Shown: piece by piece, positions 1-29,315 of the stretch
Layout of the letters: the number at the start of each line of letters is the position of its first letter
Position numbering within the stretch: the first letter of the stretch is position 1
Virus genome (UHGV): UHGV-0059448
Source of the DNA: a virus
Length of the DNA: 29,315 bases
Strand: one strand, 5' to 3'
Made by a program: the position numbers and the translations under genes
Notes under the pieces: generated by a model
Databases searched by the model: none
What the model saw: only the letters and a program-made list of their open reading frames with translations
What the model was told of the DNA's origin: nothing

Positions 1-201
1 TTATACAGAGTTGAGAGCCCTACTCCATACGTTTTTGATACGCTTTGTCGTGATCCACCGGTTGGCCTCATCGGGTGACATGTCGTGGTTAAGCGCGGCG
101 AGGTTGCGCACGAATGCGCTGGTCCGGACTATCTTGCGGCCAGACGGCTCGCGGGTGATCGACCTGTTGAAAGCTGAGATTTTATCGTCGTAACGCGGCA
201 T
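1..201 (-). CDS. small basic protein (66 aa) immediately downstream of a LexA box; function unknown, candidate SOS-induced regulator
   Basis: ATG at 201..199 with AGGGAGG Shine-Dalgarno about 5 nt upstream; 66 codons to TAA at 3..1. The ORF-track entry 1..264 begins at a TTG; the ATG with the strong SD is preferred. Arg/Lys-rich product not recognised as any named family. Confidence 0.6.
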   Translation of the reverse strand: MPRYDDKISAFNRSITREPSGRKIVRTSAFVRNLAALNHDMSPDEANRWITTKRIKNVWSRALNSV

Positions 202-221
202 GACTCCCTCCCTAAAATCTA

Positions 222-241
222 TACTGTGTATGCATACAGTA
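222..241. promoter_or_regulatory. LexA (SOS) box-like operator
   Basis: TACTGTGTATGCATACAGTA fits the LexA consensus TACTGT-N8-ACAGTA (CTGT at 224..227, ACAG at 236..239); lies in the 108-bp gap between stf stop and the start of the 1..201 gene, about 30 bp upstream of its ATG. Confidence 0.55.
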
Positions 242-309
242 TTTTTAATTCGAAGGGAGATCAATACTGGTTATAACTATCAATCACCAGAACAGGGATT
301 ATTCGCGCA

Positions 310-1578
310 TCAGCTCGGGCTACTGTCAGCACCACCACCTTGTTGTGCGGCTTTCAGTTTCTGGTTGAACACCGAACTTTCTGGCATTTCGAGACGCAGG
401 TCTATCCATCGCCCGGCGGGAATATCCATCGGCTCACCTGCGACGATCATAGCGGTTTCACTGTCAAAGCGACGTTTAAAAACCGACACGATAATGGTTC
501 CGCCCTGAGTGGATTGCGTCTCCACAAAACACAGGGGGTTGCCATTTGAATCCTGTGGGATTTCAATAGTCCAGCCGTCAGCGTGTAGCCCGACAGCGCC
601 ACGTATTTCATATACGCCAGTAGCAATTTTTTCCGCTGTAACGCCTTCCGCCTCCATATTGGTCGCGGCACAGCCAGAAAGTGAAAAATCTTCGAGAAAA
701 CCAGCAGGCATGCCTCTGTGATCATTGGTAAGTCGCACAACAGGTGAGGCTTTTTTTATAAACCCGTTTGCATCAACAGTGGTTGTCAGATTGTCCAGCA
801 ACAGACGGGTTGTTGAAACCCCCGCAGTGCCGTATCCGGACATTACACGGATGCCCCTGGCAAAATAATGCACGCTCATGAGAAACCACGTATCGTTTGC
901 TCCCACCCATAATGTGGGCGCACTTTGTGGAATTTCATAGAATTCACCCGTCATTGGCAATATGTTCTGTAGGGTTGCAAGACTGAATCCCCTCATTTTT
1001 GCCACGACGTTATCAATCACAGATTCACTGGTCGAATTATATTCGGATACAGGAAATCCTTTTTTCAAACCAAGCCCTTCACGTGCGCTGGCCTGGGTAG
1101 TACCGCCAGTACCGCCCTGCTTTACAGACAATGCTGTGGTCAGCCCTTCCAGACTGGTGATGTCTTTATTTACCCCTTTTTTTGCCATGCTGCCAATGGA
1201 GGGGATGCTCATGCTTACACCGTTGATGGTGACCGTGATCATCTGGTTGGCTGTAGTGCTGGCGAACGCCTCCCATGCCCCAATGTTCTCATCGTACTCG
1301 TTAATGAGCTGGGAAATGCTCTGAGCCAGCCCGTCAACCGAGATATTGTCTGATACCAGAATGCCGTACTTCTTGCCGCTCAGCGCCGGTGATGCAGCAG
1401 GCGTTACCGTCATTGACGTGGCGCTATTCACGGATGAAATCTGAAACAGCTGCACCGGGTTAGACATCACGATAATCGTCTGGCCAGCGCGGACCTGGCT
1501 GGCGGGAGCTGTCCAGTTTGTGCCGGAGCCGGTTGCGGTATTTCCGTTAATAGAGATAGTTCCGGTGCTATAAATCAT
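310..1578 (-). CDS. tail fiber protein (side tail fiber-like)
   Basis: 422-aa ORF, ATG at 1578 with AGGAG 5 nt upstream; Gly/Thr/Ser-rich N-terminus (MIYSTGTISINGNTATGSG...) typical of lambdoid tail fiber proteins; position distal to J as for lambda stf. Confidence 0.7.
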   Translation of the reverse strand: MIYSTGTISINGNTATGSGTNWTAPASQVRAGQTIIVMSNPVQLFQISSVNSATSMTVTPAASPALSGKKYGILVSDNISVDGLAQSISQLINEYDENIGAWEAFASTTANQMITVTINGVSMSIPSIGSMAKKGVNKDITSLEGLTTALSVKQGGTGGTTQASAREGLGLKKGFPVSEYNSTSESVIDNVVAKMRGFSLATLQNILPMTGEFYEIPQSAPTLWVGANDTWFLMSVHYFARGIRVMSGYGTAGVSTTRLLLDNLTTTVDANGFIKKASPVVRLTNDHRGMPAGFLEDFSLSGCAATNMEAEGVTAEKIATGVYEIRGAVGLHADGWTIEIPQDSNGNPLCFVETQSTQGGTIIVSVFKRRFDSETAMIVAGEPMDIPAGRWIDLRLEMPESSVFNQKLKAAQQGGGADSSPS

Positions 1579-2083
1579 AACAACTCCTAAATTTAGACAA
1601 CATGAAGCCCGGAGAGGTATATAACCCTCACCAGAAATAATTTCTGAATTGGTTTTTAATACATGTTGGGCAACGCCAGTGTTGGCATAGCTATAGTTGT
1701 ATCAAATGCCATTGACCACCCACCCAAATAATAATTGCCGACTACTTTATTCCTTTCTGCTCTGACATTCCCACCTGTCATTACAATTCCTTTATACCTA
1801 ATATTTCCGTAACCACCAACGTGTCGACAGTTAGCCCCGGTATAAACAATCTGGCAAAATTCATCACCAATATTCAGGTTCGCATTGGCGATATTTATTG
1901 TCCCATCAAAAATGAATGGCTTCGTGCAAGTAAGAAGACGTTTGCGTTGACGATTGGTTTATTCAATCCATCAACTAAAATACCATGTAAACGAATTGCC
2001 ATAACATTTCCCACTTTATTTTACTTACTCAACACAACAAGTATATTAAAATTGAACCTTGTCAACAACACAAAGGAGTCCCA

Positions 2084-2317
2084 ATGAAACTCGCTCTAAT
2101 TATGCTGCCATTATGTCTGTCCCTCACTGCATGTGGTAATGGTTTAAATACCGGTAAACCAAATTCCGGTGTCATTCCAAAACCTTTGGATCGAGATGGT
2201 AACGGTTCTTTAATTTATGATACCGAAAACCTTCCAATGACGGGGCAGTGGTGTCACGAGATTGATCACGAATACCGACGAATCGGTAGCCCTTCTAACT
2301 GTGTTATAGACTACTAA
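2084..2317 (+). CDS. small lipoprotein (77 aa), divergently transcribed moron; possible Cor-like superinfection exclusion protein
   Basis: ATG at 2084 with AAAGGAG SD 5 nt upstream; signal peptide MKLALIMLPLCLSLTAC with lipobox LTAC; opposite strand to all flanking tail genes; AT-rich surroundings; hairpin terminator directly after stop. Confidence 0.7.
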   Translation: MKLALIMLPLCLSLTACGNGLNTGKPNSGVIPKPLDRDGNGSLIYDTENLPMTGQWCHEIDHEYRRIGSPSNCVIDY

Positions 2318-2320
2318 ATA

Positions 2321-2350
2321 TTAACCCCTCAAAAGAGGGGTTAATATTTT
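2321..2350. terminator. bidirectional rho-independent terminator between lipoprotein gene and J
   Basis: Perfect 10-bp inverted repeat TTAACCCCTC-AAAA-GAGGGGTTAA followed by TATTTT on the plus strand and by a T-rich run on the minus strand; sits between the convergent stops of the lipoprotein gene (2317) and J (2349). Confidence 0.7.
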
Positions 2351-5300
2351 AACCTGTGAATGAACCAGATCCGTGTGATACTATGATAGTAGGCGAAGAA
2401 ATTGACGCACCACTGTTATTTTGAGCGGACACTTTAATACGCACTGTTACGTTTGGACCTGTTACAACCGCAGAATGCATGATAAGTCTCTCCATGTCTT
2501 GCACGGATGAACCACTCTCATTGCCGTTAATATTGATTAGTCCTGCACCATTACCTTTAACGTTTGCTATAACACAGACGTGTCTTGCGTGCCCAGAACT
2601 GGATGAATCCGTATAAGTTATTACCTTTTCTAAAAGACCGTCACTAGACCGACTAACGTTAGTTCCGGTGTGCATATTTGCAATGTCCCCGATAAAACTT
2701 TGGGCTTCCACAGTCCCTTTGAATTTACCGCTTGTTGCTTGGATCTCACCAGTAAAGCTACCGCCACTAGCATATACTACACCTCTGACGGTCACATTGT
2801 TGAATTCAGCATCTCCAGCTTTATTCAACTTCCAACCAGCAGAACCAGCTGCATAGTTGTTGGACTGGATATAGTTGCCGATTTTGGCGTTCTCAATGGT
2901 GCCGTCCTGGATGAAGCTGGCCCGGATGAATGTCTGCCCGTTCTGGATCACGAACGGCAAAGCTACGCTATTTCCGGCTGCCGTGGTGACGGCGAAGCGG
3001 TCAGCCAGAAAAATTACCTGTGATTGCATGCCGCCAGGTGTATTTTGTACCCCTATGCCCATACCTGCAGCGTAATACTGGCCGTTAGCGGCAACGCCAA
3101 CTTTGATGTTGTACATCGCGTTTAGGTTGCCGTTTACATCTGCCACCGCCTGCGCCGTCTGGTTGATGGCTGCAGTCTGCCCGTTCACTGTCACCGTCAG
3201 AGAGTTAATCTTCGTGGCGGATGCCTGGGTGAAATCAGCCAGTGTCTCCGTCAGGTCGGTCGCGTTCGAAACATTCCCACCCGCAGACGCATCAAGCGTA
3301 ACCAATGCCCGGGCAACCGCCTGGCTGGTATCGGCAATGGTGGTGTCTATCCGGTCAATTTTTGCGACATTGCCGTTATTGGTGGCAGTCTGGGAACGGC
3401 GGGAAGTCACCTGCGCCAGGCTGTTCTGGATCACGGCAATTGATGAGTTTTTGACACCGCCGGTCATGCCGTCCATCGACACAGAAATCTCGTCGATCTT
3501 CACTTCGGCCTGAGCCAGCCCGTCAGCGTTCTCCAGGATGTCTTTCGCCTGCTGCTCGAGTTCGTCGGCATGGTTTTTAATTTCGTCAGCCATGCCAGCA
3601 ATTTTTTCATTGCTGTCCACCGCGTTCTCGATCAGGTCTTTGAACGTATCGGAGTCTTTAATTTCCTCCAGAATCACATCTGTGATATCGGAAACATCGA
3701 TGCTGGCCTGTCCTCGCACCCATTCTGTGTACCCTGATTCGTTGCCGCTGCGGTCCACCAGCTGCGCGCGGTACCAGAAAATCTGCCCAGCCTTAAGGCC
3801 CATCTGCTGATATTTGCGCTGCGGGTAAGGCACATCGGCCAGCAGCATGGCATCGTCTTCAGTACCGGTCAGGCTGTACTGAATTTCCGTCTTCAGCGTG
3901 TCGTCGGTATTCGCCTGGAATCCCCAGTTCAGCTCGATACCGAACACCACGTTTTCAGAGGCGATAAAGCCAACCGGCTTCGGTGGATTGCCCACTTTAC
4001 CCGTCAGCGTTTTCTCTTCTGAATAGCCCCATCCGGATGAAATTTCTGCGGCATTGATTGCGCGCACCCGCACCAGGTAGCGCCCGGCATAAATCCCCGG
4101 GACGTCGAATGACGTGGTGGAGGTGCGCGGCACGTTAACCCAGTTCCCGTCATTGCGACGCCACTGTGCCTCATACGCGATAGCATTTTTCGCCTGGTCC
4201 CAGCTGACGCGCATGGTCTCAACGCTGATATTCTGCTGAACGACAGAAAACGAACTGATCGCGATATTAGCTGGCGGGGACTGATTACCGGGCGGAATTA
4301 CACTTATTGGCCGCTGGTCGATAATGGCACCGGTATCGATACGCGCATATTTATCCGGATCGTGCAAAGCGCCAGCAATCGAATACGTTCCGTCATTATT
4401 ATCCGTAACGCTGATAACGCGATATTGCTGCGCGTAAAGCTCTTCAGACTCGACAATCCACACCGATTCCACTGCAGGTGTTTCGCTGTATGCCGTTGTC
4501 ACAGTGACGGCCCGCCCGTTTACGCTCTGTATCGTCCTGCTCTGCGATGCGCCGGACGGAAGGTTAACCATCAGACGGCTTCCGGGAGCGGCTGGCGAAT
4601 CACGATCAAGCGTGATAACGCGACCGTTAACCGCGCTGATGCGCCCTCCCATCACTTTTCCGGAAAGCAGCTCATCGGCAACCGCGATGATATAACCAGG
4701 CTGTGGGATCTTACCGTCAAGACCAACATCGAACGACACGATGCGATCCTTGTTATTGGTCAGGATACCCCAACGTCCTTTGCGGTTTGCCTCTGACTGC
4801 CGGGTACAACCAATGGCTGTCATTTCGAGCTGATTTGTGCCAAAGCGAGCAACGAGATCCTGCTCAAATACAGGCTCCATCGCATCCGCGTAGGCATTAC
4901 CCGGATCGGACCAGGAAACCAGTGCCGTGGTATAGCGGGTTTTGGTGGTGCTGCCCGAATAGGTAAAGCGCCCATTAACCACGTTTGCACGCGTGTAGCT
5001 GTAATCCACATCGCGGGGCATATCCGCCAGCGCAACGATTTGATCGCCACCCCAGTACGTCATGCCCCGGAATATCGCCGCAAAATCACGTAACACGGTA
5101 TAGGCGTCATTCCTCTCCTGCACGTACACGTTACAGGTATAGCGAGGCTCAGTGCCGCTACCGCCTTTACCATCAGGAACCGGCTGATCGCAATATTGCG
5201 CGACCTGATAAAGCGTCCATTTATCAATATTGGCCGCCGTCAGGCGATTGCCCAGCCCAAAGCGGTCGCTCACCACCAGATCGTAAAAAATCCAGGCTGG

Positions 5301-6143
5301 ATTATCCGTCCACGCCCACTTAAACGCCCCTGTCCATGTGCCGCTGTAGGTGCGGGTCTCCGGGTCATACGTATCCGGCACGCGGATAACGCGCCCGCGC
5401 GGTTCACAGGAAATTTGCGGGATGGAGCCGTTAAACTGGCTTGAGTCGAATTCGATGTACAGCAGCGCGGTATTTGGATAACGCAGTTTGGCGTCAATAA
5501 CCTCTGTGTAGCTCTGCAGCGTCATCGTGTCGCCAATTTTCGCGCTGTTGGCATCCGCCGTAAGCTTACGCAGGCGCACCGTCCATGTACTGCCTGCCTG
5601 CGGTAAGTCGATACGGTGGCTGCGTTCGTAGCCTGACGTGGTTTTCCCGGTGACGCTGGTATTAAGCACGGTCTGCCAGGTACCGCCATCTGTCTGCAGA
5701 TCGATAGCGTAATTAATCGAATAGCCGACCAGATCGCCGTCGTCCTCCTGTTTAAACAGTGATGGCCATTTGAGGCGCAGACGAATGGCTGACAGCTGGG
5801 TGTTGGTAAAGGTATGCGTCCAGGCCGTAGCGCTTGACACTTCGGTGCCCACGCTGATTTCATTTTCTGTGCCGGGGATACCCTGAATATATTTTTGTGC
5901 CTGAGTCCCCGGACGAAATTCCCACGCCACGCCACTGAAGTTTTGCGATCCGTCTGCATTCTCCAGTGGCGTGCCATCGAGATAGATATCCTTCGCCGTC
6001 AACTGCCCTGCAAATTCGCCCTCTCCCAGTGCAACAAGAATTTTGGCTTTCGCTACGGACTGGAGATCGTCTGGTTGTTCAGTCGGGGTGCGTGAACTGG
6101 AGCTGCCGCCCTTGCGGCCTCTAATCGGAGTAGATGTAGCCAT
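2349..6143 (-). CDS. J: tail tip host specificity protein J
   Basis: 1264-aa ORF, ATG at 6143; blocks such as YPNTAL, YCDQPVPDG, GTEPR recalled from lambda J; last gene of tail operon after I. Confidence 0.95.
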   Translation of the reverse strand: MATSTPIRGRKGGSSSSRTPTEQPDDLQSVAKAKILVALGEGEFAGQLTAKDIYLDGTPLENADGSQNFSGVAWEFRPGTQAQKYIQGIPGTENEISVGTEVSSATAWTHTFTNTQLSAIRLRLKWPSLFKQEDDGDLVGYSINYAIDLQTDGGTWQTVLNTSVTGKTTSGYERSHRIDLPQAGSTWTVRLRKLTADANSAKIGDTMTLQSYTEVIDAKLRYPNTALLYIEFDSSQFNGSIPQISCEPRGRVIRVPDTYDPETRTYSGTWTGAFKWAWTDNPAWIFYDLVVSDRFGLGNRLTAANIDKWTLYQVAQYCDQPVPDGKGGSGTEPRYTCNVYVQERNDAYTVLRDFAAIFRGMTYWGGDQIVALADMPRDVDYSYTRANVVNGRFTYSGSTTKTRYTTALVSWSDPGNAYADAMEPVFEQDLVARFGTNQLEMTAIGCTRQSEANRKGRWGILTNNKDRIVSFDVGLDGKIPQPGYIIAVADELLSGKVMGGRISAVNGRVITLDRDSPAAPGSRLMVNLPSGASQSRTIQSVNGRAVTVTTAYSETPAVESVWIVESEELYAQQYRVISVTDNNDGTYSIAGALHDPDKYARIDTGAIIDQRPISVIPPGNQSPPANIAISSFSVVQQNISVETMRVSWDQAKNAIAYEAQWRRNDGNWVNVPRTSTTSFDVPGIYAGRYLVRVRAINAAEISSGWGYSEEKTLTGKVGNPPKPVGFIASENVVFGIELNWGFQANTDDTLKTEIQYSLTGTEDDAMLLADVPYPQRKYQQMGLKAGQIFWYRAQLVDRSGNESGYTEWVRGQASIDVSDITDVILEEIKDSDTFKDLIENAVDSNEKIAGMADEIKNHADELEQQAKDILENADGLAQAEVKIDEISVSMDGMTGGVKNSSIAVIQNSLAQVTSRRSQTATNNGNVAKIDRIDTTIADTSQAVARALVTLDASAGGNVSNATDLTETLADFTQASATKINSLTVTVNGQTAAINQTAQAVADVNGNLNAMYNIKVGVAANGQYYAAGMGIGVQNTPGGMQSQVIFLADRFAVTTAAGNSVALPFVIQNGQTFIRASFIQDGTIENAKIGNYIQSNNYAAGSAGWKLNKAGDAEFNNVTVRGVVYASGGSFTGEIQATSGKFKGTVEAQSFIGDIANMHTGTNVSRSSDGLLEKVITYTDSSSSGHARHVCVIANVKGNGAGLININGNESGSSVQDMERLIMHSAVVTGPNVTVRIKVSAQNNSGASISSPTIIVSHGSGSFTG

Positions 6144-6154
6144 ATTGCGCCCAT

Positions 6155-6178
6155 AAAAAAGGCCACCCGAAGGTGGCT
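6155..6178 (-). terminator. terminator-like hairpin in the I-J intergenic region
   Basis: Minus-strand RNA forms GCCACC-UUCG-GGUGGC (UUCG tetraloop) followed by C plus UUUUUU, ending 12 nt upstream of the J start codon. Confidence 0.4.
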
Positions 6179-6196
6179 TGTAAAAAGGTTTGTTAA

Positions 6197-6784
6197 CTAC
6201 TGCTGATCTTCGACATAAATTCCGGCAGAAATAATTGCCCCGCCGATTCTCCGGCGGCCGTACAGGAGCGGAACCGGGTAACCCTGTGCGGCGGTATTTG
6301 TGACTCCGCCGAACGCGTATGAGGCGCGGTTATCTGAGCTCTGTTTGCTGGCCAGCCCTGTAGCCTGAGGGGATATCATCTGAACTACCCCCCCCAGCGT
6401 TATGGACGCACCAGCAGCAAACATCATATTGCTGGCAGCTATACTCAGACCTGGCATCCAGATCGATGCAATCACTAATACTGCGCCCAGGATAGTTTGA
6501 ATCAAACCGGCTTTTTTACTCCCGATGATTACCGGGACAATGCGGATAACATCGCCGGTAACCGGGAAACCGAGGTCATCCACACCGATGTTTTTTTTAC
6601 CCTTAAATACGGAGTATGTGAGCCCACGGCGCTGGCTGGAAATCATAAACTGCTCAAAGCCCGGAATAGTCTTTGCTAGCGCCACTCCCGCCTCGCTTAC
6701 ACGGGAAATCAGGCGGTGGTGAATTTTACCGAATGTTTTCCCGAGCACGCCGCCAAGCTCAATCCGGGTCATTACTTCCTGCAT
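6197..6784 (-). CDS. I: tail assembly protein I
   Basis: 195-aa ORF with ATG at 6784 (alternative ATG at 6772 overlapping K stop); hydrophobic Gly/Ala-rich middle and C-terminal LLYGRRRIGG resemble lambda I; position between K and J. Confidence 0.9.
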   Translation of the reverse strand: MQEVMTRIELGGVLGKTFGKIHHRLISRVSEAGVALAKTIPGFEQFMISSQRRGLTYSVFKGKKNIGVDDLGFPVTGDVIRIVPVIIGSKKAGLIQTILGAVLVIASIWMPGLSIAASNMMFAAGASITLGGVVQMISPQATGLASKQSSDNRASYAFGGVTNTAAQGYPVPLLYGRRRIGGAIISAGIYVEDQQ

Positions 6785-7503
6785 GTTTCACCTGCCATTA
6801 CATCTTTATAACGAACGATTTTCATCGTGCGCTCCTGCCAGTATCCGCCATAAGGAACACGTTGACTCAGATGCCCATAAAGATGGTGCAGCAGCATGTT
6901 ACCCTCCAGTAAAATCCCGGCATGATTCCACTTATCGGCCTGCACCTGCATGATGACGAGGTCTCCTTCCTGAGGCGGGCCATCAAACTCCCTGAATCCG
7001 CACTCGTACCAGCACTCCTGATAGAAATTGTCCGGGTAGTCGTTTTCCCACCAGGGATAATCTACCCGGTAATCGTGGAGCTCGATACCGTGGGTCTGCC
7101 GGAAATAGCTCATTACCAGACCCCAGCAATCGAAGTGGCCAAGCACGAACGGGCGCTCCAGCAGCGGCAGTTCCCCGCGCGGCTGAATAGTGCGTAAATC
7201 CCCCTCCGGCCAGCTCACAATATGCCAGGGCAGCAGCGTTGCATCACACTGCGCCTTATCCAGCTCGCTGGCCTGCGTCGTCGCATCAGGATGGCTGTGA
7301 ACAATGGCCACCACCGTCCCCCAGTCTTCTGCCGCTGCGTAATCTTCGGGGGACAGGTGAAAATGTTCAGTCGGCTCTGCTGCGAGATTACGACAGGGAA
7401 AATAGCGCTCAACCCGGCTTTTCTGTGCCACCACGCCGCAGCACTCTCGCGGATATTCCGCTGCAGCGTGTGCCATGATGGCATCAATGGTTTTCTGACG
7501 CAT
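6772..7503 (-). CDS. K: tail assembly protein K (JAB/MPN plus NlpC/P60-like)
   Basis: ORF-track start 7542 is a TTG; ATG at 7503 (MRQKTIDAIMAHA...) matches the recalled lambda K N-terminus and sits 1 nt after the L stop; HSHP metal motif present. Confidence 0.9.
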   Translation of the reverse strand: MRQKTIDAIMAHAAAEYPRECCGVVAQKSRVERYFPCRNLAAEPTEHFHLSPEDYAAAEDWGTVVAIVHSHPDATTQASELDKAQCDATLLPWHIVSWPEGDLRTIQPRGELPLLERPFVLGHFDCWGLVMSYFRQTHGIELHDYRVDYPWWENDYPDNFYQECWYECGFREFDGPPQEGDLVIMQVQADKWNHAGILLEGNMLLHHLYGHLSQRVPYGGYWQERTMKIVRYKDVMAGETCRK

Positions 7504-7504
7504 A

Positions 7505-8260
7505 TCAGCTCCTGATAAGAGATGTACCGGGGAAACCGCCAAACGGCAGCTCGTTGCTGTCTCCGTGCCGGAGCTTGCAGGCCGTCAGCGTGCCGTTGCA
7601 GACATCCAGCGATGGATCGTCAACCGGATTATTGTTTTTGTCGAAATAGCGCGTTCCGGCATAGTCGCAGCCGTCGCCGGTCCGGTACTTGTTCCGGATG
7701 CACCAGCTGCATAACGAATGCAGCTGCCGCGTGGGTATCATCTGGCCCTGTAAATCCATCGGACTGGAAAGCGTAAATTCAACAGATTCATCCGTCTCGG
7801 TGCTTCTGGCATCGATATAAAAGACCTTCAGCTTTTCCTGTGACGGGTCTGCAGTGGGATTGCCCTGCGGAAAATTTCTGGCGTCCAGATACTGTGCCAG
7901 CGTGTCGTGGATACTCACTTTCGCCTGCAGCAGATCGTCATACGCCAGACAGAGCGCTGAGATCGAGCTGTCCAGGTTCGCCACACTCAGTTTTGGCTGT
8001 GGACTGGTACCGTCCGTAGTCGCTTCAATACCCTCAACCTGACACGGCCAGGCTTTATACTCCTCCCCCTGCCACCAGATGGACTTCGCCGGAAGTTTAT
8101 TCTCATCCCCGCCTGCAGCCTCAATCTCTTCCGGGGTATGCGCGATATTATGTGCGTGGAAGCGGAGTACATCTGACATACCGAACGCTGTGCCATCGAC
8201 AGAAAAAAGCCGGACTTCATTGCCCGGCTCGAGTTTTTGATAATCAGCATTAAGACTCAT
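7505..8260 (-). CDS. L: minor tail protein L
   Basis: 251-aa ORF, ATG at 8260 overlapping M stop (ATGA); Cys-rich C-terminus as in lambda L; position between M and K. Confidence 0.95.
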   Translation of the reverse strand: MSLNADYQKLEPGNEVRLFSVDGTAFGMSDVLRFHAHNIAHTPEEIEAAGGDENKLPAKSIWWQGEEYKAWPCQVEGIEATTDGTSPQPKLSVANLDSSISALCLAYDDLLQAKVSIHDTLAQYLDARNFPQGNPTADPSQEKLKVFYIDARSTETDESVEFTLSSPMDLQGQMIPTRQLHSLCSWCIRNKYRTGDGCDYAGTRYFDKNNNPVDDPSLDVCNGTLTACKLRHGDSNELPFGGFPGTSLIRS

Positions 8261-8604
8261 GGTGCAAATGCCTGTTCAAACGTTGCGGTTACGGTTATCA
8301 CTTTTACGTTTTTAACCACCTTTTTGAGCGTGTCAGCCTCGACACGCCACAGCGCGGTATCGCCGAAAGGCGGTGTGAAAATAAACGACTTCACTTTATG
8401 CCGCCGAAGGAAAGCGTGAATTTCATTCGCTGTAGTCGGATCCCCTGAAAAGGAATATTCATAGGTACGAATCTCATCATTCAGGCCGGAGCCGCTCACC
8501 TGTGCGTACCCGTCGCCGAACTGGACCTTCCTGACTGTGTCTTTGCTTCCCTCGGTGGGCTGGCTGGAAACCTTAATGCCCCAGGGGAATGTTTCTATCG
8601 TCAT
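8257..8604 (-). CDS. M: minor tail protein M
   Basis: 115-aa ORF, ATG at 8604; size and position (between H and L) as for lambda M. Confidence 0.9.
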   Translation of the reverse strand: MTIETFPWGIKVSSQPTEGSKDTVRKVQFGDGYAQVSGSGLNDEIRTYEYSFSGDPTTANEIHAFLRRHKVKSFIFTPPFGDTALWRVEADTLKKVVKNVKVITVTATFEQAFAP

Positions 8605-8609
8605 AACTG

Positions 8610-11126
8610 TTACCTGCGATTGGTCGCATTCCAGATAAGCCCACCGGGCTGGATTGCCCTGGCGATACCATCGTTGACAGATTTGTTAATCACCTGCTGA
8701 TACGCCTTACCCAGCCTGTCTCCGTCGTTTTGCTGCTGTGCGTTACCGGAAGCATTCTCGACCGTCACCGGGGCATATACACTGACACCGAAAGGTGCTG
8801 CAGCCGGGCCTGTACCACCGCCCCCGACATACCCACCCGTGGCATACCCTTTCATCATCCGGTAAAGATTGCCGACGCCGATCCGGCTGGTAGCCTCTTT
8901 GGTGAAAACAAATTCACCACGGTGAACGACACCTGCAGGTTCATATTTCCCGCCTGAACCGGTATAACCGCCACCTGCAAATCCCAGCGCGGTTGTCGCT
9001 GAATCCACCAGGCCTACCATCGCCTGTTTCAGCAGGATCTGTGTCAGCATGGAGAGCGTGGAGCGGGTGAAGTCAGCCCAGTCAGCCTTTCCGCGCGTCA
9101 GCATGTCAGCCATATTTTGCCCGATGCCATCAAACGCACTGGTGGCAGCCGACTTCATCTGGCCATAAGCATCTGAAGCAGAATCAACATAATCTGCCCA
9201 TGCGGATTTGGCTCCGGACTGCCAGTCGTCCCGCAGCTTATCCTGCTCGGCGTAATACGCCTGCAGCGCCTGCAGCTCATTCTGATAACCAGCATCGTTC
9301 TCCGAACCACCACCATTTTTCCAGCCCTGAAGAAGCTGGGCCTCTTCATTGCGACGTTGTGCTGCACGACTGCTCATACCAGCACTTTCCGCAAGGGCTC
9401 GGGTTTTCTCGCCGATCTGCGTGACGTATTTTTGGGACGTATCCTGCAGGCGATTAAGCCGCTCCTGCGCCACTATCTGATCGCCGAGCTTCGCATTCAG
9501 CTCCGCACGGGAAAGCACCTCACTTTTACTGGCCAGCAGGGATTTTTCCTCAGCAGAAAGCGTTCGGGTCTTCGCGGCCTCTTCCAGAACCGTAAAGCGG
9601 GACTGCTGACGCCACAGCTCCTGACGCTGCTGGCTGATGGTGTCATTGATGCTCTTATGCTCCTGCAGGGTGCGCAGCTGTGTCTGTAGCTCCAGCGTCT
9701 GGGCACTGGCCGTATCGGTGGCACGGGCACCTGCGGGGGTTCTGATTGCCGGGGTCTTCTTCGGCTTTTTAAGGGTGTCTTCGTACTCTTTTTTCGCGGC
9801 GGCCAGGTTGATGTTGTAGTCAGCCTGGAGGATCCGCCCCTCTTTCAGAGCCTTATTGAGCTCGCTCTGCCTGGCCGTGTATTTCTCAAGGGCAGTTTGG
9901 GTTTTGGCATAGTTGGCCTGAGCCTGCGCGGCATATTTCTGACGATCGGACTCTGCGACCGCTTCACGGGAAGCATTCTCTTCGTTCGCTTTGGCAATAC
10001 CAGCCTGCTGCTGCGCCATATCCAGCGCAAGCCTGGCCGTTTCACGATCATTCCAGAACCGGGCGCGGGCCTCATCATTCACATAATGATCGCCTTTACG
10101 CAGATTCCAGATTTCATCAGCCTTTTTAAACGCGGCCTGGGCTTTTGCCACCATCTCCTGGGCGGTGTCAGGTCTGCCAATATCAAGTGCAGCATCCCAC
10201 ATCGACTTGAAGGCACGCTTCAGGGAATCCGCTGAAGACTCAATCGTCCCCATATTGTCGCGGATGGCCTTGGTCTGATCGTTGAATCCGGCAGTAGCAG
10301 CCTGATTAGCCGCCTGCAGTGCGCCAGCCTCATCACCGGCACGCTGCAGCTGTGCCACATGGGCAATCTGTTCGGCCGTAACGTTGTGGAACTGCTGAGC
10401 CATCGCGATCAGGCCTGATGTAGGGTCAGTAGTGAGCTTGCCGTATGCGGCTGCGACTTTTTCCACCGGCACGCCGGAGGCATCAGTAAATCGCGCCACC
10501 GCCTGGCTCATTTCATCAAAGCGCGAACTCGCGCCCACCCCCGCGTTGATAAGCTCGCTCAGGGCTTCGCTGGTCTGATTGAACGTCAGCCCCGCTGCCT
10601 GGCCGTTTCGTGCCAGCGCCAACATACGATCGGCAGTCAATCCGGCCGTGTTCCCCGACAGTACCAGCGTTTTGTTGAAGTCAGATAGTGTGGATGAGCC
10701 CTGGTACCAGGCATAGAACAGCGCACCCGTTGCGGCGGACAGCGCACCGATGCCGACCATCAACGGTGAGATCGTACCCAGTAAGGCCCGGAATGTTGGT
10801 ATTATCCCGCCAAAGGAGTCCTTAACCTGACCGCCCTGCTGAAGCAGAATCAGCCAGGGGTTCTGCCCACCCGCCAGCTGCGTGGCCACGTCAGTAAACT
10901 GCGCCGGGAGCATACGCATCGCTGCGTTATACTGACCCACTGAAATACCGGCCTTACGCGCGGCGTTCTCCTGGCGGCTGAAGGACTGCTGGATACGTAA
11001 CGCTTCATCGTTTGCCGTATTGCCGGTCTGTTTTAATTCTTTTTTGACGTAGCTGAGCTGCTCGTTGAATTTTGTCGAGTTAACGTCAAGGTTAACGACC
11101 AGATCACCGACTGCCGTCTGGGCCAT
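8610..11126 (-). CDS. H: tail tape measure protein H
   Basis: 838-aa ORF, ATG at 11126 with AGGAGG SD; long Ala/Gln-rich helical protein with Gly-rich C-terminal region; follows G-T as in lambda. Confidence 0.95.
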   Translation of the reverse strand: MAQTAVGDLVVNLDVNSTKFNEQLSYVKKELKQTGNTANDEALRIQQSFSRQENAARKAGISVGQYNAAMRMLPAQFTDVATQLAGGQNPWLILLQQGGQVKDSFGGIIPTFRALLGTISPLMVGIGALSAATGALFYAWYQGSSTLSDFNKTLVLSGNTAGLTADRMLALARNGQAAGLTFNQTSEALSELINAGVGASSRFDEMSQAVARFTDASGVPVEKVAAAYGKLTTDPTSGLIAMAQQFHNVTAEQIAHVAQLQRAGDEAGALQAANQAATAGFNDQTKAIRDNMGTIESSADSLKRAFKSMWDAALDIGRPDTAQEMVAKAQAAFKKADEIWNLRKGDHYVNDEARARFWNDRETARLALDMAQQQAGIAKANEENASREAVAESDRQKYAAQAQANYAKTQTALEKYTARQSELNKALKEGRILQADYNINLAAAKKEYEDTLKKPKKTPAIRTPAGARATDTASAQTLELQTQLRTLQEHKSINDTISQQRQELWRQQSRFTVLEEAAKTRTLSAEEKSLLASKSEVLSRAELNAKLGDQIVAQERLNRLQDTSQKYVTQIGEKTRALAESAGMSSRAAQRRNEEAQLLQGWKNGGGSENDAGYQNELQALQAYYAEQDKLRDDWQSGAKSAWADYVDSASDAYGQMKSAATSAFDGIGQNMADMLTRGKADWADFTRSTLSMLTQILLKQAMVGLVDSATTALGFAGGGYTGSGGKYEPAGVVHRGEFVFTKEATSRIGVGNLYRMMKGYATGGYVGGGGTGPAAAPFGVSVYAPVTVENASGNAQQQNDGDRLGKAYQQVINKSVNDGIARAIQPGGLIWNATNRR

Positions 11127-11855
11127 AGCGCACGCCTCCTGAAATACCTGCAGCCTTCGCCATCAGCGTATCGTCATCCGGATCATCGATGTCGATGGCT
11201 TCCGGTGCAGAGGAAAGAATGCTGAAACTGTCCGGGGTTAACTCCGGATCGGCAAAAAACAGGGTTGAGATGGTGTAGAGCAAGCCGGAGAAATGTGCGT
11301 CCAGCTGCGCATCATGAAAGTAATTGTCCTGGTAGAAGATTTTCCAGTCGCCGTACTCCGTAGAGGACATGCCAGCAAGCATGGCACGCCAGTCCGGGCG
11401 ACCGAACTCACGCGCCAGTTTCATGGCAAATTTCAGCTCACTGGCGAGGACTTTTCCGCAGTAACGGGTTCAGCGGGATCATTACGTTCTTCACCGGATG
11501 AAGTCGGTTCTTCAATGACAGGCGCAATCATCCCGGACAGGAGTTTCACCTTATATTCCGCTTCGGCAACCAGTTCGGTCGGCCATGACTGCATGACCTC
11601 ATCCTGAATCTTTGCCACTTCCGCCGCCGCATTTTCTCCCTGGGAGCCTTTCAGTTCGTGGCCGTGCCAGAGTGACATCGCCACGAGGAACGCCCCACTT
11701 TTTACGGTGAGGGTGATGGCCGCCTGAAAATCGCCAGCTTCAACTGCCTCCAGCTGCTTCAGGTATTCGAGGTATTCAATACGCTGAAGCGCCGAAAGCT
11801 GGAACAATGTGACGCTGCTGCCGTTGCATTCAAGCAGTTCGCTCTTTAGAAACAT
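11104..11855 (-). CDS. T: tail assembly chaperone G-T fusion (programmed -1 frameshift product)
   Basis: The T reading frame (ORF 11104..11424) is -1 relative to G and stays open across the 3' end of G; putative slip site G GAA AAG at 11457..11451 (lambda uses G GGA AAG). Exact slip position is inferred. Confidence 0.7.
11433..11855 (-). CDS. G: tail assembly chaperone G
   Basis: 140-aa ORF, ATG at 11855 with GGAG SD; acidic C-terminus; position between V and T/H as in lambda. Confidence 0.9.
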   Translation of the reverse strand: MFLKSELLECNGSSVTLFQLSALQRIEYLEYLKQLEAVEAGDFQAAITLTVKSGAFLVAMSLWHGHELKGSQGENAAAEVAKIQDEVMQSWPTELVAEAEYKVKLLSGMIAPVIEEPTSSGEERNDPAEPVTAEKSSPVS

Positions 11856-11891
11856 AATTACTCCGGGGGAACGGGGCTCGCGCCCCGGTTA

Positions 11892-12629
11892 TCAGGAAAC
11901 AGTGACTTTGCAGATCGCCACAAAGTTACCGTCATTGCTCATAACGATGATTTCGACGGTGCCTGCCGCCACGCCGGTGACCGTCAGTGTGTTACCGTTA
12001 GCCGTAACTGTGGCTTTGGCCCGGTCAGCTGACGATACGCGGAAGGATTTATCTGACGCACTGGCCGGAAGAACAGATACAACCAGTTGCACAGTTTTAC
12101 CGACCGCAACAGCTGCAGTGGATTTATCCAGGCTGATCCCCGTGACAGCAATCGGCGCGGCACCACTGTCTTCTGCCAGTGATGGTTTGCCGTTGTTGGT
12201 GATTTTGGCCGTCCGGGTCATGACCTCTTTGGACGTAATGGTTTTACCGAGGCTGCTCACCCAGCCCTTAAACACATCGACAACACCATTTGGGTATTTG
12301 ATTTTATATCCCCTCACGGTGCCCTCATCGAACCAGATCACAAGGTCCTGCTGACCGGAATCTCCCGGCATCCACGCGAGCGTCAGGTTGGTTTCACCGG
12401 CTGATTTCTGCCCCTGCATGGTTGATGTCCAGTCAGCATTCTCATCATCGATGTAGGTATCATCCTCAGATTCGGCGGTCAGTTCGCCGGGCTGCAGGTC
12501 TTTAATCTTTGCCAGGCGCAGCCAGTCAACGTCTGAAAGCGGATTGGCGTATGGATCTCCGGTTCCGGTGTAAACCCAGAGGGTGGTACCAGCACCTTTT
12601 GTTGGTGTCAGCGGGTTTGGTGTGGCCAT
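11892..12629 (-). CDS. V: major tail protein V (with C-terminal Ig-like domain)
   Basis: 245-aa ORF; N-terminus [10 protein letters not shown]...[13 protein letters not shown] and C-terminal Big_2-like segment closely resemble lambda V as recalled. Confidence 0.95.
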
Positions 12630-12636
12630 AGGGTCC

Positions 12637-13035
12637 TCACATGTCGTAAGTAATGGAATATTTCAGGTCCGCAGAACTCCACAGCGCCATATCGTCATCG
12701 CGCTGGTAGTCATAGCCCTGCTGAACCATTGTGGTGATAAGGGATTCAAGCCCCGGAACCTCTGCGAGAACCGGATACACTCGCGTCTCCATCCAGTCAT
12801 CCAGCTCAGAATCAGGTACCTGAGCCTCAAGAAAGACTTCGATATGCAGAATGGCCTGCCAGCTGTCGGCGTCCAGTTCTTCCCCGGTGTATTCCGCATC
12901 TGTCAGGTAAACGGCAACAGCGGGAAAATCACCCTCTTCGAGCACTGCAGGTCTGCCGTCAAAATAAATGGCGTCAGTACCAATCGCGCTCTCCAGCGCG
13001 TCAATAATCACCTTGCGAATATCGCTGTGTTTCAT
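12637..13035 (-). CDS. U: tail terminator protein U
   Basis: 132-aa ORF; FDGRPAV...FPAVAVYLT...EYTGEELD motifs as in lambda U; ATG overlaps Z stop. Confidence 0.95.
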
Positions 13036-13586
13036 CGTGTCAGAATTAACCTGAGTTGGTTGGTAAGGGATGCCCGGAGTTCTTTGGGCATATCTGACTC
13101 CATAAGCTTTGGCAGTTCTTCTTTAAACGCCGTAGTTAATGGAGCTGCCAGCGGGATGCTGACCACTTCAATGGGGTAACGGGGTTTTGACGTCCGCCTC
13201 ATGACATGCCAGCGGCCATTTTTAAGCTGCTGGATAAAACCGCCCGGAAAACGGAACGGCCCTATACGCAGAACGCTGTTGGCCCCTTTCTTGTCACGTT
13301 TTCTGCGGGAAAGTCGCACGCTTGCGGTACCGAGTTTAATAGCCGGTAAATTGCCCCGGTTTACACGGATAAGCGCGCGAGGTTTATTGACCGTGGCACG
13401 CTTCACCCTGGCGCGTTGCTTTACCAGTTTTCGCGGTACGCGCGTATCTTTTGATACGACTGCCACGCTGCGGCTGACGGCCCGGTTTGCCACGCGGTTA
13501 ACGGCCTGCGCCGATGCCCGCGGAACAGCCGTTTTGCTGATGCTGTTAAGGTTTTCTATGGCCTGTTCAAGGCCTTTTATGGACAT
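13032..13586 (-). CDS. Z: tail completion protein Z
   Basis: 184-aa ORF; MSIKGLEQAIENL... and FIQQLKNGRWHVM motifs as in lambda Z. Confidence 0.95.
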   Translation of the reverse strand: MSIKGLEQAIENLNSISKTAVPRASAQAVNRVANRAVSRSVAVVSKDTRVPRKLVKQRARVKRATVNKPRALIRVNRGNLPAIKLGTASVRLSRRKRDKKGANSVLRIGPFRFPGGFIQQLKNGRWHVMRRTSKPRYPIEVVSIPLAAPLTTAFKEELPKLMESDMPKELRASLTNQLRLILTR

Positions 13587-13595
13587 ATGCGCTCC

Positions 13596-13949
13596 TTAAC
13601 GGCGACGCGAAGATGCAGGTGGAGAGCCGTTACCCAGACAGATATGACAGGAGCCACAGTCATCCGGACCAATACGTTCAACCCAGAATTGCCGACCGTT
13701 AATCGTCAGCGTGTCCATACGCTGCAGCTGCCTGACAGTGGCGGTTTCCACAAACAGGGTCGGGCTGGTTCCTTCAACACGAATCCCGGCACCGGCATAT
13801 CCGATATTTTCTGGATCATCGAATACACCGACCAGGGTGGCACCTGACAAAGCGCCTGACATCACCTTTGCCTCTGTGCCCATCACACCACGGATAGCGC
13901 TATCAGCTCGCGACATGGCCTCGTCAAAGAGATTATCGAAATCAGCCAT
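13596..13949 (-). CDS. FII: head-tail connector protein FII
   Basis: 117-aa ORF beginning MADFDNLFDEA..., with VFDDPENIGYAGAGIRVEG as in lambda FII. Confidence 0.95.
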   Translation of the reverse strand: MADFDNLFDEAMSRADSAIRGVMGTEAKVMSGALSGATLVGVFDDPENIGYAGAGIRVEGTSPTLFVETATVRQLQRMDTLTINGRQFWVERIGPDDCGSCHICLGNGSPPASSRRR

Positions 13950-13959
13950 GTGGCCCCCT

Positions 13960-14394
13960 TCAGACTTCGAAAGCCAGCCCCTTTGCGATCAAGTCGTCGG
14001 CATCCTGTTCAGATACGCGGATAATCACACCAGGCTCTACGATAGATACCGGCTCGTTACGCGTGGCATGCAGAGCGTCAATATGCAGGGTGGCCAGCGT
14101 TTCTACTGATACCAGGTCACCCGTTGTGGCCGATTCCGTTTTTACTTTTGCCACGTTAGCAACATTGTTGTCGGTGCTGTCGGTGCTGTCGGTGCTGTCG
14201 GTGCTGTCGGTGCTGTCGGAAGCATTCTGCACGCCGTTTTCACCGTCAACTGACCCGGCATTGCCATCCAGTTCCTCTTCAAGCTCAGCAATACGCATCG
14301 TCAGTTCCTGAATGGTGCCGCTGGTACTGACCTCGCGGTTAAGCTGGGTCCCAAGTTCATTCAGGCGGGCGACCAGCTTTTCTTTTTCTGTCAT
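13960..14394 (-). CDS. FI: DNA packaging protein FI
   Basis: ATG at 14394 (MTEKEKLVARLNELGTQLNREV...) with GGAG SD, preferred over the upstream start at 14430; C-terminal LHIDALHATRNEPVSIVEPG resembles lambda FI; contains an in-frame (STD)n repeat. Confidence 0.85.
   Translation of the reverse strand: MTEKEKLVARLNELGTQLNREVSTSGTIQELTMRIAELEEELDGNAGSVDGENGVQNASDSTDSTDSTDSTDSTDNNVANVAKVKTESATTGDLVSVETLATLHIDALHATRNEPVSIVEPGVIIRVSEQDADDLIAKGLAFEV
14170..14214. repeat. 9-bp tandem repeat GTCGGTGCT x5 (plus degenerate flanking copies) inside FI, encoding (Ser-Thr-Asp)n
   Basis: Five perfect head-to-tail copies at 14170..14214 with partial copies at 14164..14169 and 14215..14220; in frame on the minus strand (AGCACCGAC). 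Confidence 0.9.
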
Positions 14395-14439
14395 GGGAAA
14401 TACTCCAGAAAGGTGGCCCGACAGGGCCACTGGGGGAAG

Positions 14440-15465
14440 TTATGCCAGTTTGACGGAGACGAATGCGTCAGGGTCTGGCAGCAGCATCAGCGGAGCTGAC
14501 TGAATCATGGTGAATTCGCGCGCCGGATCCCCCGACTGCACCCAGTTTTTCGGGTAGCGTGTCGAGGCATTGATACCTTCGCGCTGGGCATCAGCATCAA
14601 GAATGCAGCCATAGGTACGCAGGCCACGAGCCTGGGTATTCCCCAGCACCATTGTCAGGTCCGGCAGATAATTCTTTTTGACGTCGTTTTCGACGTACTG
14701 GCCGGAGTACACCACGATGGCCACATCGCCAAACATCCCCTTGTATGAAACAGCCATACCCAGGTCTTTCACGGCAGTTTCCAGCTCAGAGTTAGAACCA
14801 CGACGCGTATCCAGCTTCTTCTCAACAGCCTTGAAGGAACGGAACAGCGCCCAGCCTTTCGGATCGAACACAATGATGTTGACCACACCGCTGGCGTTGA
14901 GCGCGTAGGCTTCAATGTCATCGGTCGGGTCATACGTTTCTTTGTCGCGGGTTGACCATGCAGCCGCACCGGCCTGGACAATGTTGTTACCAGCGCTGCG
15001 GCCCATATCGACTTCAACAGGCTCGAACGCTTCCCCGGTCATGGTGTATTTACCGCTGAGCACCGCCGAAACAGCCTGTTTCTCTTCGACCTGAGCAATC
15101 GCCAGCTCTTCATCCTTCATGTTCTGAAGGATAATGCGGCGACGGCGATAGACCGGGTCAGCGAGATTCTGCGGATCCTCATCCGGCAGGCGGCGGAGAG
15201 TCATCAGTGGGTTAACTTCGTGTTTCGGCTTCACATAACCCGGCGTGAATTCAGAAGTGCTGCCGCCCCGGGAGCGGATCACTTTGCCGGAGACAATCGG
15301 CGAGACGTAAAGCGCCATATTGACCAGGCCAGGAATTTGCGACAGGTAAACCTTCTCTGTACTGAAGGGATAGGTTTCGCGGAAAAAGATACGCAGGAAA
15401 AGCGGATCGAATTTGAGTTTCTTCTCATTGACCGCCAGCAGTTGGGCAGTGGTGTAAACGGACAT
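14440..15465 (-). CDS. E: major capsid protein E
   Basis: 341-aa ORF nearly collinear with lambda E as recalled (MS.YTTAQLLA...KFDPLFLR...YLSQIPGLVNMALYVSPIVSG...). Confidence 0.97.
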   Translation of the reverse strand: MSVYTTAQLLAVNEKKLKFDPLFLRIFFRETYPFSTEKVYLSQIPGLVNMALYVSPIVSGKVIRSRGGSTSEFTPGYVKPKHEVNPLMTLRRLPDEDPQNLADPVYRRRRIILQNMKDEELAIAQVEEKQAVSAVLSGKYTMTGEAFEPVEVDMGRSAGNNIVQAGAAAWSTRDKETYDPTDDIEAYALNASGVVNIIVFDPKGWALFRSFKAVEKKLDTRRGSNSELETAVKDLGMAVSYKGMFGDVAIVVYSGQYVENDVKKNYLPDLTMVLGNTQARGLRTYGCILDADAQREGINASTRYPKNWVQSGDPAREFTMIQSAPLMLLPDPDAFVSVKLA

Positions 15466-15478
15466 AGATTTTTCCCGT

Positions 15479-15503
15479 AAAAAAAGCCGCGCAAGCGGCT
15501 TTT
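15479..15503 (-). terminator. intrinsic terminator-like hairpin between D and E
   Basis: Minus-strand RNA AGCCGC-UUGC-GCGGCU followed by UUUUUUU; lies 30 nt after the D stop and about 15 nt before the E start. Confidence 0.55.
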
Positions 15504-15532
15504 ATGAATGATGATGGTTGTAGAAATGCGGA

Positions 15533-15865
15533 TTAAACGATGCTGATTGCAGTACCGGCGAACGCGTTACGTTTAATGTTGTCGTCGGTGACGGCAGATG
15601 GCCAGAGGACATCTTCAATACGGAAAGAGCCAGATTTGTAATATGCCAGTTCCGCGCTGTTCTGGTCTGCGGTTACAGCCAGGATGCCCATTGCCGCGCC
15701 AGCATGAGCACCATCCCAGACGGTCAGCTTGCCGGAAGTGGCATCCAGCATCAGGGGCGTCATCGCCGGTACTGCTTTCGTCAGTTCACCAGGTGCAAAA
15801 CCGGTATGCGCCGGATCACTGTTCCCGAGGGGCTGATTGTGCGTAAATTGTTCAGTGTTAGACAT
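15533..15865 (-). CDS. D: head decoration protein D
   Basis: 110-aa ORF; [14 protein letters not shown]...AMTPLMLD...FAGTAISIV as in lambda D. Confidence 0.95.
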
Positions 15866-15874
15866 GTTGACCTC

Positions 15875-16282
15875 TTAAACAGGCGTATTTAACAAATCGT
15901 CACCCGCTTCGGCAGAAGCGCTACCTGCCGTTATGGTGCCGGGTGCGGTTTCCATCAGACGATCCAGCGCGGTATCCGTACGCGCCTGAGCACTCAGAGG
16001 AGCCGCGGCAAGGATGCGCTGGGCACTTTCCACCGTCATCCCGGGCGTTTCCGCCAGCGCGCGCGCCTGTGATTCACGCCCTTTCGCCTCTTCACAGTTC
16101 AGGATCCCCATAATGCGACCGTTTTCGGCTGCGACCGCCGCTGCCACCTGGCTGCTGATATCAACAGTTGCGCCCGCTGCAGGGTCAGTAACGACCGCAG
16201 CAGGCACGTCAACGGTGGTCACGGTCTGGTCAGCAGATGCTGCTGGTTGAGTGGTATCTGCGGATGCAGTAGTACCTTTCAT
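15875..16282 (-). CDS. Nu3: capsid scaffolding protein Nu3 (nested in-frame in the 3' part of C)
   Basis: Internal ATG at 16282 preceded by GAGGAGGAAGC Shine-Dalgarno inside the C frame; product begins MKGTTASADTT... and ends with the C C-terminus, as for lambda Nu3. Confidence 0.75.
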   Translation of the reverse strand: MKGTTASADTTQPAASADQTVTTVDVPAAVVTDPAAGATVDISSQVAAAVAAENGRIMGILNCEEAKGRESQARALAETPGMTVESAQRILAAAPLSAQARTDTALDRLMETAPGTITAGSASAEAGDDLLNTPV

Positions 16283-17212
16283 GCTTCCTCCTCGGGAAAT
16301 CATCGTTCGTTTGTTAATTGCATCGCGCATAACGTTCAGCGCATCCATGTTGTTGACCAGCTGCTCCGCCAGGCCGTTGTCAACTGATTCCTGGCCTGAA
16401 AAAACAGCTGCTTCAGTATCAAGAACGGCCTGAACCGACATGCCGGTATAACCCGCCACCTTTTCAGCGAACATCTGCCGGGTAGCGTCGATACGCGCCT
16501 GAAAATCTGCGCGTACCTCTTTGGGTAATTTCTCGTAGGGGTTCCCGTCCACCTTGTGATCGCCGCTGTAAATCAGCGTGACCTCAACGCCGCTGGTTTT
16601 AAGGGCGGCGCCGTAATTGCTGTGGGCCATCATGACCCCGATGGATCCCGTTCTGGCCGTCTGGGTCACAAGCCGACGTGATGCCGCACTGGCAATCAGC
16701 TGGCCAGCGCTGCAGTTCATATCGTTGGCTAACGCCCAGATGGGTTTGATATCCCGCATGCGGGCGATGATGTCCGCACAGTCAAAGGCACCCGCCACCA
16801 TTCCACCTGGCGTATCCATATCCAGAAGAATGCCGTCTACACCCGGATCGCTGATTGCCTGCTGGAGGCGGGCGATGATGCCGTTGTACCCCGTCATCCC
16901 CGAATACGGCTGGAGTGAGCGGGTTTTACTGACCAGCGTCCCGGAAACAGGCAGCACCGCGATACCATCAGTAACCTGGTAGCTTCGCGCTGGTTTTGGG
17001 CCCATGTCCTCATCATCACCAAAGAGAGCCAGCGGTTCAGCCATCTGCTCTGCACCTAGCGTCACGCCCGACACGGTGTCGGTCAGACGGGTGATACCTA
17101 ACTGACCAGCGAGAGCACAAAAGAAAACCCGCGCATAGGCGGGTTCAAGTAAAAGCGGCTCATTGAAGGCCATACTGGCAATGTGCGGGAGATTACGCAG
17201 CTCTGGCGTCAT
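15875..17212 (-). CDS. C: prohead protease C (ClpP/S49-like)
   Basis: ATG at 17212 ([19 protein letters not shown]...) with GAGGAGGGG SD, preferred over the upstream ATG at 17227; DMDTPGGMVAGAFD motif; overlaps the 3' end of B. Confidence 0.95.
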   Translation of the reverse strand: MTPELRNLPHIASMAFNEPLLLEPAYARVFFCALAGQLGITRLTDTVSGVTLGAEQMAEPLALFGDDEDMGPKPARSYQVTDGIAVLPVSGTLVSKTRSLQPYSGMTGYNGIIARLQQAISDPGVDGILLDMDTPGGMVAGAFDCADIIARMRDIKPIWALANDMNCSAGQLIASAASRRLVTQTARTGSIGVMMAHSNYGAALKTSGVEVTLIYSGDHKVDGNPYEKLPKEVRADFQARIDATRQMFAEKVAGYTGMSVQAVLDTEAAVFSGQESVDNGLAEQLVNNMDALNVMRDAINKRTMISRGGSMKGTTASADTTQPAASADQTVTTVDVPAAVVTDPAAGATVDISSQVAAAVAAENGRIMGILNCEEAKGRESQARALAETPGMTVESAQRILAAAPLSAQARTDTALDRLMETAPGTITAGSASAEAGDDLLNTPV

Positions 17213-18785
17213 CGGTCCCCTCCTCATTCGATTTTTTCACTCCAGACTCAAAGGCCGAAGCCGCCCACGCTGGCGGTTTAAGTCCCGCTGCGCGACGCTC
17301 CATCGTTTCGCGAACCTGCTGGGCAAAGATTTCCTGATAATCTTCCCCCCGTTTGGCGCATTCCTTCTCATAGGTGCTCAGCCCAGCCTCAATGAGCATG
17401 ACAGCCTCCTGCACCTCCTTCAGACCGTCAATGGCCATTCTCCCGGAGCCGATCCAGTCTGCATTTCCCCAGGCGCTTCTCGCCTCCTGAAAACTGAATC
17501 GGGCTTTAGACGGTAGTGTCACCACCCGGCGAACAATGGCCTCTTCCAGCCAGCATAAAAACATCTGACAGGCCTGGCGGGAGGCAACAAATTTGCGGCG
17601 CCCCATAAAGTACGCCCAGGACTCGTTAGCACTGGCGCGGGCGGTGGAATAACTCATCTGCGAATAGTTGCGAGAGAGTTGCTCATACGACACACCCAGC
17701 CCTGCAGCAATGTAGCGCAGCAGAGATTGTTCAAACGTCGAATAGCCGTTATCAGTATCCTGCGCTGACTGAAGATTCAGGGAGTCGCCCGGCATCAGAT
17801 GCGGCACCTTCGCGCCGCCGAGACGAACCGGCGCAGCGGTATAGTACGAGGCCATCTCCCCCAGCCAGCCGGTCATCTTGCTTTGCTGCTCTTTACTGTC
17901 TGAGCCGAGAATAAAGTCCATCGCGGTTTGCGTATCCAGCTCACTTTCAATCGTGGCGGCATACATCGCCTTGACAATCGCGCTCTGGAGCTGCGTATTC
18001 TGCAGTGTATCGAGCATTTTCATTTGCTCCATGACGCTGTAAAACACGTTAGCACCGCGTGTCTGCCCATCTTCCAGGGGTTCAAATACGTGGATAAAGG
18101 AAGGCCGCCCGCCTGGCAGCTCACGCGGGATGTAGGTCCACTTCTGCGCCATCCACCCCGGATAGCCATCTTCGCTGACGTAATATCCCAGCGCGGCGCC
18201 ACTGTCATTTGTTCTGACCCCCGCCCGACAGTTTCGCGTGTCTCCGGCGTTATTGGGGTTGCTGATGCGTTTCGGGCTCACCATTTTGAACTGTGTGCGG
18301 AAAAGACGCGTGGAATCACTGTCCCAGGTGGCCTGTGCACATAACTCACCGTTAAACGCATGCATGGATACACCTTCACGGATCATCATGGTGAATGTAC
18401 GCTTACGTTCCGCATCAATGCAGCAGCAATCATCCTCCGCAAATTCTTTCCAGGCCGCCTCAACTTCACGGGAGAACGCCCGGGCCTCTTCCTCTCCAAT
18501 GCCAAGAAAACGCCAGCTGGGCCGATAACTGAGCCGGAAAAACGACCCTACAATGTGGTCCTGATGGAGCTGTACCGCGTTTGCCGCATAGCCGTTATTG
18601 CGGACCAGATCGTCAGCGCGCGCGTTACCACGGGAAAAATTAGGCAATAACGCAGCATCTGCGCTTTCACTCGGTGGATTCCAGGCGCGGAGCTGACCGC
18701 CAAAGCCACCAGCACCGCCATGGTATCCGGCATAATCCCGCAGAGCGGTTTTACCGTCCGGTCCTAACAAAGCAGGTGTTTTCAT
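17193..18785 (-). CDS. B: portal protein B
   Basis: 530-aa ORF nearly collinear with lambda B as recalled (YAGYHGG...GFGGQLR.WNPPSES...). Confidence 0.97.
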
Positions 18786-18988
18786 GCGTAAAATCCTGCC
18801 GGTCCCCGGCGTCGTGGAGTGGTGCCAACCTGTGACTCAAGTTCGGCAATGTATTTTTTCAGGTCACTGACGGAGGTCGCGGTAAACTCAACCCGCCGGC
18901 CGTCTTTTTGCACCGTTGCCACCCGCTTTCCCATCATGAGATCGTGCAACGCAGCGCGGGCGGCATCCAGATCAGTCTGTGTCGCCAT
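18782..18988 (-). CDS. W: head-tail joining protein W
   Basis: 68-aa ORF; [42 protein letters not shown] as in lambda W. Confidence 0.95.
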
Positions 18989-20910
18989 TATTCATCTCCA
19001 GATAATGCCCTGGCATAATCAGCCAGGGTTTTGTTATTGGTCCGGTTCCCCTCTTCCTCCAGTAGGCTCGCGAGCAGTGAATCAAGATTCAGTTGCCATC
19101 GCGAAATACTGATCCGCAGGGCAGCCAGCGCGTACACGAAGCAGTCCAGCGCCTCATTTCGTCGCTTTTTGCTGTCCCAGACGATTTTCTTACGCCCGTC
19201 CACCCATTTTTCAACCTGCTCCTCAGCAGTAAGCTGCTGCGCCTCAGCCAGATCATAAATTTCGGGGTTATTGGGAAAATGCACGGCACCGGCAAGAGGT
19301 TCACTCCCTTCCGGCTGAAGTGTGAAGCGGTTATAAATCTGCTCCTTTGCGGTATCAGTCCCCACTTCCGTCAGATAAACGCCGTTCTTGTTGCGTTTAC
19401 GCGGCATATTCGCGACAGGCTTACCGTAAACGGAAGCCCCTTTAATCGGGATCACGCGAAACAAACCATGCTTTTTTGAGCGATTGTAGACAATGGTGGG
19501 GTCAATACCGCCGATATCCCAGCAGATACGGGATACCGACATTTCCACGCCATTCTTTCGGAGATAGGTTTTGTTAATCGCCTCGTCCACCCTGACGAGG
19601 GTCGCTTCATCATCATGACGGCCCATAATGATCTGCCGGTCAATCAGCCAGCTTTCCTCACCGGGCCCCCATCCCCAGACGCGCATTTCATATCGATCCA
19701 GTTGGGAGTCGATCCCGGCTGTCAGATAAGCAACACGCTCCGGTACGGATGCCCCGAAGAACTCTTTGCGTTCGGCCATGAGCTCCGCGTCAGGCCGTTC
19801 ACCAATTTTAGGCTCCCATGTTTCGCCCAGAGTGGTGTTCACGAAGGTTTTACGCTTTCCTGTATCCCCTTTCGTTTTTAGCCAGTCTTTAACGATCTGA
19901 ACCCAGGTGGTAAACGGGCTGTATGCCGTCCAGATGTGAAACGTCACGCTGTCTGGCGGGTCGATTTCGGTGCCTGTTGATGAAAACCAGGATAAACCGT
20001 CGCGCGTCCAGATCCCGGTGGTGTCGCAGATGTAACGAGCTTCAGTGAAATCCAGCTCCTGCTGCTTAATGACGCAGGCATTATGTTCACACAGGTAAAA
20101 GACGCTGGAGGGTTCGCCCGGTGTCCATTTCAGCCCGAACGGGGTCTCTTTGTCGCCGAATTTAAGGTACTGCTCTTCACCACAGTGCGGACAGGCAACA
20201 TGAAAACGCATGAAATGCCCGGACTCGCTGGCAGCACGCTCAATCTGGCAGGTCCCCTTTGTTTTTGGCGTTGAGCCGCGAATAGATTTGGGCCAGACAG
20301 ACCCCTCAATACGTTTATCACCCAGGAACGTCGGGGATCCCTCTTTCTCAATATCTTCATCGAATGCCGCCAGTTCATCGTAACCGGCGACATCGACCGA
20401 TTTCTCACGATAGTTTTTCGCCGCTTTACCACCCAGACACCAGAACCCGCGACCGTTGGAGAAGCGTTTCATACTGAGCGTATTGTCCCGGTGCTTTTTT
20501 CCATACCAGGGGGCCAGCGCCAGAAGTGACGGAATATCGCGAATCGTCGGCTCAACATGCGACTTCATAAAGTTTTCGGCGTCACCATCAGTAGGCAGCC
20601 AGATAAGGGAATTTCGCTGCTTGTGCTGAATAAAATACGCATAAACACCCAGCAACATTTTTGAATAGCCAACACGGGCAGACTTAACAACGTTGACCTC
20701 ACGTATGTAATCGTTACCCATCGCATTCATGATCGCGCGTTGAAACGGCAACGTTTCCCAGCGCCCTTCCTGGTAGGCCGACTCTTTGGGGAGATAGTAA
20801 TTATCGTCTGCCCATTCAACCGCCGTTTGCGGCTCAGGTCGGTACAGCGAAAGTAGACCCGCGCGCGCAGAGTGCTGCAGCCCCTTAACCTGACTGTTCG
20901 ATATATTCAC
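18988..20910 (-). CDS. A: terminase large subunit A
   Basis: 640-aa ORF starting at a GTG (20910..20908) that overlaps the Nu1 3' end, as in lambda; MNISNSQV... and extended collinearity with lambda A as recalled. Confidence 0.97.
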
Positions 20911-21430
20911 TCAGCAACCCCGGTATTATTTCATCCAGCGCAGCTGCTTTGTTCATGGCTTTAATGATGTCCTTCTTGAGGAAATCAATATGTCGGTTTT
21001 CCAGCTCCGGGAAGCGCCGCTGAACCGACAGAGGAACTCCATCAAGAATGCTGGCTACTTCTCCGGCCATCCGCGACAGCACGAACGTGCAGAATGCGGT
21101 TTCCACCACCTCAGCGGAATCTTTTGCATTTTTTAGTTCCTGGGCATCTGCCTGCGCTCGGGTGAGGCGGTGACGCTCATAGTCAATCGTACCAGGCTGA
21201 AGGTCGGATTCCGATGCAAGACGAAGGTCTTCCACCTCCTTCCGTAATTTCTCATTCTCAATCGCCGCGTCGCGTGCGGAATACCATTCGATAGCCGCGG
21301 AAGATTCATAGAGGACCTCATTACCTTTTCCACCGCCACGTGCTACAGGCATTCCCTGATCCTGCCAGTTCTGAATGGTTCGCACGCTGACCCCAAATAT
21401 TTCAGAAAGACGCTTTTTGTTGACCTCCAT
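20885..21430 (-). CDS. Nu1: terminase small subunit Nu1
   Basis: 181-aa ORF beginning MEVNKKRLSEIFGVSVRTIQNWQDQGMPV... (HTH), ending ...SEYIEQSG as in lambda Nu1; first gene after cos. Confidence 0.95.
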   Translation of the reverse strand: MEVNKKRLSEIFGVSVRTIQNWQDQGMPVARGGGKGNEVLYESSAAIEWYSARDAAIENEKLRKEVEDLRLASESDLQPGTIDYERHRLTRAQADAQELKNAKDSAEVVETAFCTFVLSRMAGEVASILDGVPLSVQRRFPELENRHIDFLKKDIIKAMNKAAALDEIIPGLLSEYIEQSG

Positions 21431-21650
21431 AGCTCACTCCATACACAAAAACAGAGAAAGGAAACGCCCTCTGGCTATTTAGCCGTTTTTAAGGCTTATC
21501 ATTTCCTTTCTTTTCAGGGGGTGTTTACAGTTAAAACAATGAATTAGCGAGAAGAAGAACGGAAACGGCAAATGCCTGAAAATTTTCATAAATAGCGAGA
21601 ATCTGCGCGGACGCCGCCCCGTAACAAGGCGGATCGCCGGAAAGGACCCG
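21431..21650. other. cos: cohesive end site cos (cosB-cosN-cosQ region)
   Basis: Plus-strand CGGACGCCGCCC at 21608..21619 (minus strand GGGCGGCGTCCG) differs at 2 of 12 positions from lambda cosN GGGCGGCGACCT as recalled; flanks toward Nu1 contain lambda-cosB-like strings (TTTCGCTATTTATGAAAATTTTC on the minus strand). Confidence 0.8.
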
Positions 21651-21677
21651 CAAACGACAATAATTATCAATTGCACA

Positions 21678-22406
21678 CTATCGACGGCACTGCTGCCAGA
21701 TAACACCACCGGGGAAACATTCCATCATGATGGCCGTGCGGACATAGGAAGCCAGTTCATCCATCGCTTTCTTGTCTGCTGCCATTTGCTTTGTGACATC
21801 CAGCGCCGCACATTCAGCAGCGTTTTTCAGCGCGTTTTCGATCAACGTTTCAATGTTGGTATCAACACCAGGTTTAACTTTGAACTTATCGGCACTGACG
21901 GTTACCTTGTTCTGCGCTGGCTCATCACGCTGGATACCAAGGCTGATGTTGTAGATATTGGTCACCGGCAGAGGTGTTTCGATTGCCGCTGCGTGGATAG
22001 CACCATTTGCGATAGCGGCGTCCTTGATGAATGACACTCCATTGCGAATAAGTTCGAAGGAGACGGTGTCACGAATGCGCTGGTCCAGCTCGTCGATTGC
22101 CTTTTGTGCAGCAGAGGTATCAATCTCAACGCCAAGCGTCATCGAAGCGCAATATTGCTGCTCACCAAAACGCGTATTGACCAGGTGTTCAACGGCAAAT
22201 TTCTGCCCTTCTGATGTCAGAAAGGTAAAGTGATTTTCTTTCTGGTATTCAGTTGCTGTGTGTCTGGTTTCAGCAAAACCAAGCTCGCGCAATTCGGCTG
22301 TGCCAGATTTAGAAGGCAGATCACCAGACAGCAACGCGCCACGGAAAAACAGCGCATAAAGCACTTCATTAGCAGCGCCAGATAGCGTAATGATTTTGTT
22401 ACTCAT
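21678..22406 (-). CDS. hypothetical protein (243 aa), function unknown
   Basis: ATG at 22406 (MSNKIITLSGAANEV...) with AAGGAAA SD, preferred over the upstream start at 22445; lies between an upstream terminator and cosQ; not recognised as any lambda gene. Confidence 0.7.
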   Translation of the reverse strand: MSNKIITLSGAANEVLYALFFRGALLSGDLPSKSGTAELRELGFAETRHTATEYQKENHFTFLTSEGQKFAVEHLVNTRFGEQQYCASMTLGVEIDTSAAQKAIDELDQRIRDTVSFELIRNGVSFIKDAAIANGAIHAAAIETPLPVTNIYNISLGIQRDEPAQNKVTVSADKFKVKPGVDTNIETLIENALKNAAECAALDVTKQMAADKKAMDELASYVRTAIMMECFPGGVIWQQCRR

Positions 22407-22517
22407 GGAATATTTCCTTTTAGGCGTGAGCCTGTCGCACAGCAAAGCCGCCGAAAGTTAACGGTTTGCCCAGGCTCACAACTGAAAGACTTTCTACGGT
22501 GTGCGCGTGCGATGCGC

Positions 22518-22545
22518 ATAAAAAAGCCCCGCATAGGCGAGGCTG
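22518..22545 (-). terminator. rho-independent terminator after the peptidase gene
   Basis: Minus-strand RNA AGCCUCGC-CUAU-GCGGGGCU followed by UUUUUUAU, about 20 nt after the stop of the 22563..23465 gene. Confidence 0.6.
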
Positions 22546-22562
22546 GAATCAGACAGGGGGGA

Positions 22563-23465
22563 TTAAGACTGGATATTCCAAATCATTGCGTTACCGTTAT
22601 GATTTTCAATGATTTTTGCCAGTGGTGCTCCACCAAAAGAATGCATGTAGCTGTGATGTATAGTCAAAACCAAATCTTGAAGTACTTGATCACTTTCAAG
22701 TTCGGTAACATTCAACCCAATTTTCTGCGCCTTATCAAAATGAATATGACGCGAGTGGGTATAGGTTGTGTGATGGTTGTTTAACTCTGAACAAACATGT
22801 GTTGCTTTTGATTCTGCCTCAGGATCATTATCAAACATGCCTGTCATAAGCCAATGCTTAACAATCTCATTTGCCCATTTGATTGCTTTCTCACACTCGC
22901 CGATGATCGTCGGGTTTAGCTTTTGAAGAATGAACTGCCACATCTGAACAGCTGCGGGATTTTGAAAAATTTCCGTCTGCGCACGATTCCATTCTTCAAT
23001 GATGGCATGGGTGGAGAAACCGTTGAACTGAGGATCAATTGGGCCAATGTTGGACTGTTTACCCATGATGATTTCATTGGCACAACATGCAAGCATAGTT
23101 CCGCAGGACATTGAAATCATAGGAACAATTGCTCTGATGTTAGTTCCAAACTTCGACCTTAAGTAATGCCCGATTGATTCCAAAGCGGCAATATCACCAC
23201 CTGGAGTATGAAGTATCAAATCCAACCCTTTTGATACATCTAAACCATTGATGGCTGTCATCAACCCGTTCTTATCATCATCAGTCATCTGAGTAAGATG
23301 GCGTACTTCTGCACCACCATGCTGTAACCACCCTGAGTAATATGTGATTACATTTCTTCCAGTATGATTCGAAAGTTGAGATAAGTATTTACGGCGAACC
23401 TCATCCATAGGACTTTTATGGGCGAGAGCCGTTATCTCGCCCAGTACGTCGCTCCAATTAGGCAT
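22563..23465 (-). CDS. ClpP-fold serine peptidase-like protein (S49 / serine dehydrogenase proteinase-like), accessory
   Basis: 300-aa ORF, ATG at 23465; motifs LILHTPGG and ISMSCGTMLA followed by IGPIDPQ resemble the oxyanion/nucleophile regions of ClpP/S49-family peptidases; lower GC than structural genes; second such protease in the window besides C. Family assignment is from motif recognition only. Confidence 0.65.
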   Translation of the reverse strand: MPNWSDVLGEITALAHKSPMDEVRRKYLSQLSNHTGRNVITYYSGWLQHGGAEVRHLTQMTDDDKNGLMTAINGLDVSKGLDLILHTPGGDIAALESIGHYLRSKFGTNIRAIVPMISMSCGTMLACCANEIIMGKQSNIGPIDPQFNGFSTHAIIEEWNRAQTEIFQNPAAVQMWQFILQKLNPTIIGECEKAIKWANEIVKHWLMTGMFDNDPEAESKATHVCSELNNHHTTYTHSRHIHFDKAQKIGLNVTELESDQVLQDLVLTIHHSYMHSFGGAPLAKIIENHNGNAMIWNIQS

Positions 23466-23468
23466 AAA

Positions 23469-23669
23469 TCAGTACGTGTAAAGTTGATGACTTGTAGTTT
23501 GGTTTTGCTTCGATTGTGTAGCGGTACCTTGTGAGTACCAAACACCTGTGTTTCCACTCGTACTAGTTTGCTGTGCCATTACACGAGAAGCGAAGTTGTT
23601 AACAGTTTCACCAGTCAACATTTCTGCCGGTTTGATATTGTAAACATCGTAGAACTCAGCTGGGGTCAT
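23469..23669 (-). CDS. small hypothetical protein (66 aa), first gene of the peptidase operon
   Basis: ATG at 23669 with AAGGAG SD 8 nt upstream; stop TGA 3 nt before the peptidase ATG (possible translational coupling); C-terminal half Gln/Thr/Ser-rich. Confidence 0.65.
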   Translation of the reverse strand: MTPAEFYDVYNIKPAEMLTGETVNNFASRVMAQQTSTSGNTGVWYSQGTATQSKQNQTTSHQLYTY

Positions 23670-23754
23670 AATGATAGCTCCTTTTATAGCGCTACATATA
23701 GTGCCTGTGCCAAGGGGGACATACTATATGTGCCATTGTTGTCATATTTAAATG

Positions 23755-23780
23755 TGCAAAAAGCCTCAAAAGAGGCTTGA
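23755..23780 (-). terminator. terminator-like hairpin downstream of the lysis cassette
   Basis: Minus-strand RNA AAGCCUC-UUUU-GAGGCUU followed by UUUGCACAUUU; lies 260 nt after the Rz stop and upstream of the small-protein/peptidase operon. Confidence 0.5.
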
Positions 23781-24039
23781 AAAAGATGCAAAAATACTAT
23801 CTATGACGTGACTATAGCTACTTACCCACAGTTTATACAAGCCAAAAATGCTAAATTCAGATAATCCTATTCGCTGAAAAACTACACAAAAGCTACGTTC
23901 ATCTTGTCATTAGATAACGTCAGTAACTTTCACTGGATCTAAGCCATTGGTGAAAAAGCTAATTGCATGATGAAGCACTGTAATGTAGCAGTTGAGGTTG
24001 TTAAATGAGAATCACCCTAACAATGTCAACGGACATTAT

Positions 24040-24576
24040 TCATTTTCGTAACTTCTCAATCTCTCGTATACCCGCCAGGTTATTGTTGCCCTTCTCAATA
24101 ACAGCCAGCAAAGGTTCAATCCAGAGGACGGCCTGGCAATACGTCATTGAGCTGGCGGCAGCGGTACTATCATCGGTTGCGTTAGTGTTCCCGGTATCGG
24201 GGTGCATTGCGCTGGCACGTAAACGGTACGCGTATTTGAGCAGCCCACCAGCGACATCAGCAGGAACAGGCAGATCACAGGTCTTTTCACGTCGGAGAAT
24301 CTCCCGGTATTCGATGACAGTTTTCTCAGTACCGGCATCGATCAGCGAGTTAAGGCGGTTGGCGTTCTCTGCTATCTGGTTAAACCGATTGAAGTTGAAA
24401 GCCTGTGTAGTTATCACCGTCGCCTGCAGCGCGTTATCATTACGTAATACCCGATTCTCACTCTGTTCTGTTTCAAGAGCTGAGCGGCTACGAACCAGTA
24501 ATACGCTAAGCACTGCAATAATGATTACGACAGCCACCAGCAGAACCGCAACAATCGTAATTTTTCTGGGTTTCAT
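24040..24576 (-). CDS. Rz: spanin, inner membrane subunit (Rz-like)
   Basis: 178-aa ORF with N-terminal transmembrane helix (ITIVAVLLVAVVIIIAVLSVLLV) and a charged helical periplasmic part; start overlaps the endolysin stop; contains an embedded lipoprotein ORF in another frame. Confidence 0.8.
   Translation of the reverse strand: MKPRKITIVAVLLVAVVIIIAVLSVLLVRSRSALETEQSENRVLRNDNALQATVITTQAFNFNRFNQIAENANRLNSLIDAGTEKTVIEYREILRREKTCDLPVPADVAGGLLKYAYRLRASAMHPDTGNTNATDDSTAAASSMTYCQAVLWIEPLLAVIEKGNNNLAGIREIEKLRK
24144..24290 (-). CDS. Rz1: spanin, outer membrane lipoprotein subunit (Rz1-like), embedded in Rz
   Basis: Frame embedded within Rz; probable GTG start at 24290 (GGGAG about 10 nt upstream) giving MKRPVICLFLLMSLVGC with lipobox LVGC; Pro-rich mature part (...PIPGTLTQPMIVPLPPAQ). 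The ORF track lists an ATG at 24338 as an alternative start. Confidence 0.7.
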   Translation of the reverse strand: MKRPVICLFLLMSLVGCSNTRTVYVPAQCTPIPGTLTQPMIVPLPPAQ

Positions 24577-25148
24577 CAGAATACCCCCGGAACTGATACC
24601 GGAATGCCAGGGTTAAGCGGCCCGAGTCCATCCCCCAGAACCTGAGGTTTCTCTGCCCACAGGCAAACTTCACGCTCAATCTCACGCCTCGTGATTAAAC
24701 CCTTCCACTGTTTGTCACCAGCATAGATCCAGCGCCGCAGTTGTTCGCATGCGCCTTTCGAATCACCCTGGTTGATTTTTCGTAACAGTGTGGAGGTTTT
24801 GAAGTTTCCCGCGCCTACGTTATACGCAAATGAGTACAGCGCCCCTCTCATCGTTTCGGGGATCGGAGCATTGATATATGGGTTAATCTGTCGGGCGACA
24901 ATATTCAGGTCTTTATCCAGCAGCGCCTGGCACTCTGCTTTGGTGTAGGTCTTGCCGAGGATAATATCTTTACCAGTATGGCCCCAGCATACAGTCCACA
25001 CTCCAACAACATCCCGATAAGGCTGATAGCGTACACCTTCAAGGCCATCATTACCCGTTGGGCCAGTAATCAACGCCGCAGCGATAGCAATAGCGCCAGC
25101 GGGTATCGCTGCAATAACGCTATTCTTCAGCTTTGGTGGCATAGCCAT
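24576..25148 (-). CDS. R: SAR endolysin (T4-type lysozyme, phage 21 R-like)
   Basis: 190-aa ORF; N-terminal signal-anchor-release segment ([18 protein letters not shown]) followed by GNDGLEGV...[14 protein letters not shown] catalytic region resembling phage 21 R as recalled. Confidence 0.9.
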
Positions 25149-25398
25149 TGCGCCGATCCTCCCGTTCTTTCCAGCGGAAATACCAGTTCACTGCACAGGT
25201 AATAACAGTGCATGCGATACCGACAATAATTGCCCAGTCGCTCAGGCTTAACCCTGCAATTCTGTCGGCCAACATCCAGGACACCTCTTTTGCTGTTTTA
25301 GCTGTTTCGGCATATGCCTTCGCTGATACACCGCAGCCGGTCAGCGTGGTTCCTGTTCCATATGAAAGTCTGCTGTAAATGGTGCTCATTCTGGTCAT
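25120..25398 (-). CDS. S: holin (phage 21 S-like pinholin) with dual-start motif
   Basis: 92-aa ORF beginning MTRM (ATGs at 25398 and 25389) with GGAGGTGAGG SD; two predicted TMDs and C-terminal KEREDRR resembling S21; 3' end overlaps the endolysin start. Confidence 0.85.
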
Positions 25399-25605
25399 AG
25401 CCTCACCTCCGATTTTTCGGATGGCGCTGTGTGTGTGTTTGAAAAGGGTCAGGCTTCACGGGCTGGATTTATCAACAAAGCACGTAGCGGATGATTCCCG
25501 TGAGCCTGAAATTGATGAATATGTCTGAAATAACTAGACCATTAGTAAAACAACTCGATAAATGTGGTTAAATGAGACTACGTTCTCACAACTTAATTAG
25601 TACCA

Positions 25606-25776
25606 ATGATTATCAAGCCCTGCCCCTACTGCGGAAAGTTAATTAACCCAGAATCACTTGTGTGTAGCCACTGCCGGATAGTGAATCCTTTTGTGAAGGC
25701 CAGCAGAAGAGAAAAAGCGAAGAATGTATTAGTAATCGCTCTCGTTGCTGCTTTTTTAATTTGGATGATTCTCTGA
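25606..25776 (+). CDS. small zinc-ribbon membrane protein (56 aa), putative
   Basis: Plus-strand ORF MIIKPCPYCGKLINPESLVCSHCRIVNPF... with two CxxC pairs and a C-terminal hydrophobic helix (VLVIALVAAFLIWMIL); below the ORF-track size cutoff; weak SD; AT-rich insert between tR'-like terminator and holin. Confidence 0.4.
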   Translation: MIIKPCPYCGKLINPESLVCSHCRIVNPFVKASRREKAKNVLVIALVAAFLIWMIL

Positions 25777-25807
25777 GTTGCCAGTTTTCAATGAAGATAA
25801 TGCGGGC

Positions 25808-25835
25808 AAAAAAAAGCCTGCTCGGACGAACAGGC
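25808..25835 (-). terminator. rho-independent terminator, candidate tR' of the late leader transcript
   Basis: Minus-strand RNA GCCUGUUC-GUCC-GAGCAGGC followed by UUUUUUUU; about 140 nt downstream of the candidate late promoter. Confidence 0.6.
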
Positions 25836-25978
25836 ATGAAAAATAACAATACCGTCAAGGAGGTGGCGCCGGGTGCCTCCCGGTGGAACAGCCCCAGCCG
25901 ACTAGTTCCGCGCAAACAAACCTGGACAAAAAAGTTTGACTGGACGCCCCGCCGCATAGGGGGATTCACCACACGAAT

Positions 25979-26008
25979 AGATTAACAACATGTTAATTTT
26001 CTGGTCAA
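25979..26008 (-). promoter_or_regulatory. candidate late promoter pR'
   Basis: Minus-strand TTGACC (26008..26003), 18-bp spacer, TAATCT (25984..25979); context ATATCTTATTGAC resembles the lambda pR' region as I recall it. Weak -10, so assignment is tentative. Confidence 0.3.
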
Positions 26009-26144
26009 TAAGATATAAGCAAATGATGACATGCAGTTTTCTTATTGCTGAGTAACTTCAATCTGGTTCAGGGCTCTGCGCGGAAGGGCTTTGACGTGTC
26101 GTGCAGCACGTCTCTACCCAAGAGCCCTGACCGGATCGCAGGCA

Positions 26145-26172
26145 TAAAAAAGCCCCGGCGGATTGCCGAGGC
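26145..26172 (-). terminator. rho-independent terminator about 90 nt after the stop of the putative Q gene
   Basis: Minus-strand RNA GCCUCGGC-AAUCC-GCCGGGGC followed by UUUUUUAU. Confidence 0.55.
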
Positions 26173-26261
26173 TAATTTTACAAACTGGTATATGACTATC
26201 ATCTTCATGCCGCCACTTAAAGTTAAGGCAGCATATCAAAGTAGACTCAAATATGACGTAT

Positions 26262-26951
26262 TTAATTGACTTTTGCAAGACCCTGCTGCGAAAAAGTCGC
26301 TTTTTGTTGTGATCGTGTTCTCACAGCACAGAGAAGAGAGTCGCTATCAAGCCGCTTAAAAATGGCGCACATAGCCCGCCAGTAATCAGCGTAGTTATGG
26401 CACCAGTTATCAGGCTTAACGCCACACAGGGCTGCAAGGTCCTGGTGCTGATATACATACTTACCCGCCAGCTCTGCTTTCACGTCCTGTGCCGCCAGCC
26501 ATATCAGTTTCTTCAGCCGCTCCATCGTCTTGCCGGCCACTTTCTTAGCGCCGAGTTGATCACGGAATTCTTCCCATGCCCACTGTGTTATCGCTACTTG
26601 ATACTCAAAGCGGATATTGTCGCTGTAGTTCCACAGCAACCAGGATTTCTGGTGGTCTTCCAGCGACAGGAGGGCGCGGCGCCAGCTGGCTGTCGAGTAT
26701 TCAACGGGCAGAACGAGAGCGATTGAGGAACCCTTAGCGCGGGACTGGCTGCCGCTCATCGGCGGTCCATCCGGGTTAACCATTTTTTGCTTCACCTCGC
26801 TATACACCTTCTTCCGGCCACGGCTGCGCGCCGTAGCGGTAAATTGCGCGTTCTCTGCAAAAGCTACCAGTTGCCCTTTCGTCGCACCACTCAGATCGGC
26901 GGTGGCCACTATCAGCTGCTGGCGAACAAATTCCAAGTATTGAGCTGTCAT
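26262..26951 (-). CDS. putative late-gene antiterminator (Q-like by position; family not verified)
   Basis: 229-aa ORF, ATG at 26951 overlapping the stop of the preceding small ORF (ATGA); last gene before the late promoter/terminator region and lysis genes; sequence does not resemble lambda Q as recalled. Confidence 0.5.
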   Translation of the reverse strand: MTAQYLEFVRQQLIVATADLSGATKGQLVAFAENAQFTATARSRGRKKVYSEVKQKMVNPDGPPMSGSQSRAKGSSIALVLPVEYSTASWRRALLSLEDHQKSWLLWNYSDNIRFEYQVAITQWAWEEFRDQLGAKKVAGKTMERLKKLIWLAAQDVKAELAGKYVYQHQDLAALCGVKPDNWCHNYADYWRAMCAIFKRLDSDSLLCAVRTRSQQKATFSQQGLAKVN

Positions 26952-27088
26952 GCTGCTTCTCCCAGGCGCTTATAGATACGGACGAAATTGCGTAATATTT
27001 TGTAGTCGACCAGCACGGTGCCGCGGCTACGCAGGAGGCGAAGCTTTTGCCAGCGGTCGCGGATGCGTTCGATAACGTCACGGCTCAT
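26948..27088 (-). CDS. small protein (46 aa), translationally coupled between rusA and the Q-like gene (ylcG-like position)
   Basis: ATG at 27088 overlaps the rusA stop (ATGA); stop TGA at 26950..26948 overlaps the start of the next gene; product [46 protein letters not shown]; below the ORF-track cutoff. Confidence 0.5.
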
Positions 27089-27447
27089 GCGGACTCCATT
27101 TCAGTAATGGTTAGCTCAAGCCGCCCACCTTTGACGACAGGCATTCTCTTCACGCTGTAGTAGTCAACCTGCTGGTCATCGAGCCAGAAACCCGATTTCG
27201 TCAGCGCGTCAAAAGCGGCCTTTTGCAGATTATCCAGGTCACGGCGACGGCGATCCGGCATGTGGCACTCAATGCGGATTTTCACAGGCATAGCCAGACC
27301 GATATCCAGCATTGCGTTTTTAATGATTCGGGCGACGTTATCGCGGTATGCCTGCCCTTCTGCGCTGATGTGCGTGCGCCCGCGATTATGGCGGTAGTAG
27401 CGGTTATTGCTCGGCGGCCAGGGCAATGTGATGTTGTAAGTATTCAC
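27085..27447 (-). CDS. rusA: Holliday junction resolvase RusA
   Basis: GTG start at 27447 overlapping the ybcO-like stop (GTGA) gives a 120-aa product [37 protein letters not shown]... matching E. coli RusA as recalled; the ORF-track start at 27510 would add 21 non-conserved residues. Confidence 0.9.
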
Positions 27448-27734
27448 GCCTTGATTACCCCCTCTTTCAGCCAGATAACCTGCGTTCTCGCCATACCTTC
27501 CAGCGCGCATTCTTTAGCATACTCAGCATCGACAAAATGTGTACGGCGGTCGATCTCGTCGTGACAGGCAGAGCATGCAATGGTGGCAATAAGGTCTGGC
27601 GGTTTAATACCGGTGCCGCACAATCCAGCCAGCCGGATATGTGCCAGTACAGACGTTTCAGGATTGCCATTACATACGCCAGGGATTCTTACCTGGCATT
27701 CCCGACCACGCGCTGCTTTTCTCAAATCAGCCAT
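27444..27734 (-). CDS. ybcO: YbcO-like Cys-rich protein (DUF1364 family, putative nuclease)
   Basis: 96-aa [38 protein letters not shown]... closely matching DLP12 YbcO as recalled; ATG at 27734 overlaps the ninE 3' end. Confidence 0.8.
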
Positions 27735-27897
27735 GTGACCTCCGCGCTTTCAGGCGATCCCATTTCACCTGGGTCAGTCGCGCGGTGTAGCCGAGCAGTG
27801 ATGGGATTTCGGATGGCTTGAGTTCAGGCTTGCGCTTAGTGCGTGTCCGGACCCGGTAGATTTCGTTGGTGATGATGCGAGCGAGAGGGCTAGCCAT
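27727..27897 (-). CDS. ninE: NinE-like protein (56 aa)
   Basis: ATG at 27897 overlapping the ninB stop (TAATG); product [56 protein letters not shown]; below the ORF-track cutoff; position between ninB and ybcO as in DLP12-type nin regions. Confidence 0.75.
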   Translation of the reverse strand: MASPLARIITNEIYRVRTRTKRKPELKPSEIPSLLGYTARLTQVKWDRLKARRSHG

Positions 27898-28334
27898 TAC
27901 GCAACCCTCCCGAAGTAATCACCTGAGTAGCGAACTTCACGGAGTTGCACGCCGTTTTGCACAGCAAATGCCTGGCTGTATTCGATGAGACTGGTCATGC
28001 GACGGATGCCCATCTTCGCAGTGCTTTCCCGGATGGCGCAGAACTCCCCTTCCAGACCCGGCACCACTTCACCAGGCTTACCGGTGGCAATGGCATGGCC
28101 TGAGACATACAGGACTTTCCATGAAGCGAGGTCGCGCGACTTGCCAGCCCATTGCAATTGCTTCGCTGTATCGCCACAGAGAGCGTGGAAGAGGTCGTTT
28201 TGGGCGAGAGTGCGGTCAGCCTCAGAAAACTTCACCACGAGCGGCAGAGCGTCGTTAACAGGCAGCTTCCTGATGTAGTCGATGAGGTTATCGCGAACGC
28301 GTTCGTCGCGGAGGTAGAAAACAGGCTGTTTCAT
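27897..28334 (-). CDS. ninB: recombination protein NinB
   Basis: ATG at 28334 (MKQPVFYLRDERV...) with GGAGGTG SD, preferred over the upstream start at 28382; 146-aa product with ...LAQN...ASWK...VVPGLEGEF... resembling lambda NinB. Confidence 0.85.
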   Translation of the reverse strand: MKQPVFYLRDERVRDNLIDYIRKLPVNDALPLVVKFSEADRTLAQNDLFHALCGDTAKQLQWAGKSRDLASWKVLYVSGHAIATGKPGEVVPGLEGEFCAIRESTAKMGIRRMTSLIEYSQAFAVQNGVQLREVRYSGDYFGRVA

Positions 28335-28421
28335 ACGCCACCTCCGAGAGGTAACGCAGAATACAGAAAATCGCAGGTACATTTCTGCATCTGTGACAAG
28401 GTGAGAAGTTCATATTGTGGT

Positions 28422-28445
28422 CGCATTTAAGTCCCCTTAAATGCG
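28422..28445. repeat. perfect 10-bp inverted repeat CGCATTTAAG-TCCC-CTTAAATGCG upstream of ninB
   Basis: Read directly from the sequence; lies between the stop of the 166-aa gene (28523) and the ninB start (28334); no adjacent U-tract on either strand, so not a classical intrinsic terminator. Confidence 0.8.
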
Positions 28446-28522
28446 CAGAAGTCACCGGAGTTGTTCAGGCTCCGATGACATGATTATGGCTGGTTGATTT
28501 TGGAAAATCAATTGCGCTGAGT

Positions 28523-29023
28523 TTAATCAGCAAGATCCTCATCTGTTACAACCATGAAGTTAAAGAATGAAATAGCATTTATCCATTGCGCGTAAATATC
28601 GCTGCTCATGCTGTTGGGCTCCTCTCCCCGGAAGAAAGCATCCGGTCCGACTTGATAGTTGAGCTCTTCAAAGAGCTCCATATTCAATTGGCTTAAGAAG
28701 AATTGTTTTAGCTCTCTTATATCAAGCTTGTCATCATTTTCGGTATGATCTTTTATGCTCTCCATTGCCAGGTTAAGGCATCGAACTATATTGGCAGCGT
28801 CATAGAAATCCCACTCTGCACCTCTTTTGCCCTTTGAGAAAGAATTAGCTTTTTCGGCAGTGGATTTTAGAAGCTCATACAGGCTCATTCTGCTTTGGAT
28901 TTTTAGTGCTTTTGCTGCCGTCTGCCTGCTTGCAATAGCAGCCCAGGCAGAGGCGATGGCCGCGGCGACTGAAAAACCGGAAATGATTACCTCTGAATGT
29001 TGCTTTATATATTCGAATATCAT
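28523..29023 (-). CDS. membrane-anchored hypothetical protein (166 aa), accessory
   Basis: ATG at 29023; N-terminal hydrophobic helix (VIISGFSVAAAIASAWAAIAS) then a charged soluble domain; AT-rich; sits between the replication-side gene and ninB, flanked by hairpin elements. Confidence 0.6.
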   Translation of the reverse strand: MIFEYIKQHSEVIISGFSVAAAIASAWAAIASRQTAAKALKIQSRMSLYELLKSTAEKANSFSKGKRGAEWDFYDAANIVRCLNLAMESIKDHTENDDKLDIRELKQFFLSQLNMELFEELNYQVGPDAFFRGEEPNSMSSDIYAQWINAISFFNFMVVTDEDLAD

Positions 29024-29038
29024 ATCTGTGCACTCAGA

Positions 29039-29077
29039 AGCTGAGCCACGTTTTTGTGGCGGAGCTCAGCTTTTTTT
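29039..29077 (+). terminator. terminator-like hairpin with T7 tract (plus-strand sense)
   Basis: GCTGAGC ... GCTCAGC stem (7 bp, with an inner CAC/GTG stem and bulge) followed by TTTTTTT at 29071..29077; on the minus strand it sits in the 5' leader of the 166-aa gene. Confidence 0.4.
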
Positions 29078-29135
29078 GACTAACAATGAAAATAAAAATA
29101 CTAGATTTAAATTATCTCGTCGAATGGGTTCTGCA

Positions 29136-29315
29136 TCACTTCACCTTCCACTGCGGTGCTGCTGCAATCATCGCGCGGTATGCAGCCTGCATGTCGTTGT
29201 CATCATCGTCTGTGTACGGAGCCGAATCCCATGCTGCACGCATATCCGGAGTAAGCTCAACCGGCACCATCACCCAACCATCTGGAATCACCGTTGCATT
29301 TCCACCCTGAACAGT
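29136..29315 (-). CDS. hypothetical phage protein, 3' end only (5' part beyond window end)
   Basis: Minus-strand frame open from the window edge to TGA at 29138..29136; C-terminal 59 aa ...LTPDMRAAWDSAPYTDDDDNDMQAAYRAMIAAAPQWKVK; not in the ORF track because its start lies outside the window. Confidence 0.5.
   Translation of the reverse strand, partial: TVQGGNATVIPDGWVMVPVELTPDMRAAWDSAPYTDDDDNDMQAAYRAMIAAAPQWKVK

Follow-up and report, generated by a model that had tools for sequence, protein, structure and literature searches.

A predicted LexA-repressed promoter on the truncated first gene of a two-gene SOS cassette at the end of an att80 lambdoid prophage

HumD of phage P1 is encoded under a LexA box, and in the impCAB operon a small (~80 aa) SOS protein is encoded first. 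Small LexA-controlled genes outside the immunity region have also been described for the antirepressors of Gifsy, coliphage 186 (Tum), and N15 (AntC), and the antirepressor genes of Gifsy are located beside dinI, ~1.3 kb from the replication genes. In this study, we analysed a stretch of viral DNA of 29,315 nucleotides (UHGV-0059448; the whole stretch is called the window hereafter), in which a preliminary description had pointed out a LexA box upstream of a small basic gene and had named antirepressors and DinI-like modulators among LexA-controlled prophage genes at such positions. We consider it highly probable that the window carries a LexA-repressed promoter on the truncated first gene of a two-gene SOS cassette, that the rest of the cassette was lost by a deletion of 1,585 bp, and that the intact cassette is HumD-like.

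The ORF under this promoter occupies the very end of the window (1–201, minus strand; database protein P0014) with an ATG at 201–199 and a stop codon at 3–1, and its 66 codons encode MPRYDDKISAFNRSITREPSGRKIVRTSAFVRNLAALNHDMSPDEANRWITTKRIKNVWSRALNSV. The tail-fibre gene just upstream (310–1578, minus strand; PF25670, E 2e-39) and J (2349–6143, on the same minus strand as the ORF) adjoin it, and lysozyme, Q, RusA, and NinB are found at the far end of the window. Thus, as proposed in the preliminary description, the ORF is located at the tail-fibre end of a lambdoid prophage and outside the immunity region. The lineage of the window is that of an att80 (yciI) lambdoid prophage. Between J and the tail-fibre gene, a 77-aa ORF with a lipoprotein-type signal (MKLALIMLPLCLSLTAC...) and no Pfam match is found on the opposite strand (2084–2317, plus strand); the same interval in KL53, HH107, and HK225 holds the gene for the Cor exclusion lipoprotein, on the other strand.

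The LexA operator, or SOS box, is the 20-mer TACTGTGTATGCATACAGTA at 222–241 (not assigned to a strand), which fits the CTGT-N8-ACAG palindrome within a TACTG(TA)5CAGTA-like sequence. It is separated by 20 nt from the ATG at 201, and its centre lies ~31 nt upstream, in agreement with the ~30 bp given earlier. A Shine-Dalgarno core GGAGG, as read from the sequence, is placed 5 nt ahead of the ATG (207–211, minus strand), so that both the near-consensus box and the strong ribosome-binding site of the preliminary description are borne out. CTGT-N8-ACAG occurs a single time in the 29.3 kb of the window, at 222–241, and at least once in 28 of 100 shuffled windows. Because so loose a pattern is common by chance, the 20-mer was scored with a symmetrised heterology matrix made from 30 E. 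coli LexA operators. With an index of 4.9, TACTGTGTATGCATACAGTA ranks 8th of 31 when placed among the training operators; the second-best site in the whole window is far poorer (14.1), and none of 200 shuffled windows held a site that equalled it. Published indices, which come from a different matrix than the one used here, span 1.5–13 and include 1.5 for sulA, 4.4 for umuD, and 5.9 for recA among functional SOS genes of Salmonella, and the index of the site at 222–241 falls in the range of functional operators.

The box overlaps a promoter. Its promoter-proximal arm coincides with a −10-like hexamer, TACTGT (236–241, minus strand), and a −35 hexamer, TTGATC (259–264, minus strand), stands 17 nt further upstream. 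These assignments rest on homologous promoters, for which all small genes with an intact 5′ end were pooled to give 62 distinct upstream regions with the consensus cTTGATCt-N~17-TACTGTaTaTatAtACAGT. CTG-N10-CAG is found 31–41 nt before the start codon in every one of the 62 regions, and TTGATC is found at exactly the spacing of the window in 28 of them and with a 1-nt shift in most others, although the DNA around the box and promoter is otherwise unrelated between lineages. The G-rich ribosome-binding site is also present in the homologous loci, and an equivalent box is kept in the isolated phages vB_EhrS_59, phiES15, and HK225. A generic promoter scan passed over the window promoter because only 7 of 12 positions match, and a scan of positions 1–420 revealed no terminator-like site between the tail-fibre gene and the SOS promoter. 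The operator in the window and its conservation at orthologous positions are clear at the level of the DNA sequence, and they make LexA control of this prophage-end unit very likely; we infer that LexA would bind this operator and repress the unit, presumably by occluding the −10 hexamer and blocking RNA polymerase. The position of the box, which lies at the same distance over the −10 in 62 of 62 loci, lends strong support to the earlier suggestion that such control would not depend on the phage repressor. A GATC Dam methylation site is contained in the conserved −35 TTGATC of the window (259–264) and of the 62 homologous promoters, and a second GATC lies within the spacer of many homologous promoters (e.g. 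CGATCAATA); methylation sensitivity of the SOS promoter is possible.

The 66-codon open frame of the preliminary description is real, but it is a deletion chimera of 50 native and 16 out-of-frame pin codons, as is evident from alignment with intact relatives. Codons 1–50 (52–201, minus strand) are the native N-terminal two-thirds of a small gene of the phrog_3893 family, and residues 1–50 are identical to those of the 79-aa protein in FAM21845 and HH107. In alignment with the FAM21845 and NCTC13148 prophages, the window is identical up to codon 50 and unrelated beyond, and the 79-position phrog_3893 profile matches residues 1–53 of the ORF versus 1–78 of the intact protein, so a homology search does assign the N-terminal residues to a large family that the preliminary description had missed, even though the match is not full-length. 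The remainder comes from the 3′ end of the pin gene for a Pin/Gin-type DNA invertase (1–54, minus strand; 54 of 54 bases identical to HH107 pin), which supplies codons 51–66 and the stop codon. The reading frame of pin (..SRQSVSKTYGVGL..) is one base off that of the ORF, and residues 51–66 are therefore an out-of-frame tail. Window positions 1–64 are 97–98% identical to pinL of phi80, mEpX1, and HK225. DNA searches matched these 64 bases to the 3′ ends of pin-type invertase genes in phi80, mEpX1, mEp237, HK225, and ~115 E. coli genomes, and matched bases 47–330 to another handful of E. coli prophages, among them those of FAM21845 and NCTC13148.

The pI of the chimeric ORF is 11.2, compared with 9.5 for the intact protein and a median of 6.6 for the small-protein family; the foreign 16-residue tail adds a charge of +4, and the high pI comes largely from it, so that the basic character noted previously holds for the ORF as it stands but is in large part an artefact of the tail. 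The complete fold consists of H1, a beta hairpin, H2, H3, and a beta wing, together with the nearly invariant residues F57, D59, and N74 (at least 90% conserved); in the truncated product, helix 3 is incomplete, and the beta wing and all three residues are missing. Without these parts of the fold, the fusion product is most likely non-functional. At least 24 contigs, from many samples, encode exactly this 66-aa protein, and the gene order on them is always J – tail fibre – ORF – yciI – tonB. The chimeric ORF is an inherited allele of the att80 prophage lineage and not an assembly error.

E. coli HH107 carries the undeleted arrangement at the same chromosomal site, in the order yciI – 137 nt – pin (182 aa) – tail-protein fragment – yecD/yecE fragments – 109-aa gene – 79-aa gene – tail fibre – cor – J. 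In HH107, TGATTCACCGGTTG lies within pin and TGATCCACCGGTTG within the small gene, with a separation of 1,585 bp. The window retains a single copy of this 14-bp near-repeat, TGATCCACCGGTTG, at 51–64 (not assigned to a strand), and equals the HH107 small gene sequence from position 51 onward, with 99.0% identity to HH107 over 65–1579. One repeat copy flanked by both HH107 contexts identifies the window lineage, by direct comparison of the two, as the product of a 1,585-bp microhomology deletion between 14-bp near-repeats. A reciprocal inversion was also considered as the origin of the junction and was rejected, as HH107 shows a simple internal deletion. The deletion took away the final 29 codons of the small gene and the UmuD′-like gene in its entirety, together with the captured yecD/yecE fragments, an invertible-segment remnant, and most of pin. 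Thus, the UmuD′-like gene, which follows the small gene in HH107, FAM21845, NCTC13148, and the second copy of KL53, is missing from the window. After the deletion, the SOS promoter aims out of the left end of the window (L107:4202-4900), first at yciI, which lies antisense ~140 nt past the end of the ORF, and next at tonB, which has the same orientation as the promoter. No canonical intrinsic terminator was detected between the ORF and tonB in L107:4202-4900; the sole candidate, in the att region, is a long-looped hairpin with a stem of 7 bp (AGGGCAC/GTGCCCT).

The chromosomal surroundings of related copies give some hints on where the cassette came from. In att80 phages, the interval between the cassette and pin contains pieces of yecD and yecE (L113:3107-3553 in HH107; L004:3107-3565 in phi80), for which the annotation gives pseudogenes of isochorismatase and DUF72. 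They are the bacterial DNA that borders the yecE attachment site, at which FAM21845 carries the same cassette, and the cassette end seems to have been captured with host DNA from a yecE-integrating prophage. E. coli KL53 (NZ_CP030919; L001, L024, L025, L026) contains two lambdoid prophages with near-identical late regions and the same J accession. One, at 1.06–1.11 Mb, reads kch – int ... J – tail fibre – intact cassette – yecE′ – yecD, and the other, at 1.75–1.80 Mb (1.753–1.796), reads yciI – truncated cassette – tail fibre – J ... CI(S24) – int – ′yecE – yecN. This arrangement implies that ~640 kb between the att80 and yecE prophages was inverted, with the terminus roughly in the middle. 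Positions 1–330 of the window are 100% identical to KL53, and the two diverge beyond ~1.6 kb, where the window resembles another locus (L109). Because the window differs from KL53, the inversion, the second intact copy, and the CI-type repressor of KL53 describe the genome of a relative.

The intact unit is a tightly coupled two-gene operon, in which the second gene typically begins one to a few nucleotides past the first. In FAM21845 and NCTC13148, the LexA box, the ribosome-binding site, and the ATG open the 79-aa gene, and the 109-aa gene starts 1 nt after its stop codon. We surveyed 80 loci from different species, retrieved with an alignment of the UmuD′-like protein, along with the loci found earlier, and a simple start rule placed the UmuD′-like gene in 61 of the 80. 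A homologue of the small gene was found 2–48 nt upstream of it in 48 of these 61 loci, and a LexA box with a heterology index below 8 was found before the first gene in 55. Conversely, the UmuD′-like gene directly follows the small gene in 25 of 27 phage records, HK225 being an exception in which pin follows. The cassette is widespread at prophage ends in Enterobacterales and in isolated temperate phages, with hundreds of protein clusters, and the pair occurs in lambdoid, P22-like, and Mu-like prophages, always at the att-proximal end and beside tail-fibre, O-antigen-modification, or integrase genes. In rare cases, the two genes are joined into a read-through fusion (P0295, P0296). At the junction in FAM21845 (L002:5905-5935), the small gene ends with ...AAC GGG GGG CTG TGA, followed by T and then ATG. 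The G-rich stretch made up by the Gly-Gly codons of the conserved C-terminus, NPNGGL, lies 7 nt ahead of the ATG of the UmuD′-like gene and also serves as its ribosome-binding site, a role that may account for part of the conservation of this C-terminus.

The second gene encodes a UmuD′ homologue of 105–130 aa, usually 105–109 aa. When aligned to E. coli UmuD, 46 of 46 sampled members begin at the Cys24/Gly25 cleavage site, with Met replacing Cys24. Ser60 is replaced by Ala in 42 of the 46, followed by a deletion of 12 residues, and Lys97 is replaced by Ala or Gly. Judging from these replacements, the UmuD′-like proteins are born processed and protease-dead. The family is strongly acidic (median pI 4.2), and its predicted fold, with the N-terminus at the cleavage site, is an S24 beta-barrel closest to that of UmuD′. 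The HumD model of NCBIfam gives a hit with E 9e-12, but the score of 45 bits is below the equivalog cut-off of 120. No UmuC-type gene was found within 3 kb of the UmuD′-like gene, except in three loci which are genuine host umuDC operons.

The 79-aa product of the intact first gene is predicted to be a winged-helix protein, and the structural model of the intact protein contains helix 43–53 and strands 57–59 and 69–72. Its family, phrog_3893, comprises 308 clusters at 90% identity. Searches of the small protein against Pfam, NCBIfam, and PADLOC gave no match (E≤1 for Pfam and PADLOC), and the only family found with Pfam and PHROGs was phrog_3893 itself, labelled 'unknown function'; likewise, neither this protein nor the UmuD′-like protein matches PADLOC defence-system models at E≤1. 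DinI (PF06183) gave no Pfam hit at E≤1 and an hhalign probability of 0.07%, and hhalign comparisons with the LexA N-terminal domain, DinI, and the product of the 82-aa gene beside dinI in a KL53 prophage, which is only a presumed Gifsy-type antirepressor, were all negative. These Pfam, PHROGs, and hhalign results bear out the earlier remark that the product cannot be recognised as an antirepressor or a DinI-like modulator. A BFVD fold search with the small protein found only its own family. Some candidate relatives were discarded. Matches to designed beta-trefoil 'Symfoil' PDB entries were treated as a repeat-sequence artefact, as none of the stretches passed alone and the matches disappeared with the family profile. 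The Gifsy-1 genes STM14_3218-3220 were dropped as unrelated immunity-region genes, and a Gifsy-type antirepressor locus was rejected because it lies beside dinI near replication genes and shows no similarity. The small gene is widely mislabelled as 'DNA polymerase V'. One database protein of 1,106 aa (P0350) contains 10 separate stretches that match the small-protein profile, and it may be a tandem-repeat protein or a misassembly.

Other copies of the cassette are altered in various ways. In HK225 (L021:2662-3908), a LexA box lies between dinI and a divergently oriented, complete phrog_3893 gene, whose 99-aa product includes an extension of 20 residues. Pin comes next and there is no UmuD′-like gene, so a viable phage can keep the small gene without its partner. 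An independent truncation to 66 aa is found in another prophage lineage (P0345, L114:2880-3201), right after the same AN.WI codons, with a degraded LexA box (TACTGCCTGCACAACCAGTG) and no UmuD′-like gene; its tail looks like the result of an internal out-of-frame deletion. This protein is listed in 46 index blocks of the collection, and 24 contigs were read. P0015 is a deletion fusion of the cassette. Three independent assemblies of Kosakonia (L015, L016, L017) share one frameshift that splits the small gene, ~240 nt ahead of the UmuD′-like gene; the latter is intact, as is the LexA box. The common decay of the cassette fits a dispensable accessory gene set.

In the most likely scenario, positions 1–264 of the window would hold an intact LexA-repressed sigma-70 promoter and ribosome-binding site that drive the truncated first gene, and the ancestral state would be a two-gene, SOS-inducible accessory cassette made up of the LexA box, the 79-aa gene, and the UmuD′ homologue. 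By analogy with HumD, we infer that the intact cassette would, upon LexA cleavage, supply ready-made UmuD′ to host UmuC and bypass the slow RecA*-dependent processing step. As a result, Pol V-type lesion bypass and mutagenesis could begin at once as SOS and prophage induction start, when the prophage replicates damaged DNA. The winged-helix protein may act as a partner or regulator of the UmuD′-like protein, in view of the 1-nt stop-start spacing, the Shine-Dalgarno-like G-run in the Gly-Gly codons, and the rare read-through fusions. The gene that normally follows the small gene, and that this lineage has lost, encodes a pre-processed UmuD′ homologue, so the unit is best grouped with SOS translesion-synthesis accessories such as P1 HumD and not with antirepressors. 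Even so, the UmuD′-like protein might inhibit rather than activate Pol V.

Indeed, it is conceivable, if somewhat doubtful, that the cassette modulates or dampens the host SOS response instead of promoting translesion synthesis. The protease-dead UmuD′ mimic could titrate UmuD/UmuD′, UmuC, RecA*, or ClpXP, or the winged-helix protein and the S24 domain could together make a non-covalent LexA/CI-like regulator. Such a role would suit a UmuD′-like protein without the catalytic dyad and the 12-residue loop that scores below the HumD cut-off; a winged helix with an S24 domain is the domain architecture of LexA, rare read-through fusions of the pair exist, and the same slot in phi80 and HK225 holds LexA-controlled dinI homologues, which are SOS modulators. 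A bolder version seems unlikely to us: that the pair is an SOS-induced module with no part in lesion bypass, either a non-covalent LexA/CI-like regulator or a decoy that retunes RecA*/UmuD/Pol V or ClpXP during prophage induction, and that in this lineage the orphaned promoter fires antisense through yciI towards tonB.

Two further explanations concern the window itself. The 66-aa chimera might be functional in its own right, for example as an SOS-induced antirepressor or small effector, as the preliminary description would have it, and the intact promoter, operator, ribosome-binding site, and open frame, the spread of the allele over its many contigs, and the known use of small LexA-controlled antirepressors outside the immunity region all speak for it. 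We nevertheless regard it as improbable, because the last 16 residues are out-of-frame pin, the native fold breaks off within helix 3 so that the wing is absent along with the conserved F57, D59, and N74, and no antirepressor family in Pfam or PHROGs is matched. Moreover, Gifsy antirepressor genes adjoin dinI near the replication genes and not the tail end, the intact gene travels with the UmuD′-like gene across lambdoid, P22-like, and Mu-like prophages and not with one repressor type, and other decayed copies (P0345, P0015, and the Kosakonia frameshift) are common. Finally, the palindrome could be a chance LexA-like sequence with no regulatory role, in keeping with the frequency of CTGT-N8-ACAG in shuffled windows. 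This is very improbable, as the 20-mer score was unmatched in all the shuffles scored, and the box stays within the same 31–41 nt of the start codon in all 62 loci and overlaps a conserved promoter, although the flanks are otherwise unrelated.

For the window, the result is mainly a correction: a small basic gene under LexA control, which looked novel, proves to be the stump left by a deletion and should not be annotated as a new effector. At the level of the family, the LexA box over the −10, the 79-aa winged-helix protein, and the catalytically dead UmuD′ homologue form a very consistent unit. If it is true that the pair feeds host UmuC, it would allow a phage to bring about SOS mutagenesis or Weigle-type reactivation without delay, and it would be relevant to the supply of mutations under DNA-damaging antibiotics. 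If the pair modulates SOS instead, it would be a novel means by which a phage controls the damage response of its host.

Among known systems, phi80 (dinL) and HK225 resemble this locus in that the same slot, between the tail fibre and pin/attP, holds a predicted LexA site and a small SOS-related gene; DinI of these phages, however, belongs to another protein family and has a described function, unlike phrog_3893. As with the antirepressors of Gifsy, 186, and N15, a small gene directly under LexA ties a prophage function to SOS, but the small protein has no sequence similarity to Tum, GfoA/GftA, or AntC, and the small gene is linked to a UmuD′-like gene and not to a repressor type. The impCAB, mucAB, and umuDC operons share with the cassette a LexA box before a UmuD-family gene. 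In contrast to them, the small protein of the cassette is not DinI/ImpC-like, no Y-family polymerase gene follows, and the UmuD-like protein needs no processing. The second gene corresponds most directly to P1 HumD, which is likewise phage-borne, with a processed N-terminus (GFPSPA.DY) and no UmuC gene alongside, and the two proteins share 31.6% identity (E 1e-6). The cassette protein differs from HumD in being shorter (usually 105–109 versus 129 aa) and in lacking the Ser/Lys dyad and the 12-residue loop, and the cassette, unlike P1 HumD, is located at the att-proximal end of integrating prophages. In addition, a winged-helix gene precedes the UmuD′-like gene of the cassette but not that of P1, which gave no match in the search of phage records. 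SOS-regulated orphan UmuD′ homologues of phages are thus already known, and the winged-helix partner is the element added here.

Follow-up and report, generated by a model that had tools for sequence, protein, structure and literature searches.

The window, that is, the whole analyzed stretch of 29,315 nt of virus genome UHGV-0059448, encodes on its minus strand the central tail fibre (tip attachment) protein J (2349..6143; 1264 aa; Pfam families FNIII-A_GpJ, Phage_Tail_Tip, and Phage-tail_3) and a side tail fibre (310..1578; 422 aa; PHROG 1591 and PF25670). Between these two genes, a lipoprotein gene of 77 codons and a stop codon was located on the plus strand (2084..2317), as evidenced by ORF translation, a match with PHROG 12984, and the alignment of its family. 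A preliminary description of this DNA had placed the gene on the strand opposite to the late operon, which was correct; it had also called it divergently transcribed, which holds relative to the tail-fibre gene only, the gene being convergent with J.

The lipoprotein begins with MKLALIMLPLCLSLTAC; its signal peptide occupied aa 1–16, and the lipobox was LTAC. The lipidated cysteine, Cys17, was encoded at 2132–2134 and followed by Gly at position +2. A strong Shine–Dalgarno sequence (AAGGAG, 2073..2078, plus strand) lay 5 nt upstream of the ATG, so that the protein, its lipobox, and its ribosome-binding site were all found where they had been described earlier. In Escherichia coli, the residue at position +2 governs the outer-membrane sorting of lipoproteins (the Lol rule); from the lipobox and Gly at +2, the protein is predicted to be located in the outer membrane. 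The mature part contained two further cysteines, Cys57 and Cys73, both conserved in the family, which probably form a disulfide bond in the mature domain.

PHROG 12984, annotated as 'lipoprotein', matched the protein over positions 1–77 of 77 with E = 1.3e-56. In the alignment of 21 lipoprotein sequences of the family, C17, C57, C73, and the motifs PNSGV, GQWC, and R..G...NC were invariant, and the signal peptides of homologues were variable, with the lipobox at the end in 21 of 21 members. The dN/dS ratio of the mature part was 0.02–0.06 in comparison with seven homologues (dS 0.46–2.4); the mature lipoprotein is under strong purifying selection. The PHROG match, the invariant cysteines and motifs, and the low dN/dS show that the ORF is real and not a chance ORF. 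No family matching the lipoprotein was found in Pfam, NCBIfam, or PADLOC, and a sequence search of the PDB returned no chain at E ≤ 10. AlphaFold2 modeling with the 21-sequence alignment gave a mean pLDDT of only 58 and no confident fold, so the binding mode of the lipoprotein is without structural support.

The Shine–Dalgarno stretch, AAAGGAGTCC, was kept in all nine aligned relatives. Upstream of it, a consensus scan and a conserved block revealed a candidate sigma-70 promoter on the plus strand (2020..2047), with TTTACT as the −35 element (2020–2025), a spacer of 16 nt, and TATATT as the −10 element (2042–2047). The −10-like TAAAAT proposed previously is present at 2047–2052, but it overlaps TATATT and has no suitably spaced −35 element, so TATATT with TTTACT 16 nt upstream is the better supported candidate. 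Five of the nine aligned phage and prophage relatives read TTGACT-16-TATATT, while the window and E. coli Nissle 1917 read TTTACT, the weaker −35 element. Promoter-like matches were not in excess in the region (4 found vs. 3.2 expected in shuffled sequence). That a host-type promoter is retained even by virulent phages points to transcription that is early or constitutive and does not depend on the late operon. Several other candidate signals were rejected: a minus-strand 'terminator' over the lipoprotein start codon (2092–2076) is attributed to chance (2 found vs. 0.8 expected), and neither the short direct repeats near the promoter nor a 10-nt imperfect inverted repeat (1973–1982/2017–2026) had support as operators.

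Between the convergent lipoprotein and J genes, a bidirectional hairpin resembling an intrinsic terminator was found (2316..2349). Its arms (2316–2330 and 2335–2349) are 15 nt each, 100% complementary, and separated by a 4-nt loop; the left arm begins one base before the end of the lipoprotein stop codon, and the right arm overlaps the J stop codon. The calculated folding energy was −20.9 kcal/mol on the plus strand (z = −6.6) and −22.0 kcal/mol on the minus strand (z = −6.4), and 0 of 200 shuffled sequences folded equally well. The perfect bidirectional hairpin reported before was thus recovered, with a fully complementary 15-bp stem and z of about −6.5. A GC-rich hairpin with A-rich/T-rich flanks occupied the same place in 23 of 23 relatives, the stem sequences being different.

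Extent and origin of the low-GC segment

The G+C content of positions 1579–2350 was 38.9%, compared with 54.9% in the rest of J and 54.8% in the structural genes. The AT-rich island noted previously between J and the tail-fibre gene is confirmed in composition but had been drawn too small: the low-GC stretch passes the J stop codon and extends inside J to ~2820, so that the island covers ~1580–2820, includes the last ~155 codons of J, and has a G+C content of 39–41% in a prophage of 55%. These codons (2349..2820, minus strand) are the exchangeable receptor-binding tip, as delimited by divergence from a sister Cor-type prophage. In this sister, the E. coli prophage ECONIH4, J was 95% identical over residues 1–1113 and then divergent, and it was followed by two small ORFs, cor, and a similar tail-fibre gene. 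The DNA similarity of the window and ECONIH4 ends at 1579 and restarts at 2821, the point at which the low-GC stretch also ends. Hence, a segment of ~1580–2820 was replaced, comprising the last ~155 codons of J, the terminator, the lipoprotein gene, and debris.

Positions 1916–2944 of the window, reaching ~600 nt into J, had 88.6% DNA identity to the virulent phage 9g (Nonagvirus). In the annotation of 9g, the matching stretch contains J, a 'lipoprotein' (gp69), the start of the tail-fibre gene gp70, and two stem-loops; the 9g genome paper does not mention a receptor, the lipoprotein, or the annotated loops. The J tip and the lipoprotein gene move together as one mobile cassette, and the unit to be considered is the receptor-binding tip with the lipoprotein, not the intergenic island alone. 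The head and tail genes of the window (6200–21600) had 87–90% DNA identity to mEp237, HK225, and N15, lambdoid phages that normally possess an FhuA-type tip and cor. The cassette has replaced the FhuA-type tip and cor of such a phi80/N15/HK225-like lambdoid backbone.

Two gene remnants were found in the segment. An Stf-like tail-fibre N-terminus (MAIRLHGILVDGLNKPIVNANV...) is encoded on the minus strand (1895..2002) and stops after 35 aa; it had a weak PF08400 match, and from 1916 on, the DNA corresponds to the beginning of 9g gp70. This stub is most readily interpreted as a recombination scar brought in with the cassette. A C-terminal fragment of a DUF6453 protein (1656..1958, minus strand; PF20051, E = 7e-22, profile positions 223–289 of 291) represents the C-terminal quarter of the protein without a start codon and is a pseudogene remnant; in the 95%-identical prophage of E. 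coli SZQ1, PGAP labels the stretch an incomplete pseudogene. Both remnants look like scars of the cassette exchange. The idea that the DUF6453 fragment derives from the Cor-type module that was displaced found no support, the two extra ORFs of the sister prophage having no Pfam match. The cassette was uncommon in complete E. coli genomes (46 of 5426).

J tip linkage and the lipoprotein family

The last 150 aa of J in the window were 93% identical to those of 9g (tip identity 89–93%). The last 200 aa had 62% identity to J of the LamB-dependent phage mEp010 and 40% to J of the LamB-dependent Bas21 (tip identity 37–40%). In the AlphaFold2 model of the tip, the last ~105 residues had high confidence; the top PDB match of the model was the lambda gpJ–LamB complex (8xcj_F, E = 1.4e-5), at a modest TM score of 0.45.

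Among 31 IMG/VR loci with a homologue of the lipoprotein, 29 had its gene convergent with J at ~30–60 bp from the J end, and the same layout was found in 9g, Bas21, mEp010, E. coli O68:H12, and Nissle 1917. The linked J tips (last 150 aa) were homologous to that of the window, with 32–97% identity across the IMG/VR loci, and the J bodies beside the lipoprotein homologues belonged to at least four unrelated types. Neither the lipoprotein gene nor a tip of this type was found in the lambda locus or in Cor-type loci. The identity of the lipoprotein did not track that of the tip: it was 96% for Bas21 at a tip identity of 37–40% and 99% for another relative (L012) at 38%. A conserved lipoprotein beside diverse tips is expected where the lipoprotein has to match a host protein that is conserved, with the tip free to diversify.

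The homologue with an experimentally characterized function is Lpp010 (gp116) of phage mEp010. Similarity to exclusion lipoproteins, the absence of which the preliminary description had named as an argument against an exclusion function, was found here: the BLASTP identity of the window lipoprotein to Lpp010 was 51% overall (E = 2e-30) and ~71% over the last 52 residues. The mEp010_116 product was a 100% match to the clade-2 family sequence used in the comparison. Both proteins possess a lipobox, two extra cysteines, and the motifs PNSGVIP, TGQWC, and RRIGSPSNC, and both loci have the same layout of J, hairpin terminator, convergent lipoprotein gene, and tail fibre, with homologous tips (62%). 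The differences lie in the tether after the lipidated cysteine (GNGLNTGK in the window vs. AVDKEAALHNL in Lpp010), the length (77 vs. 82 aa), and the carrier, which is a lambdoid phi80/N15-like prophage here and an mEpimmI phage in the case of Lpp010.

Expressed from a plasmid, Lpp010, a 'type-C' lipoprotein, excluded the LamB-dependent phages mEp010, mEp044, and mEp554 as well as lambda (Negrete-Mendez et al., PMC11893012). The exclusion of lambda was unexpected, and according to the authors, no lipoprotein from a lambdoid phage had previously been reported to exclude lambda (PMC11893012). Phages mEp010, mEp013, mEp044, and mEp554 did not infect a lamB knockout; mEp013 escaped Lpp010 despite its LamB dependence (PMC11893012), and the block is therefore sensitive to particulars of the tip of the phage.

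In the BASEL collection, the locus downstream of gpJ in small siphoviruses was described as a receptor-binding module with a cognate superinfection-exclusion protein, the alleles of which match the terminal receptor (Maffei et al., PMC8594841). The receptor of Seuratvirus Bas21–24 is LamB (BASEL S5 Table, PMC8594841), and the lipoprotein family was present in all four of them, the protein of Seuratvirus GottfriedDienst (Bas21) being 96% identical to that of the window. The family was absent from the three LptD-dependent Queuovirinae of BASEL (MZ501057, MZ501068, and MZ501110), with none among 44 phage records matched. All eight family carriers with a known receptor use LamB. Across the Seuratvirus/Nonagvirus group (Bas21–24, Seurat, CAjan, and 9g), the lipoproteins were 90–96% identical to ours, and the promoter, Shine–Dalgarno sequence, and terminator were common to these phages and the window at ~88% DNA identity. 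These phages are virulent, and the gene would act in their lytic growth, whereas the prophage gene of the window could act in the lysogen.

Among 5.8 billion proteins, 22 clusters matching the lipoprotein were found, and a profile search of 1.84 billion representative proteins yielded three real clusters (at 50% identity). The latter gave no bridge to Cor or Llp; two giant repetitive proteins among its hits look like repeat or low-complexity noise. The scan of species-representative genomes for relatives produced 36 pattern matches, none of which was confirmed. The family has a narrow range and does not extend beyond phages of enterobacteria.

Several members of the family were unusual. In two 28-kb viral contigs without a megablast match among known phages (L036, 3020–3238; L037, 3607–3825), a 72-aa homologue with 52% identity had an ordinary signal peptide without a lipobox (MKKLIAVVAILLCTNAFA / NTNEPNSGVIP...) and no J-like neighbour; possibly, the domain exists here in a soluble, periplasmic form. 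The copy in L019 (2522–2746) was frameshifted after residue 55 and looks decayed. In L034 and L035, ATA replaced the ATG and C73 was changed to R, so that these copies look decayed or altered. The O68:H12-type allele (L004/L020) also had ATA at the start position, and PGAP calls an over-long ORF of 165 aa there.

Compared with known exclusion lipoproteins, the protein resembles the outer-membrane lipoprotein Cor (phi80, N15, T1, and HK022; NF047972) in its length of 77 aa, its two further cysteines, and its predicted location. In sister prophages whose J is 95% identical (residues 1–1113), the place between J and the tail fibre is taken by cor, which bears out the earlier argument from position; the kind of function, receptor inactivation, would be the same. 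However, Cor is encoded on the J strand and acts on FhuA, while the gene in the window lies on the opposite strand. Alignment to Cor, which had been recommended as a check, failed: we found no NF047972 match at E ≤ 1 (the sister-prophage Cor scored 140.9 bits) and no BLASTP alignment at E ≤ 100. Thus, of the earlier proposal of a receptor-blocking exclusion lipoprotein 'such as Cor' that would bring about lysogenic conversion, the exclusion part is supported by the 51% identity to Lpp010, but the protein is not a Cor homologue and its predicted target is LamB. Inactivation of FhuA by this lipoprotein is unlikely because the FhuA-type end of J and the genes downstream of it were replaced.

Llp of T5 and Rtp45 of Rtp are likewise small phage lipoproteins encoded beside the gene of the receptor-binding protein. 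They bind the periplasmic side of their receptors (FhuA and LptDE, respectively) and alter the surface loops, and their structures have been solved (PMC9586334, PMC12685063). Rtp45 also has an internal disulfide, comparable to the predicted Cys57–Cys73 bond of the window lipoprotein. Their targets are different, and neither of them had a sequence match to the window lipoprotein.

Proposed action on LamB and alternative explanations

We consider the gene likely to encode a superinfection-exclusion lipoprotein of the Lpp010/PHROG 12984 family that disables LamB as a phage receptor; the prediction of LamB as the target follows from homology and from the use of LamB by every characterized carrier. 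A sigma-70-type promoter of its own would drive the gene in the direction opposite to that of the late operon, and the transcript would end at the bidirectional hairpin before running antisense into J. The gene is presumed to be expressed in lysogens. The precursor would be exported, lipidated on Cys17, and cleaved, and Gly at +2, in place of Asp, would direct it to the outer membrane. There, the short variable tether would hold the conserved domain of ~50 residues against the receptor used by the neighbouring J tip, most likely the maltoporin LamB, which would then be unable to support infection. A lysogen would resist LamB-dependent phages, i.e., lambda, Seuratvirus, mEp010-like phages, and the prophage's own kin, and after induction, the progeny would be spared loss on cell debris.

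LamB has neither a plug domain nor a lateral gate, and therefore the mode of blocking may differ from that of Llp and Rtp45. We also put forward, as a speculation of low probability, that the lipoprotein disables the plug-less LamB from the periplasm in a way unlike Llp on FhuA or Rtp45 on LptDE, possibly allowing phage binding and preventing genome entry, which would turn lysogens into traps.

The identical gene in a probiotic strain is relevant here. In E. coli Nissle 1917, 341 bp (NZ_CP022686.1, 430195–430535) were 100% identical to positions 2010–2350 of the window, which include the promoter, the lipoprotein gene, and the terminator, and the encoded protein (WP_021567253.1; locus tag CIW80_RS02285) was identical to ours. 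The Nissle copy lies in a prophage next to aspS/yecD, and the J tip there was 97% identical to that of the window. Strain Nissle 1917 resists lambda though its LamB is intact; lambda is nonetheless inactivated slowly when it binds to cells of this strain, and the authors ascribe this binding, which maltose enhances, to LamB (PMC5987069). If the lipoprotein gene is expressed in this strain, such slow inactivation is an ill fit with a complete block of adsorption. The Nissle copy is a lead, and the trap reading, if true, could explain part of the resistance of this strain to lambda and the inactivation of lambda by it.

As a rival to a block at the receptor itself, the same family and the same target can be combined with a block after adsorption: LamB is bound, DNA ejection or envelope passage fails, and the lysogen is a sink. 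We regard this as rather improbable. The Nissle data speak for it insofar as a strain with the identical gene, a 97% identical J tip, and an intact receptor was resistant, lambda DNA was found in the cell pellet, and the titre fell 100- to 1000-fold in a maltose-enhanced manner (PMC5987069). However, these experiments were not about the lipoprotein gene, the authors credit part of the resistance to a prophage repressor (PMC5987069), and the loss of titre took 24 h, hence adsorption may be strongly slowed. It can further be argued that LamB, being plug-less, cannot relay the signal of a periplasmic ligand to the surface loops as FhuA does with Llp; against this, Rtp45 changes the surface loops of LptD though LptD is not a TonB-dependent transporter (PMC12685063). 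A further alternative is an exclusion lipoprotein in an allele fitted to some receptor that is not LamB. In its favour, the J tip is unlike the tips of phages for which the receptor has been proven: it was only 40% identical to that of Bas21 and 62% to that of mEp010, and the closest one, that of 9g (89–93%), belongs to a phage without a published receptor. We nevertheless judge this very unlikely, given that the part that has to fit the receptor, the lipoprotein, was 96% identical to that of Bas21 despite the tip identity of 37–40%, that LamB was the receptor of 8 of 8 carriers for which it is known, and that the tip model was closest to the LamB-binding domain of lambda.

Least probable, and given hardly any credence by us, is a gene with no part in phage exclusion, either a silent relic or one for a lipoprotein with an unrelated task in lysis or as an accessory factor (such as an Rz1-type o-spanin or a Bor-like virulence factor). 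Decayed copies do occur elsewhere (the L019 frameshift; L034 and L035 with the ATG lost and C73R), no Pfam, NCBIfam, or PADLOC family covers the protein, and an Rz-like spanin in PHROG gave a weak match (E = 0.25). This match was restricted to the signal peptide, however, and no i-spanin partner was found; the gene lies between J and a tail fibre, in the tail module and not in a lysis module. The dN/dS of 0.02–0.06, the close association with the J tip in phages that are otherwise unrelated, some of them virulent, and the demonstrated exclusion phenotype of the homologue Lpp010 also argue against a relic or an unrelated function. The o-spanin and Bor-like readings are rejected because of context and the absence of similarity.

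Under the preferred reading of a LamB-directed exclusion lipoprotein, the prophage is probably a mosaic with its receptor switched to LamB, since a backbone of the FhuA/Cor type carries a cassette of the LamB type; its receptor would be predictable as LamB despite this backbone. The 'hypothetical' label of the protein in RefSeq, including that of Nissle 1917, can become 'probable LamB-directed exclusion lipoprotein'. The novelty is modest: an Lpp010-family gene is carried by a lambdoid prophage, and the exchange with a 9g-like virulent phage is sharply bounded and left scars. In nature, a tip and the exclusion gene matched to it are exchanged together between virulent and temperate phages, and the locus illustrates this cleanly. 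Such exchange is relevant to host-range prediction and to the choice of therapeutic phages, since entire groups of LamB phages would meet resistance in lysogens. The small and strongly conserved family is also a workable system for studying how a periplasmic lipoprotein shuts a plug-less porin.

Other features of the prophage

Positions 1–243 of the window are not common to the closest prophage, that of E. coli SZQ1, in which the match begins at 243. A pair of tail-fibre assembly genes in opposite orientation was found in SZQ1 and in two further related prophages, and other relatives have a recombinase annotated in this region; this arrangement suggests an invertible tail-fibre segment in the prophage lineage. 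In the early/lysis-proximal part of the window, a match to the small RNA family STnc100 (Rfam RF02076) was found on the minus strand (25805–26004) with a score of 82.6 bits against a gathering score of 47.

Follow-up and report, generated by a model that had tools for sequence, protein, structure and literature searches.

A conserved terminator-like hairpin at the junction of the tail genes I and J in a lambdoid phage genome

The tail genes I and J of the virus genome UHGV-0059448, whose 29,315 nucleotides were analysed as a whole and are referred to as the window, are separated by a short GC-rich hairpin followed by a run of uridines. Compensatory substitutions in homologous loci from many genera show that it is the pairing of its arms that persists and not the sequence of the stem. 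On balance we favour the view that the element acts as an intrinsic terminator belonging to the I-J junction and as such would stop RNA polymerase not modified by Q before J and would be read through by Q-modified polymerase in lytic growth. The hairpin is already known in kind and by homology, as a putative terminator is recorded in the database entries of N15, HK97, HK75 and HK225. The present analysis adds its compensatory maintenance across genera and its presence at empty and occupied sites alike (77 of 78 loci), as well as the cargo carried by about a quarter of the junctions, always upstream of the hairpin, and look-alike cassettes at the K-I junction and before the capsid gene.

Architecture of the junction and its genomic context

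The hairpin is encoded on the minus strand, which a direct reading of the sequence identifies as the coding strand of this region. On this strand the junction reads 5'-AAGCCACC UUCG GGUGGC C UUUUUU AU GGGCGCAAU AUG-3' and, together with its surroundings (6215-6130), ...CAGCAG UAG UUAACAAACCUUUUUACAA GCCACC UUCG GGUGGC C UUUUUU AUGGGCGCAAU AUG GCU... (Table 1). This confirms the initial annotation in its description of a GCCACC/GGUGGC stem with a UUCG loop and a U6 tract 12 nt before the start of J, between I and J; the strand, the annotated status of the element in related phages and the nature of the junction as a hot spot of moron insertion had been omitted there. The stem is built of five G-C pairs and one A-U pair and lies 19 nt downstream of the stop codon of the I-like ORF (6199-6197), co-oriented with I and J. 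Between the last U and the start codon of J (6143-6141) there are 11 nt (6154-6144), the U-tract thus ending at position -12. With a length of 53 nt, the I-J gap is one of the few true intergenic gaps in the late operon. The isolated hairpin folds with -11.6 kcal/mol (z = -3.5; 1 of 200 shuffles is as good) and is retained in both the minimum free energy and the centroid fold of its 86-nt context. At the position where most relatives have the first U of a U7 run the window carries a C, which probably makes its copy a somewhat weaker terminator than the family consensus.

Table 1. Positions of the junction elements, the flanking genes and further features of the window.
Feature	Position	Strand	Details
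Hairpin	6162..6177	minus	5' arm GCCACC 6177-6172; loop UUCG 6171-6168; 3' arm GGUGGC 6167-6162
U-tract	6155..6161	minus	unpaired C 6161, then U6 6160-6155
J leader AUGGGCGCAAU	6144..6154	minus	SD-like GGG 6152-6150, i.e. positions -9 to -7
Spacer UUAACAAACCUUUUUACAA, 19 nt, I stop to hairpin	6178..6196	minus	empty in the window; insertion place in relatives
Tail assembly protein I homologue, 195 aa	6197..6784	minus	phrog_32, E 1.9e-73
Central tail fibre / host specificity protein J homologue, 1264 aa	2349..6143	minus	phrog_31 and phrog_2589, E 0
Q-like late-gene antiterminator	26262..26951	minus	phrog_304 'anti-termination protein Q-like', E 1.9e-97
Strong terminator-like sites just downstream of the Q gene	26173-26151, 25835-25816	minus	two sites
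Hairpin core in the D-E gap	15499-15486		before the major capsid gene
Hairpin after E (major capsid gene)	14430-14413		without U-run
Hairpin after V (major tail gene)	11887-11872		GCGA loop; without U-run

A terminator scan of the window lists the I-J hairpin as a terminator-like site, and from the scan rate about 0.03 such sites are estimated to be expected in a 53-nt gap on the minus strand. By itself, such a pattern proves little, as 19 sites were counted in 20 kb compared to 20.7 ± 4.4 in shuffled sequences, i.e. no excess over chance. The reality of the hairpin is instead deduced from its conservation and from compensatory substitutions in homologous loci.

Upstream of the I-J junction and on the same strand follow the NinB/RusA region, the Q-like gene, the endolysin and an Rz-like spanin; the terminase, head and tail genes come after the lysis genes, head and terminase being placed via matches to the annotated records of mEp237, HK225 and N15. 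This gene order, together with the terminator-like sites behind the Q gene, is the layout of a Q-antiterminated lambdoid late operon. In lambda, Q is required for the whole late transcript (PMC10695390). The window is ca. 90% identical to the structural modules of mEp237 and HK225 and 87% identical to that of N15, and the first 200 residues of its J are 100% identical to those of Escherichia phage Phi06_2987 S.

Several further identities of the element were considered and discarded. A bidirectional terminator is contradicted by the plus-strand tail after the hairpin, UUGUAAAAAGG, which is A-rich and not U-rich. Likewise, a dispersed REP-like repeat was rejected, since a search for GCCACCN4GGUGGC with up to two mismatches found two sites compared to 1.9 expected, the other site being at chance level. 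In the region 5500-7000, searched with a permissive E-value, no Rfam family reached its gathering threshold; MicA (19.3 bits compared to 41, E = 5), the only match overlapping the hairpin, and a miRNA match are regarded as noise. The arrangement of U-rich spacer, hairpin and U6 run also bears a generic resemblance to an Hfq module, with nothing further in support of an Hfq-binding 3'UTR sRNA.

Homologous hairpins in other phages

A megablast search with the junction returned 39 phage records. In N15 (GenBank AF064539) a stem_loop at 15307-15330, between gene 20 and gene 21 (the homologues of I and J, respectively), is annotated as 'putative rho-indep. transcription terminator'. It occupies the orthologous position, shares the stem GCCACC/GGUGGC and the leader UAUGGGCGCAAUAUG with the window and is embedded in DNA of ca. 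84% identity, but has the loop UCCG and an uninterrupted U7 run instead of UUCG and a C followed by U6. Corresponding annotations exist for HK225 ('rho-independent terminator', 15508-15532, at I-J), HK97 ('terminator, putative', 15107-15129, just before J, with the loop UUUG) and HK75 (terminator, 14460-14483, at I-J). Common to these four phages and the window are the stem GCCACC/GGUGGC, a T6-7 run and the leader ATGG(G/A)CGC(A/G)ATATG, while the loops vary between UCCG, UCAG, UUUG and UUCG. HK022 contains GCCACC-UUCG-GGUGGC-U7 after the morons gp22/gp23, with stem and loop identical to those of the window, and the leader before J in HK97 and HK022 is the same as the window's. In contrast to the window with its 19-nt spacer, however, the interval from I to the hairpin is filled in HK97 and HK022 by ca. 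0.5-0.7 kb of moron DNA with one gene in forward and one in reverse orientation. Compared to these two phages, the terminator of the window is an 'orphan' without a moron in the gap.

Lambda carries the hairpin AACCGCC-UGCG-GGCGGUU (-15.1 kcal/mol) at ca. 15463-15482 of NC_001416, followed by UUGUCAUUU and J; no feature is annotated at this place in the record. As in the window, the stop codon is followed by a spacer, a GC hairpin whose loop has 4 nt, a U-rich tail, the ribosome binding site and the J start codon, and the stem ACCGCC/GGCGGU differs by two compensatory changes (G-C to A-U and A-U to G-C). Unlike in the window, the U-tract is interrupted (UUUUGUCAUUU) and the leader is longer, with a Shine-Dalgarno (SD) sequence of the GGAG/GAGG type; the J proteins are ca. 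31% identical over the first 200 residues.

In the N15 record, putative terminators are noted not only for I-J but also for D-E, E-FI and V-G and for two later junctions. The elements at D-E, E-FI and V-G resemble the I-J hairpin of the window in presenting the anatomy of an intrinsic terminator inside an antiterminated operon, but differ in their stems and junctions. Lambda tR' is a terminator which is bypassed by Q-modified polymerase and lies at a different place from I-J. No experimental study of the I-J junction emerged from a search of the full-text literature, be it on mutants, on termination or on the 3' ends of transcripts; Tree et al. 2014 (PMC4104026) deals with the moron site at PR' and not with I-J.

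Outside this group, a tblastn search with the N-terminus of J hit 1716 phage records, from which eight were sampled for their I-J junction. JK06 and Salmonella phage 36 (virulent, T1-like) and Klebsiella phage Roth85 (virulent, Webervirus), whose J proteins are ca. 44-46% identical to that of the window, have a GC hairpin with a U-run in common. In JK06 it reads AACCCGC-CUAGU-GCGGGUU plus U5-6 and is succeeded by the spacer AUUUAGUGUAGA (11 nt after U5, the first A excluded), the start codon being located 16 nt after the hairpin; in Salmonella phage 36 and Roth85 the U-run is followed by a spacer of 50-60 nt able to hold a promoter. We know of no Q-type antiterminator in these phages. As JK06 places a compact hairpin directly before the essential J, the hairpin cannot everywhere be an efficient, unbypassed terminator. 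Pseudomonas phage CF53a carries ACCGCC-AAGA-GGCGGU-U6, and the lambdoid Stx2 phage 1717 has a terminator-like hairpin within a gap of 259 nt. In Sloth (Dhillonvirus), the Burkholderia phage phi1026b (Stanholtvirus) and Mannheimia phage 587AP2, I and J overlap or abut and the hairpin is missing. The I-J hairpin is hence widespread but not obligatory.

Maintenance of base pairing across genera

Two sets of homologous junctions were compiled. The first resulted from scanning IMG/VR for the J leader, which yielded at least 120 DNA stretches and, combined with the phage loci, at least 124 matches with 82 distinct hairpin-plus-leader sequences. In their alignment 96.5% of the cells of the six-pair helix are paired, and double changes occur in five of the six pairs (52 cells). 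The covariation score amounts to 0.399, compared to 0.108 ± 0.013 in shuffled alignments (0 of 500 as high), and does not exceed 0.114 when, as a control, the 3' partner is slid by 1-3 columns.

Because this set had been selected by the leader, a second one was collected solely with the first 200 residues of J as query, taking one genome per species. It comprised 80 prophage loci, 78 of them analysable, from Enterobacter, Klebsiella, Citrobacter, Kluyvera, Salmonella, Erwinia, Pantoea, Rahnella, Serratia, Brenneria, Pectobacterium, Symbiopectobacterium and one Pseudomonas, and also included a Shewanella locus. In 75 of the 78 loci, a stem of at least 5 bp is followed by a T-rich stretch whose end lies 15-22 nt (16-17 in most) upstream of the J start codon, and two further loci contain the same hairpin with one mismatch (77 of 78 in total); the Shewanella locus is the sole one of the 78 without it. 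Among the 72 distinct junctions of this set, the 5-bp stem core takes 16 forms and the loop 31. The tetraloop UUCG, found in 21 junctions, is common but not conserved. Of 71 distinct homologous junctions, 60 have a T-run of 7 nt, the range being 5-8. A covariance model built from the first alignment recovers the element in the protein-selected loci; in the model-fitted alignment, which includes these loci and leans towards the structure, 97.5% of the cells are paired, all six pairs show compensatory changes (95 cells) and the covariation score reaches 0.463 compared to 0.122 in shuffles. The terminator-like character noted in the initial annotation is thereby strongly backed by conservation and covariation, in addition to the terminator annotations of N15, HK97, HK75 and HK225.

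When the protein-selected junctions are anchored at the start codon, the hairpin arms vary in a compensated fashion, and the block U7-AU-GGG (-18 to -7) emerges as the best conserved part of the junction with major-allele frequencies of 0.92-1.00 (74 loci). This range holds for the U-run (-18 to -12), and AUGGG at -11 to -7 attains 0.92-0.96 (74 loci). Divergent loci contain GAGG, GGAG or AAGGA in place of GGG. In loci with changed leaders and canonical SD sequences (L196, L198, L203 and L204) the U-run keeps its place next to the hairpin and is separated from the SD, as exemplified by GCGGGC-U7-CGCCUG-AAGGA in L203. The coupling of the U-run to the hairpin rather than to the SD points to a terminator and not to a purely translational U-rich enhancer.

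The out-of-frame AUG at -11 is unlikely to serve as the start of an upstream ORF; it is frequent in the I-J cassettes, but is missing from divergent I-J leaders, and related cassettes at other junctions (see below) have ACGGG (D-E) or AUUGGAG, AAUGGAG or UUGGAG (K-I). Hence it is the G-rich, SD-like triplet and not the AUG that is conserved.

Insertion of accessory genes upstream of the hairpin

The distance between the I stop and the J start codon falls into two classes: among the pattern-selected matches listed (115 loci) it spans 48-66 nt in 86 loci and 317-1408 nt in 29, and extra DNA of 316-1033 nt occurs in 21 of the 75 protein-selected loci with a locatable I stop. About a quarter of the junctions thus carry 0.3-1.4 kb of unrelated accessory (moron) DNA, which is without exception placed after the I stop and before the hairpin. 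In the inserts of 53 loci, ORFs of at least 15 families unrelated to one another lie in both orientations. Nearly all of them lack a Pfam match or a PHROG of named function; the hits obtained were UPF0257 for one ORF, a weak aspartyl-protease match for another and PHROGs without a named function. A moron is reportedly defined (Juhala et al., 2000) as an accessory cassette that lies within the late operon of a phage and is transcribed independently. The HK225 insert is annotated as a hypothetical protein and gp22/gp23 of HK97 and HK022 are annotated as moron products (AF069529, AF069308).

The window hairpin occupies the exact place of the terminator that closes the inserts of HK97, HK022 and HK225. 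In its own gap of 53 nt there is no ORF and thus no moron gene, and a consensus scan detected no sigma-70-like site in or near 6144-6260 of the minus strand. As both an inserted gene and a promoter-like site are absent, a role as moron terminator is not exercised in the window. A promoter for J inside the gap was also rejected, for there is no consensus match and no room between the U-run and the start codon.

The I-J gap and, in relatives, the K-I junction are places in which to seek cargo genes. For phage engineering, the stretch between the I stop and the hairpin offers a naturally tolerated payload site with a built-in putative terminator.

Related cassettes at other junctions

The covariance model also detected a cassette of hairpin, U7 and short leader directly before gene I in at least 28 protein-selected loci. 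These K-I cassettes come after inserted DNA that separates K from I, such as a 74-residue membrane ORF in L136; in the window K and I overlap, and no hairpin cassette is present there. A weaker match of the model is found in the D-E gap of the window, where AAAAGCCGC-UUGC-GCGGCUUUU-UUU-ACGGGAAAAAUCU-AUG precedes the major capsid gene. The D-E and I-J elements of the window share a U7-AYGGG leader, and lambda exhibits the same arrangement before its major capsid gene. The hairpins after E and V in the window are devoid of a U-run (Table 1).

Based on this distribution, we tentatively raise the possibility, to which we attach a rather low probability, that hairpin-U7-AU-GGG-N5-8-AUG constitutes a reusable junction cassette of temperate and virulent J-bearing siphoviruses. 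Such a cassette might combine a terminator with a re-initiation site and might mark, or perhaps even create, insertion places, its conserved flanks acting as recombination targets. This proposal fits with the near-universal occurrence at I-J even when the gap is empty, the occurrence at K-I only together with inserts, the presence at D-E, and the conservation of the U7-AUGGG block at the nucleotide level across genera.

Proposed function and alternatives

The sequence features of a rho-independent terminator are all present: a GC stem, a stable fold, a U-tract on the transcribed strand that is set off from the stem by a single C, a position downstream of a stop codon and a conserved structure. 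The assignment as a terminator is based on this anatomy, the strand, the conserved pairing with its abutting U-run, the inserts located always upstream and the presence of a Q gene. We propose the following scenario. RNA polymerase not modified by Q, originating from moron promoters, spurious promoters in the tail genes or read-through in the lysogen, would terminate at the hairpin, which would leave J and its downstream genes silent in the prophage. An accessory gene placed into the I-J gap would find a terminator already in place. In lytic growth, polymerase that arrives from the late promoter in its Q-modified form would ignore the hairpin, and J would be translated from its own weak ribosome binding site, which starts 2 nt after the U-run. 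For annotation, the hairpin might accordingly be taken to mark a putative boundary of transcription units inside the prophage tail operon. Against a terminator speak the arrangement in JK06, the C at the first U position of the window's copy, the want of an inserted gene and of a promoter-like site in its gap, and the hairpins without U-run after E and V, which make RNA-level roles plausible in the same operon.

One such role, which we consider possible though improbable, is that of a barrier to RNA decay. The hairpin would then block 3'-to-5' exonucleases proceeding from cleavages in the J message and protect the upstream tail message, or would cap the 5' end of a processed J message, termination being incidental. 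The U-less intercistronic GC hairpins after E and V of the same operon are in line with this idea, as are the stem-loops which N15 annotates at its E-FI and V-G junctions and the retention of the hairpin directly before the essential J in JK06. A barrier, however, needs no U-run, yet T5-8 abuts the stem in essentially every homologue and belongs to the best conserved block; moreover, the upstream genes G to I are needed in low amounts, which leaves no obvious need for stabilizing their message. It should be added that the message protected by a 3' hairpin would be the upstream one and not, as contemplated in the initial annotation, that of J.

A module for translation initiation appears rather unlikely. 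Here, the hairpin would keep the J ribosome binding site free from upstream structure and the U-run would serve as an S1/standby site that offsets the weak GGG SD, the likeness to a terminator being secondary. The fixed distance of 15-22 nt between hairpin and start codon, the outstanding conservation of U7-AU-GGG and the cassette before gene I wherever an insert uncouples I from K would be compatible with this function, and hairpin-U7-ACGGG-N-AUG also precedes E, the most highly expressed late gene, in the window and lambda. On the other hand, the U-run stays with the hairpin and apart from a strong canonical SD in L203 as well as in L196, L198 and L204, Roth85 and Salmonella phage 36 keep hairpin and U-run 50-60 nt away from the ribosome binding site, and genome compaction explains the tight spacing equally well.

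Attenuation by a partial terminator, the leading idea of the initial annotation, implies that some of the late transcripts stop at the hairpin in lytic growth and that the dose of J is thereby lowered relative to the upstream genes. In lambda, only few copies of J are needed per virion, which would suit such a mechanism, and the layout of JK06 requires leaky termination if this phage is without an antiterminator. We nevertheless regard attenuation as very doubtful, because a Q-like antiterminator is encoded in the operon and an element of this kind also stands before the major capsid gene, for which the need of expression is highest. Furthermore, M, L, K and I just upstream are low-copy genes too, so that a step-down at this point would lack an obvious logic, and, according to the title of Sampson et al. 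1988, it is translation initiation that sets how strongly the late genes of lambda are expressed relative to each other. Finally, a chance palindrome without function, which would accord with terminator-like patterns being no commoner in the window than in shuffles, is refuted by covariation, as 77 of 78 loci found independently have the hairpin in this position, with differing stems and preserved pairing.

A near-universal terminator before J, encountered even in the virulent T1-like phages, poses a small puzzle, as the polymerase transcribing this region is supposed to ignore it, although specialists will hardly be surprised by this.

Terminator-type elements and hairpins of the window

The terminator-type design of the hairpin between the tail genes I and J recurs on the same strand in the D-E gap (Table), in the order AAAAGCCGC-UUGC-GCGGCUUUU-UUU-ACGGGAAAAAUCU-AUG. 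Judged from its sequence, this cassette is a second terminator-type element built like that of the I-J junction. The D-E gap of lambda is arranged in the same way, and the N15 record gives its counterpart (5980-6004) as a putative terminator. In the window, the consensus terminator scan did not pick up the D-E cassette because part of its U-run is taken up by A-U pairs.

The hairpins following the major capsid and major tail genes both lack a U-run and are each succeeded by a GGAG ribosome binding site. Stem-loops are also annotated at both junctions in N15. The two hairpins of the window may serve as RNA stabilisers of the two most abundant structural messages. Two further hairpins, terminator-like and strong, are embedded in coding sequence. 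Downstream of the Q-like late antiterminator gene, the succession of a promoter-like site and a terminator is similar to the PR'-tR' order. Two further strong terminators are predicted on the late strand (Table); of the three stems, two open with AGCCUCG, and UUUUUAUGC comes after those two.

The perfect palindrome AAAUAUUAACCCCUC-UUUU-GAGGGGUUAAUAUUU, situated between the J stop codon and a reverse-oriented lipoprotein gene, is probably a terminator common to these two convergent genes. The lipoprotein gene itself looks like a moron, an accessory gene inserted in a phage late operon, of the Cor/lipoprotein kind.

Junctions with inserted DNA in relatives

Inserted DNA is present between K and I in many relatives (at least 28 loci of the set L126-L205, drawn by similarity of the J protein, L136 among them), where it closes with a cassette of the hairpin-U7-AUGGG type directly before the I start codon, at a distance of about 650-700 nt from the J start on its upstream side. 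This makes the K-I junction a second hot spot for cargo. In the window K and I overlap, and no such cassette is found there.

At the I-J junction, many insert-bearing loci from distant genera share a near-palindrome, CCTGATATT(T/C)(G/A)A(T/A)CAG, 5-25 nt upstream of the hairpin. It lies upstream of a reverse-oriented moron gene (HK97 gp23, HK022 'srb') and may thus constitute the promoter or operator of that gene. In the Stx2-converting phage 1717, the I-J gap contains a terminator-like hairpin followed by a four-fold tandem repeat, which precedes the J start.

Table. Positions of the features in the window and in related loci
Feature	Sequence	Position	Strand	Remarks
D-E terminator-type cassette	window	15479-15503	-	precedes major capsid gene
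GUGGCCC-UGUC-GGGCCAC hairpin	window	14413-14430	-	GC-rich, intercistronic, directly 3' of major capsid gene
CGGGGC-GCGA-GCCCCG hairpin	window	11872-11887	-	GC-rich, intercistronic, directly 3' of major tail gene
Hairpin, 9 bp + U-run	window	8207-8230	-	just past M/L boundary
Hairpin, 8 bp + U-run	window	17125-17146	-	just past portal/next-gene boundary
Promoter-like site, at once 9-bp terminator	window	26151-26202	-	just downstream of Q-like gene
Strong predicted terminator	window	25816-25835	-	late strand
Strong predicted terminator	window	22525-22544	-	late strand
Lipoprotein gene, 77 aa	window	2084-2317	+	phrog_12984, E 1e-56; just downstream of J
15-bp palindrome	window	about 2320-2345		
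K-I insert	L136	553-829		74-aa membrane ORF, phrog_5031
Near-palindrome	HK97 (L003)	about 1140-1160		
Near-palindrome	HK022 (L208)	about 535-555		
Near-palindrome	L137, L141, L143, L144, L148, L173-L176, L178, L180, L189, L190, L193, L204			
(CAGACAU)x4	phage 1717 (L214)	last about 45 nt before J GTG		I-J gap

Follow-up and report, generated by a model that had tools for sequence, protein, structure and literature searches.

The tail gene region and the G/T overlap

The window, by which we mean the whole stretch of viral DNA that was analysed (29,315 nt), carries a set of tail genes that are all on the minus strand in the G-T region according to the ORF list. Gene G (11433..11855, zero frame), identified from the ORF list and its translation, encodes a tail assembly chaperone of 140 aa, ends with a TGA at 11435..11433 and matched PF06894 Phage_TAC_2, the lambda G chaperone, in Pfam with E=2e-52. 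The T portion of a predicted G-T fusion lies in the −1 frame (11104..11451, 115 codons, TGA stop at 11106..11104), and the fused G-T sequence matched PF06223 Phage_tail_T, minor tail protein T, with E=5e-12. Both ORFs are located between a lambda V-like major tail tube gene directly 5' of G (11892..12629, PF16461 and Big_2) and a lambda H-like tape measure gene (8610..11126, PF06791 and PF09718), whose start shares 23 nt with the end of T. An earlier sequence-only reading of this DNA had proposed the conserved tail chaperone frameshift at this place, and the two domain matches, together with the flanking V-like and H-like genes, agree with that proposal.

Prophages in E. coli chromosomes contained the G-T segment with 100% identity, and its DNA identity to the phages HK225, N15 and mEp237 was 95.3, 94.5 and 91.3%, respectively. 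The DNA of G itself was 94–95% identical to N15 gene 14 and to HK225 G, and the entire late region was collinear with those of HK225, N15 and mEp237. We consider it highly probable (about 0.9) that an E. coli lambdoid prophage of the N15/HK225/mEp237 kind has its G/GT recoding site here.

To define where the two frames overlap, we located the stops of the −1 frame. The last upstream stop in this frame is at 11472..11470, and from 11469 onwards it runs past the G stop without interruption until the T stop, leaving an overlap of 34 nt (11436..11469) before the G stop. The sequence-only reading had placed T in the −1 frame with respect to G and had it open over the 3' end of G; this was borne out, the −1 frame being open from 11469 to 11107. 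Since it is open there, a −1 shift anywhere in 11469..11436 would give a G-T fusion. The overlap reads A CCC GTT ACT GCG GAA AAG TCC TCG CCA GTG AGC and contains ten in-phase heptamers. When all ten were read, the only one that allowed cognate re-pairing in the A site was the one with A_AAG, and the only one that allowed any re-pairing in the P site was G_GAA_AAG. This heptamer (11451..11457, minus strand), recognized from the sequence, the translation, the N15 annotation and its conservation, is in the phase (GC)G GAA AAG, with 11457 as the third base of the Ala codon GCG, GAA (11456..11454) as the P-site codon and AAG (11453..11451) as the A-site codon. The T frame would be entered with the codon GTC at 11451, which re-reads the G of AAG, and the predicted GT protein comprises 135 + 115 = 250 aa with the junction ...PVTAEK/VLASELKF.... 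That G GAA AAG at 11457..11451 is the sole slip-prone site of the overlap, as had been claimed from the letters, agrees with both this direct reading and the comparative data given below.

The heptamer departs at base 3 from the canonical X XXY YYZ rule, its bases 1–3 being G, G and A and its bases 4–6 all A, and it contains the A_AAG tetramer and the NNA_AAG hexanucleotide motif as GAA AAG in the G frame. The number of GGAAAAG copies in the 29,315-nt window was unremarkable (six, compared with 3.9±2.1 expected), and the case for the site therefore rests on its phase, position and conservation.

The slip site of this G-T module is already known. In the N15 record (AF064539), a misc_feature at 10027..10033 with the bases GGAAAAG is labelled 'slippery sequence for -1 translational frameshift' and aligns base for base with 11457..11451, and gene 15 is described as the 'downstream half of translational frameshift product'. 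The site was thus marked when N15 was sequenced, and the observation made in this window is correct but ordinary. N15 genes 14/15 and the present copy, with 94.5% DNA identity over G-T, have the same heptamer in the same phase and at the same 15-nt distance from the G stop, and differ by point differences only, the codon after the heptamer being TCC here and CCC in N15; the present copy lies in an E. coli chromosome, whereas N15 is a linear plasmid prophage. HK225, mEp237 and phi80 carry the same G-T module as N15, with GGAAAAG present in all three; the phi80 site reads ACG GCG GAA AAG CCC TTG CCA GCG AGC TGA. In the full-text collection that was searched, GGAAAAG was not found as a slippery sequence, nor was a GT protein, a junction peptide or a frameshift efficiency found for this phage or another one with G GAA AAG.

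Two further features were observed in the vicinity. A GC-rich hairpin, GGGGC-GCGA-GCCCC (11873..11886, minus strand), lies between the stop of the tube gene and the ribosome-binding site of G. Its counterpart is labelled 'putative rho-independent transcription terminator' in N15 and stem_loop in HK225; here it is almost without a T tract, and it could reduce the transcription of G, T and H relative to V. The ORF at 13960..14430 (minus strand), 5' of the head-tail joining genes, encodes five perfect Asp-Ser-Thr repeats in a row (DSTDSTDSTDSTDSTD) and matches by position the 'DNA-packaging protein FI' gene of the identical prophage.

Conservation of the heptamer and possible stimulators

To compare the site among relatives, we took annotated phages, species-representative genomes and viral contigs as sources of G-T loci, and mapped in each locus where G stops, where the −1 frame is open and where the in-phase A_AAG lies; at the DNA level, the comparison covered the nearest 80 to 100 PF06894 genes. 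The heptamer was G GAA AAG in 99 of the 105 unique G-T sequences, the lambda-type G GGA AAG in four, and G GCA AAG and A GAA AAG in one each. The G GAA AAG class extended to G proteins of only 34% identity and included hosts of the genera Escherichia, Enterobacter, Kluyvera, Trabulsiella, Entomohabitans and Rahnella, as well as Buttiauxella, Kosakonia, Phytobacter, Leclercia and Atlantibacter. T was intact (115 codons, PF06223) in essentially all loci. In the loci with GCG GCA AAG (L129/L037) and GCA GAA AAG (L152), only A_AAG is kept and T is intact with 110 codons; these sites may be natural low-efficiency variants or sequencing errors.

We then examined synonymous sites in 100 unique G genes, with the columns anchored on the slip site. 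The first base of the heptamer was G in 99 of the 100 genes, carried by the codons GCG, CTG, GTG or ACG, and in additional loci the preceding codon was CCG. Its entropy was 0.08 bit, as compared with 0.51–1.68 at ten other 4-fold sites of G and 1.37 for the adjacent codon, making it the most conserved 4-fold site in G among these genes, although a codon preference for GCG, CTG and CCG could be behind part of this bias. In none of these 100 genes was the Glu of the heptamer encoded by GAG or its Lys by AAA, whereas both synonyms occurred side by side in the remaining conserved Glu and Lys columns of G (entropy 0.50–1.0); the conservation of heptamer bases 5–7 is partly confounded by coding in two frames.

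The limits of the overlap in relatives point to the same site. In some of them the −1 frame opens just 3 nt 5' of the heptamer, and in others the G stop comes one codon past it, with overlaps reduced to 13–25 nt in some relatives, which brackets the shift to the heptamer. In one remote member (L188), the full overlap is T TTG GAA AAG TCC, that is, 13 nt. The comparative evidence strongly suggests that ribosomes enter the T frame at G GAA AAG.

With respect to elements that might stimulate the shift, those of dnaX, IS911 and IS3 comprise a Shine-Dalgarno-like element 6–17 nt 5' and a hairpin or pseudoknot 5–9 nt 3' of the motif. None of GGAG, GAGG and AGGA was present in the 20 nt 5' of the heptamer in the window or its close relatives, and an upstream Shine-Dalgarno element of the dnaX, IS911 or IS3 type is therefore missing from this clade. 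In a separate group, the Rahnella prophages (L082-L086), the site reads GCG GAA AAG CGC TAA, with the G stop one codon past the heptamer, and an AGGAG is found 10 nt 5' of it, which was seen in no other clade. This 10-nt spacing is that of Shine-Dalgarno-like stimulation in dnaX and IS911.

On the 3' side, folding indicated a candidate stimulatory structure (11371..11445, minus strand) that recurs in part among relatives. Its outer 10-bp stem pairs 11445..11436 (GCCAGUGAGC) with 11380..11371 (GCUUGCUGGC), beginning 5 nt past the heptamer (+6) and ending at the G stop codon, and it encloses a GC-rich hairpin in which 11417..11402 pairs with 11397..11382. The 101 nt 3' of the heptamer had a minimum free energy of −45.4 kcal/mol (z=−3.66). 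On folding, lambda, Buttiauxella, Entomohabitans and Kluyvera-type sequences gave an equivalent outer stem, and one stem pair switches from A-U to G-C in four sequences. The overall covariation of the stem was above the shuffle and slide controls, for a structure that was derived from the window and sequences that are interrelated. A comparable structure was absent in Rahnella, Phytobacter and the three remote members (z of −0.75 to +0.6 for the distant sequences), and synonymous sites in the 3' arm were just mildly constrained, which is unremarkable. These observations point weakly to the downstream stem as a possible stimulator.

The proposed slip and its alternatives

We propose that most ribosomes would reach the G stop and produce the 140-aa chaperone, and that a small fraction would step back 1 nt when the P site is occupied by GAA (Glu) and the A site by AAG (Lys). 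The E. coli tRNA-Lys that decodes AAG has the anticodon mnm5s2U-U-U and can also pair perfectly with AAA, as it would do in this slip. The tRNA-Glu, with the anticodon mnm5s2U-U-C, keeps its first and third pairs on GGA and has a G.U in the middle; its move from GAA to GGA would thus retain two Watson-Crick pairs and a central G.U, in line with the imperfect P-site re-pairing that the sequence-only reading had predicted. Reading would resume at GTC in the −1 frame and give the 250-aa G-T fusion (...TAEK-VLASELKF...), which, by analogy with lambda, would connect the tube and tape measure proteins and be made in a low, constant proportion to G. An efficiency of a few per cent would be expected from lambda, and G GAA AAG should be less slippery than G GGA AAG owing to the central G.U in the P site.

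This proposal agrees in its elements with published work. In E. coli, A_AAG is the most shift-prone tetramer (PMC4066793), and the best heptamers are G_GGA_AAG, C_CCA_AAG and A_AAA_AAG (PMC4066793; PMC5009743). Sites in which X_XX is G_GA are known, and Atkins et al. place them as intermediate between hexanucleotide and full heptanucleotide sites and also describe NNA_AAG sites (PMC5009743). The PRFect paper includes 'twofour' among eight extra −1 motif classes, and discusses the re-pairing of GAA to GGA via G:U in phage chaperone genes (PMC10885494); judging from the class name, GGAAAA may fall into 'twofour'. In the work of Bock et al. 2019, P-site GAA was not among the codons tested (PMC6787027).

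A tandem slip of both tRNAs at G GAA AAG is the mechanism that we infer, and the conservation of G at base 1 favours it. The same product would be formed if only the A-site tRNA-Lys slipped on A_AAG, leaving the first base of the heptamer idle. A −1 shift on A_AAG alone is described for E. coli, NNA_AAG motifs are known from the literature (PMC4066793, PMC5009743), and the relatives with G GCA AAG and A GAA AAG retain only A_AAG, indicating that P-site re-pairing is not absolutely required. Against this, tetramers that lack stimulators barely exceed background in E. coli (PMC4066793), and the synonymously free base 1 is G almost invariably across five different preceding codons. Since this first G is conserved, P-site re-pairing probably contributes, and we regard a slip of tRNA-Lys by itself as unlikely.

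The remaining explanations place the origin of T elsewhere or deny that the site works. Automatic annotation takes the ATG at 11422..11424 (minus strand) as the start of 'T', opening a 106-codon ORF (11424..11104), and if T were made alone from this codon a G-T fusion would be unneeded. HK225, mEp237 and RefSeq records draw the CDS from this ATG, but in the HK225 and mEp237 records the downstream product is named 'tail assembly protein GT'. Of 60 unique relatives, 33 have Leu in place of the Met encoded at 11424, the lambda-type sequences (CTG) among them, which argues that T has no conserved start of its own, and no Shine-Dalgarno-like sequence was seen 5' of the ATG when the sequence was read. 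Moreover, conservation of the peptide [V/A]LASEL.F..KLAREF.RPDWR in the T frame sets in with the codon directly after the heptamer, and hence 5' of the ATG. An independent start of T was rejected because ATG 11424 is not conserved, and we consider it very improbable. The overlap has eight further codons, and low-level shifts can occur despite poor re-pairing (PMC5009743), but no other in-phase site of the overlap offers re-pairing, in relatives the overlap is reduced to a few codons around the heptamer, and the flanking sequence varies where the heptamer does not; a shift elsewhere in the 34 nt, or slippage of the RNA polymerase on the A run, is given very little credence. Appreciable polymerase slippage needs a longer run than four A, and transcriptional slippage was rejected on this ground. 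The imperfect heptamer might also be a decayed site in a defective prophage that makes little or no GT, as could be read from the T CDS that PGAP marks as an incomplete pseudogene and from the single transition that separates the heptamer from that of lambda. Viable N15, phi80, HK225 and mEp237, however, share the heptamer, T is intact nearly throughout, and the conservation is far above the expectation for drift, leaving decay with a next to negligible probability. The tandem slip at G GAA AAG remains the reading that we prefer.

The pseudogene label comes from the record of the 100% identical E. coli prophage (L181, NZ_CM129885.1), in which RefSeq/PGAP draws T separately from G and flags it 'incomplete; missing C-terminus', with ribosomal slippage not annotated. 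The flag is probably due to the N15-type T, with 115 codons, being shorter than the T of lambda.

Slip-site states in the lambda G family and related systems

To place the heptamer within the family, we ran a profile search against 1.84 billion representatives at 50% identity, which gave 165 family members, 74 of them full-length, and sorted the full-length members by the dipeptide ending in Lys within their last seven residues. Glu-Lys was found in 49 of the 74 full-length representatives, Gly-Lys in eight, Lys-Lys in five and Ala-Lys in four, and the other eight had no such dipeptide. At the DNA level, three remote Glu-Lys members carry CCG, TTG or GCG followed by GAA AAG TCC TGA. Other recognized slip sites occur at the homologous position, namely G GGA AAG (lambda), A AAA AAG and G GGA AAA. 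Judged from these sequences, the textbook heptamer of lambda is a minority state within the lambda G family. The description of the heptamer as non-canonical consequently stands only in part: it is apt with respect to the strict X XXY YYZ pattern and to lambda, but the identical N15 heptamer had been annotated and most of the family has G GAA AAG.

We tentatively suggest, at somewhat less than even odds, that PF06894 as a whole slips predominantly at G GAA AAG, which would probably also be its ancestral site, that the first G of this heptamer is selected for G.U re-pairing in the P site, and that the long-range stem of lambda and N15 tunes the efficiency. If this is true, strict X XXY YYZ pattern searches overlook most members of the lambda G family, the best known of those with a phage frameshift.

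Another closely related system, besides that of N15, is lambda G/GT, which shifts at G GGA AAG (Levin, Hendrix and Casjens 1993; Xu, Hendrix and Duda 2004, 2013, 2014, as cited in PMC5009743) with a ratio of 30:1 (PMC5009743). The two loci share homologous G and T (PF06894, PF06223), the order V-G-T-H, the −1 direction, a slip site at the same codon, an A-site AAG, a G tail of 5 codons and a similar possible downstream stem. They differ in the P-site codon, which is GAA (Glu, tRNA-Glu) here and GGA (Gly) in lambda, and in its re-pairing, with a central G.U here and a third-position wobble in lambda; in addition, the G proteins are only ~45% identical, and T has 115 codons here and 144 in lambda.

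As at the bacterial NNA_AAG and A_AAG −1 sites, such as those of IS1222 and B. subtilis cdd (CGA_AAG) that are cited in PMC5009743 and PMC4066793 (Licznar et al. 2003; Sharma et al. 2014), tRNA-Lys would slip from AAG to AAA after a codon that ends in A. Unlike those sites, the base before the P-site codon is a conserved G here and allows partial P-site re-pairing, which places G GAA AAG between the hexamer type and the complete heptamer. For G_GAU_UUU in dianthoviruses, umbraviruses, mesoniviruses and insect flaviviruses (PMC5009743), and for the mycobacteriophage tail chaperone site GGGGGAA (PMC10885494), a move onto GGA in which the middle pair is not Watson-Crick is accepted or discussed as workable. 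These systems differ from the present one in their hosts, ribosomes and A-site codons, and in GGGGGAA the GAA codon occupies another ribosomal site than in G GAA AAG.

The value of the site as a discovery is small, since that of N15 is known and the mechanism lies within documented classes of bacterial −1 frameshifting; what is left concerns annotation practice and the recognition of G GAA AAG, not G GGA AAG, as the family type. A search with the strict X XXY YYZ pattern (PMC4066793) would miss G GAA AAG, and the 100% identical E. coli prophage has G and T split with T flagged as a pseudogene; NNG GAA AAG could mark G-T joins reliably across the lambda G family. The heptamers G GAA AAG, G GGA AAG, A AAA AAG, G GGA AAA, G GCA AAG and A GAA AAG form a natural series in which P-site pairing can be set against efficiency.

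Two family members with an N15-like G (P0031 and P0049, 82–84% identical to the G protein of the window) have ...PVTAGKPSPAS in place of ...PVTAEKPSPAS. If their Gly codon is GGA, the G GGA AAG of lambda would have arisen within the N15-like clade by a single A to G transition.

Lambda-type G-T was also observed on a number of low-coverage contigs (L068-L080 and L094-L097), several of them of ~48.4 kb, from assemblies labelled Pseudomonas, Neobacillus, Oceanobacillus, Kitasatospora, Shewanella, Leeuwenhoekiella, Chromatium and others. Over G-T, one of these contigs (L070) matches phage lambda with 100% identity, and for this reason the group looks like contamination of the assemblies with lambda control DNA.

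Follow-up and report, generated by a model that had tools for sequence, protein, structure and literature searches.

Among the closest described systems for the locus analysed here is gpFI of phage lambda, an assembly chaperone that aids the association of the terminase-DNA complex with the prohead. It has been proposed that gpFI works while attached to the gpE lattice, and that it helps to assemble the DNA-terminase-prohead complex (PMC4856287). Two further bodies of work are relevant to a repeat located in such a gene. Tandem repeats are enriched in disordered regions (PMC7230257), and E. coli VNTRs with few units were found to mutate slowly during serial passage, at no more than about 4e-5 per generation (PMC3777172).

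Here we examine a perfect 9-bp tandem array within an FI gene. The gene lies on the whole stretch of viral DNA that we analysed, 29,315 nucleotides of UHGV genome UHGV-0059448, referred to below as the window. The array has been publicly available since deposition of the N15 genome. In the open-access literature we found no description of it or of its polymorphism, including in searches with 18-nt strings of the doubled unit (part of its rotations, both strands), and the paper on N15 packaging mentions neither FI, gp9 nor repeats (PMC4669245). The features discussed are collected in Table 1.

Table 1. Coordinates of the FI gene, its predicted parts, its repeat array and the adjacent genes in the window
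Feature	Position	Strand	Remarks
Major capsid protein gene (lambda E-like)	14440..15465	-	Directly upstream of FI; PF03864, E=2.5e-64
FI gene (gpFI DNA-packaging chaperone), 144 aa + stop	13960..14394	-	PF14000; ATG at 14394 after GGAG ribosome-binding site
FI N-terminal helical domain, residues 1-46	14257..14394	-	AlphaFold2 helices 3-24 and 26-47; nearly invariant among relatives
Predicted disordered acidic/polar linker, residues 47-91	14122..14256	-	Array at centre; pLDDT <50
Perfect period-9 tandem array, 5.7 copies	14169..14219	-	Coding-strand unit GACAGCACC, equal to GTCGGTGCT on the + strand
Codons for (Asp-Ser-Thr)5, FI residues 60-74	14173..14217	-	Translation of 13960-14394
FI C-terminal domain, residues 92-144	13963..14121	-	Homologous to capsid-binding domain of lambda gpFI
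Head-tail joining gene (lambda FII-like)	13596..13949	-	Directly downstream of FI; PF05354, E=1.7e-15

The FI gene, its linker and the 9-bp array

The ORF that carries the array matches the Pfam family PF14000 (Packaging_FI) over the entire profile (all 131 positions; E=4.2e-54; 183 bits, cut-off 27), and the identical 435-bp gene is called gpFI in four RefSeq genomes. Its start is the ATG at 14394, which is the RefSeq start in the identical gene, and not the GTG at 14430 given in a mechanical list of ORFs (13960-14430). The D decoration family was also matched among the neighbouring genes by Pfam, and the E-FI-FII gene order is likewise annotated in the phages mEp237, HK225, N15 and phi80. 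Judged by these matches, the gene clearly belongs to the gpFI family.

In an AlphaFold2 model built from 25 homologues, residues 47-91 are without secondary structure and have pLDDT <50, while residues 94-143 are modelled as a small strand/helix domain. A phmmer comparison matched residues 90-141 to PDB 2LSM, the C-domain of lambda gpFI (E=2e-9). In the alignment of the 25 homologues, the domains comprising residues 1-44 and 96-144 are almost invariant, and indels are confined to the linker that is centred on the repeat. The predicted structure thus has the arrangement typical of gpFI, with two domains joined by a flexible linker and a C-domain homologous to the solved one, and the repeat is placed by the model in the middle of a predicted disordered, acidic tether between the N- and C-domains.

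Tandem Repeats Finder reported a single array at this site, with 100% matches, no indels and a score of 102. Read directly, the + strand of the array is T(GTCGGTGCT)5GTCGG, with the five complete units at 14170-14214 preceded by a T and followed by the partial unit GTCGG. In the frame set by the ATG, its product is S59-(DST)5-D75-N76-N77. At 51 nt, the array is the longest perfect tandem in the window when periods of 4-15 are scanned, while no tandem in 200 first-order Markov simulations of the window exceeded 27 nt, the period length included; the array is therefore not a chance feature. A second tandem repeat, imperfect, is found at 13543-13582 in the Z-like tail gene (period 21, 2.0 copies, 80% matches).

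These results agree with an earlier note on this DNA, which had described five perfect 9-bp copies in the presumed flexible linker of an FI packaging gene. Direct reading and Tandem Repeats Finder both return the five copies, the matches to PF14000 and 2LSM support the naming of the gene, and the flexible linker is recovered as the low-pLDDT, variable segment between the invariant domains. The range of 14164-14220 assigned to the repeat was likewise correct, and corresponds to the codon-aligned stretch S59-N77 of the minus-strand ORF, SDSTDSTDSTDSTDSTDNN. The product had been given as (Ser-Thr-Asp)5, which is right and equals (Asp-Ser-Thr)5 shifted by one residue in register.

Between the capsid stop and the FI start, we also observed a GC-rich stem-loop on the minus strand (GTGGCCC-GACA-GGGCCAC, 14412-14431). 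It was missed by a consensus scan because it is without a T tail, and its equivalent is annotated as a rho-independent terminator in the HK225 and N15 records. Such a stem-loop could attenuate FI expression relative to that of the capsid gene.

Copy number among relatives and the tempo of change

A megablast search with the FI gene gave matches in 32 of 5,426 complete E. coli genomes and in the phages mEp237, HK225 and Phi06_2987. The most common allele in the E. coli genomes was an FI gene of 426 bp with four (DST) units (20 genomes), followed by 417 bp with three units (5 genomes), 435 bp with five (4 genomes), 408 bp with two (2 genomes) and 444 bp with six (1 genome). Among 19 E. coli loci and the three phages, the length differences consist of whole perfect units at the array site (2-6 copies), and FI outside the array is free of substitutions in 19 of these 22 relatives. 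The phages mEp237 and HK225 have 2 and 3 copies, respectively. Tandem Repeats Finder gave 5.9 copies in N15 gp9, 3.9 in phi80 FI and 8.9 in FI of Enterobacter phage MStein-2023a, corresponding to 5, 3 and 8 (DST) units, each with a 100% match.

Similar variation was seen in environmental and protein data. Contigs from IMG/VR have 2-6 complete (DST) units, and ten metagenome contigs have 2, 3, 4, 4, 5, 5, 5, 5, 5 and 6 copies. We also looked up synthetic FI alleles with 0-9 units as exact matches in a collection of 15 billion proteins, where the one-unit allele was matched in 10 contigs, the two-unit allele in 169 and the three-unit allele in 630. The alleles with 4, 5 and 6 units are in RefSeq and yet were reported absent from this collection, so absence from it is unreliable for FI and the look-up is unusable for allele frequencies. 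No zero-copy allele was found in this look-up, which spanned 0-9 units in a collection that also misses the 4-6-unit alleles, and none of the alleles surveyed had more than 8 copies.

Overall, copy number ranges from 1 to 8, with all units perfect, across the 32 E. coli genomes, six phage records, IMG/VR, the metagenomes and the protein collection, and the reading frame is intact in every allele examined. The earlier note had proposed that linker length may vary between isolates, and had named an invariant copy number as the outcome that would speak against this. Comparison of related prophages showed variation instead, including between prophages that are otherwise identical. Indeed, differences of 1-3 units are found between pairs that have accumulated no more than one substitution over 6.4-49.5 kb.

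The two closest comparisons illustrate how the array changes while its surroundings hardly do. Over 49.5 kb, which take in the entire prophage plus 12 kb of chromosomal DNA, strains ECCRA-119 (5 copies) and YZMc10-2 (6 copies) have only three differences, namely the 9-bp unit, a 1-bp indel in a C homopolymer and one SNP. Similarly, ECONIH4 (5 copies) and phage mEp237 (2 copies) have no substitutions in 6405 bp outside the array. The homopolymer is C7 in ECCRA-119 (position 31301 of locus L093) and C8 in YZMc10-2 (position 31310 of locus L094), and a gene annotated as 'phage head spike fiber domain' is one ORF of 1026 bp in YZMc10-2 and is split into ORFs of 696 bp and 369 bp in ECCRA-119. The C7/C8 difference may be real, as a frameshift switch, or may be an error of sequencing.

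For an estimate of tempo we used a tight core of 14 sequences, which replaced single-linkage clusters at 0.2% divergence that had drawn in recombinant loci. Of the 6405 alignment columns of this group, 24 are variable; its genealogy is star-like and its members have 2, 3, 4 or 5 copies. When the states are placed on the three informative sites, at least seven array events are needed on a genealogy with about 24 substitutions. From these counts the array would mutate at approximately 2x10^3 times the per-site substitution rate, that is, roughly a thousand-fold faster or more, a figure that is good to an order of magnitude only because the genealogies are recombinant and star-like and the sampling is clonal. 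The pair ECCRA-119 and YZMc10-2 taken alone would give a higher rate.

The array is nevertheless not hypermutable in absolute terms. All seven isolates of the 2020S05-013 series have 4 copies, which indicates stability over short periods, and the same count was seen in each of several human isolates that appear to be clonal. This stability among clonal isolates agrees with the slow mutation of few-unit VNTRs observed by others (PMC3777172).

The units themselves are more alike than the genes that contain them. The unit GACAGCACC is identical at the nucleotide level in N15, phi80 and MStein-2023a, whereas the N- and C-domains of FI in these phages are 75-91% nucleotide-identical to those of the window (9-25% diverged). 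Perfect, identical units within genes of such divergence point to concerted evolution. Together, these observations make the array a coding minisatellite (VNTR): units of at least 7 bp (here 5.7 perfect copies of 9 bp) stand head to tail far beyond chance, close relatives are polymorphic for whole units, and the units are homogenised relative to the divergence of their flanks.

More distant FI genes have other repeats at the same site, or none. A sister clade of metagenomic FI genes (approximately 75% protein identity) has a one-base variant of the unit, GGCAGCACC (Gly-Ser-Thr), in 1-5 copies. Some of its arrays are mixed, running from G-type units (5') to D-type units (3'), and a variant unit with Ile is duplicated side by side. 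Again, copy number differs between near-identical sequences: in loci L041 and L046 of this clade, which are separated by a single substitution in 2005 nt, it is 2 and 3, respectively. In other relatives, DSP, DGT or TTD units stand in place of DST, and Enterobacter FI proteins have compound arrays (DSTDIDTDTNIDTDSTD...) and reach 165 aa. At the linker site of the Enterobacter homologues P0074-P0119, known here from protein sequence, we noted higher-order arrays such as the 7-aa IDTDSTD and Asp-Thr dipeptides, in FI proteins of 137-165 aa. Lastly, a repeat-free FI clade (approximately 50% identity) is constant in length, at 137 aa, in Enterobacter sp. ECC-219 and 18 IMG/VR loci, although its linker has many substitutions. 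This constancy indicates that length variation follows the repeat, as a matter of mutational supply, and not only a relaxed constraint on the linker.

With regard to the wider context, the exact prophage of the window was found in none of the 5,426 complete E. coli genomes, the best matches being 95-96% identical over 85-89% of the query (2349-27000). The nearest relatives over 6.4 kb, MB06232 and VREC0761, differ by 56-57 substitutions and have 3 copies. By these comparisons the window is a distinct mosaic of the common N15/mEp237-type late region. When 10960-17394 was compared with the relatives (L004-L022), the mosaicism was sharp: a block around FI is essentially substitution-free, covering about 1 kb (FII-FI) in all relatives and approximately 2 kb including the capsid gene in most, and its flanks (tail genes to the left; D, protease and portal to the right) are 5-12% different, with abrupt boundaries. 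In the tail region we also noted that the gene for tail assembly protein T (11104-11855 of the window, minus strand, and related loci) is labelled 'incomplete / pseudogene' by RefSeq in almost all of the E. coli prophages that we fetched, EC2001 being an exception. The label is most likely a mis-annotation of a lambda-type G-T programmed -1 frameshift. In the window, the end of the G-like ORF reads ...CTGCGGAAAAGTCC....

Explanations for the array and its variation

The explanation that we consider probable is that the array is a near-neutral, slippage-driven coding VNTR in the disordered linker of gpFI. Units would be gained and lost by replication slippage or by misaligned pairing between units, and the same turnover would keep the units homogeneous by concerted evolution. 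That slippage is the source of the changes is suggested by the fact that they involve whole units, and by the variant units that stand duplicated side by side. Hairpin-driven slippage was considered and rejected, as the single-stranded array folds no better than shuffles (-4.1 kcal/mol, z=+1.0); in the absence of a stable hairpin, simple misalignment between units suffices. Because the unit is 9 bp, each change stays in frame and lengthens or shortens the tether by 3 residues. If the tether is disordered, lengths within about 33-54 linker residues would be tolerated and the variation would be near-neutral. Near-neutrality is also what the missing coupling with capsid and terminase alleles (see below) and the viability of phages with 2, 3 and 5 copies suggest. 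Ongoing gain and loss of units with homogenisation would then account for the patterns in the clades with the repeat, with variant units and with no repeat. The bounded range of 1-8 copies could reflect stabilising selection rather than drift. Moreover, the unit is identical in the E. coli prophages and in N15, phi80 and MStein-2023a, for which homogenisation within each lineage is insufficient by itself; exchange between phages by recombination, a preference for certain codons or selection for the sequence itself may also play a part in this identity.

The earlier note had suggested that linker length could tune packaging or capsid interaction. An adaptive explanation of this kind would be that the array acts as a tuning knob, kept because the length of the tether sets the reach of the N-domain of capsid-bound gpFI and thus optimises the recruitment of terminase-DNA for each capsid, terminase and host. 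Since gpFI would, as proposed (PMC4856287), be attached to the gpE lattice when it helps to assemble the DNA-terminase-prohead complex, tether length is a plausible parameter. The persistence of the array locus across the whole FI clade (N15, phi80, HK225, mEp237 and Enterobacter phages), its expansion into complex arrays in Enterobacter, with FI of up to 165 aa, and the bounded copy number without a zero-copy allele among those found would all fit this idea. However, the capsid and terminase pairings do not. One and the same capsid protein, WP_000118198.1, is found alongside FI genes with 2, 3, 4 and 5 copies, identical capsid, portal and terminase proteins occur with 5 and 6 copies (ECCRA-119 and YZMc10-2), and identical 6.4-kb haplotypes have 2 and 5 copies. 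From these sequence comparisons compensatory coupling appears to be absent, which argues against compensatory tuning. Cultured phages furthermore exist with 2 (mEp237), 3 (HK225, phi80) and 5 (N15) copies, and FI clades with no repeat, including lambda-type FI as far as we know its linker, function with a linker of fixed length. The expected effects are also modest, since by polymer scaling the lengthening of a disordered chain from 33 to 54 residues would increase its size by only about 30%. We therefore regard adaptive tuning as unlikely.

Selection could instead act at second order, with the array serving as an evolvability device. Fast and reversible changes in the length of the tether, together with the more elaborate Asp/Thr/Ile arrays of Enterobacter phages, would then re-optimise the initiation of packaging after recombination into new terminase and capsid contexts, or allow evasion of a host factor that recognises FI. 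We hold this to be quite improbable; if it were true, FI would be a rare example of a length-tunable disordered tether in virus assembly.

The identity of the nucleotide unit in phages whose FI domains have diverged by 9-25% might also be taken to mean that the 9-mer matters as DNA or RNA, whether as repeated binding sites or as a structural signal such as a hotspot of recombination, a site for a regulatory protein or a pause in translation, with coding being secondary. Here, sister clades are difficult to reconcile with such a role, as they use other units at the same codon positions (the Gly-Ser-Thr unit GGCAGCACC, and DSP, DGT and TTD). The single-stranded array is without stable structure, as described above, promoter- and terminator-like sites are no more common in our scan than in shuffles and none falls on the array, no Chi sequence was seen within the array by direct reading, and copy number is not conserved. 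A DNA- or RNA-level element is thus very improbable. Finally, repeats are a known source of assembly error (PMC6868369) and some of the genomes are long-read assemblies, but there is a negligible chance that the copy differences are artefacts of assembly or sequencing, given that the array is only 18-80 bp and thus below any read length, that the differences are exact multiples of 9 with all units perfect, that alleles recur across independent projects, countries and collections, and that seven related isolates mutually agree.

The near-neutral VNTR remains our preferred reading, and the evidence as a whole points to an ordinary slippage-prone coding repeat with a tolerated length polymorphism. 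The natural alleles nevertheless constitute a ready allelic series on near-isogenic backgrounds, in which the linker spans approximately 33-54 residues where the array is a simple (DST)n, and FI attains 165 aa where it is complex, as in Enterobacter. With such a series, the importance of tether length for the proposed mechanism of a capsid-bound chaperone could be tested. As the array changes at roughly a thousand-fold the rate of a single nucleotide site, or more, it is also a possible fine-scale marker for the N15/phi80/mEp237-type head module that is widespread in Enterobacteriaceae. Otherwise it is a textbook case of a perfect repeat in a disordered region, with slippage and concerted evolution.

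Comparison with known systems

The FI of the window resembles lambda gpFI (PF14000; 2LSM) in family, in its place between E-like and FII-like genes, and in its layout of an N-terminal helical domain, an acidic disordered linker and a C-domain. It differs from lambda-type FI in that the two are only about 42% identical and in that the clade of the window has the 9-bp array in its linker. To our knowledge, the linker of lambda FI has no tandem repeat. The FI proteins of N15 (gp9), phi80, HK225 and mEp237 belong to the same clade as that of the window (74-100% identity) and carry an identical unit, placed at the same codons. With 5, 3, 3 and 2 (DST) units, respectively, they differ from the window only in copy number and in a few flanking substitutions, and the FI of the window combines an N15-like count of 5 with an mEp237-like FI sequence.

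Bacterial VNTR/MLVA loci, such as those used for typing E. coli O157, likewise change by whole units much faster than by point substitution, and are fairly stable when the arrays have few units (PMC3777172). Unlike these loci, the FI array is located in a mobile prophage gene rather than being a chromosomal marker, and it is short, with 1-8 units. We know of no use of the FI array for typing. Phase-variable contingency loci have slippage at a perfect repeat as their mutational mechanism in common with the reading favoured here. They switch by frameshift or promoter spacing, whereas the FI unit of 9 bp lies inside the ORF and causes neither a frame shift nor on/off switching, the examined alleles being in frame and full length.

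The Ser-Asp stalks of the staphylococcal Clf/Sdr proteins are acidic, hydroxyl-rich spacers of low complexity that are length polymorphic through in-frame repeat changes, and their length has been shown experimentally to matter for ligand display. These stalks are far longer than the FI repeat, extending over tens to hundreds of residues, but by analogy the FI array may be viewed as a spacer of the same kind, acidic and hydroxyl-rich, of variable length, and placed between functional domains.

What the first reader, a model, noticed from the sequence alone, without database searches (positions are those of the whole stretch)
15479..15503. Strong intrinsic terminator structure between decoration protein D and major capsid E genes
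A 6-bp GC stem with a 4-nt loop and a U7 tract sits inside the late operon between two abundantly required head genes. Antiterminated late transcription should read through it, so it may act as an RNA stability or processing element, or terminate Q-independent transcripts.
Basis: seen in the sequence. Interest (0 to 1): 0.35.

Follow-up and report, generated by a model that had tools for sequence, protein, structure and literature searches.

The report
Conserved terminator hairpin before capsid gene
The hairpin-plus-U-run between the phage head genes D and E is real and strongly conserved, but databases already annotate it in lambda-like phages as a putative rho-independent terminator, and its biological role has never been tested.

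Summary
On the minus (coding) strand, window 15503-15479 reads AAAA-GCCGC-UUGC-GCGGC-UUUUUUU. It lies in the 67-nt spacer between D (15533-15865) and E (14440-15465) of a phi80-type late operon that has a Q antiterminator gene upstream.

About 1.7e-4 such motifs are expected by chance in that spacer. The stem and a U6-U9 run are present in all 56 distinct D-E spacers whose E protein is at least 72% identical. The loop (18 variants) and the upstream spacer vary freely, and the two pairs outside the core show A-U > G-U > G-C compensation.

This is not new. The same hairpin is annotated as a (putative) rho-independent terminator in the GenBank records of N15, mEp237, HK225, HK629 and 434. Published comment on such intra-operon terminators is that their roles are unknown.

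My best reading is a genuine sense-oriented intrinsic terminator that Q-loaded RNA polymerase bypasses. It would then act as a fail-safe against unmodified polymerase, and the hairpin would persist in read-through mRNA as a decay barrier.

I tested and rejected a D-to-E translational-coupling helix. A promoter and a mosaic junction are not supported. Interest is low, because the function cannot be resolved without 3'-end mapping.

The parts
15479..15503 (-). Whole terminator-like element: A4, 5-bp G-C stem, UUGC loop, U7
   Evidence: Sequence; folds; matches the terminator/stem_loop features annotated in N15, mEp237 and 434.
15495..15499 (-). 5' stem arm GCCGC
   Evidence: GCCGC in 40 of 42 distinct hairpin segments and GUCGC (one G-U pair) in the other 2.
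15491..15494 (-). Loop UUGC, free to vary
   Evidence: 18 different loops (17 of 4 nt, one of 3 nt) among 42 distinct segments. Column identity is 0.4-0.6.
15486..15490 (-). 3' stem arm GCGGC
   Evidence: Invariant in all 42 distinct segments.
15479..15485 (-). U7 tract immediately 3' of the stem
   Evidence: T-run length is 7 in 35 segments, 6 in 5, 8 in 1 and 9 in 1, out of 42 distinct segments.
15500..15503 (-). A4 tract that can pair with the first 4 U's (stem extension)
   Evidence: The outer pairs are mostly A-U, with G-U intermediates and G-C in L016, L040 and L120/L121. Two pairs carry changes on both sides.
15504..15532 (-). Upstream spacer: hypervariable, C-rich and G-poor
   Evidence: Column identity is 0.2-0.6. 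Composition is C 37% and G 4.9% across 56 spacers. There is a 12-nt indel against lambda.
15466..15478 (-). E translation-initiation region ACGGGAAAAAUCU (Shine-Dalgarno GGGA at 15476-15473)
   Evidence: Nearly invariant, and the 13-nt distance to the ATG is kept.
15533..15865 (-). Gene D (head decoration protein)
   Evidence: PF02924, E 1.1e-19.
14440..15465 (-). Gene E (major capsid protein)
   Evidence: PF03864, E 2.5e-64.
26262..26951 (-). Q antiterminator gene at the head of the same transcription unit
   Evidence: PF06323, E 1.1e-79. Terminator-like hairpins lie downstream at 26173-26151 and 25835-25816, and an STnc100 match at 25805-26004.

Best explanation
This is a genuine rho-independent (intrinsic) terminator. 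It is oriented with the late operon and sits in the 5' untranslated region of the major capsid gene E.

During lytic growth, RNA polymerase loaded with Q at the late promoter does not respond to terminator hairpins, so it reads through and D and E are co-transcribed. A polymerase that lacks Q would be released at the U7 tract before it enters E and the downstream head-completion and tail genes. Such polymerases could come from spurious initiation inside Nu1-D, read-in transcription in the prophage, or complexes that have lost Q. The element would therefore work as a fail-safe that keeps expression of E and everything downstream strictly Q-dependent.

In read-through mRNA the same hairpin still folds, and it probably also acts as a barrier to exonucleolytic decay.

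Shown here: the structure, its orientation, its conservation and the presence of Q. Inferred: termination of unmodified polymerase, bypass by Q, and the decay-barrier role.
For: 1. All canonical terminator features are present, and about 1.7e-4 such motifs are expected by chance in the spacer.
2. All 56 distinct D-E spacers with E at least 72% identical keep the stem and a U6-U9 run. Sources include Escherichia, Enterobacter, Kluyvera, Citrobacter, Klebsiella, Buttiauxella, Trabulsiella, Erwinia and an Aeromonadaceae MAG. Loop positions, the upstream spacer and D third-codon positions vary.
3. 97.8% of stem cells are paired, and two outer pairs show compensatory change through G-U intermediates.
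4. The element is directional. The sense tail is UUUUUUUACGGG. The antisense tail is UUUUAUGAAUGA, and the A-run that encodes it is not conserved (AAAA, AGAA, AAAG, CCGA, ACGG).
5. The stringent scan finds three such sites in the window, all on the late-operon sense strand and none antisense, against 0.15 expected. One lies in the I-J spacer, and lambda has a different terminator-like hairpin at the same position.
6. Q (PF06323) is encoded upstream on the same strand. Q-lambda is reported to block formation of terminator hairpins in the RNA exit channel (PMC9388147 abstract).
7. Independent annotators call this element a rho-independent terminator in N15, mEp237, HK225, HK629 and 434.
8. Stopping non-antiterminated transcription is one of the two roles suggested for intra-operon terminators in PMC8022706.
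Against: No 3'-end mapping or termination assay for this site was found in the held literature.

No promoter upstream that would supply unmodified polymerase stands out. Promoter-like sites occur at chance frequency (12 found, 14.6 expected).

A sister subfamily (E about 60%, D about 47% identical) carries a 9-bp hairpin without a U-run at the same position. Several distant E-type modules have U-less hairpins next to the capsid gene. Both suggest that the hairpin alone may be the selected feature.

The core stem is short (-8.3 to -9.9 kcal/mol), so termination efficiency may be modest.
Confidence: 0.5

Rival explanations
1. The element is mainly an mRNA stability or processing element. The hairpin would block 3'->5' exonucleases and protect the upstream Nu1-D segment. 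Alternatively, after endonuclease cleavage in the single-stranded spacer, it would cap the 5' end of the E message. On this reading termination is incidental.
For: A sister D-E subfamily has a different strong hairpin (TCAGGCCAC-N4-GTGGCCTGA) at the same position with no U-run. Chi-like phages, Enc34 and BcepNazgul have U-less hairpins next to the capsid gene. The hairpin will still fold in read-through mRNA.
Against: An exonuclease barrier does not explain a U6-U9 run directly after the stem in 42 of 42 distinct segments. The hairpin lies upstream of E, so it cannot protect the 3' end of the most abundant message. No processing data were found.
Confidence: 0.25
2. The element is part of the E translation-initiation region. 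The U-rich tract would act as an S1-binding enhancer, and the hairpin would insulate the weak GGGA Shine-Dalgarno from upstream structure.
For: The block from the U-run to the ATG is nearly invariant with a fixed 13-nt spacing. It is unpaired in the centroid fold. E must be made in very large amounts.
Against: The same layout (hairpin, U-run, A[U/C]GGG, ATG) precedes J, which from general knowledge of lambda is a low-copy tail protein. This reading also does not explain the invariant G-C stem or the A/U stem extension.
Confidence: 0.1
3. The element is a partial attenuator. It would terminate a fraction of late transcripts, even Q-modified ones, to lower expression of downstream genes.
For: This is one of the two roles suggested for intra-operon terminators in P22-like phages (PMC8022706).
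Against: The next gene, E, is needed in amounts at least equal to D, so attenuation here would be counterproductive (inference from known capsid stoichiometry). Q-loaded polymerase is terminator-resistant.
Confidence: 0.07
4. The spacer holds a promoter for gene 8 (E), as annotated in phi80 record FN582354 (-35 TTTCTA, -10 region TCATAAAAG, start site inside the hairpin loop).
For: Annotation in one GenBank record.
Against: The hexamers are poor (3 of 6 and about 4 of 6, about 14-nt spacing, by reading the sequence). The promoter scan finds nothing here. The -35 lies in the hypervariable part of the spacer and is absent from relatives.
Confidence: 0.03
5. The element is a conserved linker where lambdoid head modules recombine (a mosaic junction), kept at the DNA level rather than for an RNA function.
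For: A sharp switch from a hypervariable spacer to an invariant block. Some loci have similar E identity but different D identity.
Against: D and E identities co-vary (r = 0.82). The loop inside the conserved block is the most variable part, and the outer pairs co-vary. Both point to selection on structure, not on a recombination target sequence.
Confidence: 0.03

Closest known systems
The putative rho-independent terminator annotated between the decoration and major capsid genes of N15 (AF064539 stem_loop 5980-6004), mEp237, HK225, HK629 and 434
   Same: It is the same element. The window is 99.8% identical to phi80 and mEp237 and 95% identical to N15 over the junction. The GCCGC/GCGGC stem and the U7 run are identical in the lambda group.
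   Different: Nothing structural differs. The loop is UUGC here, CUGC in N15 and CUGU in lambda. The phi80 and lambda records examined do not annotate it.
tR' / 6S-type terminators downstream of the lambdoid late promoter, which Q-loaded polymerase bypasses
   Same: An intrinsic terminator in the sense orientation of the Q-dependent late operon. Comparable hairpins lie just downstream of Q in this window.
   Different: tR' is the regulatory target next to the promoter. The D-E element lies about 10.7 kb downstream of the Q gene in this window (Q start 26951, hairpin 15503), has a shorter stem, and has no demonstrated regulatory role.
Intra-operon terminators of P22-like late operons (phage L, at the end of the procapsid gene module)
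   Same: A predicted intrinsic terminator inside a single-promoter, antiterminated late operon next to the capsid genes, with an acknowledged unknown role (PMC8022706).
   Different: In phage L it lies downstream of the procapsid module rather than upstream of the capsid gene. The sequences are unrelated.
Intercistronic stabiliser hairpins such as REP elements in polycistronic operons (from general knowledge, not tested here)
   Same: A stable hairpin in an intercistronic spacer that could block 3' exonucleases.
   Different: REP-type elements do not have a U-run directly after the stem, whereas here the U-run is conserved.

Membership tests
Rho-independent (intrinsic) terminator | G+C-rich stem of about 5-14 bp with a 3-8 nt loop | tested here: met
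   GCCGC/GCGGC plus A-U, loop UUGC; -8.3 to -12.6 kcal/mol.
Rho-independent (intrinsic) terminator | U-tract of about 6-8 nt immediately 3' of the stem | tested here: met
   U7 at 15485-15479. U6-U9 in all 42 distinct relatives.
Rho-independent (intrinsic) terminator | Same orientation as the transcription unit, and not covered by translating ribosomes | tested here: met
   On the minus strand with D and E. It starts 29 nt after the D stop codon and ends 13 nt before the E ATG.
Rho-independent (intrinsic) terminator | Structure conserved among homologous loci | tested here: met
   97.8% of cells paired, loop variable, 2 pairs with compensatory change. The 5 core pairs are essentially invariant, so covariation support is modest.
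Rho-independent (intrinsic) terminator | RNA 3' ends or polymerase release at the U-tract, in vivo or in vitro | not testable with these tools
   No mapping data found in the held literature.
Q-antiterminated lambdoid late operon (context) | Q gene upstream on the same strand, followed by promoter-proximal terminator(s) | tested here: met
   PF06323 at 26262-26951. Terminator-like hairpins at 26173 and 25835. STnc100 match. QBE and pR' were not mapped.
Moron (promoter-gene-terminator cassette) | Own promoter upstream of the gene that the terminator follows | tested here: not met
   D starts 9 nt after C. No promoter-like site was reported upstream of D.
Any curated RNA family (Rfam 15) | Match at or above the gathering score | tested here: not met
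   Only sub-threshold matches (isrK 17.6 bits against a threshold of 50; STnc50 19.8 against 55).

The most novel reading that the evidence does not exclude
The D-E terminator would be one member of a conserved, distributed set of sense-oriented 'Q checkpoints' in lambda-type late operons. The other members would be the hairpin inside gene C, which is constrained at synonymous sites, and the I-J spacer hairpin. Together they would clear any polymerase lacking Q and make structural-gene expression all-or-none. The hairpins left in read-through mRNA would divide the 20-kb transcript into segments with different decay rates that help set protein ratios such as D:E.
Probability: 0.15. Interest if true: 0.45.

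Novelty: already known. Interest (0 to 1): 0.2.

Why it matters
Intra-operon terminators in antiterminated phage late operons are common, but the literature says their roles are not known (PMC8022706).

The comparative evidence here shows that this one is held by selection. The stem and U-run stay fixed while the loop and spacer vary, down to 72% E and 50% D protein identity. That makes it a well-defined test case for the question.

It is also convenient for experiments. The 141-bp junction, hairpin included, is 100% identical in the listed complete genomes of DH5alpha, DH10B, NEB 5-alpha and HST04, and at least 99% identical in 88 of the 89 matching complete E. coli genomes out of 5,426. Phage-display designs that delete D keep part of the hairpin (its 5' arm, loop and the first base of the 3' arm) at the end of a homology arm (PMC12930447).

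The practical consequence is modest: people who engineer the D-E junction should know that the element is there.

Tried and rejected
1. D-to-E translational coupling through a helix between the sequence just after the D stop codon (UCCG, or CCC in relatives) and the E Shine-Dalgarno CGGG. The MFE fold and recurring CCC motifs suggested it. It is rejected because the predicted probability of the pairing is lower in real spacers (0.78) than in composition-matched shuffles (0.89). Only 29% of real spacers exceed their shuffles. The C-rich, G-poor composition explains the apparent signal.

2. A promoter for gene 8 as annotated in FN582354. The hexamers are poor, they are not conserved, and the scan does not find them.

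3. A known RNA family. None was found.

4. A mosaic-junction linker. D and E co-diverge, r = 0.82.

5. A bidirectional terminator. The antisense U-tract is short and not conserved.

6. Literature search for experimental 3'-end or termination data at the lambda, phi80 or N15 D-E site. Seven searches found nothing specific. Two look-ups by PMC id recalled from memory found no held paper: one aimed at the Casjens & Hendrix 2015 review, the other at the 2013 PNAS lambda ribosome-profiling paper.

7. The built-in terminator scan did not list the site, so I used my own scanner.

Full report
**What is there**

The window is a phi80-type lambdoid phage. The 401 bases around the finding are 99.8% identical to phi80 and mEp237, 95% identical to N15 and about 75% identical to lambda.

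The late genes are on the minus strand. Pfam identifies:
- C/Nu3 protease at 15875-17227;
- D, the head decoration protein, at 15533-15865;
- E, the major capsid protein, at 14440-15465;
- FI and FII downstream.

A Q antiterminator gene (PF06323) lies upstream on the same strand at 26262-26951. Terminator-like hairpins and an STnc100-type sRNA match follow it. The block is therefore a Q-dependent late operon.

The D-E spacer is 67 nt (15466-15532). It is the largest gap between the ORFs of 90 aa or more from Nu1 to J.

Read on the coding strand, positions 15503-15479 are AAAA GCCGC UUGC GCGGC UUUUUUU. ACGGGAAAAAUCU and the E start codon follow. Two details need correction: the stem has five G-C pairs plus A-U pairs, not six G-C pairs, and the element is on the minus strand.

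**Is it more than chance?**

The spacer folds into this hairpin as the centroid structure. The whole-sequence z-scores are only about -2.1 to -2.3.

A motif-level test is more telling. A 5-bp Watson-Crick core with at least 4 G-C pairs, a 3-8 nt loop and at least 6 T in the next 7 bases occurs 0.15 times per dinucleotide-shuffled window on both strands. That is about 1.7e-4 expected in 67 nt.

The real window has three such sites, all on the late-operon sense strand: inside C (about 17146), D-E, and the I-J spacer (about 6177). The built-in scan missed the D-E site. I infer that extending the stem with A-U pairs consumed the T-run.

**Conservation**

I used an alignment of E homologues to fetch 139 loci from genome and viral collections.

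All 56 distinct D-E spacers whose E protein is at least 72% identical carry GCCGC-N3/4-GCGGC followed by a T-run. These come from Escherichia, Enterobacter, Kluyvera, Citrobacter, Klebsiella, Buttiauxella, Trabulsiella, Erwinia, an Aeromonadaceae MAG and many viral contigs.

Among the 42 distinct hairpin-to-ATG segments:
- the core is GCCGC/GCGGC in 40 and GUCGC/GCGGC (one G-U pair) in 2;
- the T-run has length 7 in 35, 6 in 5, 8 in 1 and 9 in 1;
- there are 18 different loops.

Column identity is 0.9-1.0 in the stem and T-run. It is 0.4-0.6 in the loop, 0.2-0.6 in the upstream spacer and about 0.4-0.6 at D third-codon positions.

On a 35-sequence alignment, 97.8% of cells are paired. Four pairs never vary. 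The two pairs just outside the core change from A-U through G-U to G-C. Covariation support is therefore modest, and the main signal is an invariant stem around a hypervariable loop.

One lambda-like contig in a low-coverage assembly has a broken stem (GCTGC, L036). Since the contig has low coverage, a sequencing error is a likely cause.

**Already known**

GenBank records annotate this hairpin as follows:
- N15: 'putative rho-indep. transcription terminator' (stem_loop 5980-6004);
- mEp237, HK225, HK629 and 434: 'rho-independent terminator'.

One phi80 record instead annotates a -35, a -10 and a start site for gene 8 in the same spacer. Those hexamers are weak, they lie partly in the hypervariable region, and the promoter scan does not find them.

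[quoted passage not shown] They suggest either partial termination or stopping spurious transcription that lacks antitermination (PMC8022706).

I found no 3'-end mapping or termination assay for this site in the held literature.

**How it most likely works**

The conserved combination of a G-C stem, a U6-U9 run directly after it, and sense orientation is what an intrinsic terminator needs. It is more than an exonuclease barrier or a ribosome-binding enhancer would need.

The element is directional. The antisense tail is UUUUAUGAAUGA, and the A-run that encodes it is not conserved.

Q-lambda is reported to narrow the RNA exit channel so that terminator hairpins cannot form (PMC9388147 abstract). 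Lytic late transcription should therefore pass the site.

My best reading, at confidence about 0.5, is a fail-safe. Polymerase without Q is released before it enters E and the genes downstream of it. The hairpin then persists in read-through mRNA as a secondary decay barrier. Supporting this, all three stringent terminator motifs in the window are sense-oriented, and lambda has a different terminator-like hairpin at the same I-J position.

**The main rival**

The hairpin alone could be the selected feature, through an RNA stability or processing role (confidence about 0.25).
- A sister D-E subfamily (E about 60%, D about 47% identical) has a different 9-bp hairpin, TCAGGCCAC-N4-GTGGCCTGA, at the same place with no U-run. 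One member (L167) instead has AGCCGC-AUU-GCGGCU followed by a U-rich tail.
- Vibrio phage K279 (32% identical) has the same layout as here: a G-poor spacer, a canonical terminator, then the Shine-Dalgarno and ATG.
- Chi-like phages, Enc34, Aeromonas PhAER-1 and BcepNazgul place a hairpin just downstream of the capsid gene. It has a U-run only in PhAER-1.

A hairpin flanking the capsid gene is therefore a recurrent theme. The U-run is specific to some lineages.

**Other readings**

- Partial attenuation is unlikely here, because E is needed in amounts at least equal to D.
- A translation-enhancer role for the U-run does not explain the stem. The same layout also precedes J, which from general knowledge of lambda is a low-copy tail protein.
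- A D-to-E coupling helix that occludes the E Shine-Dalgarno was tested and rejected. Real spacers pair the Shine-Dalgarno less than composition-matched shuffles do (0.78 against 0.89).
- A mosaic-junction linker is not supported. D and E identities co-vary (r = 0.82).
- No Rfam family matches.

**Verdict**

It is an already annotated feature of lambda, N15 and phi80-type phages, and its function cannot be settled without experiments. Interest is low (0.2).

The junction sequence, hairpin included, is 100% identical in the listed complete genomes of DH5alpha, DH10B, NEB 5-alpha and HST04. The decisive 3'-end mapping is therefore easy to do.

Noticed in passing
window 17146-17115, minus strand (inside gene C, codons about 28-37; about 47 nt after the B stop codon): A terminator-shaped hairpin, GAACCCGC-CUAUGC-GCGGGUU followed by UUCUUUUG, lies inside coding sequence (E-P-A-Y-A-R-V-F-F-C). 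Across 37 distinct sequences, including the distant subfamily with E about 60% identical, the stem codons CCC, GCC, GCG, CGG and GUU almost never change (GCU for GCC in one sequence; AUU, Ile, for GUU in one), including at their 4-fold or 6-fold degenerate positions. The loop codon (UAU/UAC) and the flanking Leu, Ala and Gly codons vary freely. This looks like a structure under selection within a gene.
   Followed up: partly
window 6177-6155, minus strand (53-nt I-J spacer, 6144-6196): A second intergenic terminator-like hairpin, GCCACC-UUCG-GGUGGC, then C, U6, AUGGGCGCAAU and the J start codon. It has the same layout as the D-E element. Lambda has a different hairpin (ACCGCC-UGCG-GGCGGU followed by UUUUGUCAUUU) in its own I-J spacer.
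   Followed up: partly
window 25805-26004, minus strand: Rfam STnc100 sRNA match (82.6 bits) downstream of the Q gene, ending at a terminator-like hairpin (25835-25816). It may correspond to the short terminated late-promoter transcript of lambdoid phages. PMC7547250 describes an sRNA of that kind in Stx phages.
   Followed up: no
window 15504-15532 and the homologous spacers in L003-L146: The spacer between the D stop codon and the hairpin is hypervariable in sequence and length, yet consistently C-rich and G-poor (C 37%, G 4.9%). The spacer upstream of the capsid gene in Vibrio phage K279 is also G-poor. The reason is unknown. It may avoid structures that compete with the hairpin.
   Followed up: partly
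L020-L036, L039, L045, L050-L062, L065 (genome-contig hits): Lambda-type E genes (about 85-92% identical to the query; 89% is lambda's own level) occur on short contigs, several with low coverage, in assemblies of unrelated taxa such as Neobacillus, Bradyrhizobium, Kitasatospora, Paenibacillus, Prevotella and an Akkermansia MAG. This looks like lambda DNA contamination of those assemblies.
   Followed up: no
window 15430-15570: This stretch is 100% identical in the listed complete genomes of DH5alpha, DH10B, NEB 5-alpha, HST04 and ECONIH4. It matches 89 of 5,426 complete E. coli genomes, 88 of them at 99% identity or more. From general knowledge, the lab cloning strains carry the phi80 lacZ-deltaM15 prophage, so the window probably comes from a phi80-type prophage.
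   Followed up: no
window 21678-23465, minus strand (between the lysis genes and Nu1): Two ORFs lie on the late-operon strand. One is a ClpP-like SDH-type protease (PF01972) and the other has a weak tail-tip fibre match. A strong terminator-like hairpin sits between them at 22544-22525. This could be an inserted cargo cassette.
   Followed up: no

Follow-up and report, generated by a model that had tools for sequence, protein, structure and literature searches.

The elements conserved among the lambda-like phages are cosQ, the cosN left half and the CG dinucleotides on either side of cosN, and natural differences in bp 7-12 of cosN are both common and tolerated (Feiss et al. 2015, PLoS One, PMC4669245). 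The same work reported that the cohesive ends of N15 and phiD326 differ from that of lambda at bp 9 and 12, and that nicking of the bottom strand is insensitive to the sequence of the right half of cosN because the small terminase subunit (TerS), bound at cosB, anchors the large subunit (TerL). Equal phage yields, i.e. 103 to 132 pfu per cell, were obtained with cosN-lambda and cosN-N15 (PMC4669245, Table 4), in tests employing lambda terminase and lambda-N15hy4 terminase, both of which contain TerL-lambda and not the TerL of phi80. A chromosome bearing two different ends still cyclizes and replicates, with an approximately fourfold lower yield, and both alleles segregate among its progeny (PMC4669245). 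The GenBank record of N15 (AF064539) itself carries a note that its end differs from that of lambda, and in both the phi80 and the N15 records bases 1-12 are annotated as a single-stranded 5' extension.

Here we analyse a cos site in a virus genome, UHGV-0059448, of which the whole stretch studied, of 29,315 nucleotides, is termed the window. A reading of the sequence had proposed a lambda-type cos site in the region 21431-21650, with a cosN differing from that of lambda at two of its twelve positions, and had suggested that such changes, in the cohesive end and in the adjacent cosB, might alter terminase specificity and compatibility with helper phages or cosmids. The comparisons below indicate that window 21454-21649, on the minus strand, very probably serves a phi80-like lambdoid prophage as its cos site, that it would be used via the standard lambda pathway, and that its cohesive-end allele can be expected to be functionally neutral.

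Identification of the cos site

The strand, which the original prediction did not state, is the minus strand; with both strands of window 21200-21900 read, the cohesive end GGGCGGCGTCCG was found to run from 21619 down to 21608. In a megablast search of window 21300-21750(-) against phage records, phi80 matched with 99.4 % identity. A four-way alignment reveals that window 21380-21619(-) shares 238 of 240 bases with bp 1-240 of phi80 (JX871397), the only two mismatches within these 240 bp being cosN bp 9 and 12, at which the window has the bases of N15. In lambda (NC_001416), bp 1-12 are GGGCGGCGACCT, from which the window differs by A to T at bp 9 and T to G at bp 12, the other ten of the twelve cosN bases, including all of bp 1-8, being as in lambda. 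The proposed lambda-type site is thus borne out, with cosQ, R3, I1, R2, R1 and the Nu1 start all at lambda-like positions (Table 1), as are the two differences from lambda; realignment gave no exact identity with the lambda cosN, and alignment with N15 gave an identical 12-mer.

Table 1. Positions of the cos subsites and terminase genes in the window
Feature	Window position	Strand	Phage bp	Description
A (TerL)	18988..20910	-		Terminase large subunit, 640 aa, cosN-nicking endonuclease; PHROG 15, E 0
Nu1 (TerS)	20885..21430	-	ATG at 190	Terminase small subunit, 181 aa; PHROG 57, E 1e-71
cosB R1	21454..21469	-	151-166	GGGCGTTTCCTTTCTC
cosB R2	21497..21512	+	123..108	TATCATTTCCTTTCTT; inverted relative to R3 and R1
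I1	21534..21546	+	74-86	IHF-like site AAACAATGAATTA, between R3 and R2; 12/13 match to WATCAANNNNTTR
cosB R3	21555..21570	-	50-65	Predicted TerS binding site, TGCCGTTTCCGTTCTT
CG dinucleotides	21620-21621 and 21606-21607			Conserved, on either side of cosN
cosN predicted nicks	21620/21619 (minus strand); 21608/21607 (plus strand)
cosN cohesive end	21608..21619	-		GGGCGGCGTCCG; N15/phiD326-type allele, T9 and G12
cosQ core	21643..21649	-	-30..-24 (offset from bp 1)	GGGTCCT, packaging termination signal; sequence and offset as in lambda

The 12-mer taken alone is at chance level, with 23 matches of at most three mismatches in the window compared with 28 ± 6 expected, and the argument for the site therefore rests on its 240-bp context. 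A second match to the lambda cohesive end with two mismatches, GGGCGGCGCCGT, is located at 16603..16614 (+), in the gene of the head protease (gpC-like), and is without cosQ or cosB flanks; it was rejected as a chance occurrence.

In terms of sequence, every element of a lambda-like complex cos was found, i.e. cosQ, cosN, the R3-I1-R2-R1 spacing, and adjoining Nu1 and A genes; the region 21431-21650 extends from the base adjoining the Nu1 start codon to just beyond cosQ. The cosQ core falls within the region annotated as 'cosQ; aka R4 region' in phi80 (JX871397), and R2 and R1 overlap repeats annotated as IR1 in phi80, at bp 109-118 and bp 156-165, respectively. Bp 53-65 of R3, which include the functionally defined bp 56, 58 and 59, are the same as in the lambda R3 and are at an equal distance from cosN, the lambda R3 coordinates (bp 50-65) being taken from PMC9026076. 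The cosB next to the cohesive end is thus unaltered relative to phi80, and its R3 core is that of lambda. The cos sites of PICIs have cosQ and cosN followed by the rpp gene, without R sequences or terminase genes (PMC9026076); a PICI cos was rejected, since the window has R3, R2 and R1 and, after them, the Nu1 and A genes and a complete module for head and tail.

Window position 21619 is homologous to the first base of both phi80 records (JX871397 and FN582354). By analogy with the ends of the phi80 and N15 records, the virion ends of the present prophage would lie at the predicted nicks and have 12-nt 5' overhangs; likewise, the prophage is presumed to be active and to be cut at these positions.

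A 76-aa open reading frame with a GTG start crosses cosN (window 21479-21709, minus strand). Since terminase cuts within this frame, the call is likely to be spurious. An open reading frame at the corresponding position, also spanning cosN, is annotated in mEp237 as the 'hypothetical protein' mEp237_063 (JQ182730, 44066-44281).

Terminase genes and prophage context

The TerS encoded next to the site is 100 % identical to phi80 Nu1, 93.9 % identical to that of mEp237, 85.6 % to lambda Nu1 and 55 % to N15 gp1. TerL is 98.3 % identical to phi80 gpA, 89.9 % to lambda gpA and 88.3 % to N15 gp2. All 10 of the differences between TerL and phi80 gpA are located in the C-terminal fifth of the protein (aa 532-639); aa 532-536 are QPEGS in the window and VAQRD in phi80, with many synonymous changes nearby, and a further five substitutions lie on the C-terminal side of this block, which resembles a small patch of mosaic recombination.

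On the minus strand the genes are ordered RusA, Q, holin, endolysin, Rz, two accessory genes, cos, Nu1, A, and the head and tail genes. The open reading frames are full-length, and Nu1, A and those downstream are uninterrupted and at the positions of the annotated head and tail genes of relatives. DNA identity over the head and tail module is about 90 % to mEp237 and HK225 and 87 % to N15; the window is a mosaic lambdoid prophage with structural genes of the phi80/N15 group. It has no verbatim copy, as a whole, in complete E. coli genomes, where the best hits reach about 95 % identity across 84 % of the query. The integrase and the immunity region are absent from the window, and a tRNA scan of the window found none.

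The two accessory genes (21678-22445 and 22563-23465, minus strand) lie between Rz and cosQ, and their PHROG matches are all of unknown function. The 255-aa accessory protein occupies the position of phi80 ORF x171.28, which is annotated as similar to N15 gp59, and also that of a 'Fur-regulated protein' in the P27 prophage; the 300-aa accessory protein corresponds in length and position to the RefSeq 'SDH family Clp fold serine proteinase' of the P27 prophage.

Many lambdoid prophages of enterobacterial genomes are defective, and the window is without an integration and immunity region, so the site might be a relic that has been retained by descent and is no longer cut or packaged in its host. 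The intactness of all the cos subsites and the uninterrupted state of Nu1, A and the downstream open reading frames stand against this, as do the near-identical cos regions of phi80, mEp237 and HK225, which are isolated, viable phages; we therefore consider a relic unlikely.

Distribution of the cohesive-end allele

The original prediction implied that the cohesive end is unusual; it is, however, the documented N15/phiD326 cohesive end and a common natural allele. The idea of a rare or novel variant was rejected after phage records, E. coli genomes, IMG/VR and GTDB genomes had been scanned. The T9/G12 12-mer is present in N15, mEp237, HK225 and E. coli prophages, as well as in genomes of Kluyvera cryocrescens, another Kluyvera sp., Buttiauxella and Dryocola, and its two characteristic bases recur in at least 50 IMG/VR contigs.

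Two scans of IMG/VR concerned the distribution of the alleles, which are designated here by their bp 9-12, i.e. TCCG in the window and ACCT in lambda. The first, with a pattern allowing any base at bp 9 and 12, returned at least 120 loci. Among the matches listed, sites with the lambda-type right flanks CGCGG, CGCGC and CGCGT had ACCT in 115 of 116 cases, and T9-bearing alleles were found solely on the CGCAG flank, i.e. that of the phi80/N15 lineage. The second scan, which was specific to the phi80/N15-type flank CGCAGATTCTCGC, also returned at least 120 loci, and the allele frequencies from both scans are those of samples rather than of a census. Among the matches listed, TCCG was present on this flank 52 times, ACCT 48, TCCT 12 and ACCG 8 times; the respective non-redundant counts, over 102 flank haplotypes, were 43, 42, 10 and 8. 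On the phi80/N15-type flank the T9/G12 allele is thus, among the matches listed, about as frequent as the lambda allele, with both intermediates present. The window's own combination, TCCG with a complex lambda/phi80-like R3, accounted for 43 of 56 TCCG sites among the matches listed from IMG/VR. One sequence that matched the flank pattern, AGGCGGCGGCCGCGCAGATTCTCGC in a Lentisphaeraceae MAG contig (CAZTHR010000043.1, locus L243), has GC-rich surroundings that do not resemble a cos and was set aside as a chance match.

The two polymorphic positions are 3 bp apart, and one identical flank haplotype, spanning -60 to +200, carries both of the main alleles. The occurrence of all four combinations at bp 9 and 12 (IMG/VR loci L010-L240), together with a single flank haplotype bearing both main alleles, implies that cosN has changed repeatedly or has undergone exchange in very short patches.

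In the public sequences, the cosN allele is uncoupled from TerS, TerL and cosB. Among the matches listed, a TerS identical to that of phi80 occurs with ACCT (18 cases), TCCG (5) and ACCG (3). The exact cosB haplotype of the window (bp 13-200) was encountered eight times among the matches listed from IMG/VR, with TCCG in three cases and ACCT in five. With respect to TerL, the proteins of one TCCG locus (L202) and one ACCT locus (L240) are identical, and an ACCT locus (L141) has a TerS identical to that of the window (TCCG) and a TerL one residue apart. A search for co-variation between the allele and the terminase proteins found none, the maximum mutual information of any TerL column with either position being 0.38 bit, compared with a label entropy of 0.99 bit. 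This uncoupling is in line with published work, according to which there is no sequence selection on cosN bp 7-12.

Functional consequences of the allele

By analogy with lambda, TerS (Nu1) would bind the cosB sites R3, R2 and R1, and IHF would bend the DNA at I1; the cosB-bound TerS would anchor TerL (gpA), which would make two nicks, 12 bp apart, in cosN. In the present case, terminase of the phi80 type, acting on a cosB of the phi80 type, would thus produce ends of the N15 type. According to the published work, the right half of cosN should be without sequence selection, TerL being positioned by the cosB-bound TerS, and for this reason the allele is expected to be neutral with respect to both cutting and packaging. 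For the cutting mechanism and for the neutrality of the allele we draw on the literature, whereas the sequence, the subsite positions, the identities and the allele distribution are observations made here. The sole documented effect of the allele would be a modest drop in infectivity for chromosomes that receive one end of each type. Predicted duplex free energies are -19.9 kcal/mol for the allele of the window and -19.0 kcal/mol for that of lambda, compared with about -15.2 kcal/mol for the mismatched pair, in which 10 of 12 bp are paired; these values are consistent with a residual ability of mismatched ends to anneal.

Should virions be formed, perfect annealing of their DNA is expected with ends of the N15, mEp237 or HK225 type, and imperfect annealing (10/12 bp) with those of lambda or phi80, at a cost, from the published data, of about fourfold in yield and with no block to packaging. 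The site fixes the ends of the prophage genome, the packaging module of which is that of phi80; beyond annotation it is of little importance. The small addition made by the survey is that, among the matches listed, T9/G12 is restricted to the CGCAG-flank lineage, where its frequency is about that of the lambda allele, and is uncoupled from TerS, TerL and cosB.

The allele distribution, close to 50:50 among the matches listed on the phi80/N15-type flank, with both single-step intermediates and with either allele on identical cosB and terminase backgrounds, also suggests a speculative and improbable reading, in which the bp 9/12 alleles go beyond neutral drift and constitute a balanced 'end-type' polymorphism, reflecting switching at heteroduplex ends or a weak compatibility barrier. 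Switching may occur when packaging begins at a cos of one type and finishes at one of the other, as in mixed concatemers or tandem prophages, with subsequent replication or short-patch nick translation; alternatively, the roughly fourfold cost of mismatched ends might maintain a weak barrier among co-resident lambdoid prophages. If such a polymorphism does exist, the window is one sample of it.

The proposal that T9/G12 changes terminase specificity, and so defines a compatibility group separate from the lambda and phi80 groups, is in our view very unlikely. Specificity can in principle change along with cos, as between lambda and 21, but there the difference resides in cosB and TerS (PMC4669245), and both TerS and cosB of the window equal those of phi80. 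Mismatched lambda/N15 ends do give an approximately fourfold drop in yield, and the predicted annealing energy falls from about -19 to about -15 kcal/mol; however, yields were independent of whether cosN was that of lambda or of N15 (PMC4669245, Table 4), and since phage yield is unaffected by the cosN difference, a change in packaging specificity, or in compatibility with helpers or cosmids, is not supported. Moreover, in public sequences either allele accompanies an identical TerS, a nearly identical TerL and an identical cosB, and covariation with the allele was seen at no TerL residue.

An origin of the two differences in sequencing error, or in resemblance by chance, which the poor distinctiveness of the 12-mer alone (23 matches against 28 expected) might be taken to favour, is refuted with near certainty by the independent recurrence of both bases in N15, mEp237, HK225, E. 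coli prophages, other genomes and at least 50 IMG/VR contigs.

Comparison with known cos sites

Among the known cos sites closest to that of the window is the one of phi80, with cosB (R3, I1, R2 and R1), its spacing, the flank CGCAGATTCTCGC and Nu1 over its first 51 bp equal base for base, and cosQ also the same; the difference lies in cosN bp 9 and 12, which are A and T in phi80 and T and G in the window. The phi80 prophage of DH10B differs from the window by six substitutions in 1,140 bp around cos, of which two are bp 9 and 12 and three, at -57, -39 and -36, lie within 400 bp upstream of cosN.

Lambda shares with the window the cosQ core and its offset, the left half of cosN, the flanking CG, bp 53-65 of R3 and the R3-I1-R2-R1 layout, with the Nu1 start at bp 191 compared with bp 190 in the window. 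It differs in that identity over bp 1-130 is 99/130 and that upstream of cosN 35/60, and in that R2 and R1 differ at several positions.

N15 has the same 12-base cohesive end, GGGCGGCGTCCG, as the window, and 39 of the first 41 bp match. In contrast with the complex R3-I1-R2-R1 cosB of the window, its cosB is simple, with a single R3-N15 (GAGGTTGTTGTT, bp 48-59) and no IHF site; gene 1 of N15 begins at bp 89, and the two TerS proteins share only 55 % identity. A simple cosB of the N15 type, or N15 specificity, was accordingly rejected for the window, which shares with N15 the cosN allele but not the cosB; because its cosB and TerS are not those of N15, the window would not be assigned to the N15 packaging-specificity class.

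mEp237 and HK225 resemble the window in having the TCCG cohesive end on a complex lambda/phi80-like cosB, but their R3 region (CATTTCCGTT) is diverged. Their records (JQ182730 and JQ086371, respectively) begin at, or close to, the first codon of Nu1 rather than at the cohesive end, the mEp237 Nu1 coding sequence beginning from base 1, and their cosN (TCCG), about 190 bp short of the record's end, is unannotated. In E. coli P27_L1_05.20 the prophage likewise has the TCCG end on a complex cosB, and its 341-bp cos region is 99.7 % identical to that of the window, with one base, at -39, differing.

Follow-up and report, generated by a model that had tools for sequence, protein, structure and literature searches.

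Which gene stands last before cos in a phi80-like lambdoid prophage, and what is the role of the structured sequence that precedes its start codon? These questions were raised by a stretch of viral DNA of 29,315 nucleotides (UHGV-0059448, hereafter the window), which contains such a prophage, read in reverse orientation. The queried stretch of the window was 100% identical to prophages of Escherichia coli YPE10 and further strains. The gene is the last before cosQ, as in phi80 (Table 1). The upstream neighbours differ: an SDH-protease operon is found here, and rha-taiEcA-atiEcA-orf65 in phi80.

The gene had first been described from the sequence alone (hereafter the sequence-only reading) as a 243-aa gene without a lambda counterpart, and as possible cargo. 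Both descriptions stood, and the length of 243 results from counting the stop codon with the 242 amino acids. With phi80 orf66 (PHI80_66, ORF x171.28; "similar to N15 gp59") the gene shared 97% nucleotide and 98% protein identity. The family phrog_17079 matched over the full protein length (E = 1e-168), which assigns the protein to it. The ORF list prolonged the gene (21678-22406) to an upstream TTG at 22445. The ATG at 22406-22404, preceded by AAAGGA, was taken as the start codon, because homologues begin there and a Shine-Dalgarno (SD) motif precedes it.

Table 1 Features of the locus and of the encoded protein. Positions refer to the window, unless given in amino acids (aa).
Feature	Position	Strand	Details
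Terminase large subunit	18988-20910	minus	
Nu1	20885-21430	minus	
cos	between 21430 and 21677		
Best Fur-box-like sequence of the whole window	21650..21674	.	14/19 match to GATAATGATAATCATTATC
CDS, phi80 orf66 / N15 gp59 family ("Fur-regulated protein")	21678..22406	minus	242 aa
P0 3' strand, CUAAAAGG	22416..22423	minus	holds the only SD-like motif before the start codon
Long hairpin P3	22426..22479	minus	fold and covariation
P3a	22471-22479 with 22426-22434	minus	inverted repeat of the sequence-only reading
P3 3' bulge GUGCGA, PK1 3' strand	22435-22440	minus	
P3b	22465-22470 with 22441-22446	minus	
P3c	22462-22464 with 22448-22450	minus	
P3 apical loop with PK2 3' strand CUUUC	22453-22457	minus	
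Anti-SD UCUUUCAG, P0 5' strand	22482..22489	minus	near-invariant
PK2 5' strand GAAAG, extendable by U22489	22490..22494	minus	pairs with apical loop CUUUC 22453-22457
Hairpin H1	22502..22518	minus	UGCGC-AUCGCAC-GCGCA; RNAalifold, covariation
PK1 5' strand, H1 loop UCGCAC	22507-22512	minus	covariation
Intrinsic terminator of the upstream SDH-protease operon	22519..22544	minus	stem AGCCUCGC/GCGGGGCU at 22525-22544, U run 22519-22524
Predicted winged helix, MarR-like	aa 10-80		AlphaFold, pLDDT > 90
J tail-tip fibre similarity	aa 83-154		sequence comparison
Predicted long, coiled-coil-like helices	aa 98-114 and aa 182-230		AlphaFold

The NCBI name of the family is "Fur-regulated protein", and its members are common in Citrobacter, Salmonella and E. 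coli prophages. No demonstration that Fur regulates the phi80 orf66 gene was found in the searchable literature. In our own scan, the best Fur-box-like sequence of the window lay just past the stop codon, adjoining cosQ, and none lay in the leader. This site may be the origin of the historical name.

Only 107 related clusters were found among 1.8 billion cluster representatives. The family is strongly mosaic, with the N-terminal ~85 residues and the C-terminal parts recombining independently. AlphaFold gave a pLDDT of 37.5 with a shallow alignment of 33 close homologues, and a confident N-terminus with a 69-sequence alignment that included 50%-cluster representatives. The predicted N-terminal domain has the winged-helix fold of MarR proteins. 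Pfam MarR models gave no match at E ≤ 0.1, and past residue 80 the predicted architecture differs from that of the MarR family, having coiled-coil-like helices and a J-like beta segment, and no MarR N/C-terminal dimerisation helices. A sequence search of the PDB with the protein gave no match.

The sequence-only reading had set its cargo proposal against clear homology to a packaging or structural protein. A weak similarity of this kind was found, to the J tail-tip fibre. The sole Pfam match above threshold was PF09327 (Phage_Tail_Tip, J central fibre; 26.8 bits, cut-off 22, aa 119-154), a partial match of 36 residues that covers only profile positions 74-109 of 139. In pairwise comparison with the window's own J protein, identity was 30% over 67 aa (E = 0.002). 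AlphaFold modelled this middle segment poorly, with low confidence.

The region upstream of the packaging genes is an immunity hotspot inside the Q-dependent late operon of phi80 (PMC11364771). The gene itself corresponds to orf66, not to orf63 or orf64 (TaiEcA/AtiEcA), and the PADLOC defence models gave no match to its protein. When phi80 orf62, orf64, orf65 and orf66 were deleted singly, a titre defect was reported for orf64 (anti-Tai) only (He et al. 2024, PMC11364771). Based on these deletion data and on the AlphaFold winged helix, the protein is predicted to be a non-essential, exchangeable late-operon cargo with a DNA-binding-type domain.

How is such a gene expressed? The terminator proposed upstream of it was recovered on the minus strand as a hairpin (22544-22525) with a T run. 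Its stem has eight pairs, six of them G-C, and also appeared in the minimum-free-energy fold. It belongs to the SDH-protease operon, a separate unit that also has its own promoter-like site. A promoter after this terminator had been suggested as well. A consensus scan of the minus strand from 22525 to 22406 returned no sigma-70-like site, and the conserved DNA there behaves as RNA helices. By the same scan, the gene lacks the own upstream promoter of a moron, the promoter-gene-terminator unit of lambdoid phages. Other candidates that were considered and dropped are a sigma-54 or sigma-70 promoter inside the hairpin, an integron attC-like single-stranded DNA site and a put-like antiterminator; the leader lies downstream of the terminator on which put would act. 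Identity with the phi80 M3 RNA was also dropped, since M3 presumably lies near the late promoter.

The 9-bp perfect inverted repeat reported for the leader was present exactly as described, with GTGAGCCTG at 22426-22434 and CAGGCTCAC at 22471-22479 on the plus strand. It had been placed about 20 nt before the start codon, and its gene-proximal arm ends 19 nt before the ATG. The repeat is helix P3a of a leader element of ~103 nt (22416-22518, minus strand), whose structure is far more elaborate and more conserved than is visible from a single sequence. The extent first given to the structured leader was too short, since the element reaches 22518 with H1, and the terminator extends to 22544. From 5' to 3', the element consists of hairpin H1, a purine-rich linker, the near-invariant UCUUUCAG, the three-part hairpin P3 and CUAAAAGG, after which comes the start codon. 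In some copies, P3 may bear an additional apical hairpin.

The single leader sequence proves nothing by itself, because its fold stood out only modestly (z = −2.73), and an equally good fold was reached by 2 of 200 shuffles. That the fold exceeds chance follows from its conservation and covariation over more than 100 distinct homologues. The main alignment contained 110 of these and was made with MAFFT, without structural input. The five helices and two pseudoknots predicted from it (PK1, between the H1 loop and the 3' bulge; PK2, between the linker and the apical loop) are backed by covariation. In this alignment, 91.9% of the cells were paired, and 22 pairs changed on both sides, compared to 10.2 ± 1.6 in shuffles. 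None of 500 shuffles reached any of the five covariation measures. In a control with slid 3' partners, pairing fell to 38-47%. The model-fitted alignments A4 and A6 gave the same outcome.

The individual helices differed in how much they varied. In H1, 94-95% of the cells were paired and three of five pairs were compensatory, and in P3a ~99% were paired, with five of nine pairs compensatory. Compensatory changes were found for six of the eight P3b pairs. RNAalifold independently recovered H1, P3a and P3b. PK1 was 97-99% paired, with compensation in four to five of its six pairs, including swaps from UA to CG in 13 sequences and from CG to UA in 9. All five PK2 pairs changed on both sides in the alignments. 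PK2 was also tested without an alignment, because the alignments contained a one-column register shift in this helix. In this test, a helix of 5.9 bp on average was present in 108 of the 110 sequences, with 21 distinct types of 5' strand (for example CGAUA/UAUCG, CGAGACA/UGUCUCG, CCAAGAA/UUCUUGG and UCCCUAAG/CUUAGGGG).

G-U pairs were frequent, as UG in 85-93 sequences in P0 and as GU or UG in P3b and PK1. The folded strand is thus the gene (mRNA) strand, as these pairs would be A-C mismatches on the opposite one. This strand specificity bears on a role as DNA, either as a promoter for lysogenic expression or as a boundary sequence at which cassettes recombine. In favour of such a role, the leader is 93-98% identical between phages with unrelated flanking genes, and some of the downstream genes (glycosyltransferase-like) might be expected to act in lysogens. 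However, no promoter consensus is present, and compensatory changes keep the pairing in seven helices, two of them pseudoknots. We consider a DNA-level role very improbable, because strand-specific covariation is unexpected for a double-stranded DNA site.

The closing helix P0 connects the leader to translation. It joins UCUUUCAG to CUAAAAGG, the ribosome-binding site, by pairing UCUUU-AG with CU-AAAGG. P0 was 97% paired and near-invariant across the main family; its covariation was sparse because the strands hardly vary there. Compensatory changes were found in the ENT47670 lineage (CCUAC/AUAGG), in the second copy of contig L163 (L163:5665; CCUUA/UAAGG) and in the P22-type copies. On the broader alignment A6, which includes the P22-type, three of eight P0 pairs were compensatory (for example G-C to A-U in 11 sequences), as were five of six PK1 pairs, and neither P0 nor PK1 is part of the covariance model behind A6. 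In a nested thermodynamic model, the pairing probability of SD and anti-SD averaged 0.78 and exceeded 0.5 in 102 of 110 sequences. For the long variant of the rha type, this model gave no pairing between SD and anti-SD.

In the P22-type, P0 and P3a fuse into one helix of 17-18 bp. The best SD motif (AAGG, CAGG or UAAGG) lies 2-4 nt 3' of this helix and not inside it. Simple SD occlusion is therefore not universal, and what is conserved is the placement of the ribosome-binding site at the base of the knotted domain, either inside it or directly adjoining it. A pattern scan for anti-SD variants revealed an uncompensated U-to-C change in P0 of two sequences (CUUCCAG). Given these two variants and the near-invariance of the helix, the conservation of P0 could stem from sequence recognition rather than from pairing.

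This anatomy is typical of aptamers, and the leader might be a riboswitch of a new class that senses a metabolite or an ion. The double pseudoknot would be the aptamer and P0, with the ribosome-binding site in it, the expression platform, so that translation of the cargo would be switched by the state of the host. The element has a suitable size (~100 nt), two covarying pseudoknots, an apical insertion of variable length and junctions at which the invariant nucleotides cluster (C41, U44, A46, G47, G93, A96-G98). It also has the conserved, structured and covarying domain that generally marks a riboswitch aptamer, as judged by the shuffles (0/500) and by the collapse of the slid controls. But most invariant positions lie in helices P0 and P3a and not in loops, the downstream genes have no metabolic theme in common, and no ligand can be proposed. 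We regard this reading as unlikely.

More than 130 distinct copies of the leader were identified in Enterobacterales phages and prophages, including phi80, HK639, HK106, the mEp phages and P22. They stand immediately before various accessory genes of late operons, in phages like lambda and like P22. BLAST with the 150-nt leader returned 42 phage records of 67-98% identity, whose contexts otherwise had no common feature. Pattern scans added 50 distinct copies from IMG/VR and ~40 from GTDB genomes, with hosts from many genera of Enterobacteriaceae as well as Erwinia, Pantoea and one Cobetia. The scan with the ENT47670-type pattern gave ~120 chance matches and one true copy. The covariance model added divergent copies before rha of P22 and of JEP4, and second copies in several contigs. 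About 20 distinct sequences form the P22-type subfamily. Among 5426 complete E. coli genomes, 115 (~2%) carried the leader type of the window, including laboratory strains with phi80, and no feature was annotated under it in RefSeq. Nissle 1917 has a variant of 80% identity. Small hypothetical ORFs overlap the leader in several phage records (phi80 orf65, CharmingMan and others).

The position of the leader relative to start codon and terminator is fixed. An ORF begins 3-14 nt after the SD motif in 109 of 110 copies, and a hairpin with a T run lies directly upstream in 82 of 109 (~75%). The larger context varies. The leader follows the lysis genes in mEp213, mEp237, mEp390, HK106 and 2B8, and in Klebsiella, Enterobacter, Cronobacter and Salmonella phages, and it follows the major tail gene in HK639. 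In phi80 there are two copies, before rha and before orf66. The suggested partnership of the gene with the upstream peptidase operon is not supported by these contexts, as the leader-plus-gene module stands behind rha-tai-ati in phi80 and behind lysis genes in mEp213 and mEp237, the leader stands behind the major tail gene in HK639, and the SDH-protease operon has its own promoter-like site and terminator.

The downstream genes were diverse and mostly coded for nucleic-acid-binding proteins. Their ORFs formed 19 unrelated clusters. An orf66-like mosaic superfamily accounted for 66 of them, 28 with a Phage_Tail_Tip match. The others included a 485-aa glycosyltransferase-like (GT2) protein, Rha, KilA-N, ANT, ORF11CD3 and HNH endonucleases.

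The helix sequences that never vary, namely four P3a pairs and the P0 strands, suggest sequence-specific recognition and would be in line with a translational operator whose binding partner acts in trans, be it a host protein, a host sRNA or a late protein of the phage. In E. coli, the pseudoknot operators of rpsO and of the alpha operon trap the 30S subunit. A search of the 5-10 kb flanks, however, revealed no protein family common to every element-bearing locus. The top "cluster" of this search was an artefactual ORF reading through the leader element. The Rha phenotype, as cited in PMC4936722, is tied to a host factor, IHF, but IHF is a DNA-binding protein and no IHF consensus was visible by eye in the leader sequences. 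A trans-acting factor appears quite unlikely to us. According to work cited in PMC4936722, expression of phi80 rha and of P22 rha harms phage growth only in IHF-deficient hosts. The leader is present before both genes, which is suggestive: in our view, such a phenotype agrees with genes whose expression is normally kept low, as a translational gate would do.

The closest known systems are other structured leaders. The rpsO (S15), alpha operon (S4) and T4 gene 32 leaders have pseudoknots at or abutting the ribosome-binding site, control 30S loading and are autoregulated by the encoded protein. In contrast, the proteins encoded after the leader described here differ from copy to copy, and autoregulation is excluded for this reason. 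Leaders that sequester the SD, such as riboswitch expression platforms and fourU thermometers, also lie directly 5' of the ORF with a conserved, covarying domain. Our leader differs from them by its double-pseudoknot architecture, by the unrelated downstream genes and by the P22-type SD beside the helix. As in fourU thermometers, a U-rich UCUUU pairs with an AAAGG Shine-Dalgarno, but UCUUU:AAAGG closes a large pseudoknotted domain instead of a simple heat-labile hairpin.

The loop of the 5' hairpin in the Pistol ribozyme, which is often phage-associated, forms a pseudoknot of ~6 bp with an internal loop of the next hairpin. The H1-type hairpin loop of the leader is likewise in a pseudoknot with the hairpin that follows. 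The leader differs from Pistol (RF02679) in that the internal loop contributes its 3' side to the pseudoknot, in having a second pseudoknot and in being twice as long. The RF02679 model gave no match at E ≤ 1. At a permissive E-value, none of the 4227 families of Rfam 15 matched the element in the window, phi80, P22, ENT47670 or Dewey. Chance matches were driven by the terminator only (SorY, 21 bits against a gathering threshold of 111; GcvB, 21 against 42). Judged by the Rfam models, the element has the consensus of none of the self-cleaving classes hammerhead, twister, twister-sister, pistol, hatchet, HDV-like and glmS. Neither sequence strings nor topics retrieved a description of it from the searchable literature. 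Thus, the protein is already catalogued, and the leader is apparently undescribed in Rfam 15, in RefSeq annotation and in the searchable literature. By kind it belongs with the structured cis-regulatory leaders, with a real chance that it represents a new riboswitch or ribozyme class.

A module for RNA processing or stability, with an RNase III or RNase E site or a self-cleaving ribozyme, is another reading that we consider improbable. A cut would separate the cargo cistron from the lysis transcript, expose the ribosome-binding site and give the mRNA a structured, protective 5' end; RNase III sites in the lambda N leader and between genes of phage T7 are comparable. The intergenic location between two cistrons, immediately ahead of a ribosome-binding site, would suit this role, as would the length of the helices (17-18 bp without interruption in the P22-type; ~18 bp in P3a, P3b and P3c of the window, with a 3' bulge). 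The terminator is separated from H1 by an AU-rich single strand, UUUUUUAU. However, no Rfam ribozyme family matches, and pseudoknots in bulge and loop are not known as traits of RNase III sites.

A broader idea is that the leader represents a new riboswitch class with a ligand, or a new self-cleaving ribozyme, and serves as a portable control module for acquired DNA-binding cargo genes. It is tentative and, in our view, somewhat doubtful. If true, such an RNA would have escaped notice for decades in phi80, P22 and the HK and mEp phages, and it might explain the 40-year-old phenotype of Rha and its IHF dependence.

Our preferred reading, to which we give a probability of roughly 0.55, is that the element acts in cis, as a leader RNA of late transcripts, and gates the translation of an exchangeable cargo gene. 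The leader would have no promoter of its own and would be transcribed by read-through only, when Q-modified RNA polymerase coming from the late promoter passes the terminator at 22544-22519. The RNA would fold into a compact domain as it emerges: H1 would form first, followed by PK2 between the linker and the P3 apical loop, and by PK1 between the H1 loop and the P3 3' bulge. P0 would close last, pairing UCUUUCAG with CUAAAAGG, the Shine-Dalgarno of the gene. The ribosome-binding site would then be in the base of a rigid double-pseudoknot domain, or directly against it in the P22-type. Held in this place, it would load the 30S subunit in a limited or gated manner. Within a very strongly transcribed operon, a DNA-binding cargo protein would then be translated at a low level or only under certain conditions. 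We infer that the effect is repressive. A plain translational damper would not need a fold as elaborate as the double pseudoknot, which counts against the gate.

The classical model phages phi80, P22, HK639 and HK106 thus carry an elaborate and strongly conserved RNA fold that is annotated in no database. The leader is the mark of a group of exchangeable cassettes in the late operon, at a site recognised as a hotspot of defence and counter-defence. It offers a concrete handle on how phages set the dose or the timing of accessory proteins that may be toxic (Rha, KilA-N, Ant, HNH nucleases) in a very strongly transcribed operon, and it could be of use as a natural insulator part. Should the leader prove to sense a ligand or to cleave itself, it would constitute a new RNA class.

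Upstream of the leader RNA, the window carried a minus-strand unit (22563-23780) in which a terminator-like hairpin was followed by a promoter-like site, an SD, two genes and a terminator. With its 66-aa ORF and SDH-type ClpP-like serine protease, this unit looks like a self-contained moron. In phi80, the same slot is instead occupied by rha-taiEcA-atiEcA.

Minus-strand features of the SDH-protease unit and the prophage tail tip
Feature	Position	Strand	Remark
Terminator-like hairpin	about 23757-23778	minus	precedes promoter-like site
Promoter-like site	23752-23723	minus	between hairpin and SD of unit
66-aa ORF	23469-23669	minus	first gene of unit
SDH-type ClpP-like serine protease	22563-23465	minus	second gene of unit
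Terminator closing the unit	22544-22525	minus	after both genes
J (tip attachment) protein of prophage	2349-6143	minus	complete Phage_Tail_Tip domain at aa 992-1129

Many phages had two copies of the leader (loci L001, L014, L020, L090, L106, L151, L163, L346 and L389). The paired copies often differed in subtype (short, long or P22-type), and they preceded different cargo genes within one late operon. A conserved ORF of ~485 aa, with weak similarity to glycosyltransferase family 2, was very frequent 3' of the leader, being present in 46 of the 107 element-bearing loci (e.g., L005, L004, L019, L014 and L007). It lay either directly behind the leader or with an orf66-like gene between them, an arrangement which suggests a recurring two-gene cassette. 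This glycosyltransferase-like ORF was missing from the window. Elizabethkingia phage EKP1 (L008) and Aeromonas phage AsXd-1 (L010), both with non-enterobacterial recorded hosts, had lambdoid lysis cassettes and leader copies that shared 80-94% identity with the E. coli type. Either the hosts recorded for these phages look questionable, or transfer was very recent.

Small ORFs annotated as "hypothetical protein" overlapped the leader in the records of phi80 (L001, 623-922) and CharmingMan (L004, 2525-2641), and in further records among the BLAST matches of the leader. One example, phi80 orf65, lies on the opposite strand; its intact frame was absent from the window. The biggest "family" in six-frame clustering of the element-bearing loci was likewise an ORF running through the element. 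Such small ORFs are probably artefacts.

The top Fur-box-like match across the whole 29-kb window (14/19) was located at 21650-21674, between the stop codon of the target gene and cosQ. This sequence may account for the family having received the name "Fur-regulated" from a Fur-titration clone (x171).

The cargo protein was similar to aa 1022-1088 of the prophage's own J. The reported target of Tai defence systems within J is its C-terminal region (PMC11364771). That orf66-like proteins act as decoys is at most conceivable.

Follow-up and report, generated by a model that had tools for sequence, protein, structure and literature searches.

The cassette and its leader

Two genes on the minus strand lie between Rz and Nu1 in the 29,315-nucleotide stretch of viral DNA analysed here (UHGV virus genome UHGV-0059448, referred to below as the window), one encoding a small protein and the other, downstream of it, a predicted serine protease (Table 1). 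The original prediction, made from the letters by themselves, had described two ORFs of 66 and 300 residues separated by 3 nt, and the ORF listing confirmed this arrangement; both ORFs are in one frame, with TGA-TTT between them. The region had also been held to be richer in AT than its surroundings, and its GC content of 0.37-0.44 over positions 22600-24100 is indeed about 10 points below the 0.50-0.54 of the flanking terminase and lysis genes. The head protease C, from which the cassette protease had rightly been distinguished, is a separate gene lying elsewhere in the window (15875..17227, annotated as an S49 family peptidase), where it adjoins the portal gene.

Table 1. Positions of the cassette genes, leader elements and closing terminator in the window
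Feature	Position	Strand	Details
Small partner gene	23469..23669	-	66 aa; ORF listing
SDH-type ClpP-fold serine protease gene (predicted)	22563..23465	-	300 aa; ORF listing
Shine-Dalgarno sequence AGGAG	23678..23682	-	8 nt 5' of the small-ORF ATG; GGAG kept in the leader alignment
Promoter-like element (predicted)	23811..23840	-	TTGTAT (23840..23835), 18-nt spacer, TATAGT (23816..23811)
Leader hairpin 1, terminator-like	23758..23778	-	AAGCCTC-TTTT-GAGGCTT followed by a T-run; 7-bp helix
Leader hairpin 2 (the dyad of the original prediction)	23694..23731	-	arms ACATATAGT (23731..23723) and ACTATATGT (23702..23694); 20-nt loop
Intrinsic terminator ending the cassette	22517..22544	-	AGCCTCGC-CTAT-GCGGGGCT followed by TTTTTTAT; scan gave 22544..22525 plus T-run

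Homology shared with the same cassette in another phage background stops at about position 22508, and at the other end a conserved leader of about 190 nt travels with the two genes. A self-contained unit at 22518-23780, bracketed by hairpin terminators, had been proposed; an AT-rich two-gene unit with a terminator was recovered, and both hairpins are real, but the upstream one sits within the leader and not at the boundary of the unit. Because this hairpin and the dyad belong to the co-travelling leader, the unit reaches about 23850 and not 23780. The deviant GC content, the closing terminator, the predicted promoter-like element and the occurrence of the unit in varied phage backgrounds and slots make the cassette a classic moron, a unit that has been transferred among different slots of prophages, in agreement with the accessory character originally assigned to it.

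Among 11 diverged enterobacterial cassettes from different phage slots, the promoter-like element is kept as TTGTAT, TTGTCA or TTGATA followed by (GC)TATAGT or TATATT; it did not appear in the output of the consensus scan because its -35 sequence is weak. Leader hairpin 1 narrowly failed the T-run rule of the terminator scan and was independently predicted by RNAalifold; across 11 sequences, 96% of its cells are paired and four of its seven pairs change on both sides. For hairpin 2, 89% of cells are paired, three pairs change on both sides, mismatches are mostly G.U on the sense strand, and the same helix was returned by RNAalifold. The leader structure as a whole is 92% paired, compared with 24-55% in slid controls. 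The dyad lies where it had been placed, but its arms covary as an RNA helix, and it is probably a transcribed RNA hairpin and not an operator or promoter feature.

A promoter called by the scan (TTTAAA-18-TATAGT) that overlaps the first arm of the dyad was rejected as the main promoter, because this arm covaries with the second, the G.U mismatches fall on the sense strand, and no conserved -10-like hexamer lies between the hairpins. The leader terminator was likewise rejected as a feature of the whole family, being present at 3 of 29 loci outside the enterobacterial clade. A search of Rfam with the cassette and its leader yielded sub-threshold chance matches only.

A PF01972-type protein, predicted to be a protease, and its small partner

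The larger protein matched the Pfam profile PF01972 (SDH_protease; earlier names DUF114 and SDH_sah) at 81.2 bits, with a gathering threshold of 31.3, residues 22-255 aligning with profile positions 35-246 of 286. An AlphaFold2 model (pLDDT 88.5) retrieved SppA and ClpP in Foldseek at a probability of 1.0, with target-normalised TM scores of 0.5-0.66; the nearest solved structures included SppA and the NfeD protease, and no close solved structure was found by Foldseek or by profile searches of the PDB, in which the match to ClpP (E 3e-4) covered just 87 residues. The proposal of a ClpP-fold serine peptidase thus held at the level of PF01972 and of the fold, but models of the S49 and S14 families that had been named beside PF01972 gave no qualifying match: TIGR00706 scored 16 bits with a cut-off of 155 and PF01343 was not matched, so that the likeness to SppA is at the fold level only, and PF00574 (ClpP) found no match in the protein. 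NfeD1b_N scored 25 bits, under its cut-off of 40.

Both motifs that had been read from the translation are present, LILHTPGG at residues 83-90 and ISMSCGTMLA at residues 117-126, and H86, T87, P88, G89, G90, M119, S120, G122, T123 and M124 are invariant across 26 homologues; D144 is also invariant in these sequences, alongside S120 and H86. HTPGG and MS(A/C)GT align with TPGG and AASMGT of ClpP, and the profile matches to ClpP and the NfeD protease place Ser120 on the catalytic serine, which makes Ser120 in MSCGT a candidate nucleophile and HTPGG a candidate oxyanion motif. By profile, motif and model, the protein is a ClpP-fold serine protease of the PF01972 type, its activity being predicted.

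Homologues number more than 8000, with 50-57% identity across phyla and at least 50% when archaea are included. The equivalog model NF047768 (Clp_like_SDH) of NCBIfam scored 95.9 bits, and RefSeq still applies that name to the gene; because this score falls far below the cut-off of 250, we regard the protease as a member of a distinct subfamily of about 300 residues, whose C-terminal half is helical and whose small partner is obligatory. Lambda protease C (S49) and the ClpP-like prohead proteases share the superfamily fold, and weak matches to phrog_53 (23 bits) and NF045542 (21 bits, cut-off 120) were obtained; these scores, however, are far under the cut-offs, and the cassette lies outside the head module.

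The small partner has a helical N-terminal half and a C-terminal half that is rich in Ser, Thr and Gln, as had been remarked from the sequence, is predicted to be disordered and carries a GVWYS motif. In the AlphaFold2 model, helices at residues 3-9 and 23-37 and the whole of residues 38-66 are of low confidence. The protein matched PHROG 25714 (E 4e-44), which has no function annotation, and was aligned by hhalign with a broad family of partners, type A, at a probability of 90.9% (E 1e-6); its family, so far without annotation, consists of proteins of about 60 residues with a conserved V-x-Y-S motif. Identity within a partner type is 20-30%, and the types cannot be aligned with one another. 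Searches of Pfam and NCBIfam found no domain in the small partner, DNA-binding and antitoxin domains included, and it has neither a signal peptide nor a transmembrane segment.

In cassettes identical to this one, RefSeq leaves the small ORF unannotated; since the gene is missed by standard annotation, annotation-based surveys show only an orphan 'S49/SDH peptidase'. That omission, together with the shared frame and the TGA-TTT junction, would fit an ORF that has no function as a protein, acting only as a leader or upstream ORF through which translation of the protease is coupled, or giving a fusion by read-through of the TGA. The small ORF nevertheless shows a dN/dS of 0.04-0.15 in comparison with its relatives, which shows purifying selection and marks it as a real gene, and it is conserved at the profile level across phyla, with 245 clusters of partner sequences; in Clostridia the partner is encoded downstream of the protease. 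The gap between the two genes varies at other loci between -8 and +58 nt (5 nt at locus L100, with many overlaps of 1 or 8 nt). Read-through fusion was rejected because neither gap nor frame is conserved, and no natural partner-protease fusion was found among the homologues, the longer of which owe their length to mis-called starts or to C-terminal tails rich in Q and P. The reading of the small ORF as no functional protein is effectively refuted by the dN/dS values, the gene order in Clostridia and the conservation of the family.

The disordered, Ser/Thr-rich half of the partner and the conserved YS motif, together with a C-terminal QLY(T/S)Y that is invariant in enterobacterial partners, could instead belong to a precursor from which the protease releases a peptide, whether an arbitrium-type signal or a RiPP-like product, and the ClpP-fold NfeD protease offers a precedent in cleaving its operon partner stomatin. 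We consider this very improbable, as the partner lacks any sequence for export or membrane insertion, its C-terminus is not conserved beyond enterobacteria, and the neighbourhood has no conserved gene for a transporter, a receptor or a modification enzyme. The NfeD (1510-N)/stomatin and SppA-YteJ pairs do resemble the cassette in having a ClpP-fold, ATP-independent enzyme with an operon partner that is its substrate or regulator; those enzymes, however, are membrane-bound, use Ser-Lys dyads and have membrane proteins as partners, whereas both cassette proteins look cytoplasmic. No Clp ATPase is conserved near the cassette loci.

Conservation of the pair and its mobile setting

A partner of about 60 residues adjoins the protease at 71 of 83 loci by profile evidence (41 with types A and C, 26 with type B, three with the enterobacterial subtype recognised through hhalign, and locus L083), and at about 81 by eye; the paired loci come from many bacterial phyla and from Methanosarcinales archaea. 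Among 18,347 six-frame ORF segments, every type-A match at E <0.01 adjoins the protease on the same strand. The inverted order was recovered at seven Clostridia loci, none of which had been used for training, and the segregation of partner type with protease clade is perfect. Stop and start codons of the two genes frequently overlap or lie a few nt apart. No third conserved gene was found, the 144 immediate neighbours containing 149 Pfam families. Conservation of the two genes as a pair thus extends much further than the sequence of the window could reveal. Defence genes are only modestly frequent among the immediate neighbours. From these genomic patterns we infer that partner and protease would interact physically.

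Integrase genes are the commonest neighbours (9-11 of the 144), and the same cassette was seen between Rz and cos, between Q and the holin gene, and beside int in Pseudomonas. Every enterobacterial copy occupies an accessory slot of a lambdoid late operon, either Q-to-holin or Rz-to-cos; a PICI setting was considered for the enterobacterial homologues and rejected, all sampled contexts being lambdoid prophages. Outside enterobacteria the cassette lies beside integrases at the edges of elements, and archaeal and other genomes carry it with no late-operon context. In E. coli its distribution is patchy (80 of 5426 genomes, including Nissle 1917). Full-length matches were present in 4 of 72,556 plasmid records, and seven of 50,697 phage records contained the cassette, six of them Mu-like or prophage-derived and the other BeeGee; none is a known virulent phage.

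The organisation of the pair is that of a type II toxin-antitoxin locus, a larger effector being closely linked, across a 3-nt gap, to a small partner that is inherited with it. In an addiction module of this kind, the role of toxin would fall to the protease and that of antitoxin to the labile small protein, the main role would be to stabilise the element, and any effect on phages would be secondary. Translational coupling to a small, half-disordered upstream partner agrees with this, as do promiscuous transfer in the absence of a third conserved gene and the inverted order in one clade, which is known for toxin-antitoxin families; so does HicAB, which adjoins the cassette in Porphyromonas prophages. 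Addiction modules are, however, enriched on plasmids, where the cassette is rare, and neither a recognisable DNA-binding domain nor a known antitoxin domain was found in the partner by Pfam and NCBIfam searches, leading us to judge an addiction role quite unlikely.

Placement in the lambdoid late operon raises the question of counter-defence or host takeover during lytic growth, in which a protease guided or timed by its partner would break down immune or regulatory proteins of the host, and the cassette would be expressed mainly from Q-antiterminated late transcription. All of the enterobacterial copies are inside the late operon, and the same slots often hold counter-defence genes, namely orphan N6 and N4 DNA methyltransferases and Acb2/Tad1 sponges; the intrinsic terminator that separates the genes from the promoter-like element would, moreover, restrict expression unless transcription is antiterminated. 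A late-operon site behind this terminator suits expression during the lytic cycle no less than expression in the lysogen. Genes for counter-defence are, however, typically frequent in virulent phages, whereas the phage records with this cassette are few and include no known virulent phage. The integrase-side loci outside enterobacteria have no late-operon context, the leader terminator is not general, and a PICI system of like architecture reportedly blocks phages. On this evidence counter-defence appears unlikely.

Known systems and a possible role in phage conflict

Neither protein of the cassette, nor the product of a neighbouring 255-aa gene, was matched in PADLOC-DB v2, and the original prediction could assign the pair to no described system. 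That statement is probably wrong. DefenseFinder lists FS_HP_SDH_sah, a two-gene, PICI-borne antiphage system composed of a hypothetical protein followed by a PF01972 ('SDH_sah') protein; Fillol-Salom et al. (Cell, 2022) are reported to have described it as PICI-encoded and to have observed an antiphage phenotype. The system and the cassette both comprise a gene for a hypothetical protein and an adjacent PF01972 gene carried as cargo by a phage-related mobile element in Enterobacteria, and in the window the small ORF lies 3 nt upstream of the gene for the PF01972 protein. The two differ in setting, a late-operon slot of a lambdoid prophage as opposed to a PICI, and they are likened by gene layout, not by sequence. 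The cassette is, by this analogy, probably a module of the same kind. We know of no earlier description of the spread across phyla, the partner types or the structured leader for FS_HP_SDH_sah.

In the literature searched, nothing describes the protease family (PF01972, SDH_sah or DUF114), and two mentions of a 'Clp-like protease' concerned unrelated proteins. FS_HP_SDH_sah is not mentioned in the main text of the DefenseFinder paper or in the supplementary text of one paper.

Lit and IetAS offer a functional parallel, in that a protease carried on a mobile element has one partner and may be silent until infection; Lit, however, is a zinc metalloprotease and IetS a subtilisin-like enzyme with an ATPase partner, folds unrelated to that of the cassette protease, and no homology to either system was detected with PADLOC-DB v2.

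We reasoned that this two-gene moron, pairing an SDH/PF01972 protease with a partner of about 60 residues, is most likely a conflict module by which a prophage limits competing phages through defence or exclusion, a reading to which we give a probability of about 0.5. The defence, abortive-infection or toxin-antitoxin role originally suggested for the pair is plausible, and its context of integrases, HicAB, methyltransferases and Acb2/Tad1 neighbours may lend it indirect support. An asymmetry between the two proteins counts in favour of the conflict module: the protease keeps an identity of 50% or more between phyla and in archaea, whereas the partner retains 20-30% identity within a type and is half disordered alone. 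Against it count the counter-defence neighbours in the same enterobacterial slots, the modest frequency of defence genes beside the cassette, its late-operon site behind a leader terminator and the lack of any match in PADLOC-DB v2.

How a conflict module of this sort might operate can be suggested more tentatively. The helical N-terminal half of the partner would dock onto the protease, and its extended C-terminal segment, with the V-x-Y-S and Ser/Thr motif, would occupy or approach the catalytic groove as a pseudo-substrate or labile substrate, keeping the enzyme silent. Infection would remove or remodel the fast-evolving partner, either because a phage protein binds it directly or because its resupply is lost, and the freed, very conserved protease may then cut a conserved cellular or phage protein, so that phage production stops. 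In enterobacterial copies, expression might also be gated by the order of promoter, terminator hairpin, second hairpin and Shine-Dalgarno sequence in the leader, to which the Q-antiterminated position in the late operon could add a further layer of control. In a broader reading, which we hold to be possible but rather doubtful, the pair would be one case of a pan-prokaryotic immune module shared by many bacterial phyla and Methanosarcinales archaea. A fast-evolving micro-protein of about 60 residues would there be the infection sensor or pseudo-substrate controlling a highly conserved ClpP-fold protease that needs no ATP, and the enzyme, once released, would destroy a conserved target.

The comparative data make the pair directly testable, through a universal partner in at least two non-alignable types, its co-segregation with protease clade, the reversed order and the V-x-Y-S motif, and the homologous pair in the probiotic E. 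coli Nissle 1917 provides a tractable strain. If the cassette does act in defence, it would rank as a very compact system built on a protease and lacking ATPase, nuclease and nucleotide signalling, spread horizontally through most prokaryotic phyla; and the immune-module mechanism, if true, would represent a new effector and a new sensing logic in antiviral defence.

The cassette and its SDH-type protease

The pair proved to be a real and well-defined feature of the window. Both ORFs of the predicted two-gene layout were found, in a shared frame and with TGA-TTT between them, and the expected AT-richness was borne out by a GC content of 0.37-0.44 over the cassette, compared with 0.50-0.54 in the flanking terminase and lysozyme/spanin genes. 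Placement between the lysis genes and cos was likewise upheld: in the window, a lambda-like prophage, the pair is preceded by genes for holin, lysozyme and an Rz-like protein, the last with a lipoprotein ORF embedded in it, and is followed by Nu1, A, W, the portal gene and an S49 head protease gene, which lies next to portal and is distinct from the cassette protease. The Rz-like spanin, a 178-aa "hypothetical protein" 3' of lysozyme, contains a 64-aa Rz1-like ORF with the lipobox LVGC, and it is here that the lysis cassette really ends.

The mobile unit extends from about 22508, the limit of homology with this cassette as carried by another phage, to about 23850, where conservation shared with cassettes from a second phage slot begins. 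Directly downstream is a separate 255-aa moron, named "Fur-regulated protein" in RefSeq and matching PHROG 17079 (unknown function), which was placed outside the unit because it is absent from other phages with an identical protease cassette. The ~130 bp just 3' of the protease gene, including its terminator, are widespread lambdoid sequence (92-98% identity in mEp237, mEp213, mEp043, HK639, phi80 and others, all of which lack the cassette) and may be a recombination joint of the slot.

Features of the cassette, its leader, its surroundings and related loci (window coordinates unless a locus is named)
Feature	Location	Strand	Remark
Small ORF, 66 aa	23469..23669	minus	upstream of the 300-aa ORF, 3-nt gap
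Large ORF, 300 aa	22563..23465	minus	SDH-type ClpP-fold protease
Shine-Dalgarno AGGAG	8 nt 5' of the small ORF's ATG	minus	
Promoter-like element TTGTAT-18-TATAGT	23840..23811	minus	conserved in alignment
Upstream terminator hairpin and T-run	23778..23758	minus	conserved, predicted helix
Dyad (hairpin 2)	23731..23723 and 23702..23694	minus	covariation
Strong intrinsic terminator	22544..22525	minus	3' of protease gene, terminator scan
Folded leader segment	23655..23806	minus	single-sequence fold
Rz-like spanin gene	24040..24576	minus	178 aa
Rz1-like ORF	24144..24338	minus	64 aa, inside Rz-like gene
Moron	21678..22445	minus	255 aa
Lambdoid sequence	22411..22545		candidate recombination joint
Acb2/Tad1 hairpin-domain genes	L093 5322..5558; L100 1993..2274; L101 1882..2274; L113 12136..12420		beside or near cassette, same slots
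Inverted gene order	L030, L035, L064, L077, L079, L081, L083		Clostridia/Lachnospiraceae; type-A gene 3' of protease, endolysin before pair
BeeGee small ORF	L109 3325..3501		58 aa, overlaps start of protease gene 31

The 300-aa product, predicted to be a ClpP-fold serine peptidase, matched Pfam PF01972 (SDH_protease, ClpP-like SDH-type serine proteinase) with a score of 81 bits (cut-off 31); it scored far under the cut-offs of the NCBIfam equivalog, SppA and prohead-protease models, had no match in a PADLOC search, and falls in PHROG 11747 (unknown function). When a profile of 26 homologues was searched against solved structures, the sole matches were ClpP (E 3e-4) and the NfeD protease of archaea, with Ser120 of the MSCGT motif aligned on the catalytic serine and HTPGG on the oxyanion loop. 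The AF2 model was confident (pLDDT 88.5) and its nearest solved folds were SppA and ClpP, at probability 1.0 and E of only about 1e-3; neither the profile nor the fold search found a close solved structure. The sequence contains no signal peptide or membrane segment. The family is large (>8000 matches) and unusually conserved, and the 50-57% identity to proteins of Pseudomonas, Methylomonas, Clostridia, Nitrospirae, Acidobacteria, Planctomycetes, Actinobacteria and Methanosarcinales archaea indicates horizontal spread.

In some homologues (P0068, P0096, P0065, P0092 and P0117) the C-terminus is prolonged by 20-50 residues of Gln/Pro-rich, low-complexity sequence. In BFVD, the closest viral structural relatives of model m49d049f15075 were "serine dehydrogenase proteinase" proteins of giant viruses (Marseillevirus, Mimivirus-like, Klosneuvirus; E 1e-10 to 1e-7), which were nearer to the model than any phage ClpP-like protease.

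A small partner beside the protease

A word-indexed search returned only 10 close relatives of the 66-aa protein; diverged small ORFs nevertheless occupy the same place beside protease homologues of 63-84% identity. The survey took in 83 loci, namely the window, 80 species genomes and two more; in nearly all of them the protease gene is abutted by an ORF of about 55-90 aa on the same strand, with gaps of -8 to +58 nt. Profile searches assigned a type-A/C partner, with the pattern F..(F/L)N(I/L)....P.Y.NP..FA..FKKC(S/T)(I/L).....V.YS(S/T)..., to 41 of the 83 loci, and a type-B partner, which could not be aligned to type A, to 26. The enterobacterial subtype, to which the window's protein belongs, joined type A in profile-profile comparison (probability 90.9%, E 1e-6, 51 columns). 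The partner at one Clostridia locus (L083) is of type A as well. Combined, profile evidence supports a partner in 71 of 83 loci, so that the pair is conserved as such; about ten more have a similarly placed small ORF judged by eye only, and one has none.

Coincidental pairing is argued against by three observations: of the type-A matches at E <0.01 in the 18,347 ORF segments obtained by six-frame translation of all loci, every one lies on the same strand beside the protease; in seven Clostridia loci outside the training set the partner lies directly 3' of the protease gene rather than 5'; and partner types form clean, separate blocks on the protease dendrogram. When 1.84 billion representative proteins were searched exhaustively with the profile, 245 partner clusters emerged, essentially all of 52-90 aa, the few longer ones resembling mis-called starts, and none with a Pfam domain, a name or a true fusion. 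The idea that the small ORF is non-coding or a read-through artefact is refuted by its pairwise dN/dS of 0.04-0.15, by the downstream partners of Clostridia and by the 245-cluster family; the small protein is a real, universal partner of the protease. In a model of the 66-aa protein by itself, residues 3-9 and 23-37 are helical and the C-terminal half is of low confidence.

One type-A partner, P0183 (169 aa), contains an internal duplication of SILEYKQI(Y/S)YSSS, the conserved YS motif region. In Gordonia phage BeeGee, an unannotated ORF ending ...HVRYSTSATR is apparently the partner that the deposited genome lacks. PGAP leaves the 66-aa gene unannotated in two E. coli RefSeq loci (L001, L002) whose cassette is identical to that of the window, and in some genomes shortens the protease to 281 aa by calling an internal Met as its start; a 76-82% identical variant and Nissle 1917 have the small gene annotated as a hypothetical protein.

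A structured leader upstream of the pair

An alignment of 11 diverged enterobacterial cassettes showed four elements kept in fixed order: the promoter-like element, a terminator hairpin, the dyad and the Shine-Dalgarno sequence. The original prediction had placed hairpin terminators on both sides of the pair; the downstream one stands as described, and the upstream one is real but lies inside this leader. The dyad was found where predicted and is a leader RNA hairpin with covariation. In the two-helix structure 91.9% of cells pair, compared with 24-55% when partners are slid, both sides have changed in seven pairs, and the covariation score was reached by none of 500 shuffles; RNAalifold, unaided, gave the same two helices. 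Most dyad mismatches are G.U on the sense strand, indicating that arm 1 is transcribed, and a promoter that a scan had placed over arm 1 is therefore unlikely to be real. No -10-like hexamer between the two hairpins is conserved in the alignment.

Because the order runs promoter, terminator, hairpin, genes, the arrangement looks like an attenuator, or like a short RNA with occasional read-through; for such a leader inside a Q-antiterminated operon, stronger expression during lytic growth would be predicted. The leader (23694..23840, minus strand) accompanies the genes from one phage slot to another and has no match in Rfam. It is a feature of the enterobacterial clade, an upstream terminator occurring in 3 of 29 other loci. 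In a single-sequence fold, its 5' end (UCAUAGAUAGU) pairs with the Shine-Dalgarno/start-codon region (GCUAUC..AUUAUGA), and CATAG in this 5' end is kept in several relatives; long-range translational masking may result, at a z-score of only -1.9 and with partial conservation.

Genomic contexts and the probable role of the pair

No third gene is conserved: 144 immediate neighbours comprise 149 Pfam families, the commonest being phage-type integrases (9-11 of 144), followed by DNA methyltransferases, AbiEii-like AAA_21 proteins, endolysins and Q antiterminators. A peptide-signalling or RiPP-like product is a rival reading against which the lack of a conserved transporter, receptor or modifying enzyme nearby argues. 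In Enterobacteria the cassette always occupies an accessory slot of the lambdoid late operon, either between Rz and cos/terminase, as in the window and several unrelated phage backbones, or between Q and holin; orphan N6/N4 methyltransferase genes and Acb2/Tad1-type genes, whose hairpin-domain products are anti-CBASS/anti-Thoeris sponges, often share these slots. Elsewhere it lies between the attachment end and int (Pseudomonas), after endolysin (Clostridia), beside HicAB (Porphyromonas prophages), or between the late regulator gene C (Mup21) and the lysis genes (a Mu-like Shewanella phage). A homologous pair is present in 80 of 5426 complete E. coli genomes, including Nissle 1917, and full-length copies occur on 4 of 72,556 plasmids.

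These data show a self-contained, horizontally mobile, co-evolving pair carried by temperate phages and other integrative elements, in which a very conserved, ATP-independent protease is joined to a fast-evolving, half-disordered micro-protein. We infer that its role is most likely inter-element conflict, in the form of defence or exclusion. The protease would be the effector and its partner an inhibitor, a pseudo-substrate or a sensor; the asymmetric conservation fits a variable sensor with an effector of conserved target. Precedents are the NfeD-stomatin and SppA-YteJ operons, in which a ClpP-fold protease acts on, or is controlled by, its operon partner.

The main rival is counter-defence during lytic growth. 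In its favour are the cassette's place in the late operon, the terminator in the leader and the neighbouring Acb2/Tad1 and methyltransferase genes, but it sits poorly with the integrase-adjacent and archaeal contexts and with near absence from sequenced phages: the protease homologue occurs in 7 of 50,697 phage records, six of them Mu-like or prophage-derived and the seventh BeeGee, and no virulent carrier is known. A pure addiction (toxin-antitoxin) role is possible and compatible with defence.

Regarding defence itself, Fillol-Salom and colleagues reportedly found in 2022 that a PICI-encoded hypothetical protein and a PF01972 protein have antiphage activity; DefenseFinder lists this system as FS_HP_SDH_sah. 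Its make-up is the same as that of the window's pair, to which it may be homologous; the name was absent from the literature searched and from PADLOC v2. Were the two homologous, a defence role would already have experimental support for the kind. The original observation is confirmed and its interpretation partly supported, and the feature is most likely one of a kind that has been catalogued as antiphage without ever being explained. What comparison newly reveals is an annotation gap for the small gene, the conserved leader, a universal small partner whose sequence types co-segregate with protease clade, and the spread of the pair over phyla and into archaea.
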